This document shows, piece after piece, positions 1 through 64,000 of a stretch of 64,000 bases of DNA. This DNA comes from Octopus sinensis (taxonomy: Eukaryota): contig NC_043011.1 of assembly GCF_006345805.1 (NCBI RefSeq), positions 65,670,464 to 65,734,463 of the forward strand. The letters are read 5' to 3'. Position 1 is the first letter of the stretch; each line of letters opens with the position of its first letter. The notes below the pieces were generated by a model, which did not search any database, was not told where the DNA came from, and saw only the letters and a list, made by a program, of their open reading frames with translations. The position numbers and the translations under genes are program-made.

Positions 1-2439
1 TTTGCAGCACCCTAGTAGGATGTCTCCTTGGCTTGTTAATGGGTTAACATTCCTGCTTCCAAAAAGTGAAGAAACAAATGAACCAAAACACTATAGTCCC
101 ATAACCTGCTTAACAACTATGTATAAAACGCTAACATCTGTCCTGACGGAATATACTTATAGTTTTTTAACAGACAGAAGCATATTCCCTAATGAACAGA
201 AAGGATGTAAACGTGGATCCTACGGTTGTAAAGGTCAGCTACCCATCAATAAGATGATCTTAGATGATTGTTACAAACGACACAAAAACTTATCAATAGC
301 CTGGATAGACTATAAAAAGGCTTTTGACAGCCTACCACATAGCTGGATTAAGAAATGCCTGGAAATGTATAAGATAGCACCTACTCTGCGAAACTTTTTG
401 ACTGTAAGTATGAGATCATGGAGAATCACATTAACTTTGAACAGTGACAATGAATCTCTAAATGCTGGTGATGTAAAAATGTCATGTGGCATTTTCAAGG
501 GTGACTCACTATCACCACTCCTCTTCTGTTTAGCCTTAATACGTCTCAATGACGCGGGTCCGGGTATAAAATGTTTGATAAAAATATAAATCATTTCATT
601 CACATGGATGATTTAAAGCTCCTTGCAAAAAATGACCAACAACTCAAGGGCTTACTAGCGATAGTCAAACAATTCAGTGACGACATCAGAATGCAATTTG
701 GCCTCGATAAATGTGCAAAAGCTACCTTTATCAAAGGGAAAATGACAAAAACATCTAACGTTAACTTTGACCAGCAGATTGTCATAAAATAATTAAACCC
801 AGCGGAGAGCTACAAGTACCTGAAGGGGACTGAATAAGGCATTCAGTGACGAACGAAAGGATCAGGAGAGAATGTTATCGCAGAGTAAGAGCAATACATG
901 AACACCACCCTGTACTTAACTCCATGTCCCCCTACATGGCCTTGCTATTTGCTTTTGAGCCAAATTAACTAACTAACTAACTAACATACTCAAGACAGAG
1001 CTAAATGCGAGAAACATGATCGAAGCGATCAATGCTTCAGCCATACCAGTCGTGACTTACAGTTTCAATATCGTTAATTGGTCAATTACTGAAACATGTC
1101 AGCTCGACAGAAAAATAAGGAAACTGTTGACAATGCATAGAATGCTCCACCCTAAGGCAGATACAGAACGACTTTATCTGCCAAGAAAAGAGGGAGGCCG
1201 TGGACTTTTACAACTGGCAATAACAATGAAGATTGCTACAATTGGCCTAGACACCTACCTGAAAAACTCTGAGCAGTGCATGTTAAAATCTTGTCTCAAA
1301 ACATGAAGACAAAAAAGCATCATACGCATTAGCAAAACAAGCAAAGAGAAATCTAAGTGAATTCTGAATACAGCAAATTTCGGAATTAGAGATAGACATA
1401 CAAGAAACAAGTCCAGAAAAAGCTAAGCGCTAAAACTGCGGCCTTAGATATTCTGAATGATAAATGGCAAGAAAACCCTCTGTATGGCAAATACCCAATG
1501 AGAGCGAATAATGCAGATATTGACAAAACCCTTGACCCACCAATGGCTAATGGCCTCTGGCTTAAAATCTGAAACCATGGGGTTTATCATAGCAGCTGAA
1601 GATCAATGCCTGCCAACAAGAAACTACCAGACCAACATATTAAAGAACGGCAGTAGACCAACATGTCGTGTATGTCAAAAACAAAATGAAACCATTGATC
1701 ATATTGTCTCCAAGTGCAGTCTTCTTGCGCCTACAGAATATCTCAACAGACACGATAGAGCTGCACAGTTTTTCACTCGGTAATTTGCAAAAACCTTGAT
1801 TTGCCCCTTGAAAAAAAAATGGTGGGAACACAAATCACCTACAGTGCTTGAAAAATGACCACATCTCAATCTTCCGGAACATCACCATTCAAACTGACAG
1901 AAAGATAGATGCAAATAGGCCAGATATCATATTGAAAGACTTCAGACAAAAAACATGCCTCCTCATTGATATGATTGTCCCAATCGATATAAACGTATCT
2001 GTCAAGACCTAACGAAAACCGAGCAAATATAAATATCTTGAAATAGAAATCAGCAAAATGTGGAATCTGAAGTTTAAAACAATACCTGTTGTTATAGGTG
2101 CCCTGGGAATGATAGCGAAAGGGGCTGATTGCTAACTAATTCAGATACCAGGAAATCCCAAAATGGCAGAAATTCATAAGATAGTGCTCATGGGAACTGC
2201 TCATATCCTACGCAAAATATTTTCTGTATAAACTCAAGGTTTAAAATGTAAAACTTTCATTTTATTTTTTATTTTATTTTATATATTATTTTTTTTTATT
2301 AGACATTCACTAGTACAACACCAAAAAATGTATGGCACACTAGGCATAACAATAACTGTGAACTTCCAGCCTGTTGATTCTTGGGTTGTCTGGGTGAGAC
2401 TTGGAGCCAACTTGTACAATTATAAAGCAAAATTCAAAC

Positions 2440-2440
<1 letters not shown>
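1..2440 (+). mobile_element. Degenerate R4/Dong-like non-LTR retrotransposon (RT plus C-terminal restriction-like endonuclease); 5' end lies outside the window
   Basis: RT motifs FKGDSLSPLLF and HFIHMDDLKL, CCHC-type motif CRVCQKQNETIDHIVSKC, RHD, and a PD..D-like segment near 1920-1975. Many stops and frameshifts. The 3' end abuts (TAA)n. Confidence 0.85.
896..985 (+). mobile_element. CR1-like 3' tail with (ACTA)n nested in the R4/Dong element
   Basis: Near-identical to the 3' end of the CR1 fragments (~19706-19800, ~42341-42430). Interrupts RVRAI/LKTELN; ATAC flanks both sides. Confidence 0.8.
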
Positions 2441-2484
<44 letters not shown>

Positions 2485-2539
2485 TTAATAATAAGTAATA
2501 ACAATAATGATAATAATAATAATAATAAATAATAATAAT

Positions 2540-2602
<63 letters not shown>

Positions 2603-2642
2603 AACAACAACAACAACAACAACAACAACAATAACAATAATA
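2441..2642. repeat. Compound (TAA)n-(GAA)n-(CAA)n microsatellite at a unit boundary; longer paralog at ~50398-50727
   Basis: Directly visible. Confidence 0.95.
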
Positions 2643-5600
2643 ACATCGAAAATACATTAGGAGTGTAAACCCACGTTAAAATTTTCACCGCGACTCCTTA
2701 TGACGCCTGGAGGTTATATAACAAGATTAAGACAAATATCTGTGAAATGTAAATAATGTATATGAGATCTGGCTGGAAAACAAAATTGGGTAGTAGGAGT
2801 GAATACAAGCCCTCTTTTACTTGTGTAGAGATATTATTATGGCGATTGTCGTTCCTTAATACTTTCAGTTCGTTTGTTTCGAATCTTTCACCTTTGAGTT
2901 AATTTAAATATATTCGCTTTGATGGTGTTACTAGCTTTAAAGTGCAGGTGTAGGCGAAATTGAAGATTATACTTAGGTTTCGCTCATGCCGATTACTATT
3001 CATCCTGCTTGAGCATTTTAAACAAGGCTGATCACGAGCCGAAACCAATTAGCAGTTGATGATGGGGATACATATACGTTATGCATGTTTTCTCGATCCT
3101 ATATCTTCTCCACCATTACTCCTCTATATCACACCATGATGAAACACTCACTAACCGCATGGGTGAAAGGGGTTGTGAGAACCTGTCTGCACTGAAGAAA
3201 CCATGATGAAAGGCGTAATATGCGCTTGATCCACATCTGAGTCTCGCTGAAAGGGACGTATTTTGGTCTGGCATGAAGTGAAGTAGGGAACGACAGACAG
3301 GTGGGAGTAGTCGACGGTTGTGATACAGACATTCACCGATCATCTATTCAGGAATAGGATTTCAGATTAATCATGTCTGTGTAACACTCTGATGGTCATC
3401 CCTTTTCTGTTGTTCCTCGCTTGAATATCTCGACCAAACTAAATCATGAGTAATATAAATGGTTAGTCTATCCAAGGCCTAGCATCGCTCCTGTCATTGC
3501 TTCGTTTTCTATCATTCGTCTCGATCACCATGGACTGTATGGCACCTAGCGTTATTATTATGATGCTTACGGCATACGAAAACACAGACCTCTCATCGTT
3601 CTTCTCTTGGAATGCTTGTCGATATCTCTGGCTGCTGCAGTGGTAGCTCTTCATTCATTACCAACCAAACAGATGTTAGCATTCATATTTAGTAGAGAGA
3701 CCGCATGATACTGAGAGTTTCGGTCAGGTGGCCATTAAATCTGACCAATTAGCGAATACGACGGCACAATCAACCAGTTAAACCGAGGTTTTTAGAATTC
3801 TGAATCAACTCTACTACCACAATTGATTCATTAGTTTACAGAATCTCTCTGGATATTCACATTACTCTTTGCCCATAGTTATAGTGGCGCATTTGGGAAA
3901 TCATGTCGGTACATGACAGCTACTTGGTAAACATATGAGTGATTTTTCAAGGGAATTTATAACCTCTTGAAGCTGGTTTAAAATGATGGAGAAGTTAAGC
4001 CAGTAAGCAGTAAGGTTTCCTAATCGACTGGTAAAAATAAAGTAGCGCGAGATACTCAGGAAGGATACCAATCACCTGGGGAATTCCAGCTGTCTCACCT
4101 CAGGTGGACTTACATGGTATGTAAACTTTAGGCATCGACATTCACTCGTATTGACATTTAGTTTCATTAAATTTAATTCCACCTCGAGAAAGACCATCGG
4201 TGTCCCATGAGAGTCCGAAACGACATCTCACTTCGAACGTGATTATGCGTCCATTTATGTATATAGAGACTTTAAAATAAACACATATATGTGTCCGTGT
4301 GTGTGTGTGTATGCGTGTATGAATAAGTGTTTGTGTGTGTTTGTGCCTGTGTGTGTCTGAAATCCTAGTGTCTCTGTTAGCAATCAGTTCCAAATGTGGC
4401 GACCAGAAGCCACTGAGCAACCCTCATTGGATTCAAGCTCGCACAAGGCCATTATTTGATAAATGCATTATAGTTGCTGAAAGATAAAGTGGAGAAAAGT
4501 AAACCAGATGCCAAAACGGAGTGTCGGAGAGAGTTTCATTCGGCATCCATTGAATTACGGTACACATTGAGGACAGCATTTAGGAGCTTACAGTTTATGC
4601 TCAGACCACTTACACAATTGGATGTACGGTATTCCAGTCTCATTTATTTGAAAACTTCAAAACCTAGAAAGGGCTGACCTCAAGAAACCTTCCAATAAAT
4701 TTGACCCCCCTTTTTCCTCTAAGGATATCAGAATATATTTTTGTCCCCTTTAACAGCAAGCAATTTCGTGATAGTGTGTTTTTATTTATTGAAGCTATTT
4801 TATTTTGATAGTAGTCTGCTGTGTTTGTTTTCTTTTGGCTGAGGTTAGTGTAGTCGGAAGTGGAGGAGTTGCGAATTTTCCTGTTTTTCATATTGTACGG
4901 TGTGCTGTAGTTGAGGCTCACATAATTTTGTTGCTCCAAAAAACTGTTAAAAGTTTTGCCCTGTTATTTTTGTTTTGTTTTGACAAGTGTGTGTGTCGTG
5001 CATGCTGCTGCTGTTTGCTCGGTAGTTGGGGTTGGAATTGGCCTTTGCCTTGCTGCTCTTTTCTCAGCTTCCTCTACTTGCTACTTTCCATTTCTACTTT
5101 GCATCACTTTCCGTTGAGATCTTTTCGGGATACGGCCTATTTCCTCCAACATTTTGATGAGAATACAAACTGTTCCAAGTTTACTAAAAGATACGTTCCT
5201 ACACTCATTTATATTATTTACATTCGACGGATATTTGTCCTCATCTTGTTTGTTGTTATCACAACGTTTCGGCTGATGTACCCTCCAGCCTGTTGTAAAC
5301 CGTAGCTATTTGAGTAATTGAGAAAATCTCCACGTTCTGGTGACACGTCTTACATCTAACCATATGTCTTATAGAGCAAGATCCAGCTAAGCCTCAGTTG
5401 CTGCTAGGGGTGCGGTTTTTACCGACATGCCCAAAGATGGCCATCGTCTTCCTAGTTATAACAAAAATCTAGGATTGCGTGGCAACTTGCACTGTCCTCA
5501 CCGTTGCATAAATAAATTTCTCCTACCACTAATATTGCCGTTATTTAAACCTTTGTGGCAACTGTAGTTTTCCCTGATGACAATGTTTGTGTATGTGCCC

Positions 5601-6714
5601 GTTTATGTGTGTCCTTGTACGTAGGTTTGTGTGTGTATGATACTGTGTATATATGTATGTGTAGATGCGTGAGTGTGTGTGTACAACAGAATTATTTGAT
5701 TACATCATCTTAAAATTGTCCTACATTATTAAGTTGAAGTATTCAGTTTGCAGGTGGTGGAATTATAAACCTATTCCTGTATGATACGTTGTGTTAAAAA
5801 TCTAACGGGGAATATTTGAGTTCTTTAACAAAAGTCATGAAAATGATACTCAGATATTAATGTGTATTATACTTCCGGTATAATTGACAAATACTTATGA
5901 AACATATTTCGTGAGATTCCGATATCACAACAGAAAATGTGTGACGAAGTTTTACACATTAAATATAAAAAATAACTCAGCTTAGATTTTCAAACTTATC
6001 TTTACCTAAACTCATTTGGATACCTTTATTTCAATATGTATAAAGTGTTGTTTCAGCAACTAGTAAATGCTATGGCAAAGAATAATTAATACATTCTGTC
6101 TTTGAAATGAAACTCAAACGTTAATATGTGTTAATCCGTACATTTTGCTAAATATTCAGATATCAAACAATTTTAATGCAAATATGAAAGTATAATGTTT
6201 TGAAGACATATTTCAGATATTTAGAATATCAAAAGAAATACAACACTAAAACAGGGAATCTTCATTACGGTATTTATTTTATTTAGTAGTTCTTAAGTAA
6301 AATCACCAGAAGTGCAGTACGGATTTTCGATATCGGGGATACCATCTGTAAAATGAATAGGGAAAAGGTTATGTAGAAATGGGGGAAAGTATTGTGGTAA
6401 GAGTTATGCAAATATTTCCTTAAAATATAGTTACATTTATGAAATGCTTCGGAGCTTGCCTAACAAAACTATGCATTATTTGCCGAAGAAACAAGTGGGT
6501 AAATGAGAGAATGATGTAGCATCTGGCCAGTTAAAAGAGTTTTAGCTTGATAGAAGGCAGAGAATGCCGTACCGTAAATCAGTGCGAATTGGGTCCAATC
6601 TGTACATCCCTGATGATACCTACGTGTTATATATTGAAACACATCTACCGCTGGGCTACCCACTGTAAGATTTTAATCATTGTTATAAATATTGAATCAC
6701 ATGAAATTACGTAC

Positions 6715-6745
6715 CTTAGCATTGTTTCTGGAATTTTTATTTGCC
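6715..6745 (-). CDS. G1 last coding exon: GK-stop (CDS 6745-6737), then 3' UTR
   Basis: Acceptor ttttctttcag, phase 0, ggc aaa taa. Possible donor gtacgt at 6714. Confidence 0.7.
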
Positions 6746-7639
6746 CTGAAAGAAAATACGAATAGGACGAATGTGAAATTATTACCAATAACATTTTATT
6801 TACCTAGAGCAGATTTGTTTGGGGTTATCATAATCTCATTTGCGTAGAAGAAATTAATAGGCTTAACGTAACGCACTTCCTGAATTAGATTTGTTTCATC
6901 CAATGCTGTGAGAATACATAAAAACTAAAAATAAATTTAGGGTTTATACATAAACGACCCTGTTAGCCTTTTTGTAAACTCTACATCATGAAATTCTGCA
7001 AGATACAACAATAAGAAACATCTTTCAGAATTTTCTTTAAGATATCAGAACTGAATATATTTTTGCGATATTAAGTTTATTCAAATCTGAAGCTGTAACA
7101 TCTGAGCGAAGAAATTTGCTTTGCTGTGCTTTTGTATCTTCTATTTTGTTTCAGTCTTTAGACTCAGTCTATGACATGTCACTACATCAAGAAACGTTAG
7201 TCGAATTTATTTTGCAGTTTATGCTTGGAATTTAATCAAACATTGCATCTTGCTGTACACCAAGTTTACGGGCCCTGAAACAAGGACACATGTCAACCGG
7301 TAATGGGGACAAAAACACATTCACACATATGTGTGTATCATATTTATATACACACACACGCACACGCACACACACATATGTATATATGAACATATTCACA
7401 AACACACACACTATCACAAACACACACACATATATATCGTGTTGTAAAATAATGCAATCTTCTAATTAGGGTAAAAATACGAATACATTTAGACATGCTA
7501 GATGTAAATAGACACCTTTATTTTTCAAAATTTCGGATCTAAGCGTCTTAATATATTTTCAACGGTGTACAATTTACAATGTGACAATTCGTTTTTCGTT
7601 CCAGGCGCCATTATATTAATCATTAGCGAAGAATTACCA

Positions 7640-8760
7640 TGTTACGCACAAACATTCAGCAGAACTGTCAGGTTTTCAAGGAGTTCGTATTGTTCGTCAT
7701 TTTGAGACTGGTCTTAGCCATTAAAAAATTGCCGAAAATCTTCAAAATGCTCTTTCGAATGTTAATAGTGTTATAGTGCAAATCAAAAGCCAAAGAGAAG
7801 AATCAACTTATTTTCGTCCCGGCCAAATCTAGGCACTCGGAATGGATGATTCAGTGTTTGAAGACAATTGTGGCAAATGAACCCCTTTCGAAGGCTTCTG
7901 ACAGTACAAAAAAACCTAGAAGTTACTCCAAGAGAATGTGTGTTACATATCTGCATAAGCTTAAGTATTATGGACGAATATCTAGAAGAAAACCTCCACT
8001 TCAAACAATTAATATTATAAAAGAAATGAAATGGGCTAAGGATATGTCAGAGAAATTCAGTTAATTTTGGGTTAGACTGATTTTCTCAGATGAATCCAGA
8101 TTTGAATTACTTTCAGACAGTGGACGTGTTTGGGTCTGGATGTTTTCCAATCAAGAATTCGATTTTAAACGACTCCAACTAACTGTGAAACATGACGGTA
8201 GCTCTGTAATCGTATGTGGAGCTATCACCAGCAATGGTCGTTCTGAGATGGTCGGATGTGTTGGAACTATTAACACTGAAAAATACATCGAAATATTAAG
8301 CAACGACTACTTCCGATTTATTCAAACGATTGCACAAAGGAAAATGAACTTTTATTAATGAAATATTCGGCTCCACGAAGCAGAGCGGAAAGGAATCATC
8401 AATGGGTGACTGAAAATAGGTTCGGAAAGCTTCCTTGGCCGAGCCAATCTCCTGACATGAACCCAATTGAAAATCTCTGGAGCATACTAGATAGAGCTAT
8501 ACGAAAACACAAAGGAATCCTAAATCTAAAGATGAATTGTTTCGATTGCTGCGTGAAAAGTGGATAGAAATTCCACACGAGACAAGCCCAAAGATCATCA
8601 GTTCAATGGCCAAAAGAGTTTCTGAATTAAAAACTGCAAAATGTATGTCAACTAAATACTAAAGTATGTCGTCCTATCTATCGACTACATTGCAATTGTT
8701 CGCTTTGCGTACAAAAGTAAAGATTCTGAAAATTAAGGATGTCGATTTGCTTCCTGCATA
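7640..8760 (+). mobile_element. Degenerate Tc1-like transposon in G1 intron 4
   Basis: IFSDESRFEL, HDGSSVIVCGAI and WPSQSPDMNPIENLW motifs in broken frames. Confidence 0.9.
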
Positions 8761-8833
8761 TATACGTTTAAATATTTGTTGTGCAAGATTTTATTGGCTA
8801 AACTGGCAAAATGACCATTCCGAAATATAACAA

Positions 8834-8867
<34 letters not shown>

Positions 8868-9020
8868 AATTTATATATACATATACATTTTTGTTGGAGA
8901 GAGTTCGCTACAGTGCCATGTATAAGGAGAGCTGATAGACGAATGTTTCATTTTCTTTAAGACAAGTTAAATATTTATGCATAATCGAAGAAATATTTGG
9001 AGGAAGAATAAAATGCTTAC

Positions 9021-9108
9021 CTGGTAGCAACCGCTATGCTTCTTGAAAGCGTCATGGCATTGCCAGCTGATATCTTCAGTTAAACATGCCAACAAGTCTT
9101 TGAAACCA
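9021..9108 (-). CDS. G1 exon 4 (88 nt): GFKDLLACLTEDISWQCHDAFKKHSGCYQ
   Basis: Acceptor aaattttcag, donor gtaagc, one open frame (phase 2 to 0), three Cys conserved in paralogs. Confidence 0.85.
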
Positions 9109-9603
9109 CTGAAAATTTAAAGCGAAGCTTTCAAATTTCATTTACGATATGATCACTTAAGACGATTCAATAATTTATCTATAAAATCTAATGAGAACGT
9201 AAGCATTCACATCAACACTAATCTCCATACGTCTCCAGCGGAACTAATGTTACATAGTCGTAGCTATGATCAAACATCTGAAATATGTGAATATCCTATA
9301 TCGCACAAGTGAATTAATTTACCTACTGTGTACAAACTGTAAAGATAAATGCTAAAGCGAAAAGTGTAATAGCTCCTAAAAGAGTTTGATATATAAGGCA
9401 AGTAAATGTCAATTATATCTAATACGTGTGTTATTAATTTATAACGACCATCAGTTTCGGAATCATTTCCTACACATTATTACTTGCAGACAAGCATATA
9501 TGGTTTATATTATATTATATTATAAAATGTTATCATATGTCTGTGTGTGTGTGTAAATGTGCATGTGTGTGCGCACCTATACGTGTGTTATATCATTATG
9601 TGT

Positions 9604-9641
<38 letters not shown>

Positions 9642-9643
<2 letters not shown>

Positions 9644-9921
9644 GGAAATAAAGAAAAAGCTGACAAAATAATTTAAGTAATTTAAGTAATTTAATTAGGT
9701 GAAGTTATTTTTACCGGTTGCGCATTTGTTATGCTTATCAAAAGTTTTATTTTTTAAGAGAGATACAGTTCCCTTCTGATAATTGTTTTTCCTCTTTCCT
9801 CAGAAAGGAAATCTATCTCTCTTGATAAGCATAATAAATGCGCAACCGTTAAAAAGGACTTCACCTAATTAAATTACTTAAATTACTTAAATTTTTTCGT
9901 CAGCATTTTCTTTATTTACTT
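9642..9921. mobile_element. Foldback/MITE-like element with ~100-bp inverted arms next to a (TA)n tract
   Basis: 9642-9741 is the near-perfect reverse complement of 9822-9921. Confidence 0.8.
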
Positions 9922-9963
9922 TTTTTATATATCACAACTCGTGTTCCACTTCTCCTTTTTTAA

Positions 9964-10011
<48 letters not shown>

Positions 10012-10359
10012 TGACAGGAAATTAAGCGAATAATGAAATTAGGAACATCAAGTATATGCTATTCATTAAATACATCAACTAAAATATATGTATATATCTA
10101 TATATACAACCAGAGAAAAAGCAAGAGTTGAAAGTTTGAGATGATGAAAATGGTACCTGTAAATATAGAGATATTTTATTAAGTATTCCAAAGTACAGAG
10201 ACTAGAAATAAGAGCGGAAATTAAAGGAGTTTAAGAAAGAGGTAACAAGTCAAACCTCTGTTTCTAGGTTGTTGGGAATGCACATTAAGGAGACATGTAA
10301 TTCCTCTAAATATGGTGCAGTATGAATGCAATTAACATTGCATTGAGTAGAAAAGAAAC

Positions 10360-10575
10360 TTTTCTACTCAAGGCGGAAGACCTGAATATTTTGGGAAGGG
10401 GCCATTCGATTAGCCCGACCCCAGTTCAAAACTGCCACTTATCCTAACGGGCCCGAATAGATGAAAGGCAAAGTCTACCTTGGGGAAACTAGAATTCAGA
10501 ACGTAGCGACGGGCGGCGAAATACTGCTAAGAAATTCGCCGACGTGCTCACTATTTTGCCAGCTTGCCTCCTGCG
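10360..10575 (-). mobile_element. tRNA-derived SINE, degenerate; paralog ~35995-36205
   Basis: Minus strand reads ggcaagctggcaaaatagtgagcacg...ctacgttctgaattc, resembling octopus SINE heads (from recall). Confidence 0.7.
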
Positions 10576-11387
10576 TAGAATTTCAAACAATGAATGATTG
10601 CTGTTATCTCAGGGCTTAGCGCGCGATTTTCAAGCTAATCACAGTATTTGTGAGGAGGTTTATCGACGTTGTTGTATTTGGATATTTTGATATTCAAAGC
10701 GATCTTATTCATTCTGTTAGCATTAATATTATTGCTAGCAAAAGATGCATTATTGGTGTCACTACGCATTTCATACACCGGATCGACCTATACAATATAC
10801 CATAGACTGGCCTTTTTTTTTACCCGTATGATGAAACATACATAAGTAGTTCAAAATTATTGAATCACCTTAAAATTCCCATTTCGCATATTCTCTGTCC
10901 TTTAAATATCTAAATGCATTTGATACAGAGAAATGCAGAAAGATAAGTATGTAAGTATGCATGTAAATGTGTACGTATATATGTAGGTATGTATGTATGT
11001 AGGTAGGTAGGTAGTTAGAAAAGCAGGTAGTTAGGTAGGTCAGTAGGTAATTAAATAATTTATGTATAGATAAATATACAGATAGATATATATACATATA
11101 TAAATATACAAACAGTTTGCAAGATTAGACAGACAAATAGGCAAATTGATAGATAAGTCTATCTATAAGTCTATAGATAGACTTATAGGATTATAAGTAT
11201 ATTGATATATAGGTTGATAGAAATATTGATCGAGAGGCGGCTAAGTAGAAAGATAGATAAATACAGGCAGAGATTGAAAGATCGTTGGACGTTTAATGGG
11301 TGTAGGTAGTTACAGTAATAGATAGAAAGACAGAGACAGATAGGTTGATAAATATATAAATATGTTGACAGATCGATAGTGATGTAC

Positions 11388-11455
<68 letters not shown>

Positions 11456-11486
11456 ATATATGTGTATACACACACACGCATAAATT

Positions 11487-11525
<39 letters not shown>

Positions 11526-11687
11526 AGGGAGAGAGAGAGATTGATGAATAAATAGATAAATAGATAAATAGTTGGATAGGGTATAGATATGTAGTGTAAT
11601 AGAGAGATTGTTTAGATAGATTTACCGTTATATTTATCATTTTGTAATAAGTTTGTCTATGTATCTTAGAAATAATAAATATCATAC

Positions 11688-11793
11688 GCGCAACCTCTTG
11701 ACCCGTAGCCCTTGGTATATCTTAATTGCTCAGGACATGCATATCTCGCAAAACGATTGCATACTCCCCAAATGTCACATTCGGATGCTGCGT
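11688..11793 (-). CDS. G1 exon 3 (106 nt): AASECDIWGVCNRFARYACPEQLRYTKGYGSRGC
   Basis: Acceptor tttttcactttctag, donor gtatga, open frame phase 1 to 2, compatible with exons 2 and 4. Confidence 0.85.
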
Positions 11794-11900
11794 CTAGAAA
11801 GTGAAAAAGAAATATTTCTTTTTATAGCGTATAGGCCAACATCAAAACTTTTTAGAAACCTATTAGGAAATAAAATTTACAAAATGTCATTACTTGTGAA

Positions 11901-13240
11901 AGGAGTTGCTGTTGGTAAGTACCTTGCTAACTTTCGTCTGAGTCAGACGTGGTTTTTGGAGCTGCTTCAGATGTCACGTGTTAACGTGAAATATTGAATT
12001 TTGAGACTCGACTAAAGCTAGGAGTTTTGTATTTTTGCGGGCGAAGTGAAGTTTTATTGCTTGCATTAATGTTTTTTAGCATTTAATATTTTTCAGCAGA
12101 TAATAAAACTCCACTTTGCCCCAGATATAATTTCTCTGCCTTTTGTCGAGTGTAAAGAGAATTATATTTTTAAAGCGGCGTAGTCCGTCTGCAAAAAAAA
12201 GTTTGTTTTTGAAATTATCTTTGTGTTATCCACGGTAATTACCAAGGAGTACCAAGGATTATTTTACCAAGGGGTTTTACCAACTGTGCATTTGGCCTGG
12301 AATACAACTTTTTGTCCGAAATAATTGAAAAAAAAAAAAAGAAAAAAAAAATTAATTCCTTTGCCTGGATTTGAACTCTTTTTCTCCGTCTATCATTTAT
12401 ATTTAAAAAAAACAGAACTTTTTGTTGAACTGCTATTTCTAATTTTATTTCTTCCCTTCTGTTGCATTTTTTATTCTCCTTTCTGTGTCTTACTATATTT
12501 TTCACATTTTGAACTGTTTTTTCTTACGTTATGGCAAAGAGTTTCACTGTGTGGGAATTGACACCTCCCAAAAAATATGTGAACGAACTCGAGGAAAGGA
12601 CCGTGGTGCTGAGGACATATTCGAAGTCTCTCGACACCATAATGGTTTTTCCGAAAGACACTATTATTAACGAGCTGGCAGACTATATGCCAGCCATTAA
12701 ACACATTCAACGGGGAGCCAAATACGCAACGATTTGGTTGCTGTTTGACTCCCCAAAGCAGCTTGCGATTTCGCAAGCAAGCCCATTGAGGGCGAAGAGA
12801 TTTTGTTTCTCCCAAGCTACAAGGGAGAAAAATTATTAAGAAATATTATTGAAATAAAGTAGCTTGCTAACCAACCACATGGTTCCGGGTTCAGTCCCAC
12901 TGCGTGGCATCTTGGGCAAGTGTCTTCTGCTATAGCCTTGGGCCGACCAATGCCTTGTGAGTGGATTTGGTAGGCGGAAACTGAAAGAAGCCTGTCGTAT
13001 ATATGTATATATATATATGTATGTGTGTGTGCTTCTGTGTCTGTGTTTGTCACCCTAGCATTGCTTGACAACCGATGCTGGTGTGTTTACGTCCCCGTCA
13101 TTTAGCGGTTCGGCAAAAAAGACCGATAGAATAAGTACTGGGCTTACAAAGAATAAGTCCCGGGTCGATTTGCTCGACTAACGGCGGTGCTCCAGCATGG
13201 CCGCAGTCAAATGACTGAAACAAGTAAAAGAGTAAAAGAG
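11901..13240 (+). mobile_element. tRNA-derived SINE split in two (head 11901-11931, body 12857-13240 with AGTAAAAG tail) in G1 intron 2
   Basis: A-box-like ggagttgctgttggt and B-box ggttcagtccc. Empty site in unit B at ~37510-37530 (gtgaaagttactatttc). Confidence 0.85.
11932..12856 (+). mobile_element. Internally deleted ORF1-only (gag-like) retroelement inside the SINE
   Basis: ORF from ATG 12531 is homologous to the one at 57945. 15-bp TSD at 11917-11931 and 12857-12871. Confidence 0.75.
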
Positions 13241-13289
13241 TATTTCTAAATCTCAAAACGAGAGATATTCAGCAACAGTACTTTGGTGA

Positions 13290-13672
13290 AAAGATCATTT
13301 GCCGACATAACATGGCTTTCCTGGTTTAGGAGGAATGTTGCTGCAATTTAGCTCCAGGAGACATCGTCTCCAGCTGGCTACGCCACACGATCAGTGCCGT
13401 TATGTTTTCGAACAAGGGAATCTAGCATCCCCCCTCAACTGAAAACTATATCTGTGTATCGCGATCCTTGGTTTATTTCCCTTCATCAGCAAAGAATAAT
13501 TGTTCGGTCGAATATTGTTAAGAACTGGGTGGGTGTGCTAGATTCACTTGTTCGAAAATATAATGACAAGGATCGAGTTTTATAGAAATCTGGAGAAGAT
13601 GTCTTCTGGGGCTAAATTACATCAACATTCGTCCTAACCTAGGACTGCCGTGTTATGTTGGAAATGATCTTT
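13290..13672. repeat. Imperfect ~150-bp inverted repeat (foldback) in intron 2, present in all five gene copies (~25060, ~37575 partial, ~47735, ~59900)
   Basis: 13290-13435 aligns to the reverse complement of ~13525-13672 at roughly 75% by eye. Confidence 0.75.
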
Positions 13673-14461
13673 ACTTCCTGTCGTTATTAAAGGAAAAGGA
13701 AGACATAAGATTTTGAATAGTGTTATAAATTCTCATAACTGACTGATAACACACTTTCAAGCCCGTTCACATCTACGTTTAATTTTAGAAATATGTACTA
13801 AACACACTCTAATTATTATATAAGTTAATTAATGTTCATAGAATTGAAATTAATTATAAAGTATTATAAAGGCAGTAGTTATATATCACGATACAAATAT
13901 TATAAACGATAAAATCAAATTATACTTATTGTTACGTTATATAAATTGCTCGCTATACAAAAAAACAAACGCCTGTTTCTTACTATAATACCACTGATAA
14001 AGGGTAATTGAACAAATATAATCAGTCGCAAGAATAAATATATTAAGAAATGCTACGATATCTAAAGATAATTCCAAAGGTTTTTCTTAATGAATAAGGA
14101 CAATATCGTGCTGTGATTCTACATAGTGATCTCGTACTTGCTTATGACTCCCAATAATCTTGAGTTTTATATTATTATTTTTTTTATTTATATTTATATG
14201 GTTGTATATTATTTATTTTGAATTCGTTTGCGACTCAAATGATAACTTTTCGTTGCAAAATGACAGAATATTTCGGTACTTTGTTCACATTTATACACTA
14301 AATGTTACGCTGAATATTGCATGTTTGAGGGATACATATTATTTACGGAATGGCAAAATTATTTTACCAGCATAAGATTGGTGAATCTAAAACAATATTG
14401 TACATCAGTACTCGCTCTATCTCTCTTTCTCTATCTCTCACTCTCTCTCTCTCTCTCTCTC

Positions 14462-14511
<50 letters not shown>

Positions 14512-15061
14512 TAAATTCTAGTGTATATTTGTTTGTGTGTTTGCGTGTGTACACACACACGTACAAGCATATATATATAGATATATACATATATGTATAT
14601 ATATATATATATATATATGTACATATCATTAACCAAGGACGTGGTTGAATATAGTCCAAGATTTCATCAATTGCAGCTGGTTCCAAGCGTCACTACTTAT
14701 TCAATTCTCAGTAAAATTGCAAAGTGTGAAAAGTTTTAAAGAGGACACCTCCTCAGCTACGTTAGAATTTGGCATAAATAGTTTGAGATTTGGTTCAGTA
14801 GAAAAAAATCTACATGAAAATATGTGGGTCTTCAAGGTGGGCAGGAATGTAGGTTTTCATTTTCACTTAACAAAATGTTTAAATTTTAAATAAATGTCTA
14901 CTTTCCATAGGCTTAAATGATAGAAAAATAGAGGAGGAATTTGAGAATCGTTAGACGCATTTAACAAAACTCAGTAGAGAAAATGTTATGAGGTGAAATG
15001 TTATGAAATGTAAAACGCCCCACGCAATAATTGTAATTATAAACACGAATGTCTTTAATGT

Positions 15062-15175
15062 AGGGTGGCGGAAATGCTGGCAGAAATTTTACGACACCAG
15101 GCGAAATTCTTAACGGATTTTTTCCCATCTTTACGTTCTGAGTTCAATTTCCGCGAAGGTCATTTTATCTTTCGT
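15062..15175 (+). mobile_element. Old SINE head remnant; paralogs ~26770, ~37925, ~49410, ~61740
   Basis: gctggcagaa...ggcgaaattctt...tacgttctgagttcaatttccgcgaaggtc. Confidence 0.6.
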
Positions 15176-15995
15176 ATATTTTATTGTTTAAATGAAATAT
15201 TTAATATAGTTATTTTCAAAATTCTGTTGAAATAGGGTAAAGTTATCTTTTATTATTAATCATGTTTCACATTTAATTAACTTGCTTTCTGCTTTTTTTT
15301 GCTTTTCCTTTTTAGTTGATTTCCTTTTGTTTTATTTAATTATTTAATCAGTCTTATTCATATATACTTGATTAATATGTATCTAACTTAATTGGGGAGG
15401 AATACAATCACTTTTCGCTAGGTCTGTGATTACATTCCAAATTTATTTTTGAAATTTAAAGAATAATTGAAGGGGATTTCTCATAATTTAAATTTATATT
15501 AATGGGATGTAGGTAATTTTAAATTGTGTATATCAGATATACTAAATAAATAACGTATCCTTAAAAACTCAAAAGTAAGCTGCAGATAAAAAGAGAGTAA
15601 AAATACTAAAATATAAAAAATATAAAACAAAATATAAATAGGTATAATTTTTTTATAAAGTATTAAAACAAATAAAAAGATAATACAAATTTTTTTTAAA
15701 TGTGAGATGAAATGTTCTGAATATGAAATAACACCATTGGATTCTTAATATTAGTTTAGCGGGAGATACATATGAGACACGGTCTGGGTTTACGATGGAT
15801 GAAAAATATTAAAAATAACCGTTATGTGTAACTGATAAAGCTTACATTCCAATCGTCATTGATTGCAGTATGCATATTTCAAGCGTGGTGATATCTCTTA
15901 GATAACATACATTCTAATATGTATATATATATATATTAATGAATGTATTGCATAGTAGTTATTAGAGCTCCTGTTAAGGAAATAATATTACTCAC

Positions 15996-16032
15996 GGGAT
16001 ATGAGAAGTGCAACAAAAATGAGTATCTTCAT
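15996..16032 (-). CDS. G1 exon 2 coding part: signal peptide MKILIFVALLIS (exon 16043-15996)
   Basis: Acceptor cattttacag, ATG at 16032, basic residue then hydrophobic run, donor gtgagt, phase 1. Confidence 0.85.
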
Positions 16033-16717
16033 AATGCCGTTTCCTGTAAAATGCTTGTTCTGATGGTGTATGGTTCACTTCTTTTTTAGGATCTTCAATT
16101 CCCTTCCTCGTTACTTCATTTATATTATGCAATTTAATGTAACAGATGGTTTAGTCAGAGTGTAGTTTCATCATCTTTGTGATTAACGTTCTATATTTGA
16201 CGCTTGTATAATATATCTGAGAATTTATTAATTTCAGTATTGATTTGCTTTCTATGTGGCCGTCATGTTAAGGCTAATTTAATGGAGCTGTGCTAGTATG
16301 GAACCTACATCATATATTCCTCTTAAAATTATAGTGAACATGATATTCCAGTGTTTGAAACTTTCAATCTGCATAAGTCTTTCGTTAATTATATTTAGTG
16401 AGAATATTATATATTGAATTAATATTGAGTGCTCAATTGTATCAAAGTATTGATGCTATTAAAGTATTTATATAATTAATACGAGCGAGTATATATACAT
16501 ATATATTTGTTAATAATATATTAATATAAGTATTATTAAGAAATCAATATCAAAACACATCAGAAAGATATACATGTGTGAAAAAAATGATTGTTGTATT
16601 AAAGATATATTAATAAATGTAAATATGTATAAAAATATATGTAAATATGTATAAGTAAGATTATATAACGTATATTACAGTTTACAAGTTTTGAATTAAT
16701 TATTTAAAGCACCTTAC

Positions 16718-16775
16718 GATCGTTTAACATTAGAATTGTCCCTATAATGAACTCCTATTGTGATAAGCATTTATA
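16718..16775 (-). promoter_or_regulatory. Candidate TATA box (16775-16769), initiator (TTCATT, A at 16748) and non-coding exon 1 ending at donor gtaagg (16717); also at 39813-39870 and 63396-63453
   Basis: TATAAAT 27 nt upstream of an Inr-like motif, then a GT donor, conserved in three copies. Exon 2 has an acceptor before its ATG, so an upstream exon is required. Confidence 0.45.
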
Positions 16776-17279
16776 GACAACGCTTCTGCTCTTCAGAGAT
16801 ATAAAATTAGAATTGTGTATAACATATTGAATGATAGATTTTTTTTTTTTATAATTTGAAGTAAATGTATAAAATATTATTTGTTTGAAGGATAAATTAA
16901 CAATTAAAAATTACTGCATTTGATGAGATTCTTTAAATCCATATATACTTCCTTGGTTATTCTTCTGCAATAATCCATAATATTCATATTTAAAATCCGT
17001 TATAATATCGTTCAAAGTATAGTTCATATAGTTAGTTGAGAAATGTGAAATTTGTATATACTTTTGTTTGATCCTCTTGAAATTCGTATGTCTTCTTGGT
17101 AATTCCTCTGTAGCAATCCATAATGCCTTTGTATAAATTTCATTATATTATCTGGTAATCTAAATATAATGCATATTACAAAATCAAAATATATTTAAAA
17201 TAAAATTTGGTTCTCTCATATATTTCGTCATGCACCAATCTCTCAATTTAACAACCATACCTTGTACCACATACTCAGA

Positions 17280-18110
17280 AGTTACTGACAGCCTTTGGCA
17301 AAGAGAGACAACATCCTAGTCGAAACAAAAATCCAGAAGAACACCCAAACTTTCAGAATGGGACCGTCGAACACAAGAGAAATCATAGAAATCTATAAAC
17401 CACTACTTATAAACAAACGTTGCAAAGCGTTTTTTAGTGGTGTGAAATCCTACAGATTTGGTCCCTAGAGAAGAGAAAGAATGTTATTTTCTCTCACGAG
17501 GCATCCTTTAGTATACTTCCAAAGACCGGCAAATTAAACGTCTGAAAGGAACCAGAAGAAGCTTTTGACGCAGATTGCCTCCTTTCAACTGTTATAAATG
17601 CAGGAGGAAACATGATGATATTGTTGGGTGGGCGCTATATATTGCAAATTCGCCGGCTCAGTGGTTTCGCGTCATGGCAGAATTAATAATTACGACTATT
17701 TAAGCATTTTATCTTATTAATATCATCCTATGTTTGCGAAAATGTTCCTGGAGAGAAACGAAATAATTCAGGGTGATAATGCACCATTTCACACAGCTAA
17801 AGTTGTGTGACTTTCTAGTGAAGGTAAACCACTTATTCGGTGTCTTCAGGTTTTAGACCTCAATAATATTGAACTTCTAGGGTGCATTTTAGATACACAA
17901 ATAATGAGTCGATGTAATGCACCGTTATCAATAGAAGAATTAGAGAATATTTTAGCTGAAGGATACATAATAATTCCTTAGTAAACCCTTAAAACTCCGT
18001 ACGAGTCCACACAATTTAAGGTGTAATTACTGCCAAAGTTGGCACTACCTCATCTTCAAATAACTTTGTTTGAAGTTATGAGGTGTTTCCATTATTTTTG
18101 TCAAAGCCTG
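17280..18110 (+). mobile_element. Second Tc1-like remnant; paralog ~40120-41055
   Basis: QGDNAPFHT and DLNNIE motifs; TIR-like end ggtgtttccattatttttgtcaaagcctgta. Confidence 0.75.
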
Positions 18111-18674
18111 TATATGTATATATGCATATAGGTGTGTGCGGATATATATATATATATATATGCATATTTATATACATTTGTGAGTGTGGATGAGTATATA
18201 TATATATATAAATACATATCTGTGTATGTATATGTATATATATATTCATCTATCTATCCCTCTTTATATGTATATATATGTGTCTGTGTGTGTATGTGTG
18301 TGAGAGAGACAGACAGAGAGAGTGCATATACAACCATACATACATACACTCATATGTATATAGGTAGTTAGGTATGTATGTTCCTGTGTTTGTACGTAAA
18401 TTTTTATATGAAACAGGAAAATATTTCTTTAAATATATGAGTCTATATAAGAAAAATCATTTTGTTGCAAACTATTTTGCAGGCTAAATTATTGAGATTG
18501 AATAGAGAACGACTTAATAACGTACAAACACATATATTACGCTGTATTTGTTTATTTAGATTTAGAAATATTTTTCTAGTCACTTTACATAAAGATTTAG
18601 TCATATTCTTTTAATTTTCATTGTTCATTATTTTCTGTTTCTATAATTTAACTAAATTATGTAGAAACAGAAAA

Positions 18675-18990
18675 TAATGAACAAGGCAGTCGCCGGCAAC
18701 CGTGGAGAATGGCGACGTACAGTAAAAGAGGGAGTACAAAGGAGTGACAGAGAGAGAGAGGAGAAATGGAATGAAAGGAAGAAACGTAAACAAGAGACCA
18801 TGGCACTACAACCAACCAGGAACAGTCTTCGCTACATTTGCAGTACCTGCCAGAGGGAGTGTTTGTCCAGGATAGGACTACACAGCCACAGCAGGATATG
18901 TATCAGGAAATAAAATATAACAGCCGGACTAGACCTAGAAAAAAAAAATGCGCAACTCCATTGTCTCCCGAGACAGAAAGGATGCCAATA
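18675..18990 (+). mobile_element. RTE-clade LINE 3' fragment, present in unit A and absent at the same position in unit B
   Basis: CSTCQRECLSRIGLHSHSRIC C-terminal motif; unit B is uninterrupted at ~41640. Confidence 0.75.
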
Positions 18991-19044
18991 CAATTCAATA
19001 ATTTAGTAAATCTAAGTATCATCCATAACATTATATTTCTATGA

Positions 19045-19800
19045 CATTTAGCTATGTATGTACCTATGCGTCTATATATATAGGTCGTCTGCTGCTGGAG
19101 AGGACCGACCAGGTAAAGGACCTTTGCATCTTAGTGGAGTTTTCCTTTTCGCCTTCGGGTCAATGCGTCTAAGTTAACAACAAATCACGCGGAGTTCTGT
19201 TCTTGATTCGACGGTCATTCGGAATTCTTAGAGCAGCCTATTCCTACCGCTCCATGTCACGCTGGTGAGACCCATAATGGAGTACGGGATTTAAGCCTCT
19301 TCTCCTTATCTCTTCAAAGACATACAGCAACTTGAAAGAGTCCAGAAGCTGGGTACCTGCATGGTTATTGGTCTCAAGCATTTGTCTTATGAAGAAAGAC
19401 TGAAGACGCTCGACCTTCATTCTCTAGAAAAACGACGACGCCGTGGTGATCTCATTCTTGCTCACAACATCATAAGCGGAAAGTGTAACCTCTCGAAAGA
19501 GCTGTTCTTCACTCCTGCTCCAGAGCGTCGACTGCGGGGTCACTCCGAAATGCTCTATCTGCGACGAATTCATTTCAATCGAAGGAGAGGGTCTTTCTCC
19601 GTCCGTGTTGCGGATCCGCGGAATAAGCTGCCGAACGAGATAGCGAAGATGACGACGATCGCTCGTTTCAAAGTCTCCCTTGACCACCAGTGGCCTGAAC
19701 TCTTTACATGAACACCACACTGTACATGACTCGATGTCCCCCTACATGGCCATGCTTTTTGCTTTTTGAGCCAAATAATTAACTAACTAACTAACTAACA
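19045..19800 (+). mobile_element. CR1-like LINE 3' fragment with (ACTA)n tail; paralog ~41680-42431
   Basis: VKDLGILVD and YEERLKTLDLHSLEKRRRRGDLI motifs. Confidence 0.9.
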
Positions 19801-20342
19801 TATACTTATATAGATATATACGAATAGTAGTGAAGAATCCCTACTTTCAGTGAATCACAAAGCGGTCGCTAGATGTTCAACGTTCCGAGTTCCTTCACAA
19901 TGCTTAAAGCATACAAAGGACCGATGCAATACGTGTATTATCTTACAAATTTATATCCTATGAAAACAAAATTATTAACTGATATTCATACTACTTCATT
20001 TCACACAAAGCCTAGAGAATTTTACACGCCGACTTTCGTATCAATAAATTGTTTCCACTCTTGAAATTCTTTTACTTAGCATTTGAATTGAACGTAATTA
20101 TACGAAGGGCATGCATAGCTTCATAGCACAGTTTACTCAGACCTAACCTTCTTGGAACTATAAATTTCCAAATTATCCGTTTGATTTCACAGATACATTG
20201 AACTCCCAGCGTAATTTAGTAACTGCAAAACACCAACGCGATTTAGTAAAATATATTTTTGGTAGTTGAGTGTTATGCGGTCTCCTAAATTCCCCATTGG
20301 CTTTGCACTTATAAAGATCTTAGTATAACCATTTCAATCTGA

Positions 20343-21082
20343 TGTGTCACCTTACAAAGCGAAGAGATTTATAGGTGTCCGTCCAATGGAAAAATGTATG
20401 TCACCAAAGCAAAGACGTAATATTTCAAGAAAGAAGTATAAATCAAGGAGAATTGTAGAAAACCGAGGGCGAGAGTCTCAAAAGAGAAAGGTGGTGACAC
20501 ATACTAAAGATCACCAAGCTCATACTGCAGCACGTGAAATAGAGTCCGAAGATGGCGGTGAGATGATGTTTTCCGAAGATCAGAAAAGGCACCCAGCACC
20601 ACATCAAATGGGATCTCAAGACAGATGAGAGATGAGAGTTGCTCAAGATCAGCTGGACATGCTACAGCACGTCAGATGGAGGACCATTAGTGAAGGGAGA
20701 TGAGTCTTTACCAAGGTTAATAAATGCATTGGTCAGCACATATGATGGTCTCAAGAGAGATGCAAGGTGACATTTTCAGAAGGTCACCAAAAGAAATGAG
20801 ACTTCTCCAAGATCATCAAAAGAAATGAGACTTTCCCAAGATCAGCAAAGAGGAAATGACTTCCCAATGATCAGCAAACGCATGCTGCAGCACTTCACGC
20901 TGAATTATTGAACAATATGTTTTTTTTTTCTGATTGGTCAGTGGTCCATTAGGATACCTTACATAAAGTGACCACGTACAAATTCGTTCTTCACAACTCC
21001 TACAGCTGCTTTCAAATGTGATCCAACCATTCCTGTGAAAAGATACTTTTGTCGATAGTCGCGTGCTAATTTGAAATTAACA
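20343..21082. mobile_element. Possible solo LTR (TG...CA) with internal degenerate AAGATCA-headed repeats; paralog ~42980-43726
   Basis: Starts tgtgtc, ends ttaaca, flanked by tctga and tctca. Confidence 0.4.
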
Positions 21083-21155
21083 TCTCAGCTTAGCTTATAA
21101 ACTTTCAAATTAAATTAATGGCACGCGCTACTCAAAAGGTAATATAACATTAGCA

Positions 21156-21385
21156 CTACAAGCAAGACCTTCTGAAACTCTTATAGATTCTCTGGAAGGC
21201 CTGTCCATTCAATCAAAGGATTTTCTAAACAGTATCACAGAAGTCAACGCCACATTTCAGATGTCATCGCTTGGTGCATCTAAAGATATATTGGAACATG
21301 GATTAACATACTCGTTGAAAGATAAATGGCAGCTCTATGAATACGTTGCAAGCACAGCTACTTCAAATTTACTTTCTGAGTGATG
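21156..21385 (+). mobile_element. Helitron Rep/helicase-like fragment; paralog ~43797-44025
   Basis: SKDFLNSITEVNATFQMSSLGA resembles the Helitron 'FL.NIR.YN..FQMTSFGA' motif (from recall). Confidence 0.55.
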
Positions 21386-21614
21386 GAGGACAACGAAGGT
21401 GAAGGAGATGTCAAAACATCAGACGTTGTGCATACATATTGATAAAAACGGTAAGATAACAAGAGAAACAATGAGACCTCGATTTTATGTAAATAGAGGA
21501 TTTTATGTGTAAAAGTAATATGTGACAATTATTCGGTAGCTATGATAAAACTCCGAGTTTCGGATGCCGATGTGGAAATCGAACAATTGTCATATATTAC
21601 TTTTACATATATAT

Positions 21615-21683
<69 letters not shown>

Positions 21684-22158
21684 GTAGAAAAATACAAACT
21701 GGGACAAGAACGCAAAACATTTAGAAGACGATACAAAAAACACGGACTGGACATCCGAAGCCTTCAATCTTCAGTCAGGAACCGGATCAACCTAGCAATG
21801 TCGGCTTATTAATCTTGAGTACTAAGCTGCGAGCATTAGATTTCTTGGAAAAAGGATCGAATGTATACGAAACTGGGACAGAAACACGGACGATGGCACA
21901 CGAATATCAAATACAAAAAACTATAATAGTAAAAAGAGGACAAAAACAGCGGGTGTCTTTCGACTAATAGACGGTACCACTTAGTTTAGCTGGCGTATTT
22001 GGAAAAACAGGAGGAGAAGTAGGGAGTGAGTGTGAGAGAGAGAAAGAGACTGATCAAATAGAGTGCAAAGTGTGAAAGCCAGAGAAATGTAGGAGAGAGA
22101 GACAGTCTTATAGATTCGTATCAAATTTAAAGGAATATGTACTTACATAAGGCCAAAC

Positions 22159-22560
22159 ACGAGGTGTGTATGCAAAGCCTTGTGGCTCAAAAAAGGAAAT
22201 CATGTTAGGAAACTGCTGATGATTAATTTCTCAAAATACTCCCTCCCACCCCACGCGATGGCTGAACAGTTTCTCCAGCGATGATGAATCGCCATTATAC
22301 CGGCGTAGAAGATCTCTTTTGTTGGAGATGCCAAAAAATTTCTATGATACCATTTTCACTGGCAAAATGTCGACCAGCCAGAGCTTTTTACATTTTGTGG
22401 GGAACTGATGAAAATCAGAGGGGGCGAAGTCTTGCGAATAAGACGGGTGGGGAACAAGTTCGTATTCACAAGCACGAATTGTTGCCATGACTACCACTAA
22501 AGTGTGGGCTGCAGCATCGTCGTGATGAAAAATAAATCTTCTGATGAACATTCTCAGCTA
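22159..22560 (-). mobile_element. Mariner transposase remnant; paralog ~44968-45310
   Basis: HHDDAAAHT and HPSYSQDFAPSDFHQF, similar to YSPDLAPSD. Confidence 0.8.
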
Positions 22561-22910
22561 TGTTTCTTTGATTGCTTCTCGAAGGCGTTTCTCAAGCTGA
22601 GAATAACGCAGCCATTTTATTTTGACAATGTTCAATATAATCGAGAATCCCCCACCGAAAAAACAACACGGTAATTTATGACAGCACGATTCTCAATTTT
22701 CTCGTATTCCTTTTAAACTCGAGCGTTGTATATTCAAAAATTTGAAACAAAAAATTAAAACATCAGAATCATGAAAATAAGTAAAAATATTCCGCAAATC
22801 CTGTAGTTAAGACAAAAATTGCTTCCGCTACCTACCAGCAGCGTTTCAATGTTACGCTGAAAACTTTTCTTACGACCTTTCTATACATACATACACAGAC
22901 AAAGACAGAC

Positions 22911-22980
<70 letters not shown>

Positions 22981-23129
22981 ACACACGCACACATATATAC
23001 AGACAGGTTTTCGAAACATGCCTTTGTACACATTTATATTCTCCTCCCATTACTGAAAACTGAAGAGTTATCTCCGGTACCCACAAAAAACCATAATTAT
23101 GACAGCATGTTACCTCCCTTTATTTATCT

Positions 23130-24420
23130 ACTTGTGAAGTCATTCAATCGTGAATTTCATCCCACACAACATGGAGAAAATTTCTTATAAAGAAAAATAT
23201 ATATTCAATAAGTAAAGCATTAAATGCGGATTTGCGATGGGGACGAAAGCAGCTCCTATTCTTGCGAACCTAATAAGGGGTTATTTTGAATTCACCTTAT
23301 ATGACGTATCACTTCAGAAATAGTGTTACTCATTTTACCTCTACATAAGAGAAAATTTGAAGCGATACCTGGATGACTGCTTTATCATTTGTAAGGAGAA
23401 CATCGACAAACTTTTTGGATTTCTAAACAATACTAAATGCCATAAATAGTAACATTCAATTCACAATGGAATATAACAAAGAACAACTTCCATTTTTAGA
23501 CATCATGATAAAAAAATGTTAACAATGAAATCATAACTGACATATATTATAAACCAACTGATTCAACACAATATCTTATTTTTAACTCATGCCACCCGAA
23601 ACACATAAAAATAAACATACCTTTCAACTTAGCAAAAATATCTGCACAATAGTGTCTGATAGAAAAACTTGGTACCTCCGTCTTCAAGTACTCAAAACAA
23701 CACTTCTTGAAAGACAATATCCACCCTCTCTTATCGACAAGGTAATTAAGAGTGCCAAACAACTAGACACAAAAACACTAAGTACAAAAAAACATAGCAC
23801 CTCACCTCAAACATAAACAATACTATTTATATCAACACACAACCCCAGAAGCAGTGAGGCATTCAACACTATTGTGCAGACACTTCTTTTACTAACTAGA
23901 GATCCAAAAATGAATAACATCCTGAAAACCCACAAACTCATCAAATGCAAAAAAATAAAACAAATCGATAAGGAGAATACTAAAAAATGCGAAGTTTTAC
24001 AAAACAACCACGAAACCAATGGTTGCAAAACTTGTACGCCCAAAATGTGGACATGTCCCAACCTGCTTGAAGACTTGGATTTCCTTTTTAAACAAGGAGA
24101 GAGGTTCACAATTAAAACTAGTTTCAACTGTGCCTCTGAGATTATGTAATAATCTGCTTGAATTGCGGACACCACTATATTGGACAAACGAATATGACAT
24201 TGAGAAAGAGAACCAACCTACATAAGAAGCAAATCCGTTTCCCGCAACACAGAAGAATTTCTCTCAGTGAACATATAGAAAAATATGCAGGTAACATCAA
24301 ACCAAATTTCAAAGTCATCCCTTTCTATCTGTACAAAGACACAATCTCTCAACTAGAACATTTAAATAAAGAATATTTTCTATTGAAAAATACATGAATA
24401 GCGATAGTGGAACCGGTCGA
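23130..24420 (+). mobile_element. Degenerate Penelope-like element (RT plus GIY-YIG); paralog ~45900-47085
   Basis: GFAMGTKAAPILANL, RYLDDCFII, CHPKH..NIPFNLAKRICTIVS and CGHHYIGQT motifs. Confidence 0.9.
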
Positions 24421-24533
24421 TATATTAAAAATTATATTAAAACTATGTAAGTGTGCGTATTTTCCTTTTTATTTACTTATATAGGTATATATATATATAT
24501 ATATATGAATATATATATATATATATATATGTG

Positions 24534-24598
<65 letters not shown>

Positions 24599-24793
24599 GG
24601 AGAGCGAGAGGGAGAGAGTGAGAGATAGAAATAGATAGATAAATATATACATAGATACATTTATAGGGAGCGTGGGAGATCCATATGTAGATTGACAGAG
24701 ATTTGGATAGATAAATTGATTCATATATTTATCATTATCTGTATGTTTTGTAATAATTGTGTGCATGTATCTTAGAAGTAATATATTTCATAC

Positions 24794-24896
24794 ACGCAAT
24801 TTTTTCTGCTGGATATGTACTAACGATATTGAGTGTTACATCTTTGTTTACCTATACCTTGGCACTCTATCAAAGTGAGCGATGAGGTTGCAGCAT
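24794..24896 (-). pseudogene. G2 exon 3: AATSSLTLIECQGIGKQRCNTQYR*YISSRKNC; no downstream exons found
   Basis: Same splice sites as G1 and G3. In-frame TAG at 24822-24820 where G3 has CAG. Confidence 0.8.
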
Positions 24897-26169
24897 CTAG
24901 AAAGTGTAAAACTATAATTCTTTTTATAGCGTTTAGGCCAACATCAAAACCTTTTAGAAACATATTAACTCATATTTTTTTTCAATATGTCATTACTAGT
25001 GAATGTTACTATTTCTAAATCTGACACCGAGAGATATTCAGCAAGAGCACTTTGGAGTAAATATCATTTGCCGTTATAACATGGAAGTCCTGGTTTAGCA
25101 CGAATGTTGCTGAAATTTACTCCAGGAGACATCGTCTCCAGCTGGTTACAACGCACGTTCTATGCCCTTATATTCTCGAACATTGGAATCTAGTATACCC
25201 ACTCAGTTGAAAATGATATCTGTGCATCTCCATTCTTGGGTTATTTCCCTTCATCAGCACAGAACCCTAACGTTAACCCCGGTGAATTTTGTTTTGAGCT
25301 GAGTGGGTGTGTTCGAAAATATAATGACAAGGAACGAGTTTTATAGAAAGCTGGAGAAGGAGTATCCTTGGGCTAAATTACATCAACATTCTTACTAACC
25401 TAGGACTGCCGTGTTATGTTGGAAATGATCTTTACTTCCTGTCGTTACTAAAGGAAAAGGAAGACATAAGATTTTGAATAGTGTTATAAATTCTCATAAC
25501 TGACTGATAACACACTTTCAAGCCCGTTCACATCTACGTTTAATTCTAGATATAATTAATAAAGACACTCTAATTATTATATATGTTAATTAATGTTCAT
25601 AGAAATAACGTTAATTATAACGTATTATAAAAGCATTAGTTAGATACCACGATGAAAATATTATAGACGATAAAAGCAAATTATACTTACATATTACGTT
25701 ATATAAATTGTTCACTATACAAAATAACAATCGCCTGTTTCTCACTTTAATAGTACTGATAAAGGGTAATTGAACAAATATAATCAGTCACAGGAATAAA
25801 TATATTAAGAAATGCTAGGATATCTAAAGATAGTTCTAGAGTTTTTTTTTAAATGTATATGGACAATATCGTGCAGCGATTAAACATACCGATCGCGCAC
25901 TTACTTATGACTCCCAATAATCTTCAGTTGTATACTATTTATTTAATAATCTATTGTACTTGTATAATTTTAATTCACTTGCGATTCAACTCATAACATT
26001 TTGTTGCAAAATGACAGCAAATTTGGGTATTTTGTTCATATTCATAGACGAAATGTGACGTTCATTATTGCATGTTTGAGGGATGGACGATTTTATACTT
26101 GTAAATGGAATGACAAAATTATTTAACCAGCATATGATCGGTAAATCTAAAACAATAATGAACACGAGT

Positions 26170-26203
<34 letters not shown>

Positions 26204-26204
26204 G

Positions 26205-26262
<58 letters not shown>

Positions 26263-27294
26263 TGTATATATATATATATACATATATGTATATATGTATA
26301 TGTACATATCATTAACCAAGGCCGTGGTTGAATATATTCTTAAGTCAACAATTTCGTCAATTGCCGCTGGTTCCAAGCTTCACCACTTATTCATTTCTCA
26401 GCAAAAGTGTTAAAATATTTAAAGAGGACACCTCCTTAGCTACGTTATAAATTTGGCATATATAGTTTGAGATTTGGTTCCGTACAAAGGCTACATGAAA
26501 ATATGTGAGTCTTCAAGTTGGGCAGTAATGTAGGTTTTCATTTTCATTTAACATCAATTTTTCAAATCTAAATAAATGTCTAATTTCCATAGGCTAAAAT
26601 TATTGAAAAATACAGGAGGAATTGAGAGTCGCTCGACGCTTTTACCAAAACTTAGTAGAGATAGTGTTATGAGATAAAATGTTATGAAATGTAAAATATG
26701 TACGTGATGAAGTCAGTAAGGAGTAACGCTTAACGCAATAATTCTATATTATAAAAACGAATGTCTTTAATGTAGAATGGAAGAAATGCTGGCAGAAATG
26801 CTACGGCACCGGGCGAAATTCTTTACGGATTTGTACCTGTCTCTACGTTCTGAGTTCAATTTCCGCGAAGGTCATCTTTATATTTTGTATATTTTGTTGT
26901 TTAAATGAAATATTTGATGTAATTATTTTCAAAATTCTGTTGAAATAGGGTAAATTTAACTTTTATTATAAATTATGTTACACCTTTAATTAACTTGATT
27001 TCGGCTTTTTCTTCTTTTTCCTTTTGAATTAATTTACTTTTGTTGTTGTTAATTATTTATCAGGCTTATTCATTAATACTTGAGCAATATGTATCTAAAT
27101 GAATTGGGGTAGGAATACAATCACTTTTCGCTGTGTCTTTATGGGCCTATCTGAAAGCATGTAGTAAGGCTCTCCACAAGGATATTCTTGTTTTCCCCAA
27201 AATATATATATTTATACATATATATATATATATATTCTTGAATCTATTGCACTTTAGATCTTACGCCTCCTGATAATGAAATAATATTACTTAC

Positions 27295-27333
27295 AGATAT
27301 GAGAAGAGCAATAAAGATAGATATACTTAGCAT
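27295..27333 (-). pseudogene. G2 exon 2: signal peptide MLSISIFIALLIS (ends phase 0)
   Basis: Acceptor tattttacag, donor gtaagt, homologous to G1 exon 2. Confidence 0.75.
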
Positions 27334-30300
27334 GGCTTTTCCTGTAAAATACTAATTCCGACTATGTATGTTTCACTTCCTCGTTTGTTTGTCTCTCCTC
27401 AATTCACTTCCTCCTTATCTTAAATGATGCAATATAATGTTACAGGTGTTTTATTCAGAGTGCACAGTCTTTCTAACCGTTTTGTATTTTTATATATGTT
27501 GCACAATATTTGACGGTTGTACGGTTTATGTGAGATTGTACCATATTCAGAATTGATTTGCTTTCGATGTATGGTCATGCTAAATCTAAATGTAATAGCG
27601 CTGAGCTAGTATGAATGCTATTTCATAGGTACTTCGTAAATTCATACTAAACAGAATATTCCATAGCTTCGCTTTTCGCATCTGCATATTAAAACACATT
27701 AGTCAAAAATTTATCGAGAGAATAATTGTTAGAAATGAACGCGAAATTTTTATAAAATATTAATTGTTCTGATCATGATAATGATGATGATGATGACGAT
27801 GATAATGATGATGGTTGTGATACAGTCGACGGTTGTGATACAGACATTCACCGATCATCTATTCAGGAATAGGATTTCAGATTAATCATGTCTGTGTAAC
27901 ACTCTGATGGTCATCCCTTTTCTGTTGTTCCTCGCTTGAATATCTCAACCAAACTAAATCATGAGTAATATAAATGGTTAGTCTATCCAAGGCCTAGCAT
28001 CGCTTCTGTCATTGCTTCGTTTTCTATCATTCGTGTCGATCACCATGGACTGTATGGCACCTAACATTATTATTATGATGCTTACGGCATACGAAAACAC
28101 AGACCTCTCATCGTTCTTCTCTTGGAATGCTTGTCGATATCTCTGGCTGCTGCAGTGGTAGCTCTTCATTCATTACCAACCAAACAGATGTTAGCATTCA
28201 TATTTAGTAGAGAGACCGCATGATACTGAGAGTTTCGGTCAGGTGGCCATTAAATCTGACCAATTAGCGAACGTGAGAGCAAAATCAACCAATTAAACCG
28301 AGGTTTTTAGAATTCTGAACGAACTCTACTACCACAATTGATTCATTAGTTTACAGAATCTTTCTGGATATTCACATTACTCTTTGCCCATAGTTATAGT
28401 GGCGCATTTGGGAAATTATATCGGTACATGACAGCTAATTGGTAAACATATGAGTGATTTTTCAAGGGAATTTATAACCTCTTGAAGCTGGTTTAAAATG
28501 ATGGAGAAGTTGAGCCAGTAAGCAGTAAGGTTTCCTAATCGACTGGTAAAAATAAAGTAGCGCGAGATACTCAGGAAGGATACAAATCACCTGGGGAATT
28601 CCAGCTGTCTCACCTCAGGTGGACTTACATGGTATGTAAACTTCAGGCATCGACATTCGCTCGTATTGACATTTAGTTTTATTAAATTTAATTCCACGTC
28701 TAGAAAGACCATCAGTGTTTTATGAGAGTCCGAAACGACATCGCACTGCGAACGTGATTATGCATCCATATATGTATATAGAGACTTTAAAATAAACACA
28801 TATATGTGCCCGTGTGTGTGTGTATGCGTGTATGAATAAGTGTTTGTGTGTGTTTGTGCCTGTGTGTGTCTGAAATCCTAGTGTATCTGGTAGCAATCAG
28901 TTCTAAATGTAGCGACCAGAAGCCACTGAGCAACCCTCATTGGATTCAAGCTCGCACAATGCCATTATTTGATAAATGCATTATAGTTGTTGAAAGATAA
29001 AGAGGAGAAAAGTAAACCAGATGCCAAAACGGAGTGTCGGAGAGAGTTTCATTCGGCATCCATTGATTTACGGTACACATTGAGGACAGCATTTAGGAGC
29101 TTACAGTTTATGCTCAGAACACTTACACAATTGGATGTACGGTATTCCAGTCTCATTTATTTGAAAATTTGAAACCTAGAAAGGGCTGACCTCAGGAAAA
29201 CTTCCAATAAATTTGTCCCCCCTTTTTCCTCTAAGGATATCAGAATATATTGTTGTCCCCTTTAATAACAAGCAATTTCGTGATAGTGTGTTTTTATTTA
29301 TTGAAGCTATTTTATTTTGATAGTAGTCTGCTGTGTTTGTTTTCTTTTGGCTGAGGTTAGTGTAGTCGGAAGTGGAGGAGTTGCGAATTTTCCTGTTTTT
29401 CATATTGTACGGTGTGCTGTAGTTGAGGCTGACATAATTGTGTTGCTCCAAAAAACTGTTATTGATTTGCCCTGTTATTTTTGTTTTGTTTTGACAAGTG
29501 TGTGTGTCGTGCATGCTGCTGCTGTATGCTCGGTAGTTGGGGTTGGAATTGGCCTTTGCCTTGCTGCTCTTTTCTCAGCTTCCTCTACTTGCTACTTTCC
29601 ATTTCTACTTTGCATCACTTTCCGTTGAGATCTTTTCGGGCTACGGCCTATTTCCTCCAACATTTTGATGAGAATACAAACTGTTCCAAGTTTACTAAAA
29701 GATACGTTTCTACACTCATTTACATTATTTACATTCGACGGATATTTGTCCTCATCTTGTTTGTTGTTATCACAACGTTTCGGCTGATATACCTTCCAGC
29801 CTGTTGTAAACCGTAGCTATTTGAGTAATTGAGAAAATCTCCACGTTCTGGTGACATGTCTTACATCTACCCACATATATTCTAGAGCAAGATCCAGCTA
29901 GGCCTCAGTTGCTGCTAGGGGTGCGGTTTTTACATGCCCAAAATAGCCATCGTCTTCCTAGTTATAACAAAAATCTAGGATTGAGTGGCAACTTGCATTG
30001 TCCTCACCGTTGCATAAATAAATTTCTTCGCTTGTGTTAAGTTTCTTCGTTGCTAATTAGAGACAGTGTGAGGTAATTCGTTGTTTTCGCCACCAGCTTA
30101 ATTATTTGTTCTCTGAAGTGTCTCTCCTACCACTAATATTGCCGTTATTTAAACCTTTGTGGCCACTGTAGTTTTCCCTGATGACAATGTTTGTGTATGT
30201 GCCCGTTTATGTGTGTCCGTGTACGTAGGTTTGTGTGTATGATACTGTGTATATATGTATGTATAGATGCGTGAGTGTGTGTGTACAACAGAATTATTTG

Positions 30301-31317
30301 ACTACATCATCTGAAAATTGTCCTACATTATTAAGTTGAAGTATTCAGTTTGCAGGTGGTGGAATTATAAACCTATTCCTGTATGATACGTTGTGTTAAA
30401 AATCTAACGGGGAATATTTGAGTTCTTTAACAAAAGTCATGAAAATGATACTCAGATATTAATGTGTATTATACTTCCGGTATAATTGACAAATACTTAT
30501 GAAACATATTTCGTGAGATTCCGATATCACAACAGAAAATGTGTGACGAGGTTTTACACATTAAATATAAAAAAATAATTCACCTTAGATTTTCAAACTT
30601 ATCTTTACCTAAACTCATTTGGATACCTTTATTTCAATATGTATAAAGTGTTGTTTCAGCAACTAGTAAATGCTATGGCAAAGAATAATTAATACATTCT
30701 GTCTTTGAAAGGAAACTCTAACGTTAATATGTGTTAATCCGTACATTTTGCTAAATATTCAGATATCAAACAATTTTAATGCAAATATGAAAGTATAATT
30801 TATTGAAGACATATTTCAGATATTTAGAATATCAAAAGAAATACAACACTAAAACAGGGAATCTTCATTACGGTATTTATTTTATTTAGTAGTTCTTAAG
30901 TAAAATCACCAGAAGTGCAATACGGATTTTCGATATCGGGGATACCACCTGTAAAATGAATAGGGAAAAGGTTATGTAGAAATGGGGGAAAGTATTGTGG
31001 TAAGAGTTATGCAAATATTTCCTTAAAATATATTTACCTTTATCAAATGCTTCGGAGCTTGCCTAACAAAACTATGCATTATTTGCCGAAGAAACAAGTG
31101 GGTAAATGAGAGAATGATTTAGCATCTGGCCAGTTAAAAGAGTTTTAGCTTGATAGAAGGCAGAGAATGCCGTACCGTAAATCAGTGCGAATTGGGTCCA
31201 ATCTGTACATCCCTGATGATACCTACGTGTTATATATTCAAACACATCTACCGCTGGGCTATCCACTGTAAGATTTTAATCATTGTTATAAATATTGAAT
31301 CACATGAAATTACGTAC

Positions 31318-31348
31318 CTTAGCATTGTTTCTGGAATTTTTATTTGCC
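31318..31348 (-). CDS. G3 last coding exon: GK-stop (CDS 31348-31340)
   Basis: Identical to the G1 exon; acceptor tttcctttcag. Confidence 0.7.
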
Positions 31349-32259
31349 CTGAAAGGAAATACGAATAGGACGAATGTGAAATTATTACCAATAACATTTT
31401 ATTTACCTAGAGCAGATTTGTTTGGGGTTATCATAATCTCATTTGCGTAGAAGAAATTAATAGGCTCAATGTAACGCACTTCCTGAATTAGATTTGTTTC
31501 ATCCAATGGTGTGAGAATACATAAAAACTAAAAATAAATTTAGGGTTTATACATAAACGACCCTGTTAGCCTTTTTGTAAACTCTACATCATGAAATTCT
31601 GCAAGATACAACAATAAGAAACATCTTTCAGAATTTTCTTTAAGATATCAGAACTGAATATATTTTTGCGATATTAAGTTTATTCAAATCTGAAGCTGTA
31701 ACATCTGAGCGAAGAAATTTGCTTTGCTGTGCTTTTGTATCTTCTATTTTGTTTCAGTTTTTAGACTCAGTCTATGACATGTCACCACATCAAGAAACGT
31801 TAGTCGAATTTATTTTGCAGTTTATGCTTGGAATTTAATCAAACATTGCATCTTGCTGTACACCAAGGTTACGGGCCCTGAAACAAGGACACATGTCAAC
31901 CGGTAATGGGGACAAAAACACATTCACACATATGTGTGTATACATATTTATATACACACACACGCACACACACACACACATATGTATATATGAACATATT
32001 CACAAACACACACACTATCACAAACACACACACATATATATCGTGTTGTAAAATAATGCAATCTTCTAATTAGGGTAAAAATACGAATACATTTAGACAT
32101 GCTAGATGTAAATAGACACCTTTAATTTTCAAAATTTCGGATCTAAGCGTCTTAATATATTTTCAACGGTGTACAATTTACAATGTGACAATTCGTTTTT
32201 CGTTCCAGGCGCCATTATATTAATCATTAGCGAAGAATTACCATGTTACACACAAACAT

Positions 32260-33365
32260 TCAGCAGAACTGCCAGGTTTTCAAGGAGTTCGTATTATTCG
32301 TCAATTTGAGACTGGTCTTAGCCAGCAAACAATTGCCGAAAATCTTCAAAATGCTCTTTCGTATGTTAATAGTTTTATAGCGCAAATCAAAAGCCAAAGA
32401 GAAGAATCAACTTATTTTCGTCCCGGCCAAATCTAGGCACTCGGAATGGATGATTCAGTGTTTGAAGACAATTGTGGCAAATGAACCCCTTTCGAAGGCT
32501 TCTGACAGTACAAAAAAACCTAGAAGTTACTCCAAGAGAATGTGTGTTACATATCTGCATAAGCTAAAGTATTATTGACGAGTATCTAGAAGAAACCCTC
32601 CCCTTCAAACAATTAATATCAAGAAAGAAATGAAATGGGCTCAGGATATGTCAGAGAAATCCTGTTAATTTTGGGTTAGACTGATTTTCTCAGATGAATC
32701 CAGATTTGCATTATTCTCAGACAGTGGACGTGTTTGGGTCTGGATGTTTTCCAATCAAGAATTCGATTATTAAAACGACTCCAACCAACTGTGAAACATG
32801 GCGGTAGCTCTGTAATGGTATGTGGAGCTGTCACCAGCAATGGTCGTTCTGAGATGGTCGAATGTATTGGAACCATAAACACTGAAAAATACATTGAAAT
32901 ATTCAGCAACGGCTACTTCCGATTTATTCAAACGATTGCACAAAGGAAAATGAATTTTTATTAATGAAATATTCGGCTCCATGAAGCAGAGCGGAAAGGA
33001 ATCATCAATGGATGACTGAAAATAGGATCGGAAAGCTTCCTTGGCCGGGCCAATCTCCTGACATGAACCCAATGGAAAATCCCTGGAGCATACTAGATAG
33101 AGCTATACGAAATCGTAAAGGAATCCTAAATCTAAAGATGAATTGTTTCGATTGCTGCGTGAAAAGTGGATAGAAATTCCACAAGAGACAAGCCCAAAGA
33201 TCATCAGTTCAATGGCCAAAAGAGTTTCTGAATTAAAAACTGCAAAATGTATGTCAACTAAATACTAAAGTATGTCGTCCTATCTATCGACTACATTGCA
33301 ATTGTTCGCTTTGCGTATAAAAGCTTAGATTTTGAAAATTAAGGATGTCGATTTGCTTCCTGCAT
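32260..33365 (+). mobile_element. Tc1-like transposon, paralog in G3 intron 4
   Basis: Same motifs as 7640-8760. Confidence 0.9.
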
Positions 33366-33368
33366 CTC

Positions 33369-33486
<118 letters not shown>

Positions 33487-33916
33487 TATACATTATAGTT
33501 GGAGAGAATTCCCTACAGTGCCCCTAACTGTGGAGGAGAAGCGTGTCTATAATATATGTAGAATATAACCGATATATGAGTGTTAAATAATGAAATTCAG
33601 ACCACTTCCACGTCCATCGAATGGAATGATAATCTGCAACATGCATTTCATGATTTCAGCAACAAATGTTTTGCTAAAACTTCGCAATGATCATTGGAGT
33701 TATATTGAAACTCGTTAGAAATTGTTTGAAACCATCTATGTTATGTACTTTGCAATTAAATAGCATATTACATATTTCGTATTGTTATTTCATTTTTTGC
33801 AGACAAAAGATATTTTACTATCATCGTCTGATAGACGAACGTTTCTCTTTGTTTAAGACCAGTTTCAAATTTATGCATAATCGAAGAAATATTTATAGGA
33901 AGAATAAGAAACTTAC

Positions 33917-34004
33917 GTGGAAGCACCAGTGATTCTTCTTGAAGCGCCTATAGCATTGGCGTTCGACATCAGAAGTGAAACATGACAAGAGGTCTTTGTA
34001 ACCA
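33917..34004 (-). CDS. G3 exon 4: GYKDLLSCFTSDVERQCYRRFKKNHWCFH
   Basis: 88 nt, AG/GT (gtaagt), open frame, Cys spacing kept. Confidence 0.85.
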
Positions 34005-34477
34005 CTGAAAATTTAAAGCGAAGCTTTCAAATTTCATTTACGATATGATCACTTAAGACGATTCAATAATTTATCTATAAAATCTAATGAGAACGTAAGC
34101 ATTCACATCAACACTAATCTCCATACGTCTCAAGCGGAACTAATGTTACATAGTCGTAGCTATGATCAAACATCTGAAATATGTGAATATCCTATATCGC
34201 ACAAGTGAATTAATTTACCTACTGTGTACAGACAGTAAAGATAAATGCTAAAGCGAAAAGTGTAATAGCTCCTAAAAGAGTTTGATATATAAGGCAAGTA
34301 AATGTCAATTATATCTAATACGTGTGTTATTAATTTATAACGACCATCAGTTTCGGAATCATTTCCTACACATTATTACTTGCAAACAAGCATATATGGT
34401 TTATATTATATTATATTATAAAATGTTATCATATGTATGTGCCTGTGTGTAAATATGCATGTGTGTGCGCACCTGTA

Positions 34478-35080
34478 CGTGTGCTAAATCTCTCCCCTCA
34501 CCCTCATCTCACCTCCCTCCTCCTCCCCTCTTCCCCTCATCTCCTATCTCCCCCATCTCTCTTCCCTCCTCCACTTCTCCCTCTCTATTCTCTCCCCCTT
34601 TCACTCTCCCCACAACCCCCACTCTGCCCCAACCCCCAGCCGAACCCACAACCTACATGGGCTTTTCCCAACTCCTACCACACTACACTACACCATACGA
34701 CATTACACATCACGTCATACATACATACACACGTCCAGACCTTTCATACGCACATACATACTCTCTCATACACATAAGATCACTTATGTTGATTCGAGGT
34801 CATTTCCCCTTGTTATCTCCCCTACTATCCGTCTTGCGTCTAACGTCTGATCTCTAACTTCTGGCCGAAATCAGACCGCCATGTTAAATCGTTAGCTCCT
34901 GCATGTATTTTTTCTCCTTGTTTCTCGCCGTGTTTCTTTTCTGTGTATCTTTCTGTCGAAGAGCGTAGGCTCGAAACGTATAAGACTTGTTTTATTTCTA
35001 TTCCTGAGCACCATACTAATACAATTGTTTGTTTGTACTCCACCTGCCTTCGTCTTTTGTTTATTTTCGTAAGCTTCCCG

Positions 35081-35082
<2 letters not shown>
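34478..35082 (+). mobile_element. C-rich low-complexity tract plus Penelope pLTR-like end, unit B only
   Basis: ctgtcgaagagcgtaggctcgaaacgt motif; absent in unit A at ~9590. Confidence 0.55.
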
Positions 35083-35145
<63 letters not shown>

Positions 35146-35227
35146 GTAAATAGGGTATTAAAAATAAATTATTATTAACAGTGACCTAGCACAAAAGATG
35201 AATAGGTCATTAGACAATACGTTATCC

Positions 35228-35591
35228 ATATATAAATACATTAAAAGGCTTCCAAATAAAGAAGCGAGTGCAAGATACACAAAAAGGGGATAAATTCATG
35301 AAAAGGAATGAAAATCAAAAACGTTTACCAAACCAGCAAATCCTGTACTGCGGTTTCGACTTTTTTTTAGCAAATGAATAGAATTTATCTGGCAAGGCCA
35401 GAATCATAAAGGCTTCCTGCTGATGATTCTCGCCTTGGCAGATAGATTCTATTAATTTTCTCAAAAAAAGATGAAACTGCAATACAGGATTTGCTGGTTT
35501 GGTAAACGTTTTTGATTTTCATTCCTTTTCATGAATTCATCCCATTTTTGTGTATCTTGCACTCGCTTCTTTATTTGGAAGCCTTTTAATG

Positions 35592-35600
<9 letters not shown>
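35228..35600. repeat. Long palindrome with ~180-bp arms and a 15-nt spacer in G3 intron 3
   Basis: 35228-35407 is the near-perfect reverse complement of 35423-35600. Confidence 0.9.
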
Positions 35601-35648
<48 letters not shown>

Positions 35649-37067
35649 ACAGGAAATTATGCGATTAATGAAATTAGGAACATCAAGTATATGCTATTCA
35701 TTAAATACATCAACTAAAATATATGTATATATCTATATATACAACCAGAGAAAAAGCAAGAGTTGAAAGTTTGAGATGATGAAAATGTTACCTGTAAATA
35801 TAGAGATATTTTATTAAGTATTCCAAAGTACAGAGACTAGAAATAACAGCGGAAATTAAAGGAATTTAAGAAAGATGTAACAAGTCAAACCTCTGGTTCT
35901 TGGTTGTTGAGAATGCACCTTAAGGAGACATGCAATTCCTCAAAATATGGTGCCGTATGAATGCAATTAACATTGCATTGAGTAGAAAAGAAACTTTTCT
36001 ACTCAAGGCGGAAGACCTGAAAATTTTGGGAAGGGGCCGTTCGATTAGCTCGACCGCAGTACAAAACTGCTACTTATCCTAATGGGCCCGAATAGATGAA
36101 AGGCAAAGTCTACCTCGAGGAAACTTGAATTCAGAACGTAGCGACGGGCGAAATACTGCTAAGAAATTCGCCGACGTGCTCACTATTCTGCCAGCTAGCC
36201 TCCTGCCTAGAACTTCAAACAATGAATGATTGCTGTTATCTCAGGGCTTAGCGCGCGATTTTCAAGCTAATCACAGTATTTGTGAGGAGGTGTATCGACG
36301 TTGTTGTAGTTGGATATTTTGATATTCAAAGCGATCTTATTCATTCTGTTAGCATTAATATTATTGCTAGCAAAAGATGCATTTTTTGTGTCACTACGAA
36401 TTTCATGCAGCGGATCGACCTATACATTGACCTAGACTGGCCTTTTTTTTAGCCGTATGATGAAACATACATAAGTAGTTCAAACATTATTGAATCAGCT
36501 TAAAATTCTCATTTCGCATATTCTCTGTCCTTTAAATATCTAAATGCATTTGATATAGAGAAATGCAGAATGATAAGTATGTAAGTATGTATGTAAATGT
36601 GTACGTATATATGTAGGTATGTTGGTAGGTAGGTAGGTAGGTAGGTAGAAAAGCAGGTAGTGATGTAGGTTGTTAGGTAATTACATAGTTTATGTATATA
36701 TAAATATACAGAGAGATATATATACATATATAAATAGAGAAACGGATTGCAAGATTAGACAGACAAATAGGCAGATTGATAGATAAGTCTATCTATAAGT
36801 CTATAGATAGACTTATAGGATTATAAGTATATTGATATATAGGTTGATAGAAATATTGATCGAGAGGCGGCTAAGTAGAAAGATAGATAGATACAGGCAG
36901 AGATTGAAAGATCGATGGACGTTTAATGGGTGTAGGTAGTTACAGTAATAGATATAAAGACAGAGACATATAGGTTGATAAATATATAAATATGTTGATA
37001 GATTGATAGTGATGTACATATATATATATATATATATATACATATATATGTATGTGTATATATGTGT

Positions 37068-37137
<70 letters not shown>

Positions 37138-37309
37138 TGAGAGAGAAAGAGAGATATTGATAGATAAATAGATAAATAGATGGATATGGTATATGGGAGA
37201 TAGATATGTGTAGTAATAGAGAGATTGATAAATAGATTTGCTGTTATATTTATCATTACCTATTTTGTAATAACTTTGTGTACGTATCTTAGAAATAATA
37301 AATATCTAC

Positions 37310-37412
37310 CCACAATCTCTCCTGCTGGATATGTACTGGCTATATTCAACATAACATCTTTGTTTACCTAAACGTTGGCATTCTCTCCAGCTGAGCGATG
37401 AGGTTGCAGCAT
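37310..37412 (-). CDS. G3 exon 3 (103 nt): AATSSLSWRECQRLGKQRCYVEYSQYISSRRDC
   Basis: Same acceptor as G1, donor gtagat (weaker), open frame phase 1 to 2. Confidence 0.8.
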
Positions 37413-39089
37413 CTAGAAAGTGAAAAAGAAATATTCCTTTTTATAGCGTATAGGCCAACATCAAAACTTTTTAGAAACCTATTAGGAAATAAAATTTACA
37501 ACATGTCATTACTTGTGAAAGTTACTATTTCTAAATCTCAAAACGAGAGATATTCAGCAACAGTACTTTGGTGAAAAGATCATTTGCCGACATAACATGG
37601 CTTTCCTGGTTTATGAGGAATGTTGCTGTAATTTAGCTCCAGGAGACATCGTGTCCAGCTGGCTACGCCACACGATCAGTGCCGTTATGTTTTCGAGCTA
37701 GGGAATCTAGCATCCCCACTCAACTGAAAACTATATCTGTGTATCGCGATCCTTGGTTTATTTCCCTTCATCAGCAAAGAATAATTGTTCGGTCGAATAT
37801 TGTTACGAACTGGGTGGGTGTGCTAGATTCACTTGTTCGAAAATATAATGACAAGGATCGAGTTTTATAGAAATCTGGAGAAGATGTTTCCTGGGGCTAA
37901 ATTCTATATTATAAAAACGAATGTCTTTAATGTAGAATGGAAGAAATGCTGGAAGAAATTTTACGGCACCGGGCGAAATTCTTTGCGTTCTGAGTTCAAT
38001 TTCCGCGAAGGTCATCTTTTCTTTCGTATATTTTAATGTTTAAATGAAATATTTAATATAGTTATTTTCAATATGCTGTTGAAATAAGGTAAATTTAACT
38101 TTTATTATTAATTATGTTTCACATTTAATTAACTTGCTTTCTGCTCTTTTCTGCTTTTCCTTTTTAGTTGATTTCCTTTTGTTTTATTTAATTATTTAAT
38201 CAGTCTTATTCATAAATACTTGAGCAATATGTATCTAACATAATTGGGGCAGGAATACAATCACTTTTCGCTGTGTCTGTAATTATATTCCCAATTTACT
38301 TTTGAAATTTAAAAAATAATTGAAGGGGATTTTTCATAAATTAAATTTATATTAATGGGATGTAGGTAATTTTAAATTGTGTATATCAGATATGCTTTCA
38401 TAATTTCTCTTGCATTGAATAATTATCTATATATCTAGATGAGCAGCAGTATTATTATCACCAACTCGAGATCTAGGTTACTTAACGTGAGCCTATGGGT
38501 ATTTTAAAATAAAGAACTAGGTAACAGATGGTTTTGGTGTCTTGTTCCTTGTAACTTCTGGGGTGTCATAGAGCAACCGATAACATGGTAAAAATGTCTG
38601 ACGTTAATTTCGCGTGGGATGAACATTATCAAATAATTCAATCAGAACATATATATTAATTGAACATGAAAAAGATTTAAATATTATTTTCACCTACATA
38701 CACATATTGAAACATTGAAATATTATCTTTCGGCATTATATAAGAAAAAATATTTTAATTTATTAATTAACAAATTTTTAATTATCTTATAACAGCAAAG
38801 TGTGAGATGAAATTTTCTGAATATGAAATATCACCATTGGATTCTTCATATTAGTTTAGTGGGAGATACATATGAGACACGGTCAGGGTTTACGATGGAT
38901 GAAAAATATTAAAAATAACCGTTATGTGTAACTGATAAAGCTTACATTCCAATCGTCATTGATTGCACCATGTATATTTCAAGCGTGGTGATATCTCTTA
39001 GATAAAATAAATTCTAATATATATATATATTAATGAATGTATTGCATAGTAGTTATTAGAGCTCCTGTTAAGGAAATAATATTACTCAC

Positions 39090-39126
39090 GGGATATGAGA
39101 AGTGCAATAAAAATGAGTATCTTCAT
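39090..39126 (-). CDS. G3 exon 2: signal peptide MKILIFIALLIS
   Basis: As G1 exon 2, one codon different. Confidence 0.85.
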
Positions 39127-42100
39127 AATGCCGTTTCCTGTAAAATGCTTGTTCTTATGGTGTATGGTTCACTTCTTTTTTAGTATCCTCACTTCCCTTC
39201 CTCGTTACTTCATCTTATATTTTGCAATTTAATGTAACAGATGGTTTAGTCAGAGTGTAGTTTCAACATCTTTGTGATTAACGTTCTATATTTGACGCTT
39301 GTATAATATATCTGAGAATTTATTAATTTCAGTATTGATTTGCTTTCTTTGTGGCCGTCATGCTAAGGCTAATTTAATGGAGCTGTGCTAGTATGGAACC
39401 TACATCATATATTCCTCTTAAAATTATAGTGAACATGATATTCCAGTGTTTGAAACTTTCAATCTGCATAAGTCTTTCGTTAATTATATTCAGTGAGAAT
39501 ATTATATATTGAATTAATATTGAGTGCTCAATTGTATCAAAGTATTGATGCTATTAAAGTATTTATATAATTAATACGAGCGAGTATATATACATATATA
39601 TTTGTTAATAATATATTAATATAAGTAGTATTAAGAAATCAATATCAAAACACATCAGAAAGATATACATGTGTGAAAAAAATGATTGTTGTATTAAAGA
39701 TATATTAATAAATGTAAATATGTATACAAATATATGTAAATACGAATAAATAAAATTATATAACGTATATTACAGTGTACAAGTTTTGAATTAATTATTT
39801 AAATCACTTTACGATCGTTTAACATTAGAATTTTCCCTATAATGAACTCCTATAGTGATAAGCATTTATAGACAACGCTTCTGCTCTTCAGAGATATAAA
39901 ATTAGAATTGCGTATAACATATCGAATGATAGATTTTTTTTTTTTTATAATTTGAAGTAAATGTATAAAATATTATTTGTTTGAATGATAAATTAACAAT
40001 TAAAAATTACTGCTTTTGATGAGATTCTTTAAATCCATATATACTTCCTTGGTTATTCTTCTGCAATAATCCATAATATTCATATTTAAAATACGTCATA
40101 TAAAATCCTTTGACAAAGAGAGACAACTTCTTAGCCGAAACAAAAATCCAGAGGAACACCCAAACTTTCAGACTGGGACCGTCGGACACATGAGAAAGGA
40201 TCACAAATTCACAACAACCAAAAATATTGTAGATCTTAATGAACGACCCCAGAACCGAGTTTTTACAAAATCTCTTCACCAGGAGCTGCATAAAATCAGA
40301 TTTCATGGGAGGGCTGCAATCTAAAAACCACTACTTTCATAAAAAAACGTTGCAAAGCGTTTTTTAATGGTGTGAAATCCTACAGAATTGGTCCCTAGAG
40401 AAGAGAAACAATGTTTTTTTCCGGACGAGGCATCATTTAATATACTTCCAAAGACCGGCAAATTATACGACTGAAAGGAGCCAGAAGAAGCTTTTGACGC
40501 AGACTGCCTCCTTTCAACTGTTATAAATGGAGGAGGAAACATGATGATATTGTTGGGTGGGCGCTATATATTGCAAATTCGCCGGCTCAGTGGTTTCACG
40601 TCATGGCAGAATTAATAATTACGACTATTTAAGCATTTTATCTTATTAATATCAACCAATGTTTGCGAAAATGTTCCTGGAGAGAAACGAAATAATTCAG
40701 GGTGATAATGCACCATTTCACACAGTTAAAGTTGTTACTGAATGGCACGAGGGACATTCTAGTGAAGGTAAACAACTTATTCGGTGTCTTCAGGTTTTAG
40801 ACCTCAATAATATTGAACATTTAGGGTGCATTTTAGATAAACAATTAATGGGTCGATGTCATCCACCGTTATCAATAGAAGATTTGAAGAATATTTTAGT
40901 TGAAGAATACATAATAATTCCTTAGTAAACACTTAAAACTCCGTACGAGTCCACACAATTTAAGGTGTAATTACTGCCAAAGTTGGCACTACCTCATCTT
41001 CAAATAACTGTGTTTGAAATTATGAGGTGTTTCCATTATTTTTGTCAAAGCCTGTATATATATATATGCATATATGTGTGTGCGAATATATATATATATA
41101 CATTTGTGAGTGTGGATGAGTATATATATACATAAATAAATATCTGTGTATGTATATGCATATATATATTCATCTATCTATCACTCTTTATATGTATATA
41201 TATGTCTGTGTGTGTATGTGTGTGATAGAGACAGACAGAGAGAGTGCATATACAACCATACATACATACACTCATGTGTATATAGGTAGTTAGGTATGTA
41301 TGTTCCTGTGTGTGTACGTACATTTTTATATGAAACAGGAAAATATTTCTTTAAATATATGAGTCTATATAAGAAAAATCATTTTGTTGCAAACTATTTT
41401 GCAGGCTAAATTATTGAGATTGAATAGAGAACGACTTAATAACGTACAAACACATATGTTACGCTGTATTTGCTTATTTAAGATAGAACAATATTCCAAG
41501 AGCATTTAAATTTGTCTCCATCGAATTTATTGCCCAGCACTCCGATGGAGTTCTCACAATTTATTTTCCTAGTCACTTTAGATAAAGATTTAATCATATT
41601 CTTTTAATTTTCATTGTTCATTATTTTCTGTTTCGACATAATTTAGTAAATCAAAGTATCATCCATAACTTTATATTTCTATGACATTTAGCTATGTATG
41701 TACCTATGCGTCTATATATATAGGTCGTCTGCTGCTGGAGAGGACCGACCAGGTAAAGGACCTGGGTATCTTGGTGGATTCTTACTTTTCGCCTTCGGCC
41801 CAATGCGTCCGAACTGCCAAGAAATTACGCGATCTGTTCTTGATTCAACGGCCATTCGGAATGCTCACAGCAGCCTATTCCTACCGCTCTGTGTCATCTG
41901 GTGTGGCCCATATTGGAGGGCGGGATTCAAGCCTCTTCTCCTTATCTCCTCAAAGACATACAACATCTTGAAAAGCCCAGAAGCTGGCTACCCGCATGGT
42001 TATTGGTCTCAAGTATTTGTCTTATGAAGAAAGACTGAAGACGCTCGACCTTCATTCTCTAGAAAAACGACGACGCCGTGGTGATCTCATTCTTGCTCAT

Positions 42101-44256
42101 AACATCATAAGCCTAAAGTGTAACCTCTCGAAAGAGCTGTTCTTCACTCCTGCTCTAGATCGTCGCCTGCGGGGTCACTCCGTAAAGCTCTATCTGCGAC
42201 GATTTCATCTCAATCGAAGGAGAGGGTCCTTCTCCGTCCGGGTTGCGGATCCGTGGAATAGGCTGCTGGACGAGATATTGAAGATGCCGACGATCGCTCG
42301 GTTCAAAGTTTCCCTTGACCACAAGTGGCCTGAACTCTTTACATGAACACCACACTGTACATGACTCGATGTCCCCCTACATGGCCTTGCATTTTGCTTT
42401 TTGAGCCAATTAATTAACTAACTAACTAACTAGCATATACGTATATAGATATATACGAATAGTAGAGAAAAATCCCTACTTTTAGTAAATCATCAAAGCG
42501 ATCGCTAGATGTTCAACGTTCCGAGTTCCTTCACAATGCTTAAAGCATACAAAGGACAGATGCAATACGTGTATTATCTTACAAAGTTGATATCCTATGA
42601 AAACAAAATAATTAACTGATATTCATACTACTTAATTTCACACAAAGCCTAGAGAATTTTACACACCGACTCTCGTATCAATAAATTGTTTCCACACTTG
42701 AAATTCTTTTACTTAGCATTTGAATTGAACGTAATTATACGAAGGGCATGCATAGCTTCATAGCACAGTTTACTCAGACCTAACCTTCTTGGAACTATAA
42801 ATTTCCAAATTATCCGTTTGATTTCATAGATACATTGAACTCCCAGCGTACTTTAGTGACTGCAAAACACCAACGCGATTTAGTAAAATATATTTTTGGT
42901 AGTTGAGTGTTATGCGGTCTCCTAAATTCCCCATTGGCTTTGCACTTATAAAGACCTTAGTATAACCATTTCAATCTGATGTGTCACCTTACAAAGCGAA
43001 GAGATTTATAGGTGTCCGTCCAATGGAAAAATGTATGTCCCCAAAGCAAAGACGTAATATGTCAAGAAAGGAGTATAAATCAAGGAGAATTGTAGAAAAC
43101 CGAGGGCGAGAGTCTCAAAAGAGAAAGGTGGTGAGACTTACTAAAGATCACCAAGCTCATACTGCAGCACGTGAAATAGAGTCCGAAGATGGCGGTGAGA
43201 TGATGTTTTCCGAAGATCAGAAAAGGCATCCAGCACCACATCAAATGGGATCTCAAGACAGATGAGAGATGAGAGTTGCTCAAGATCAGCTGGACATGCT
43301 ACAGCACGTCAGATGGAGGACCATTAGTGAAGGGAGAGGGAGATGAGACTTTACCAAGGTTAGCAAATGCATTGGTCAGCACATAAGATGGTCTCAAGAG
43401 AGATGCAAGGTGACATTTTCAGAAGGTCACCAAAAGAAATGAGACTTCTCCAAGTTCATCAAAAGAAATGAGACTTTCCCAAGATCAGCAAAGGGGAAGT
43501 GGCTTCCCAATGATCAGCAAACGCATGCTGCAGCACTTCACGCTGAATTATTGAACAATATGTTTTTTTTTTCTGATTGGTCAGTGGTCCATTAGGATAC
43601 ATTACATAAAGTGACCACGTACAAATTCGTTCTTCACAACTCCTACAGCTGCTTTCATATGTGATCCAACCATTCCTGTGAAAAGATACTTTTGTCGATA
43701 GTCGCGTGCTAATTTGAAATTAACATCTCAGCTTAGCTTATAAACTTTCAAATTAAATTAATGGCACGCGCTACTCAAACGGTAATGTAACATTAGCACT
43801 ACAAGCAAGACCTTCTGAAACTCTTATAGATTCTCTGGAAGGCCTGTCCATTCAATCAAAGGATTTTCTAAACAGTATCACAGAAGTCAACGCCACATTT
43901 CAGATGTCATCGCTTGGTGCATCTAAAGATATATTGGAACATGGATTAACATACTCGTTGAAAGATAAATGGCAGCTCTATGAATACGTTGCAAGCACAG
44001 CTACTTCAAATTTACTTTCTGAGTGATGGAGGACAACGAAGGTGAAGGAGATGTCAAAACATCAGACGTTGTGCATACATATTGATAAAAACGTTAAGAT
44101 AACAAGAGAAACAATGAGACCTCGATTTTATGTAAATAGAGGATTTTATGTGTAAAAGTAATATGTGTAAAAGTAAAATTATTCGGTTGCTATGATAGAA
44201 CTCTGAGTTTCGGATGCCGAGGTGGAAATCGAAGAATTGTCATATATTACTTATAC

Positions 44257-44325
<69 letters not shown>

Positions 44326-45668
44326 TATATGTGTGTGTGTGTGTAGATGCCACACGAATATCATATATATATATGTGTGTGACGATGCCACACGAATATC
44401 AAATACAGAAAACAATAATAGTAAAAAGAGGACAAAAACAGCGGGTGTCTTTCGACTAATAGAAGGTACAACTTAGTTTAGCTGGCGCATTTGAAAAAAA
44501 ATGCCTTTTTCGGCAGACGCTGGTTAGATTCATGGCGCTGGTTAGATTCCGAAAGTCTGGTTGACCAGCTGTCACGTGAGAGGAGAAGAGAGAGAAAAAA
44601 GGGGGCAAAGGAATCAAAGAGATAGAGAAAAAGAGGGACGGAGGCAACAAAGGGGGGAGAAGAGAGAGAAAGAAGGAATTGAAGAGGGGAGAAGAAAGAG
44701 AGCGTGCCAAGGATTGGTTTGGTGAAAGAATCAGCGAGTGCAAAGTGAGAAAGACAGAGAAAAGAGAGAGTGTGGGGAAGAGTAGACCAAAGAATCAGAG
44801 GCCAGAAAAGAGAAAAGGAGAAGGAGAAGTAGGGAGAGAGTGTGAGAGAGAGAAAGAGACTGATCAAATAGAGTGCAAAGTGTGAAAGCCAGAGAAATGT
44901 AGGAGAGAGAGACAGTCTTATAGAGTCATATCAAATTTAAAGGAATATGAACTTACATAAGGCCAAACACGAGGTGTGAACGCAAAGTCTTGAGCCTCAA
45001 AAAAGGAAAAGATGTTAGGAAACTGCTGATGACAAATTTCTCAAAATACTCCCTCCCACCCCACGCGATGGCTGAACAGTTTCTCCAGCGATGATGAATC
45101 GCCATTATACCGGCGTAGAAGATATCTTTTGTTGGAGATGCCAGAAAATTTCTATAACGCCATTTTCACTGGCAAAATGTCGACCAGCCAGAGCTTTTTA
45201 CATTGTTGGGGAGAACTGATGAAAATCAGAGGGGACGAAGTCTTGCGAATAAGACGGATGGGGAACAAGTTCGTATTCACAATCACGAATTGTTGCCATG
45301 ACTACCATGTTTCTTTGATTGCTTCTAGAAGGCGTTTCCCAAGCAGAGAATAACGCAGCCATTTTATTTTGACAATGTTCAAAATAATCGAGAATCCCCC
45401 ACCGAAAAAACAACACGGTAATTTATGACAGCACGATTCTCAATTTTCTCGTATTCCTTTTAAACTCGAGCGTTGTATATTCAAAAATTTGAAACAAAAA
45501 ATTAAAACCTCAGAATCATGAAAATGAGTAAAAAATATTCCGCCAAGCCAGTTGTTACGAGAAAAATTGCTTCCGCTACCTACCAGCAGCGTTTCAATGT
45601 TACGCTGAAAACTTTTCTTACGACCTTTCTATACATACATACACAGACACAGACAGACAGACACACAC

Positions 45669-45718
<50 letters not shown>

Positions 45719-47141
45719 TACACACACACACAAACACACTCACACACACACACATATATACAGACAGGTTTTCGAAACATGCCTTTTTACACATTTATAT
45801 ACTCCTCCCATTACTGAAAGCTGAAGAGTTATCTCCCGTACTCACAAAAAGCAATAATTATGATAGCATGTTACCTCCCTTTATTTATCTACTTGTGAAG
45901 TCAATCAATCGTGAATTTCATCCCACACAACACCTAATAAGGGGTTATTTTGAATTCCCCTTATATGACGTATCACTTCAGAATTAGTGTTACTCATTTT
46001 ACCTCTACATAAAAGAAAATTTGAAGCGATACCTGGATGACTGCTTTATCATTTGTAAGGAGAACATCGACTAACTTTTTGGATTTCTAAACAACACTAA
46101 ATGCCATAAATAGTAACATTCAATTCACAATGGAATATAACAAAGAACAACTTCCATTTTTAGACATCATGATAAACAATGTTAACAATGAAATCATAAC
46201 TGACATATATTATAAACCAACTGATTCAACACAATATCTTATTTTTAACTCATGCCACCCGAAACACATAAAATAAACATACCTTTCAACTTAGCAAAAA
46301 GGATCTGCACAATAGTGTCTGATAGAAAAACTTGGTACCTCCGTCTTCAAGTCCTCAAAACAACACTTATTGAAAGACAATATCCACCCTCTCTTATCGA
46401 CGAGGGAATTAAGAGTGCCAAACAACTAGACACAAAAACACTAAGTACAAAAGAACATAGCACCTCACCTCAAACATAAACAATACTATTTATATCAACA
46501 CGCAACCCCAGAAGCAGTGAGGCATTCAACACTATTGTGCAGACACTTCTTTTACTAACTAGAGATCCAAAAATGAATAACATCCTGAAAACCCACAAAC
46601 TCATCAAATGCAAAAAATAAAACAAATCGATAAGGAGAATACTGAAAAATGCGAAGTTTTACAAAACAACCACGAAACCAATGGTTGCAAAACTTGTACG
46701 CCCAAAATGTGGACATATCACAACCTGCTTGAAGACATGGATTTCATTTTTAAACAAGGACAGAGGTTCACAATTAAAACTAGTTTCAACTGTGCCTCTG
46801 AGATTATGTAATAATCTGCTTGGATTGCGGACACCACTATATTGGACAAACGAATATGACATTGAGAAAGAGAACCAACCTACATAAGAAGCAAATCCGT
46901 TTCCCGCAACACAGAAGAATTTCTCTCAGTGAACATATAGAAAAATATGCAGGTAACATCAAACCAAATTTCACAGTCATCCCTTTCTATCAGTACAAAG
47001 ACACAATCTCTCAACTAGAACGTTTAAATAAAGAATATTTTCTATTGAAAAATACATGAATAGCGATAGTGGAACCGGTCGATATATTAAAAATTATATT
47101 AAAACTATGTAAGTGTGCGTATTTTCCTTTTTAATTACTTA

Positions 47142-47197
<56 letters not shown>

Positions 47198-47217
47198 TAT
47201 ATATATACATATATGTG

Positions 47218-47276
<59 letters not shown>

Positions 47277-47469
47277 GGAGCGAGAGGGAGAGAGTGAGAG
47301 ATAGAAGTAGATAGATAAATACATACATAGATACATTTATAGGGAGCGTGGGAGATCCATATGTAGATTGACAGAGATTTGGATAGATAAATTGGTTCAA
47401 ATATTTATCATTATCTGTATGTTTTGTAATAATTGTGTGCATGTATCTTAGAAGTAATATATTTCATAC

Positions 47470-47572
47470 ACGCAATTTTTTCTGCTGGATATGTACTAAC
47501 GATATTGAGTATTACATCTTTGTTTACCTATACCTTGGCACTCTATCAAAGTGAGCGATGAGGTTGCAGCAT
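47470..47572 (-). pseudogene. G4 exon 3, with the same TAG (47498-47496) as G2
   Basis: Near-identical to 24794-24896. Confidence 0.8.
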
Positions 47573-48857
47573 CTAGAAAGTGTAAAACTATAATTCTTTT
47601 TATAGCGTATAGGCCAACATCAAAACATTTTAGAAACATATTAACTCATATTTTTTTTCAATATGTCATTACTAGTGAATGTTACTATTTCTAAATCTGA
47701 CACCGAGAGATATTCAGCAAGAGCACTTTGGAGTAAAGATCATTTGCCGTTATAACATGGAAGTCCTGGTTTAGCACGAATGTTGCTGAAATTTACTCCA
47801 GGAGACATCGTCTCCAGCTGGCTACACCTCACGTTCTATGTCCTTATATTCTCGAACATTGGAATCTAGTATCCCCACTCAGTTGAAAATGATATCTGTG
47901 CACCTCCATTCTTGGGTTATTTCCATTCATCAGCACAGAACCCTAACGTTAACCCCGGTGAATTTTGTTTTGAGCTGAGTGGGTGTGTTCGAAAATATAA
48001 TGACAAGGAACGAGTTTTATAGAAAGCTGGAGAAGGAGTATCCTTGGGCTAAATTATATCGACATTCTTACTAACCTAGGACTGCCGTGTTATGTTGGAA
48101 ATGATCTTTACTTCCTGTCGTTACTAAAGGAAAAGGAAGACATAAGATTTTGAATAGTGTTATAAATTCTCATAACTGACTGATAACACACTTTCAAGCC
48201 CGTTCACATCTACGTTTAATTCTAGATATAATTAATAAAGACACTCTAATTATTATATATGTTAATTAATGTTCATAGAAATAACGTTAATTATAACGTA
48301 TTATAAAAGCATTAGTTAGATACCACGATGAAAATATTATAGACGATAAAAGCAAATTATACTTACATATTACGTTATATAAATTGTTCACTATACAAAA
48401 TAACAAACGCCTGTTTCTCACTTTAATAGTACTGATAAAGGGTAATTGAACAAATATAATCAGTCGCAAGAATAAATATATTAAGAAATGCTAGGATATC
48501 TAACGATAATTCCAGAGTTTCTTTTAAATGAATACGGACAATATCGTGCGGCGATTAAACATACCGATCGCGCACTTACTAAATGGCTCCCAATAATCTT
48601 CTGTTGTATATTATTTATTTAATAATCTATTGTACCTGTATAATTATAATTCGCTTGCAATTTAACTCATAACATTTTGTTGCAAAATGACAGCAAATTT
48701 GGGTATTTTGTTCATATTCATAGACGAAATGTGACGTCCATTATTGCATGTTTGAGGGATGGACGATTTTATACTTGTAAATGGAAAGACAACATTATTT
48801 AACCAGCATATGATTGGTGAATCTAATACAATAATGAACACGAGTTCTCTCTCACAT

Positions 48858-48908
<51 letters not shown>

Positions 48909-49917
48909 CATATATGTATATATGTATATGTACATATCATTAACCAAGGCCGTGGTTGAATATATTCTTAAGTCAACAATTTCGTCAATTGCAGCTGGTT
49001 CCAAGCTTCACCACTTATTCATTTCTCAGCAAAAGTGTGAAAATATTTAGAGAGGACACCTCCTTAGCTACGTTAGAATTTGGCATATATAGTTTGAGAT
49101 TTGGTTCCGTACAAAGGCTACATGAAAATATGTGAGACTTCAAGGTGGGCAGTAAGTTAGGTTTTCATTTTCATTTAACATAAATTTTTCAAATCTAAAT
49201 AAATGTCTAATTTCCATAGGCTAAAATTATTGAAAAATACAGGAGGAATTGAGAGTCGCTCGACACTTTTACCAAAACTTAGTAGAGATAATGTTATGAG
49301 GTAAAATGTTATGAAATGTAAAATATGTACGTGATGAAGTCAGGAAAGAGTAACGCTTAACGCAATAATTCTATATTATAAAAACGAATGTCTTTTATGT
49401 AGAATGGAAGAAATGCTGGCAGAAATGTTACGGCACCGGGCGAAATTCTTTACGGATTTGTACCTGTCTTTACGTTCTGAGTTCAATTTCCGCGAAGGTC
49501 GTCTTTATATTTTGTATATTTTGTTGTTTAATTGAAATATTTGATGTAATTATTTTCAAAATTCTGTTGAAATAGGGTAAATTTAACTTTTATTATAAAT
49601 TATGTTACACCTTTAATTAACTTGATTTCGGCTTTTTCTTCTTTTTCCTTTTGAATTTACTTTTGTTGTTGTTAATTATTTATCAGGCTTATTCATAAAT
49701 ACTGGAGCAATATGTATCTAAATGAATTGAGGTAGGAATACAATCACTTTTCGCTGTGTCTTTATGGGCCTATCTGAAAGCATGTAGTAAGGCTCTCCAC
49801 AAGGATATTCTTGTTTTCCCCAAAATATATATATTTATACATATATATGTATATATATTCTTGAATCTATTGCACTTTAGATCTTACGCCTCCTGATAAT
49901 GAAATAATATTACTTAC

Positions 49918-49956
49918 AGATATGAGAAGAGCAATAAAGATAGATATACTTAGCAT
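49918..49956 (-). pseudogene. G4 exon 2: MLSISIFIALLIS
   Basis: Identical to G2 exon 2. Confidence 0.75.
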
Positions 49957-50479
49957 GGCTTTTCCTGTAAAATACTAATTCCGACTATGTATGTTTCACT
50001 TCCTCGTTTGTTTGTCTCTCCTCAATTCACTTCCTCCTTTTCTTAAATGATGGAATATAATGTTACAGGTGTTTTATTCAGAGTGCACAGTCTTTCTAAC
50101 CGTTTTGTATTTTTATATATATTGCACAATATTTGACGATTGTACGGTTTATGTGAGATTGTACCAGATTCAGTATTGATTTGCTTTCGATGTATGGCCA
50201 TGCTAAATCTAAATGTAATAGGGCTGAGCTAGTATGAATGCTATTTCATAGGTACTTCGTAAATTCATACTGAACAGAATATTCCATAGCTTCGCTTTTC
50301 GCATTCGGAATATTAAAACACATTAGTCAAAAATTAATCGAGAGAATAATTGTTAGAAATGAACGCGAAATTTTTATAAAATATTAATTGTTATAATCAT
50401 GATAATGATGATGATGTTAATAATAATAATAATAATATTAACAATAATATTGATAATAATAATAATAATAATAATAATG

Positions 50480-50527
<48 letters not shown>

Positions 50528-50606
50528 GTAATAATTATAATAATAATAATAATAGTAATAATTATAATAATGATAATAACAATAATAATAATAATAATAA
50601 TAATAA

Positions 50607-50637
<31 letters not shown>

Positions 50638-52360
50638 AAGAAGAAGAAGCAGACGAAGAAGAAGAAGATGAAGAAGAAGAAGAAGATGAAGAAGAAGAAA
50701 AACAACAACAACAATAACAATAATAACATCGAAAATACATTAGGAATGTAAACCCACGTTCAAATTTTCACCGCCACTCCTTATGACGGCTGGAGGTTAT
50801 ATAACAAGATTAAGACAAATATCTGTGAAATGTAAATAATGTATATGAGATCTGGCTGGAAAACAAAATTGGGTAGTAGGAGTAAATACAAGCCCTCTTT
50901 CACTTGTGTAGAGATATTATTATGGCGATTGTCGTTCCTTAATACTTTCAGTTCGTTTGTTTCGAATCTTTCACCTTTGAGTTAATTTAAATATATTCGC
51001 TTTGATGGTGTTACTAGCTTTAAAGTGCAGGTGTAGGCGAAATTGAAGATTATACTTAGGTTTCGCTCATGCCGATTACTATTCATCCTGCTTGAGCATT
51101 TTAAACAAGGCTGATCACGAGCCGAAACCAATGTGATATCCGTTTAGCAGTTGATGATGGGGATACATATACGTTATGCATGTTTTCTCGATCCTATATC
51201 TTCTCCACCATTACTCCTCTATATCACACCATGATGAAACACTCACTAACCGCATGGGTGAAAGGGGTTGTGAGAACCTGTCTGCACTGAAGAAACCATG
51301 ATGAAAGGCGTAATATGCGCTTGATCCACATCTGAGTCTCGCTGAAAGGGACGTATTTTGGTCTGGCATGAAGTGAAGTAGGGAACGACAGACAGGTGGG
51401 AGTAGTCGACGGTTGTGATACAGACATTCACCGATCATCTATTCAGGAATAGGATTTCAGATTAATCATGTCTGTGTAACACTCTGATGGTCATCCCTTT
51501 TCTGTTGTTCCTCGCTTGAATATCTCGACCAAACTAAATCATGAGTAATATAAATGGTTAGTCTATCCAAGGCCTAGCATCGCTCCTGTCATTGCTTCGT
51601 TTTCTATCATTCGTCTCGATCACCATGGACTGTATGGCACCTAGCGTTATTATTATGATGCTTACGGCATACGAAAACACAGACCTCTCATCGTTCTTCT
51701 CTTGGAATGCTTGTCGATATCTCTGGCTGCTGCAGTGGTAGCTCTTCATTCATTACCAACCAAACAGATGTTAGCATTCATATTTAGTAGAGAGACCGCA
51801 TGATACTGAGAGTTTCGGTCAGGTGGCCATTAAATCTGACCAATTAGCGAATACGACGGCACAATCAACCAGTTAAACCGAGGTTTTTAGAATTCTGAAT
51901 CAACTCTACTACCACAATTGATTCATTAGTTTACAGAATCTCTCTGGATATTCACATTACTCTTTGCCCATAGTTATAGTGGCGCATTTGGGAAATCATG
52001 TCGGTACATGACAGCTACTTGGTAAACATATGAGTGATTTTTCAAGGGAATTTATAACCTCTTGAAGCTGGTTTAAAATGATGGAGAAGTTAAGCCAGTA
52101 AGCAGTAAGGTTTCCTAATCGACTGGTAAAAATAAAGTAGCGCGAGATACTCAGGAAGGATACCAATCACCTGGGGAATTCCAGCTGTCTCACCTCAGGT
52201 GGACTTACATGGTATGTAAACTTTAGGCATCGACATTCACTCGTATTGACATTTAGTTTCATTAAATTTAATTCCACCTCGAGAAAGACCATCGGTGTCC
52301 CATGAGAGTCCGAAACGACATCTCACTTCGAACGTGATTATGCATCCATATATATATATA

Positions 52361-52577
52361 TTTTTTTTTTTTTTCAGTCATTTGACTGCGGCCATGCTGG
52401 AGCACAACCTTTTAGAGTGGTGAAAGAGTACAGCAGGGATCACCAACTCCTGCCGGAGCCTCGTGGAGCTTTTAGGTGTTTTCGCTCAATAAACACACAC
52501 AACGCCCGGTCTGGGAATCGAAACCGCAATCCTCCGACCGCAAGTCCGCTGCCCTAACCACTAGGCCATTGCGCCTC
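52361..52577 (-). mobile_element. Young tRNA-derived SINE with poly(A), unit C only
   Basis: Minus strand: A box TGGCCTAGTGG, B box GGTTTCGATTCCC, 3' end shared with the 12857-13240 SINE. Empty sites at ~4255 and ~28770. Confidence 0.9.
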
Positions 52578-55035
52578 TATGTATATAGAGACTTTAAAAT
52601 AAACACATATATGTGTCCGTGTGTGTGTGTATGCGTGTATGAATAAGTGTTTGTGTGTGTTTGTGCCTGTGTGTGTCTGAAATCCTAGTGTCTCTGTTAG
52701 CAATCAGTTCCAAATGTAGCGACCAGAAGCCACTGAGCAACCCTCATTGGATTCAATCTCGCACAAGGCCATTATTTGATAAATGCATTATAGTTGCTGA
52801 AAGATAAAGAGGAGAAAAGTAAACCAGATGCCAAAACGGAGTGTGGGAGAGAGTTTCATTCGGCATCCATTGAATTACGGTACACATTGAGGACAGCATT
52901 TAGGAGCTTACAGTTTATGCTCAGACCACTTACACAATTGGATGTACGGTATTCCAGTCTCATTTATTTGAAAACTTCAAAACCTAGAAAGGGCTGACCT
53001 CAAGAAACCTTCCAATAAATTTGACCCCCCTTTTTCCTCTAAGGATATCAGAATATATTTTTGTCCCCTTTAACAGCAAGCAATTTCGTGATAGTGTGTT
53101 TTTATTTATTGAAGCTATTTTATTTTGATAGTAGTCTGCTGTGTTTGTTTTCTTTTGGCTGAGGTTAGTGTAGTCGGAAGTGGAGGAGTTGCGAATTTTC
53201 CTGTTTTTCATATTGTACGGTGTGCTGTAGTTGAGGCTCACATAATTTTGTTGCTCCAAAAAACTGTTAAAAGTTTTGCCCTGTTATTTTTGTTTTGTTT
53301 TGACAAGTGTGTGTGTCGTGCATGCTGCTGCTGTTTGCTCGGTAGTTGGGGTTGGAATTGGCCTTTGCCTTGCTGCTCTTTTCTCAGCTTCCTCTACTTG
53401 CTACTTTCCATTTCTACTTTGCATCACTTTCTGTTGAGATCTTTTCGGGATACGGCCTATTTCCTCCACCAATTTGATGAGAATACAAACTGTTCCAAGT
53501 TTACTAAAATATACGTTCCTACACTCATTTATATTATTTACATTCGACGGATATTTGTCCTCATCTTGTTTGTTGTTATCACAACGTTTCGGCTGATGTA
53601 CCCTCCAGCCTGTTGTAAACCGTAGCTATTTGAGTAATTGAGAAAATCTCCACGTTCTGGTGACATGTCTTACATCTACCCCTATGTCTTCTAGAGCAAG
53701 ATCCAGCTAGGCCTCAGTTGCTGCTAGGGGTGCGGTTTTTACCGACATGCCCAAAGATGGCCATCGCCTTCCTAGTTATAACAAAAATCTAGGATTGCGT
53801 GGCAACTTGCACTGTCCTCACCGTTGCATAAATAAATTTCTCCTACCACTAATATTGCCGTTATTTAAACCTTTGTGGCAACTGTAGTTTTCCCTGATGA
53901 CAATGTTTGTGTATGTGCCCGTTTATGTGTGTCCTTGTACGTAGGTGTGTGTGTGTATGATACTGTGTATATATGTATGTGTAGATGCGTGAGTTTGTGT
54001 GTACAACAGAATTATTTGATTACATCATCTTAAAATTGTCCTACATTATTAAGTTGAAGTATTCAGTTTGCAGGTGGTGGAATTATAAACCTATTCCTGT
54101 ATGATCCGTTGTGTTAAAAAACCTAACAGCGAATATTTGAGTTCTTTAACAAAAGTCATGAAAATGATACTCAGATATTAATGTGTATTATACTTCCGGT
54201 ATAATTGACAAATACTTATGAAACATATTTCGTGAGATTCCGATATCACAACAGAAAATGTGTGACGAAGTTTTACACATTAAATATAAAAAATAATTCA
54301 GCTTAGATTTTCAAACTTATCTTTACCTAAACTCATTTGGATACCTTTATTTCAATATGTATAAAGTGTTGTTTCAGCAACTAGTAAATGCTATGGCAAA
54401 GAATAATTAATACATTCTGTCTTTGAAATGAAACTCAAACGTTAATATGTTTTTATCCGTACATTTTGCTAAATATTCAGATATCAAACAATTTTAATGC
54501 AAATATGAAAGTATAATTTATTGAAGACATATTTCAGATATTTAGAATATCAAAAGAAATACAACACTAAAACAGGGAATCTTCATTACGGTATTTATTT
54601 TATTTAGTAGTTCTTAAGTAAAATCACCAGAAGTGCAGTACGGATTTTCGATATCGGGGATACCATCTGTAAAATGAATAGGGAAAAGGTTATGTAGGAA
54701 TGGGGGAAAGTATTGTGGTAAGAGTTATGCAAATATTTCCTTAAAATATATTTACATTTATCAAATGCTTCGGAGCTTGCCTAACAAAACTATGCATTAT
54801 TTGCCGAAGAAACAAGTGGTTAAATGAGAGAAAGATGTAGCATCTGGCCAGTTAAAAGAGTTTTAGCTTGATAGAAGGCAGAGAATGCCGTACCGTAAAT
54901 CAGTGCGAATTGGGTCCAATCTGTACATCCCTGATGATACCTACGTGTTATATATTGAAACACATCTACCGCTGGGCTACCCACTGTAAGATTTTAATCA
55001 TTGTTATAAATATTGAATCACATGAAATTACGTAC

Positions 55036-55066
55036 CTTAGCGTGGTTTCTGGAATTATACTTCGTC
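55036..55066 (-). CDS. G5 last coding exon: DEV-stop (CDS 55066-55055)
   Basis: Same splice sites as G1; 7 of 31 nt differ. Confidence 0.6.
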
Positions 55067-55959
55067 CTGAAAGAAAATACGAATAGGACGAATGTGAAAT
55101 TATTACCAATAACATTTTATTTACCTAGAGCAGATTTGTTTGGGGTTATCATAATCTCATTTGCGTAGAAGAAATTAATAGGCTCAATGTAACGCACTTC
55201 CTGAATTAGATTTGTTTCATCCAATGGTGTGAGAATACATAAAAACTAAAAGTAAATTTAGGGTTTATACATAAACGACCCTGTTAGCCTTTTTGTAAAC
55301 TCTACATCATGAAATTCTGCAAGATACAACAATAAGAAACATCTTTCAGAATTTTCTTTAAGATATCAGAACTTTGCGATATTAAGTTTATTCAAATCTG
55401 AAGCTGTAACATCTGAGCGAAGAAATTTCTTTGCTGTGCTTTTGTATCTTCTATTTTGTTTCAGTCTTTAGACTCAGTCTATGACATGTCACCACATCAA
55501 GAAACGTTAGTCGAATTTATTTTGCAGTTTATGCTTGGAATTTAATCAAACATTGCATCTTGCTGTACACCAAGTTTACGGGCCCTGAAACAAGGACACA
55601 TGTCAACCGGTAATGGGGACAAAAACACATTCACACATATGTGTGTATACATATTTATATACACACACACGCACACACACACACACACATATGTATATAT
55701 GAACATATTCACAAACACACACACTATCACAAACACACACACATATATATCGTGTTGTAAAGTAATGCAATCTTCTAATTAGGGTAAAAATACGAATACA
55801 TTTATGCACAGACATGCTAGATGTAAATAGACACCTTTATTTTTCAAAATTTCGGACCTAAGCGTCTTAATATATTTTCAACGGTGTACAATTTACAATG
55901 TGACAGTTCGGTTTTCGTTCCAGGCGCCATTATATTAATCATTACCGAAGAATTACCAT

Positions 55960-57070
55960 GTTACGCACAAACATTCAGCAGAACTGTCAGGTTTTCAAGG
56001 AGTTCGTATTGTTCGTCATTTTGAGACTGGTCTTAGCCATTAAAAAATTGCCGAAAATCTTCAAAATGCTCTTTCGAATGTTAATAGTGTTATAGTGCAA
56101 ATCAAAAGCCAAAGAGAAGAATCAACTTATTTTCGTCCCGGTCAAATCTAGGCACTCGGAATGGATGATTCAGTGTTTGAAGACAATTGTGGCAAATGAA
56201 CCCCTTTCGAAGGCTTCTGACAGTACAAAAAAACCTAGAAGTTACTCCAAGAGAATGTGTGTTACATATCTCTTTAAGTATTATGGACGAATATCTAGAA
56301 GAAAACCTCCCCTTCAAACAATTAATATCAAGAAAGAAATGAAATGTGCTAAGGATATGTCAGAGAAATCCAGTTAATTTTGGGTTAGACTGATTTTCTC
56401 AGATGATTCCAGATTTGAATTACTTTCAGACAGTGGACGTGTTTGGGTCTGGATGTTTTCCAATCAAGAATTCGATTTTAAACGACTCCAACTAACTGTG
56501 AAACATGGCGGTAGCTCTGTAATGGTATGTGGAGCTGTCACCAGCAATGGTCGTTCTGAGATGGTCGAATGTATTGGAACCATAAACACTGAAAAATACA
56601 TCGAAATATTAAGCAACGACTACTTCCGATTTATTCAAACGATTGCACAAAGGAAAATGAATTTTTATTAATGAAAGATTCGGCTCCACGAAGCAGAGCG
56701 GAAAGGAATCATCAATGGGTGACTGAAAATAGGTTCGGAAAGCTTCCTTGGCCGAGCCAATCTCCTGACATGAACCCAATTGAAAATCTCATGGAGCATA
56801 CTAGATAGAGCTATACGAAAACACAAAGGAATCCTAAATCTAAAGATGAATTGTTTCGATTGCTGCGTGAAAAGTGGATAGAAATTCCACACGAGACAAG
56901 CCCAAAGATCATCAGTTCAATGGCCAAAAGAGTTTCTGAATTAAAAACTGCAAAATGTATGTCAACTAAATACTAAAATATGTCGTCCTATCTATCGACT
57001 ACATTGCAATTGTTCGCTTTGCGTACAAAAGTAAAGATTCTGAAAATTAAGGATGTCGATTTGCTTCCTG
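55960..57070 (+). mobile_element. Tc1-like transposon, paralog in G5 intron 4
   Basis: Same motifs as 7640-8760. Confidence 0.9.
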
Positions 57071-57142
57071 CATATATACGTTTAAATATTTGTTGTGCAA
57101 GAATTTATTGGCTAAACTGGCAAAATGACCATTCCGAAATAT

Positions 57143-57214
<72 letters not shown>

Positions 57215-57364
57215 TTATATATACATATACATTTTTGTTGGAGAGAGTTCTCTACAGTGCCATGTATAAGGAGAGCTGATAGACGAATGTTTCATTTTGT
57301 TTAAGACAAGTTAAATATGTATGCATAATCGAAGAAATATTTGGAGGAAGAATAAGATGCTTAC

Positions 57365-57452
57365 CTGGTAGCAACCGCTATGCTTTTTGAAAGCGTCATG
57401 GCATTGCCAGCTGATATCTCTAGTTAAACATGCCAACAAGTCTTTGAAACCA
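57365..57452 (-). CDS. G5 exon 4: GFKDLLACLTRDISWQCHDAFKKHSGCYQ (gene lacks exon 3)
   Basis: One amino acid different from G1 exon 4. Confidence 0.75.
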
Positions 57453-57905
57453 CTGAAAATTTAAAGCGAAGCTTTCAAATTTCATTTACGATATGATCAC
57501 TTAAGACGATTCAATAATTTATCTATAAAATCTAATGAGAACGTAAGCATTCACATCAACACTAATCTCCATACGTCTCAAGCGGAACTAATGTTACATA
57601 GTCGTAGCTATGATCAAACATCTGAAATATGTGAATATCCTATATCGCACAAGTGAATTAATTTACCTACTGTGTACAAACAGTAAAGATAAATGCTAAA
57701 GCGAAAAGTGTAATAGCTCCTAAAAGAGTTTGATATATAAGGCAAGTAAATGTCAATTATATCTAATACGTGTGTTATTAATTTATAACGACCATCAGTT
57801 TCGGAATCAATTCCTACACATTATTACTTGCAGACAAGCATATATGGTTTATATTATATTATATTATAAAATGTTATCATATGTCTCTGTGTGTGTGTAA
57901 ATGTG

Positions 57906-59464
57906 TTTTTCCTATTCGAACTTTATTTACATTTTTTGTTAAAAATGGCAAAGGAACTGATTGTTTGGGAGCTAGAAGATCCCAAAAAATATGTCAAACA
58001 GCTCGAGGATAAGACCGTGGTACTGAGGACTTATTCAAGGTCGCTCAACGCTATCATGGTTTTTCCGAAGGCGAAAATTATTGAAGAGCTGGCAGACCAC
58101 ATGCCAGCCGTAAAATATATCCAACGGGGAGCCAAATACGCAACGGTTTGGTTGCTGTTTGACTCCCCAAAAGATGCTTGCGAGTTTGCAAGCAGGCCCA
58201 TTGAGGGCAAATAAATCTTGTTTCTCCCTAGTTACAAGGGAGAAAAATTGACAAGACTGTGGGTCTGCGGCCTGCCACCCGACATTGAACCCGAGTGGAT
58301 AGAACACTCTATCCGCTTGGGTCTGGGTGACAGGGACGCAAAAATCGTAAATGTCAATGTACAGCCTGCGGCTTATTGGGAGGGGTCTAAGGCAAACTTA
58401 ACCCTATGGACCCAGTCAGCCATAAGTCTGGTTTTACCGGACTTTTTGAGAATGGCCGGGTCCAAGTATCCGGTGATGCTTGAGGGAGCCCCCTCAAGTG
58501 TCACCTGTGTTTGGAGACCGGCCACATCAAGAAGAGCTGCACCAGGGACCAGAGTAGCATCCTGGAGCGGCTGATATTGGAGCCTCTCCCTGCCTCCTCA
58601 ATGGAGGGATAGAGGCAAAGTGAGGAGGGGGAAAAATCCTCCTCCAAAGAAAGAGAAAGGTGGGGAGCAATGGCGACCCACCAAAGGACCTGAAAGCTCC
58701 GGGAGAGGAGAACCCGGTGTGTACAGCTCCGGAAACTCAGCCTCCTGTGGAAAAGGAAAAAAAAGAGAAACGGAGCCCCGCCGGCAGATTGCTACACGCA
58801 GACGGCGGTTCCCGAGTATCCCGGGTCCTCTCAGGCGGGTGTGCCGCCTGAGGGACAATTCGTGGTAGATTTTGTGCTCCTCATTTACAAAGGAAAAAAG
58901 GTGGAAAGCACCGTAAGAAAAGTGAGAAAGAGAGGACATTGGGAGGTAATCCGGTCCTGTGTGGAAAACCCCGAGTGGCCTTCGCAGATAGCTGCGGGTG
59001 TCGTGGGAAGGGGTGATCTACACAGGATCGTGGGTTCCTGCCCGGCGGACTCCTTCCAGACTATACCATTGGACACCGGCCTGACCAACGAGTATTGCCT
59101 CAATGAGGCAAGAGCAATGGTCGGCCGGGTCACATAGGCGCTGTAACATCTTTGTAACATGTGGAAGAGGAGGCTTATTGCCTCCTCTAAAATTTGTAAA
59201 AATTTGTAAAAATTGTAATTCAATGTTAAGTTAAACATTTTGCAACAGGTTGAAGGGGTGGTTTATTGCCTCCTCTAAAATTTGTAATTTGTAATCATTG
59301 TAGTAAATGTAATTATTGAACATTGTTTTAGAGAAGCAAGAGTCGGCGGGCGCTTTTTGACTTCTCCCATCACCATATTCATCCACCACCACCATCATCC
59401 ATTAATGTCTTTGTCCAGCCCGTAGCTACTCTGTGTGCTGCCCTAGTGGCAAATTATTGAAATA
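57906..59464 (+). mobile_element. ORF1-only retroelement: gag-like ORF (57945 to ~59137, with a nonsense codon and frameshifts), CCHC knuckle, ~320-nt 3' UTR ending in AATAAA, no RT
   Basis: CHLCLETGHIKKSC (CX2CX4HX4C) at 58499-58540 after a 1-nt frameshift; in-frame TAA at 58212-58214. Confidence 0.8.
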
Positions 59465-59851
59465 AAGTAGCTTGCTAACCAACCACATGGTTCCGGGTTC
59501 AGTCCCACTGCGTGGCATCTTGGGCAAGTGTCTTCTGCTATAGCCTTGGGCCGACCAATGCCTTGTGAGTGGATTTGGTAGACAGAAACTGAAAGAAGCC
59601 TGTCGTATATATGTATATATATATATATTTATGTGTGTGTGCTTCTGTGTCTGTGTTTGTCCCCCTAGCATTGCTTGACAACCAATGCTGGTGTGTTTAC
59701 GTCCCCGTTACTTAGCGGTTCGGCAAAAAAGACCGATAGAATAAGTACTGGGCTTACAAAGAATAAGTCCCGGGGTCGATTTGCTCGACTAAAGGCGGTG
59801 CTCCAGCATGGCCGCAGTCAAATGACTGAAACAAGTAAAAGAGTAAAAGAG
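59465..59851 (+). mobile_element. SINE body following the ORF1-only element (paralog of 12857-13240)
   Basis: Near-identical sequence and same 3' flank tatttctaaatctc. Confidence 0.9.
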
Positions 59852-61036
59852 TATTTCTAAATCTCAAAACAAGAGATATTCAGCAACAGTACTTTGGTGA
59901 AAAGATCATTTGCCGACATAACATGGCTTTCCTGGTTTAGGAGGAATGTTGCTGTAATTTAGCTCCAGGAGACATCGTCTCCAGCTGGCTACGCCACACG
60001 ATCAGTGCCGTTATATTTTCGAGCAAGGGAATCTAGCATCCCCCCTCAACTGAAAACTATATCTGTGTATCGCGATCCTTGGTTTATTTCCCTTCATAAG
60101 CAAAGAATAATTGTTCGGTCGAATATTGTTAAGAACTGGGTGGGTGTGCTAGATTCACTTGTTCGAAAATATAATGACAAGGATCGAGTTTTATAGAAAT
60201 CTGGAGAAGATGTCTCCTGGGGCTAAATTACATCAACATTCGTCCTAACCTAGGACTGCCGTGTTATGTGTGAAATGATCTTTACTTCCTGTCGTTACTA
60301 AAGGAAAAGGAAGACAAGATTTTGAATAGTGTTATAAATTCTCATAACTGACTGATAACACACTTTCAAGCCCGTTCACATCTACGTTTAATTTTGGAAA
60401 TATGTACTGAACACACTCTAATTATTATATACGTTAATTAATGTTCATAGAAATGAAATTAATTATAAAGTATTATAAAGGCAGTAGTTATATATCACGA
60501 TGAAAATATTATAAACGATAAGATCAAATTATACTTATTGTTACGTTATATAAATTGCACGCTATACAAAAAAACAAACGCCTGTTTCTTACTATAATAG
60601 CACTGATAAAGGGTAATTGAACAAATATAATTTGTCGCAAGAATAAATATATTAAGAAATGCTACGATATCTAAAGATAATTCCAGAGGTTTTTTTTAAT
60701 GAATAAGGACAATATCGTGCTGTGATTCTACATAGTGATCTCGTACTTACTTATGACTCCCAATAATCTTGAGTTTTATATTATTAATTTTTTTATTTAT
60801 ATTTATATGGTTGTATATTATTTATTTTGAATTCGTTTGCGACTCAAATGATAACTTTTCGTTGCAAAATGACAGCAAATTTCGGTATTTTGTTCACATT
60901 TATACACTAAATGTTACGCTGAATATTGCATGTTTGAGGGATACATATTATATACGGAATGGCAAATTTATTTTACCAGCATAAGATTGGTGAATCTAAA
61001 ACAATATTGTACATCAGTACTCGCTCTATCTCTCTT

Positions 61037-61167
<131 letters not shown>

Positions 61168-62673
61168 TTATATATATATATATGTATATATACATATATA
61201 AATTCTAGTGTATATTTGTTTGTGTGTTTTCGTGTGTACACACACACGTAAAAGCATATATATATATAGATATATACATATATATATATATATATGTACA
61301 TATCATTAACCAAGGACGTGGTTGAATATAGTCCAAGATTTCATCAATTGCAGCTGGTTCCAAGCGTCACTACTTATTCAATTCTCAGTAAAATTGCAAA
61401 GTGTGAAAAGTTTTAAAGAGGACACCTCCTCAGCTACGTTAGAATTTGGCATAAATAGTTTGAGATTTGGTTCAGTAGAAAAAATCTATATGAAAATATG
61501 TGAGTCTTCAAGGTGGGCAGGAATGTAGGTTTTCATTTTCACTTAACAAAATGTTTAAATTTTAAATAAATGTCTACTTTCCATAGGCTTAAATGATAGA
61601 AAAATAGAGGAGGAATTTGAGAATCGTTAGACACATTTAACAAAACTCAGTAGAGAAAATGTTATGAGGGGAAATGTTATGAAATGTAAAACGCCCCACG
61701 CAATAATTGTAATTATAAACACGAATGTCTTTAATGTAGGGTGGCGGAAATGCTGGCAGAAATTTTACGAGACCGGGCGAAATTCTTAACGGATTTTTTC
61801 CCATCTTTACGTTCTGAGTTCAATTTCCGCGAAGGTCATTTTATCTTTCGTATATTTTATTGTTTAAATGAAATATTTAATATAGTTATTTTCAAAATTC
61901 TGTTGAAATAGGGTAAAGTTATCTTTTATTATTAATCATGTTTCACATTTAATTAACTTGCTTTCTGCTTTTTTTTGCTTTTCCTTTTTAGTTGATTTCC
62001 TTTTGTTTTATTTAATTATTTAATCAGTCTTATTCATATATACTTGATTAATATGTATCTAACTTAATTGGGGAGGAATACAATCACTTTTCGCTAGGTC
62101 TGTGATTATATTCCAAATTTATTTTTGAAATTTAAAGAATAATTGAAGGGGATTTCTCATAATTTAAATTTATATTAATGGGATGTAGGTAATTTTAAAT
62201 TGTGTATATCAGATATACTAAATGAATAACGTATCCTTAAAAACTCAAAAGTAAGCTGCAGATAAAAAGAGAGTAAAAATACTAAAATATAAAAAATATA
62301 AAACAAAATATAAATAGGTATAATTTTTTTATAAAGTATTAAAACAAATAAAAAGATAATACAAAATTTTTAAAAATGAGAGATGAAATGTTCTGAATAT
62401 GAAATAACACCATTGGATTCTTAATATTAGTTTAGCGAGAGATACATATGAGACACGGTCTGGGTTTACGATGGATGAAATATATTAAAAATAACCGTTA
62501 TGTGTAACTGATAAAGCTTACATTCCAATCGTCATTGATTGCAGTATGCATATTTCAAGCGTGGTGATATCTCTTAGATAACATACATTCTAATATGTAT
62601 ATGTATAGATATATTAATGAATGTATTGCATAGTAGTTATTAGAGCTCCTGTTAAGGAAATAATATTACTCAC

Positions 62674-62710
62674 GGGATATGAGAAGTGCAATAAAAATGA
62701 GTATCTTCAT
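62674..62710 (-). CDS. G5 exon 2: signal peptide MKILIFIALLIS
   Basis: As G3 exon 2. Confidence 0.8.
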
Positions 62711-64000
62711 AATGCCGTTTCCTGTAAAATGCTTGTTCTGATGGTGTATGGTTCACTTCTGTTTTAGGATCTTCAATTCCCTTCCTCGTTACTTCATTTA
62801 TATTTTGCAATTTAATGTAACAGATGGTTTAGTCAGAGTGTAGTTTCAACATCTTTGTGATTAACGTTCTATATTTGATGCTTGTATAATATATCTGAGA
62901 ATTTATTAATTTCAGTATTGATTTGCTTTCTATGTGGCCGTCATGTTAATGCTAATTTAATGGAGCTGTGCTAGTATGAAACCTACATCATATATTCCTC
63001 TTAAATGTATAGCGAACATGATATTCCAGTGTTTGAAACTTTCAATCTGCATAAGTCTTTCGTTAATTATATTCAGTGAGAATATAATATATTGAATTAA
63101 TATTGAGTGCTCAATTGTATCAACGTATTGATGCTATTAAAGTATTTATATAATTAATACGAGCGAGTATATATACATATATATTTGTTAATAATATATT
63201 AATATAAGTAGTATTAAGAAATCAATATCAAAACACATCAGAAAGATATACATGTGTGAAAAAAATGATTGTTGTATTAAAGATATATTAATAAATGTAA
63301 ATATGTATAAAAATATATGTAAATATGTATAAGTAAGATTATATAACGTATATTACAGTTTACAAGTTTTGAATTAATTATTTAAAGCACCTTACGATCG
63401 TTTAACATTAGAATTGTCCCTATAATGAACTCCTATTGTGATAAGCATTTATAGACAACGCTTCTGCTCTTCAGAGATATAAAATTAGAATTGTGTATAA
63501 CATATTGAATGATAGATTTTGTTTTTTTTATACTTTGAAGTAAATGTATAAAGTATTATTTGTTTGAAGGATAAATTAACTATTAAAAATTACTGCATTT
63601 GATGAGATTCTTTAAATCCATATATACTTCCTTGGTTATTCTTCTGCAATAATCCATAATATTCATATTTAAAATCCGTCATATTATCGTTCCAAGTATA
63701 GTTCATATAGTTAGTTGAGAAATGTGAAATTTGTATATACTTTTGTTTGATCCTCTTGAAATTCGTATGTCTTCTTGGTAATTCCTCTGTAGCAATCCAT
63801 AATGCCTTTGTATAAATTTCATTATATTATCTGGTAATCTAAATATAATGCATATTACAAAATCAAAATATATTTAAAATATAATTTGGTTCTCTCATAT
63901 ATTTCGTCATGCACCAATCTCTCAATTTAACAACCATACCTTGTACCACATACTCAGAAGTTACTGACAGCCTTTGGCAAAGAGAGACAACATCCTAGTC

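Follow-up and report, generated by a model that had tools for sequence, protein, structure and literature searches.

The window analysed here, a 64,000-nt stretch of the Octopus sinensis genome, is eukaryotic DNA of ~33% GC with many simple-sequence repeats and fragments of transposons. Self-comparison of the window revealed three tandem units of ~24 kb, namely unit A (~2442-27800), unit B (~27824-50400) and unit C (~50519 to the window end), with HSP identities of 95-98%. Units A and B diverge by 2.6% over clean alignment columns, and units A and C are only ~2.7% different. Each unit carries one member of the same gene family (G1, G3 and G5, respectively), and the window also contains two truncated pseudogenes of the family, G2 and G4. 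All exons described below lie on the minus strand.

The first coding exon of G1 (15996..16032) is 37 nt long, encodes a signal peptide (MKILIFVALLIS plus 1 nt), ends in phase 1 and is followed by the donor GTGAGT. It differs at 1/37 nt (V>I) from the signal exon of G3 (39090..39126), the sequence of which is found again in the first coding exon of G5 (62674..62710). The second coding exon of G1 (11688..11793; 106 nt, phase 2) encodes AASECDIWGVCNRFARYACPEQLRYTKGYGSRGC, which is of a derived type, called A-type here, and includes an extra Cys; that of G3 (37310..37412; 103 nt) encodes AATSSLSWRECQRLGKQRCYVEYSQYISSRRDC and lies 14/103 nt from its Octopus bimaculoides ortholog. The third coding exon of G1 (9021..9108; 88 nt), which is entered in phase 2 and ends in phase 0, is also of the derived A-type, as is that of G5 (57365..57452), and the G3 exon (33917..34004) is of an ancestral-like B-type. 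This layout explains the comparison of G1 with G3 that an earlier note on this DNA had made, and also the name exon 4 that it had given to the third coding exon, if a 5' UTR exon is counted. In the predicted G1 and G3 products, which are 78-79 aa long, a signal peptide precedes a mature part of ~63 residues. Each of the two mature-protein exons supplies three of the six conserved Cys, and the mature part of G1 carries a seventh Cys.

A short next exon of 31 nt follows in G1 (6715..6745), and its counterparts lie at 31318-31348 in G3 and 55036-55066 in G5. Unlike the O. bimaculoides ortholog, all three window copies run into an early stop here under the same splicing, at codon 3-4 (GK or DEV, then stop; GK in G1). 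The +1 frame of this exon is open and similar to ATNNSRNNK of the ortholog.

G5 is without a second coding exon and retains the signal exon, the third coding exon and the short next exon; it is probably broken, because the signal exon joined directly to the third coding exon is out of frame. At 57905-59852 in G5, ~3 kb of unit A (9561-12566) is missing and other DNA stands in its place, which includes a stretch of 48% GC and ORFs at 58218-58574 (+) and 58598-59238 (-). The pseudogenes G2 and G4 are twins with second-coding-exon copies at 24796..24918 and 47472-47594, respectively, each with an in-frame stop. An exon-1-like ATG lies near 27330 (G2) and 49955 (G4), and a third-coding-exon copy is absent from both.

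A profile of the three third-exon translations in the window was scored against 1.84 billion representative proteins, resulting in two hits. The better one, to the 114-aa protein XP_052830538 (E=9.9e-9), matches residues 49-77, which are exactly the third coding exon. XP_052830538.1 and its isoform X2 are the products of LOC128249941, an uncharacterized protein of O. bimaculoides with a signal peptide and six Cys, and the LOC128249941 locus (L003, CM046618.1; 25 kb) holds three tandem paralogs. The third coding exon is orthologous to positions 12504-12591 of L003, which encode residues 49-77 of XP_052830538. Across introns and exons, the window is 77-83% identical in nucleotides to the middle O. 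bimaculoides paralog and ~68-72% identical to the other two. The third-exon product of G3 is 69% identical to XP_052830538 over 29 residues, and that of G1 is 39% identical over a 31-residue tblastn alignment.

The window genes share with LOC128249941 and its two tandem neighbours a collinear architecture of a signal exon (phase 1), a 103-106-nt exon (phase 2) and an 88-nt exon (phase 0), with the same exon order, a signal peptide, two three-Cys exons and a tandem array. The splice sites and open frame of the third coding exon are retained in all six gene copies, and G1, G3 and the three O. bimaculoides genes all have the six Cys, with Trp8 also retained. By sequence comparison, the window genes are co-orthologs of O. 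bimaculoides LOC128249941, and their predicted products belong to a tandem family of octopus-specific small secreted Cys-rich proteins with six fixed Cys. The thought in the earlier note that the segment might not be an exon falls away, as it is an annotated coding exon in the O. bimaculoides ortholog gene model.

The second profile hit, a 1711-aa repeat protein (P0122) of the tick Ornithodoros turicata, contains eight repeats with the exon-like motif C-D-x-KD(L/F)LSKF-x-x-KV-x-AQC. Its score is inflated by the repeats and it was set aside; the resemblance of the motif is probably due to chance or convergence. Pfam yielded no family for the exon products, the full predicted G1 and G3 proteins, or the 6.7 kb downstream minus-strand translation. 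A candidate C-type-lectin start motif was dropped, as no frame of the minus strand matched Pfam between 2700 and 9120. A PDB sequence search gave no significant match, and the AlphaFold model of XP_052830538 is all-helical with a mean pLDDT of 55 and thus unreliable. A full-text search found no literature on a LOC128249941-like family.

On the minus strand, the third coding exons of G1 (9108..9021) and G3 (34004..33917) align without gaps and differ at 28/88 nt, spread 12/7/9 over the three codon positions. The sole open frame, in which the first base is skipped, reads GFKDLLACLTEDISWQCHDAFKKHSGCYQ in G1 and GYKDLLSCFTSDVERQCYRRFKKNHWCFH in G3, so that 15/29 residues differ, a single altered codon (TTG/CTC) is purely synonymous, and the three Cys codons (TGT, TGC, TGC) are unaltered. 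Upon realignment, the counts given for this exon in the earlier note (28 of 88 nt, 15 of 29 residues, one synonymous codon, intact Cys codons) proved exact. Even at a deliberately raised background of 4% (2.6% was measured), the Poisson probability of at least 28 differences in 88 nt is 2e-16. All window copies have canonical splice signals, with the acceptor TTTTCAG and the donor GTAAGC (G1 and G5) or GTAAGT (G3). The G5 exon is of the G1 type with 3 nt differences (GAA>AGA, E>R; AAG>AAA, synonymous), and codon 11 has three states (E, S and R) across the three copies.

The upstream intron flank (9109-9400, -) is near-identical in G1, G3 and G5 and differs at 3/292 nt between G1 and G3, in line with the ~3 differences in ~240 nt noted before; its final 122 nt are the same in all three genes, yet 20/121 nt from the ortholog. 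The contrast in identity between the exon and its upstream flank is thereby confirmed. Downstream of the exon, 15/91 nt also differ (p=7e-8 vs the upstream flank), which the earlier note had missed. The divergent 5' part of the downstream intron extends over 8870..9020 (-) in G1 and ends at a (TA)n tract. Within it, G1 and G5 share a ~285-bp deletion of a segment that G3 and the O. bimaculoides paralogs retain; ~6/45 further differences (~13%) follow the deletion, and then the (TA)n tract closes the patch. The 5' edge of the patch lies no more than ~5 nt from the acceptor; at 25% divergence, ten more patch sites would all be identical between the copies with a probability of ~0.06.

Two nearby open segments were considered as exons and rejected. 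The AG/GT-flanked hydrophobic ORF at 9327-9375 (-), AITLFALAFIFTVCT, is frame-incompatible, as a signal-peptide exon, with the ortholog gene model, and a word-based search with the 46-aa product of joining it to the third coding exon gave no match. Third codon positions account for both G1/G3 differences in this ORF, which is probably no exon. A candidate terminal exon at 8686-8733 (-) has lost its acceptor AG and first Cys in G3 and adjoins a transposon end.

Divergence confined to exons recurs elsewhere in these genes. The second coding exon exceeds the third in divergence, with 46/103 differing nt and an indel of one codon (3 nt) between G1 and G3, and its intron flanks differ at only 2/108 nt upstream and 3/47 nt downstream. 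The second coding exon of G1 is 45-52% different from every family member, in comparison with 24-34% between the oldest sampled paralogs. A simple-sequence-rich stretch downstream of it (~11440-11690) is likewise divergent. The short next exon of G5 differs at 7/31 nt from those of G1 and G3, yet the flanks of this exon are identical in G5 and G1.

Such abrupt changes in identity could come from the assembly, if haplotypes had been mis-joined or paralogs collapsed in units A/C and B, so that the patches were chimeric joins. The density of simple-sequence repeats in the region, the indels or simple-sequence tracts that adjoin both larger patches and the small distance between units A and C are compatible with this. 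However, the patches are exon-precise and in frame and preserve the homologous Cys and Trp positions, the A-type is seen twice (G1 and G5) with small differences of its own each time, and misassembly would not generate a new sequence type. An assembly artefact is thus considered very unlikely.

The O. bimaculoides ortholog was used as the outgroup to polarise the G1/G3 differences. For the 28 differences in the third coding exon, the ancestral state is in G3 at 20 and in G1 at four, and four are unresolved. This exon differs from that of the ortholog at 15/88 nt in G3, a value like that of the adjacent intron (20/121), and at 31/88 nt in G1; the unusual copy is therefore G1/G5 and not G3. In the second coding exon, 38/46 differing sites are derived in G1, as are 11 of the 13 that differ over the initial 77 nt of the intron downstream of the third. 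Neither of the other O. bimaculoides paralogs is closer to the A-type exon than to the B-type, which discards the known paralogs as donor, and an A-type donor copy is absent from both the 64 kb window and the 25 kb locus of O. bimaculoides. A-type exons are about equidistant from every known member (31-46/88 nt for the third and 46-54/103 nt for the second coding exon) and thus fall outside every sampled paralog lineage. Unlike G1, the O. bimaculoides paralogs have similar exon and intron divergence and a dN/dS of 0.5-1.0; the G1/G5 exon type is far more divergent and is present in none of the three.

Sites at which the protein did not change also point to different ages of exons and introns. 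The codons for the 22 residues on which G1 and G3 agree differ synonymously at four of 11.5 synonymous sites (pS 0.35), against 0.01-0.04 in introns; at intron-like rates of 1-4%, such a value has a probability of 7e-6 to 1e-3. The pS at conserved residues between G3 and the ortholog is 0.21, and the synonymous branch lengths are star-like (G1 0.21, G3 0.17, ortholog 0.10). Between G1 and G3, intron divergence is 0-2%, and each gene is ~16% from the ortholog at intron sites. The ratio of transitions to transversions is 28:60 in the patches vs 74:63 in the unit background (p=0.0015), and looks like saturated, old divergence. The 191 nt of the two exons hold ~58 derived changes, against ~2.5 expected at the neutral divergence of the units. 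G1 and G5, in units that are young (2.6% between A and B), thus carry a very different, much older-looking version of the mature-protein exons inside young non-coding DNA.

These values bear on the alternative of a recent burst in place, in which point mutations arose in the mature-protein exons of G1 after the duplication and were fixed by diversifying selection, with the introns evolving neutrally. A burst of this kind needs no extra assumption for patch boundaries at exon edges (no more than ~5 nt from the acceptor in the third coding exon, and both edges of the second), and it agrees with the retained Cys scaffold, with the three states of codon 11, with the short next exon of G5, where changes likewise cluster within the exon, and with the raised dN/dS of the G1 branch given below. 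It would, however, require ~58 fixations in 191 nt at ~1.3% neutral change per lineage, which implies a dN/dS above 20. The synonymous divergence of 0.35 at conserved residues, the downstream intron flank of at least ~90 nt that is derived in G1 as well (11/13), and the shift in transitions and transversions towards a saturated-looking spectrum all argue against it, and the third coding exon alone has no significant dN/dS above 1. We regard a recent burst in place as unlikely.

Selection was assessed over 62 codons by simple counting methods, so that all p-values are nominal (no multiple-test correction). For the third coding exon alone, the Nei-Gojobori dN/dS between G1 and G3 is 1.38 (Fisher p=0.77), and that of the G1 branch is 1.7 (p=0.55). 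When 28 changes are placed at random, the expectation is 17.6±1.8 residues altered, with 2.5 codons changed by synonymous differences only. The 15 changed residues, which the earlier note had taken as almost only non-synonymous change, are accordingly the neutral expectation and carry no weight as evidence of selection. An excess of non-synonymous changes seen by eye is therefore not evidence alone; the informative features are the direction of change, the divergence at synonymous sites and in the flanks, and the spectrum of mutations.

In the larger alignment of five genes from two species, dN/dS is 0.36-0.98 for pairs without G1 and 0.96-2.5 for pairs with G1, none of which is individually significant. 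On the G1 branch, dN/dS is 2.6 (p=0.027) for the second and third coding exons pooled and 3.7 (p=0.041) for the second alone; the branch values for both exons are 0.37 for G3 and 0.77 for the ortholog. The evidence for positive selection is thus of nominal significance and specific to the G1 branch. Of the two processes proposed in the earlier note, import of a divergent exon fits the older origin of the A-type, and diversifying selection is weakly shown, by the pooled G1 branch and not by the third coding exon.

Drift under relaxed constraint, with G1 and G5 as decaying copies, would account for the loss of the second coding exon from G5, the pseudogenes G2 and G4, the odd number of Cys (seven) in the G1 mature part and the high family-wide dN/dS of 0.4-1.0. 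It is nevertheless extremely unlikely, as drift cannot yield exon-confined divergence of 32-45% with introns at 0-2%. The three Cys in the third coding exon would be retained with P=0.042 under random placement; for 73 random changes over both exons, the probability of no stop is 0.039 and that of keeping all six Cys is 3e-4. The absence of stops and the six kept scaffold Cys, alongside a whole-codon indel, have a joint probability of 1.5e-5, and the splice sites are intact. By this pattern of constraint, the G1 type is predicted to be functional and not decaying.

We consider it rather probable that an old, positively selected exon lineage was set into young non-coding DNA by recombination or gene conversion. 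Old exon lineages of the family would have diverged as positive selection acted on loops that separate the fixed Cys, and recombination or gene conversion within the array would then have placed an exon variant into a recently duplicated unit. In an equivalent version, all but the exons would have been homogenised, with converted or chimeric exons removed by selection; the same data fit import and homogenisation equally. The deletion and (TA)n tract at the downstream end of the third-exon patch are a plausible break or initiation site. Of the four patch boundaries, three are no more than ~5 nt away from a splice site, unlike those of a random conversion tract, so a mosaic of this kind needs either selection or donors with homogenised introns. 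The lack of an A-type donor in the window and in the O. bimaculoides locus, and the about equal distance of A-type exons from all known members, also count against it.

The patches could also reflect a germline process directed at the mature-protein exons, by targeted error-prone repair or by templated cassette conversion from silent exon copies. Three separate exon-limited patches among near-identical paralogs, changes that are clustered and often affect several adjacent bases, and two patches that end at simple-sequence tracts as possible break sites are consistent with such a process. Against it, reservoir copies were not found in the 64 kb, the derived changes have no deaminase-like or A>G bias, and the O. 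bimaculoides paralogs show ordinary, similar divergence in exons and introns. To our knowledge, no exon-directed rewriting mechanism is known in animal germlines, and we hold this process to be highly improbable here. The more specific proposal that octopuses diversify such genes in the germline by exon-directed cassette conversion or error-prone repair, started at exon-flanking simple-sequence tracts, is a long shot; if true, the mature-protein exons would be rewritten with single-nucleotide precision and the introns spared, and the footprints of such a process would be the three independent patches, each limited to an exon, between units that are 97% identical.

The preferred reading, a mosaic of old exons in young non-coding DNA, has parallels in other systems. 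Venom and defence peptide genes (snake phospholipase A2, three-finger toxins, conopeptides, and frog-skin and mammalian defensin-type peptides) combine accelerated evolution of the mature exon with conserved introns. The octopus genes share with toxin and antimicrobial-peptide genes the conserved signal exon (1/37) and introns (0-2%), hypervariable mature exons (28/88 and 46/103), a preserved Cys scaffold with its codons, and tandem duplication. Unlike those genes, they match no Pfam toxin or defensin family, and their synonymous and flanking-intron divergence gives the exon a different age, not merely a higher replacement rate. In MHC class I and II genes, introns are homogenised by recombination and the peptide-binding exon keeps old lineages, so that exon and intron trees disagree. 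The octopus case is similar in its young introns around old, selected exon lineages; the MHC variants, however, are alleles at one locus under balancing selection, and those described here are tandem paralogs that encode an unrelated small secreted protein.

Among molluscs, the nearest parallel is the MgCRP-I family of Mytilus, which comprises mollusc-specific, multi-copy secreted Cys-rich peptides with a conserved leader, a hypervariable Cys-rich exon 4 and protected Cys codons (PMC4558851). In MgCRP-I genes, a ~100-nt middle exon that encodes a propeptide stands between a phase-1 intron, which follows the signal exon, and a phase-2 intron; a dibasic cleavage site precedes the Cys, all of which are in the last exon (PMC4558851). 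The octopus gene matches the intron phases and the ~100-nt middle exon, and has four exons if the putative 5' UTR exon is counted. Unlike in MgCRP-I, its middle exon is hypervariable and holds three of the six Cys, with the other three in the third coding exon, and no dibasic propeptide site is evident in the octopus products. Positive selection in MgCRP-I is strongly significant across many genes (PMC4558851), whereas in the octopus it is nominal and on one branch, and the likeness shown is one of architecture. For tandem genes of Cys-rich secreted proteins in venom and host defence, hypervariable mature-peptide exons within conserved introns are already well known; the octopus family is an uncharacterised one.

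Outside the cell, the mature protein probably acts as an effector or ligand whose variable surface is carried by a disulfide scaffold; defence, saliva or venom, and chemical signalling are examples of roles it might have. The locus thus presents an uncharacterised, octopus-specific family of small secreted disulfide proteins, the variable surface of which would be in the course of being reshaped. With exons that are 32% and 45% divergent within introns that are 98-100% identical, and with an outgroup at hand, this is an unusually clean case, suited to separating the long-debated contributions of positive selection, gene conversion and targeted mutation behind patterns of hypervariable exons and conserved introns.

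Several other features of the window were recorded. Unit A carries insertions of ~1.3 kb (11902-13241) and ~1.5 kb (13618-15128) that are not in unit B. The first of these begins 108 nt upstream of the second coding exon of G1, and part of it (12856-13240) is a repeat that is also found in O. bimaculoides gene introns. At 3757-3806 (+), eight differences between units A and B fall within ~25 nt in surroundings that are 97-99% identical, with no exon or ORF evident. Rfam and tRNA scans of the window found nothing. Transposon remains include a reverse-transcriptase fragment (RVT_1) at 2-589 (+), a GIY-YIG (Penelope-like) ORF at 23817-24394 (+), and ORFs at 19361-19711 and 41996-42346 (both +) that read as CR1-like C-terminal pieces, without a Pfam match. 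The intron after the third coding exon of G1 contains a degenerate Tc1/mariner-type transposase fragment (DDE_3) at 8065-8564 (+). Part of this fragment (8306-8564, within an alignment of 8306-8754) is a ~82% match to the intron of the O. bimaculoides ortholog, and the insertion therefore appears to predate the split of the two species.

Follow-up and report, generated by a model that had tools for sequence, protein, structure and literature searches.

Mammalian beta-defensin clusters evolve by tandem birth and death, with a conserved signal exon, a fast-diverging exon that encodes the cationic, cysteine-rich mature peptide, and many pseudogenes. Accelerated evolution of exons was reportedly described by Nakashima and colleagues (1993-1995) in crotaline PLA2 genes, and Doley and colleagues (2008-2009) are said to have introduced the term ASSET (accelerated segment switch in exons to alter targeting) for snake three-finger toxin genes. 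In the conotoxin A superfamily, introns that are 98-99% identical within a species surround different mature toxins, Dn and Ds are both raised in the mature exon, and simple repeats abound in the introns (PMC3862624). Below we set beside these systems a small cysteine-rich gene of an octopus, found in a tandem array.

The window (the whole 64,000-nt stretch of DNA that was analysed) has approximately 34% G+C and is rich in microsatellites and LINE fragments. Self-comparison reveals a unit of about 22-24 kb in three tandem copies: unit 1 at 2442-27792, unit 2 at 27824-50416, and unit 3 from 50519 to the window end. In background sequence, units 1 and 2 differ by 3.9%, units 2 and 3 by 3.5%, and units 1 and 3 by only 1.8%, which makes units 1 and 3 sisters. 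The unit junctions (50399-50740 and 27718-27810) consist of long trinucleotide runs of the ATT/ATC and AGG types, readable as open reading frames of poly-Ile and then poly-Arg; the array may have arisen by unequal crossing-over at such runs. Two transposon features deserve mention in passing. Positions 2-1783 hold a LINE reverse-transcriptase fragment (RVT_1, zf-RVT), the closest database relatives of which are 60-70% identical and include one from the coral Oculina patagonica. Within a CR1-like retrotransposon remnant of units 1 and 2 (19088-19356 versus 41728-41990) there is an island of roughly 15-20% divergence, almost identical on both sides; it contains many CpG-type transitions, which suggests either decay of methylated CpG sites or conversion by other copies of the element. 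A search of Rfam gave no match.

Five copies of the gene can be recognized in the window, which we label G1 to G5 in order of position. The coding exons of the three copies with an undamaged start exon are as follows (here and below, a slash within a sequence marks a border):

15996-16032, minus strand: G1 first coding exon, comprising ATG, 12 signal-peptide codons (MKILIFVALLIS) and one further base; donor C/GTGAGT, phase 1
11688-11793, minus strand: G1 second coding exon, 106 nt, 4 Cys; it completes the signal peptide (H-A-A) and encodes the first half of the mature protein
9021-9108, minus strand: G1 third coding exon, 88 nt; GFKDLLACLTEDISWQCHDAFKKHSGCYQ; 3 Cys
39090-39126, minus strand: G3 first coding exon, MKILIFIALLIS, one conservative amino acid different from G1
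37310-37412, minus strand: G3 second coding exon, 103 nt; AATSSLSWRECQRLGKQRCYVEYSQYISSRRDCG; 79% protein identity to Octopus bimaculoides XP_052830539.1; donor weakened, GG/GTAGAT
33917-34004, minus strand: G3 third coding exon; GYKDLLSCFTSDVERQCYRRFKKNHWCFH; 65% identity to XP_052830539.1
62674-62710, minus strand: G5 first coding exon, in unit 3, the sister of the unit that holds G1
57365-57452, minus strand: G5 third coding exon, G1-type, with 3 nt that differ from the G1 exon

The start exon is present in all five copies, with an ATG at 16032, 39126 and 62710 and in degenerate form at 27333 and 49956; a TATAAAT motif precedes the ATG by about 90 nt, and divergence of this signal exon between G1 and G3 is at the background level. 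Its join to the second coding exon is in frame, the split codon (C+AC or C+AT) specifying His and giving ...LLISHA/A, a typical signal-peptide end. A search for a middle coding exon between the two found no in-phase candidate conserved among the copies. The second coding exon of G1 is bordered by an acceptor TTTCTAG/ (AG at 11795-11794) with a pyrimidine tract before it and by a donor GC/GTATGA (GT at 11687-11686), and a single open frame runs across 11793-11688 on the minus strand (AASECDIWGVCNRFARYACPEQLRYTKGYGSRGC). A preliminary description of this DNA had called 11793-11688 exon 3; it is the second coding exon, since it follows the signal exon (16032-15996) with no exon between them, an arrangement that the O. 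bimaculoides homologue shares. We also considered that it might be the last exon, with read-through to ...CAYDIYYF*, and rejected this model, as the O. bimaculoides protein shows a donor and a further exon at this point. For the 3' end of the gene, we note a candidate terminal exon, KLFWPLN* with acceptor TTTTTAATTCAG/, at 8600-8621, 33206-33227 and 56914-56935 (minus strand); it is identical in G1, G3 and G5 and followed by AATAAA or ATTAAA some 240-275 nt downstream, but is one of several candidates, none of them decisive. Across the three exons seen, G1 has no stops, frameshifts or lost splice sites, and on this reading of the sequence it looks like the only fully intact copy in the window.

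A profile built from the exon translations of the window retrieves one protein, XP_052830539.1 (LOC128249941 isoform X2, uncharacterized, Octopus bimaculoides), with E=5e-11; in an exhaustive profile search it was the only real match among 1.84 billion representatives. Its sequence, MIRILILIAILISHAATSEFTWKECQGLGKQRCYYQYSQYISSRRDCG/GYKDFLKCF..., confirms the join of exons 1 and 2 and the internal position of the second exon, and a tblastn search with it located the third exons of G1, G3 and G5. Over the mature part, G3 is identical to the O. bimaculoides protein at 46 of 62 residues and G1 at 21-23 of 62 (39% in the third exon of G1). G3 and the O. bimaculoides protein have the same signal peptide, the same junction after it (...ILISHAATS...), the same exon joins, the same cysteine framework (C-x7-C-x13-C-x8-C-x8-C-x9-C, identical in the two) and the same net charge of +6, versus +1 in G1. 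The spacing in G1 is 7-14-8-8-9: the six scaffold cysteines are kept, the second loop is one residue longer, and an extra, seventh cysteine is present. The C-terminal 35 residues of XP_052830539.1 found no counterpart in the window.

Other searches returned little. Word-indexed protein searches, run with an early read-through model of G1 and with a three-sequence alignment, gave no match; Pfam gave no family at E<=10 save a noise hit to DUF753, and the PDB sequence search gave none. An AlphaFold2 model of the O. bimaculoides protein is all-helical with a pLDDT of 52, too poor for a fold search. Literature searches for the peptide sequences, for LOC128249941/XP_052830539.1 and for a tandem family of cysteine-rich octopus proteins brought up nothing relevant. 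Judging from the signal peptide in the model, the gene appears to encode a small, putatively secreted six-cysteine protein of a lineage-restricted, unnamed octopod family; the window DNA itself also reads as octopod, because the sole database relative of this protein, XP_052830539.1, comes from O. bimaculoides.

The second coding exon, in which the translations begin AASECDIWGVCNRFARYAC... in G1 and AATSSLSWRECQRLGKQRC... in G3, departs sharply from its surroundings. As the preliminary description had reported, the two copies share only 6 of their first 19 residues (A, A, W, C, R, C), the exons differ in length by one codon (106 nt in G1 versus 103 nt in G3), and the intron upstream of the acceptor differs at just 2 of 108 positions (106/108 identical). 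Over the whole exon, 8 of 33 residues are common. At the nucleotide level, 43 of 99 aligned bases differ in the exon versus the 2 of 108 in the intron (Fisher p=1.7e-14). To call the exons nearly unalignable, as had been done, was nevertheless an overstatement: they are 57% identical with a single 3-nt indel, and the alignment score (z about 6) was reached by none of 2000 shuffles. The alignable upstream intron ends at 108 nt because G1 carries an insertion that has no counterpart in G3:

11794-11902, minus strand: 3' end of intron 1 in G1; 106 of 108 positions match G3, and identity to the relic copies G2 and G4 is about 82%
11903-13240, no strand: 1.34 kb insertion in G1 intron 1, absent from G3 (junction 37521/37526); part of it common to unit 3

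On the other side of the exon, a divergent shoulder consists mostly of microsatellite, and its changes split evenly between G1 and G3, so we make no claim for it.

The same contrast recurs in the third coding exon, where 28 of 87 bases differ between G1 and G3, none of the 122 bases of intron upstream differ, and similarity resumes past the exon. Those 122 nt are identical in G1, G3 and G5. The third exons of G1 and G5 differ at only 3 of 87 positions, one of the changes, GAA to AGA, involving two adjacent bases. In a scan of the unit 1/unit 2 alignment (approximately 18 kb), the second and third coding exons are the only divergence islands outside repeats and transposons. Three observations on the surrounding introns may be added. 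In the 89 nt just downstream of the third exon (8932-9020), G1 differs from G3 by about 15% and from G5 by 3%; this shoulder ends at an indel of about 300 nt in G3 (33522-33828) and makes the border the sole exon border that is not sharp. The low divergence of the intron adjoining the third exon (1% over 400 nt) is matched by 6% of 400-nt windows, and we therefore claim no conservation there. The second intron of G3 contains about 1.1 kb (34490-35594) absent from that of G1; part of this is a strongly C/T-skewed, low-complexity stretch with a GC skew of -0.20 that reads as proline- and serine-rich open reading frames (34433-34857).

With G2 as outgroup, 35 of the second-exon differences are specific to G1 and 4 to G3. 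The flanks of G2 and G4 are approximately 80-83% identical to those of both G1 and G3; in the second exon, they differ from G3 by 19%, the same as in the flanks (about 18-20%), and from G1 by 50%. G1 is thus the derived copy, given the 35 versus 4 polarized changes and the greater closeness of G3 to the O. bimaculoides protein. The timing follows from the third exon. G1 and G5 share the rewritten version, so that the change dates from the interval in which their lineage had already separated from unit 2 but units 1 and 3 had not yet parted; since then they have accumulated 3 differences in 87 positions versus the approximately 13 predicted by a constant rate (p=0.001). The rewriting of the exons was thus a short episode that occupied roughly 1% of neutral divergence, and the rate slowed afterwards.

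The 71 substitutions (43 + 28) have left G1 with an open frame, with its exon phases and AG acceptors intact and with each of the six scaffold cysteines in place. When substitutions are placed at random at the observed density, 0.11% of trials for the second exon and 1.0% for the third preserve an open frame together with three Cys codons, for a joint chance of retention of about 1e-5 (0.001 x 0.01), and the changes in the third exon are packed into 16 of its 29 codons (p=0.007). This retention, the packing of the changes and the drop in charge favour a selected change of function over decay. The opposing view, that G1 is a dying duplicate the exons of which are simply drifting, would fit the fact that three of the five copies are relics, as well as the 1.34 kb insertion in intron 1 of G1. 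Neutral decay, however, would not stop at exon borders, nor would exons decay 10-20 times as fast as the introns beside them, and it would not be expected to keep frame, phases and six cysteines; moreover, the true relics G2 and G4 have diverged from G3 to the same extent in exon and flanks. We consider decay of G1 very improbable.

The broken copies themselves are informative as to the turnover of the family. Second-exon copies in the window are limited to G1, G3 (37412-37310), G2 and G4, with none in unit 3, and the third exons of G2 and G4 were not found in the window. The damaged features are:

24794-24896, minus strand: G2 relic of the second exon, G3-like, 81% identical at the nucleotide level, with an in-frame TAG at 24822-24820
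47470-47572, minus strand: G4 relic of the second exon, a duplicate of G2 that arose with the duplication of the large unit, 1 nt different in the exon
27333-27295 (G2) and 49956-49918 (G4), minus strand: degenerate copies of exon 1, in which a 1-nt deletion shifts the phase
57906-59452, no strand: foreign segment in unit 3, about 1.5 kb and GC-rich (48%), at the expected place of the G5 second exon

G5 has no second exon because this GC-rich segment occupies its place, and a direct join of exons 1 and 3 in G5 would be out of frame. The segment stands where unit 1 has 9562-12844, the stretch that includes the second exon of G1. Its open reading frames have no Pfam match, and one frame, at 57891-58214, has 84% DNA similarity to the frame at 12531-12839 inside the G1 intron insertion. 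The segment is probably a retroelement-associated rearrangement that killed G5. G3 has an intact frame, but its second-exon donor (37306-37312) is one base short, GTATGA as in G1, G2 and G4 having become GTAGAT with loss of the G at +5; if this donor is unused, a TAG stop follows immediately, and G3 may then give a truncated, three-cysteine product. Stops, frameshifts or lost splice sites thus mark G2, G4 and G5 and are absent from G1. The argument of the preliminary description that frame and splice sites survive in both copies, and hence speak for function over decay, therefore holds for G1 (frame, phases, acceptors and six cysteines), is strengthened by the confinement of the divergence within exon borders and by the annotated homologue in O. 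bimaculoides, and is undercut by the weakened donor of G3 and by the broken state of three of the five copies. Frequent frame disruption among paralogs, which it had named as the observation that would count against it, is indeed seen in part of the family, in those same copies G2, G4 and G5. Taken as a whole, the pattern of intact, weakened and dead copies indicates that the family is in birth-and-death turnover.

What drove the rewriting has to be judged from the substitutions themselves. For G1 versus G3, dN/dS is 0.75/0.34 (2.2) in the second exon and 0.44/0.32 (1.4) in the third, values that come from only 15-20 synonymous sites per exon and in which dS itself is raised; dN is about 10-30 times the intron divergence. 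The rise in synonymous change is also apparent within the 23 codons of conserved residues, which carry 5 synonymous nucleotide changes in 11.8 synonymous sites versus 0.46 expected at the intron rate (p about 1e-4), with 2 of the 5 in the first 5 bases of the exon. Exon changes comprise 22 transitions and 49 transversions, compared with a background transition fraction of 0.45 (p=0.017). A deaminase or RNA-editing signature is ruled out, the changes being transversion-rich. With synonymous sites approximately tenfold above the introns, ordinary mutation plus selection is probably insufficient, and exon-segment replacement or a raised local mutation rate probably contributed beside point mutation. 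Selection on point mutations, the model implicit in the preliminary description, leaves this synonymous divergence unaccounted for.

Our leading reading, which we hold tentatively and with slightly more doubt than belief, is that of diversifying (positive) selection acting in place after duplication. The unit was duplicated recently, with flanks now 2-4% diverged; both mature-protein exons were then rewritten in one short burst on the lineage to G1 and G5, with the signal exon, introns, frame, acceptors and six scaffold cysteines retained throughout. In this reading, diversifying selection would have re-targeted a secreted ligand or effector. In its favour are the confinement of divergence to two exons with natural borders at the splice sites, a signal exon at background, the derived state of G1, the single burst shared with G5, the constraint on frame and cysteines, an apparent excess of dN over dS, and the shift in charge from +6 to +1 along with the gain of a seventh cysteine; the conotoxin A superfamily offers a precedent (PMC3862624). 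It sits less well with several features of the data: it leaves the synonymous excess unexplained, the changes are transversion-rich, a dN/K(intron) of 10-30 over whole exons exceeds what positive selection in place usually gives, the donor of G3 is weakened, and three of five copies are relics. Whereas the gene model, the divergence in two exons, its polarity and episodic timing and the retention of the scaffold are observed, we infer the role of selection as driver, the production and secretion of the protein, and the source of the variation.

If the variation was imported, the exons of G1 and G5 would have been overwritten from an older, diverged paralogue outside the window, either through non-allelic gene conversion over short tracts or through segment switching of the ASSET kind; the exon sequence would then be much older than its flanks, and selection would only have kept the outcome. 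The dS of the exons, about 0.3-0.4, greatly exceeds the divergence of the introns on either side and is near the distance between G3 and G2 (dS 0.39, with flanks at about 0.2), which is what such an origin predicts, as are a transition:transversion ratio near the 1:2 of long-diverged sequence and a single episode rather than a steady process. Tracts of about 100-200 nt are normal for conversion, and the shoulder of approximately 89 nt and 15% past the third exon ends at an indel, as if the tract had entered the intron. Yet there is no donor within the window and no G1-like protein in the databases searched, and of the four tract ends, three would need to lie almost exactly (to a few bases) at exon borders even though the introns of the family diverge (82% for G2/G4). 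Two separate events would be needed, given that the 2.5 kb of intron separating the exons show no change, and in our reading of the alignment the shoulder of the second exon is split evenly between G1-specific and G3-specific changes. We regard import as unlikely, although it merits serious consideration.

A second possible source of variation is focal hypermutation, in which a process targeted to the mature exons (a mutator polymerase or an RNA-templated process, as proposed for conopeptides) supplied changes that selection then filtered. We know of no animal in which such a mechanism has been demonstrated outside immune genes. It would explain at one stroke the rise at both synonymous and non-synonymous sites, the transversion bias, the sparing of Cys codons and the sharp splice-site borders in two exons, and Dn and Ds are likewise both raised in the mature exon of conotoxins (PMC3862624). 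Such a process must, however, have stopped after the split of G1 and G5 (3/87), was not ongoing in the sister copy G3, which has only 4 specific changes, and left a spectrum without a deaminase-like signature; we consider it improbable. Should an exon-targeted supply of variation exist in octopods, in the form of either segment switching or transcript-guided hypermutation, it could have rewritten the two exons together with their synonymous sites in about 1% of neutral time and spared both the 2.5 kb intron and the splice-adjacent intron bases, a conjecture that we would entertain only as a long shot.

A further alternative concerns the units themselves, which might in part be uncollapsed haplotypes or very old alleles, the G1/G5 and G3 types having been kept by balancing selection while recombination homogenized the flanks. 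Identity of 96-98% between units over more than 20 kb is compatible with this, and narrow peaks of divergence at selected sites, with exon dS far above intron divergence, are predicted by long-term balancing selection. We give this possibility no more credence than we give focal hypermutation. Kilobase-scale indels separate the units, each of which has its own G2-type relic in order, as fits real tandem copies; a divergence of 3.9% is high for haplotypes; and a recent duplication is a far simpler explanation than the homogenization of 22 kb of noncoding DNA, transposons included, everywhere except in two exons.

If in-place diversification is right, the locus would provide a clean case of the re-targeting of a secreted cysteine-scaffold protein after duplication, complete with a sister (G5), a conservative copy (G3), dead outgroups (G2 and G4) and an annotated relative. 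The contrast is extreme, with exon divergence of 32-43% versus 0-2% in the adjacent introns, and with introns 96-100% identical overall. The synonymous divergence also bears on a long-standing question posed by conotoxin and snake-toxin genes, that of whether "accelerated evolution" is the work of selection alone or of a special supply of variation. The octopod protein family is, putatively, a candidate venom, immune, chemosensory or reproductive ligand.

Compared with the conotoxins, the octopus gene shows the same conserved signal, near-identical introns rich in simple repeats, hypervariable mature exons on a cysteine framework with both dN and dS raised, and phase-1 first intron. Conotoxin precursors consist of signal, propeptide and mature toxin, the toxin being encoded by the last exon; the octopus gene differs in belonging to a cephalopod rather than a gastropod, in having no propeptide exon, and in a mature chain of more than 60 residues spread over at least two exons, both hypervariable, with a further exon after them; neither Pfam nor the PDB sequence search assigned it to a conotoxin superfamily. 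With ASSET and the crotaline PLA2 genes it has in common that exon segments differ drastically between recent duplicates with near-identical introns while the cysteine scaffold is kept; the snake segments of ASSET, however, are short, unalignable surface loops, whereas those of the octopus are whole, alignable exons, and taxon and fold are unrelated. The beta-defensins have no sequence relation to it, their contrast is few-fold compared with 10-20-fold over about 1-2% of neutral time, and G1 has lost the cationic charge. The mode of evolution, with signal and introns conserved around hypervariable exons, is already known, and by its sequence and architecture the octopus gene is a member of none of the families compared. 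New are the family, the taxon, the extension over two exons and a contrast as sharp as 10-20-fold, reached in about 1% of neutral time, a pattern previously undescribed for the LOC128249941-like family.
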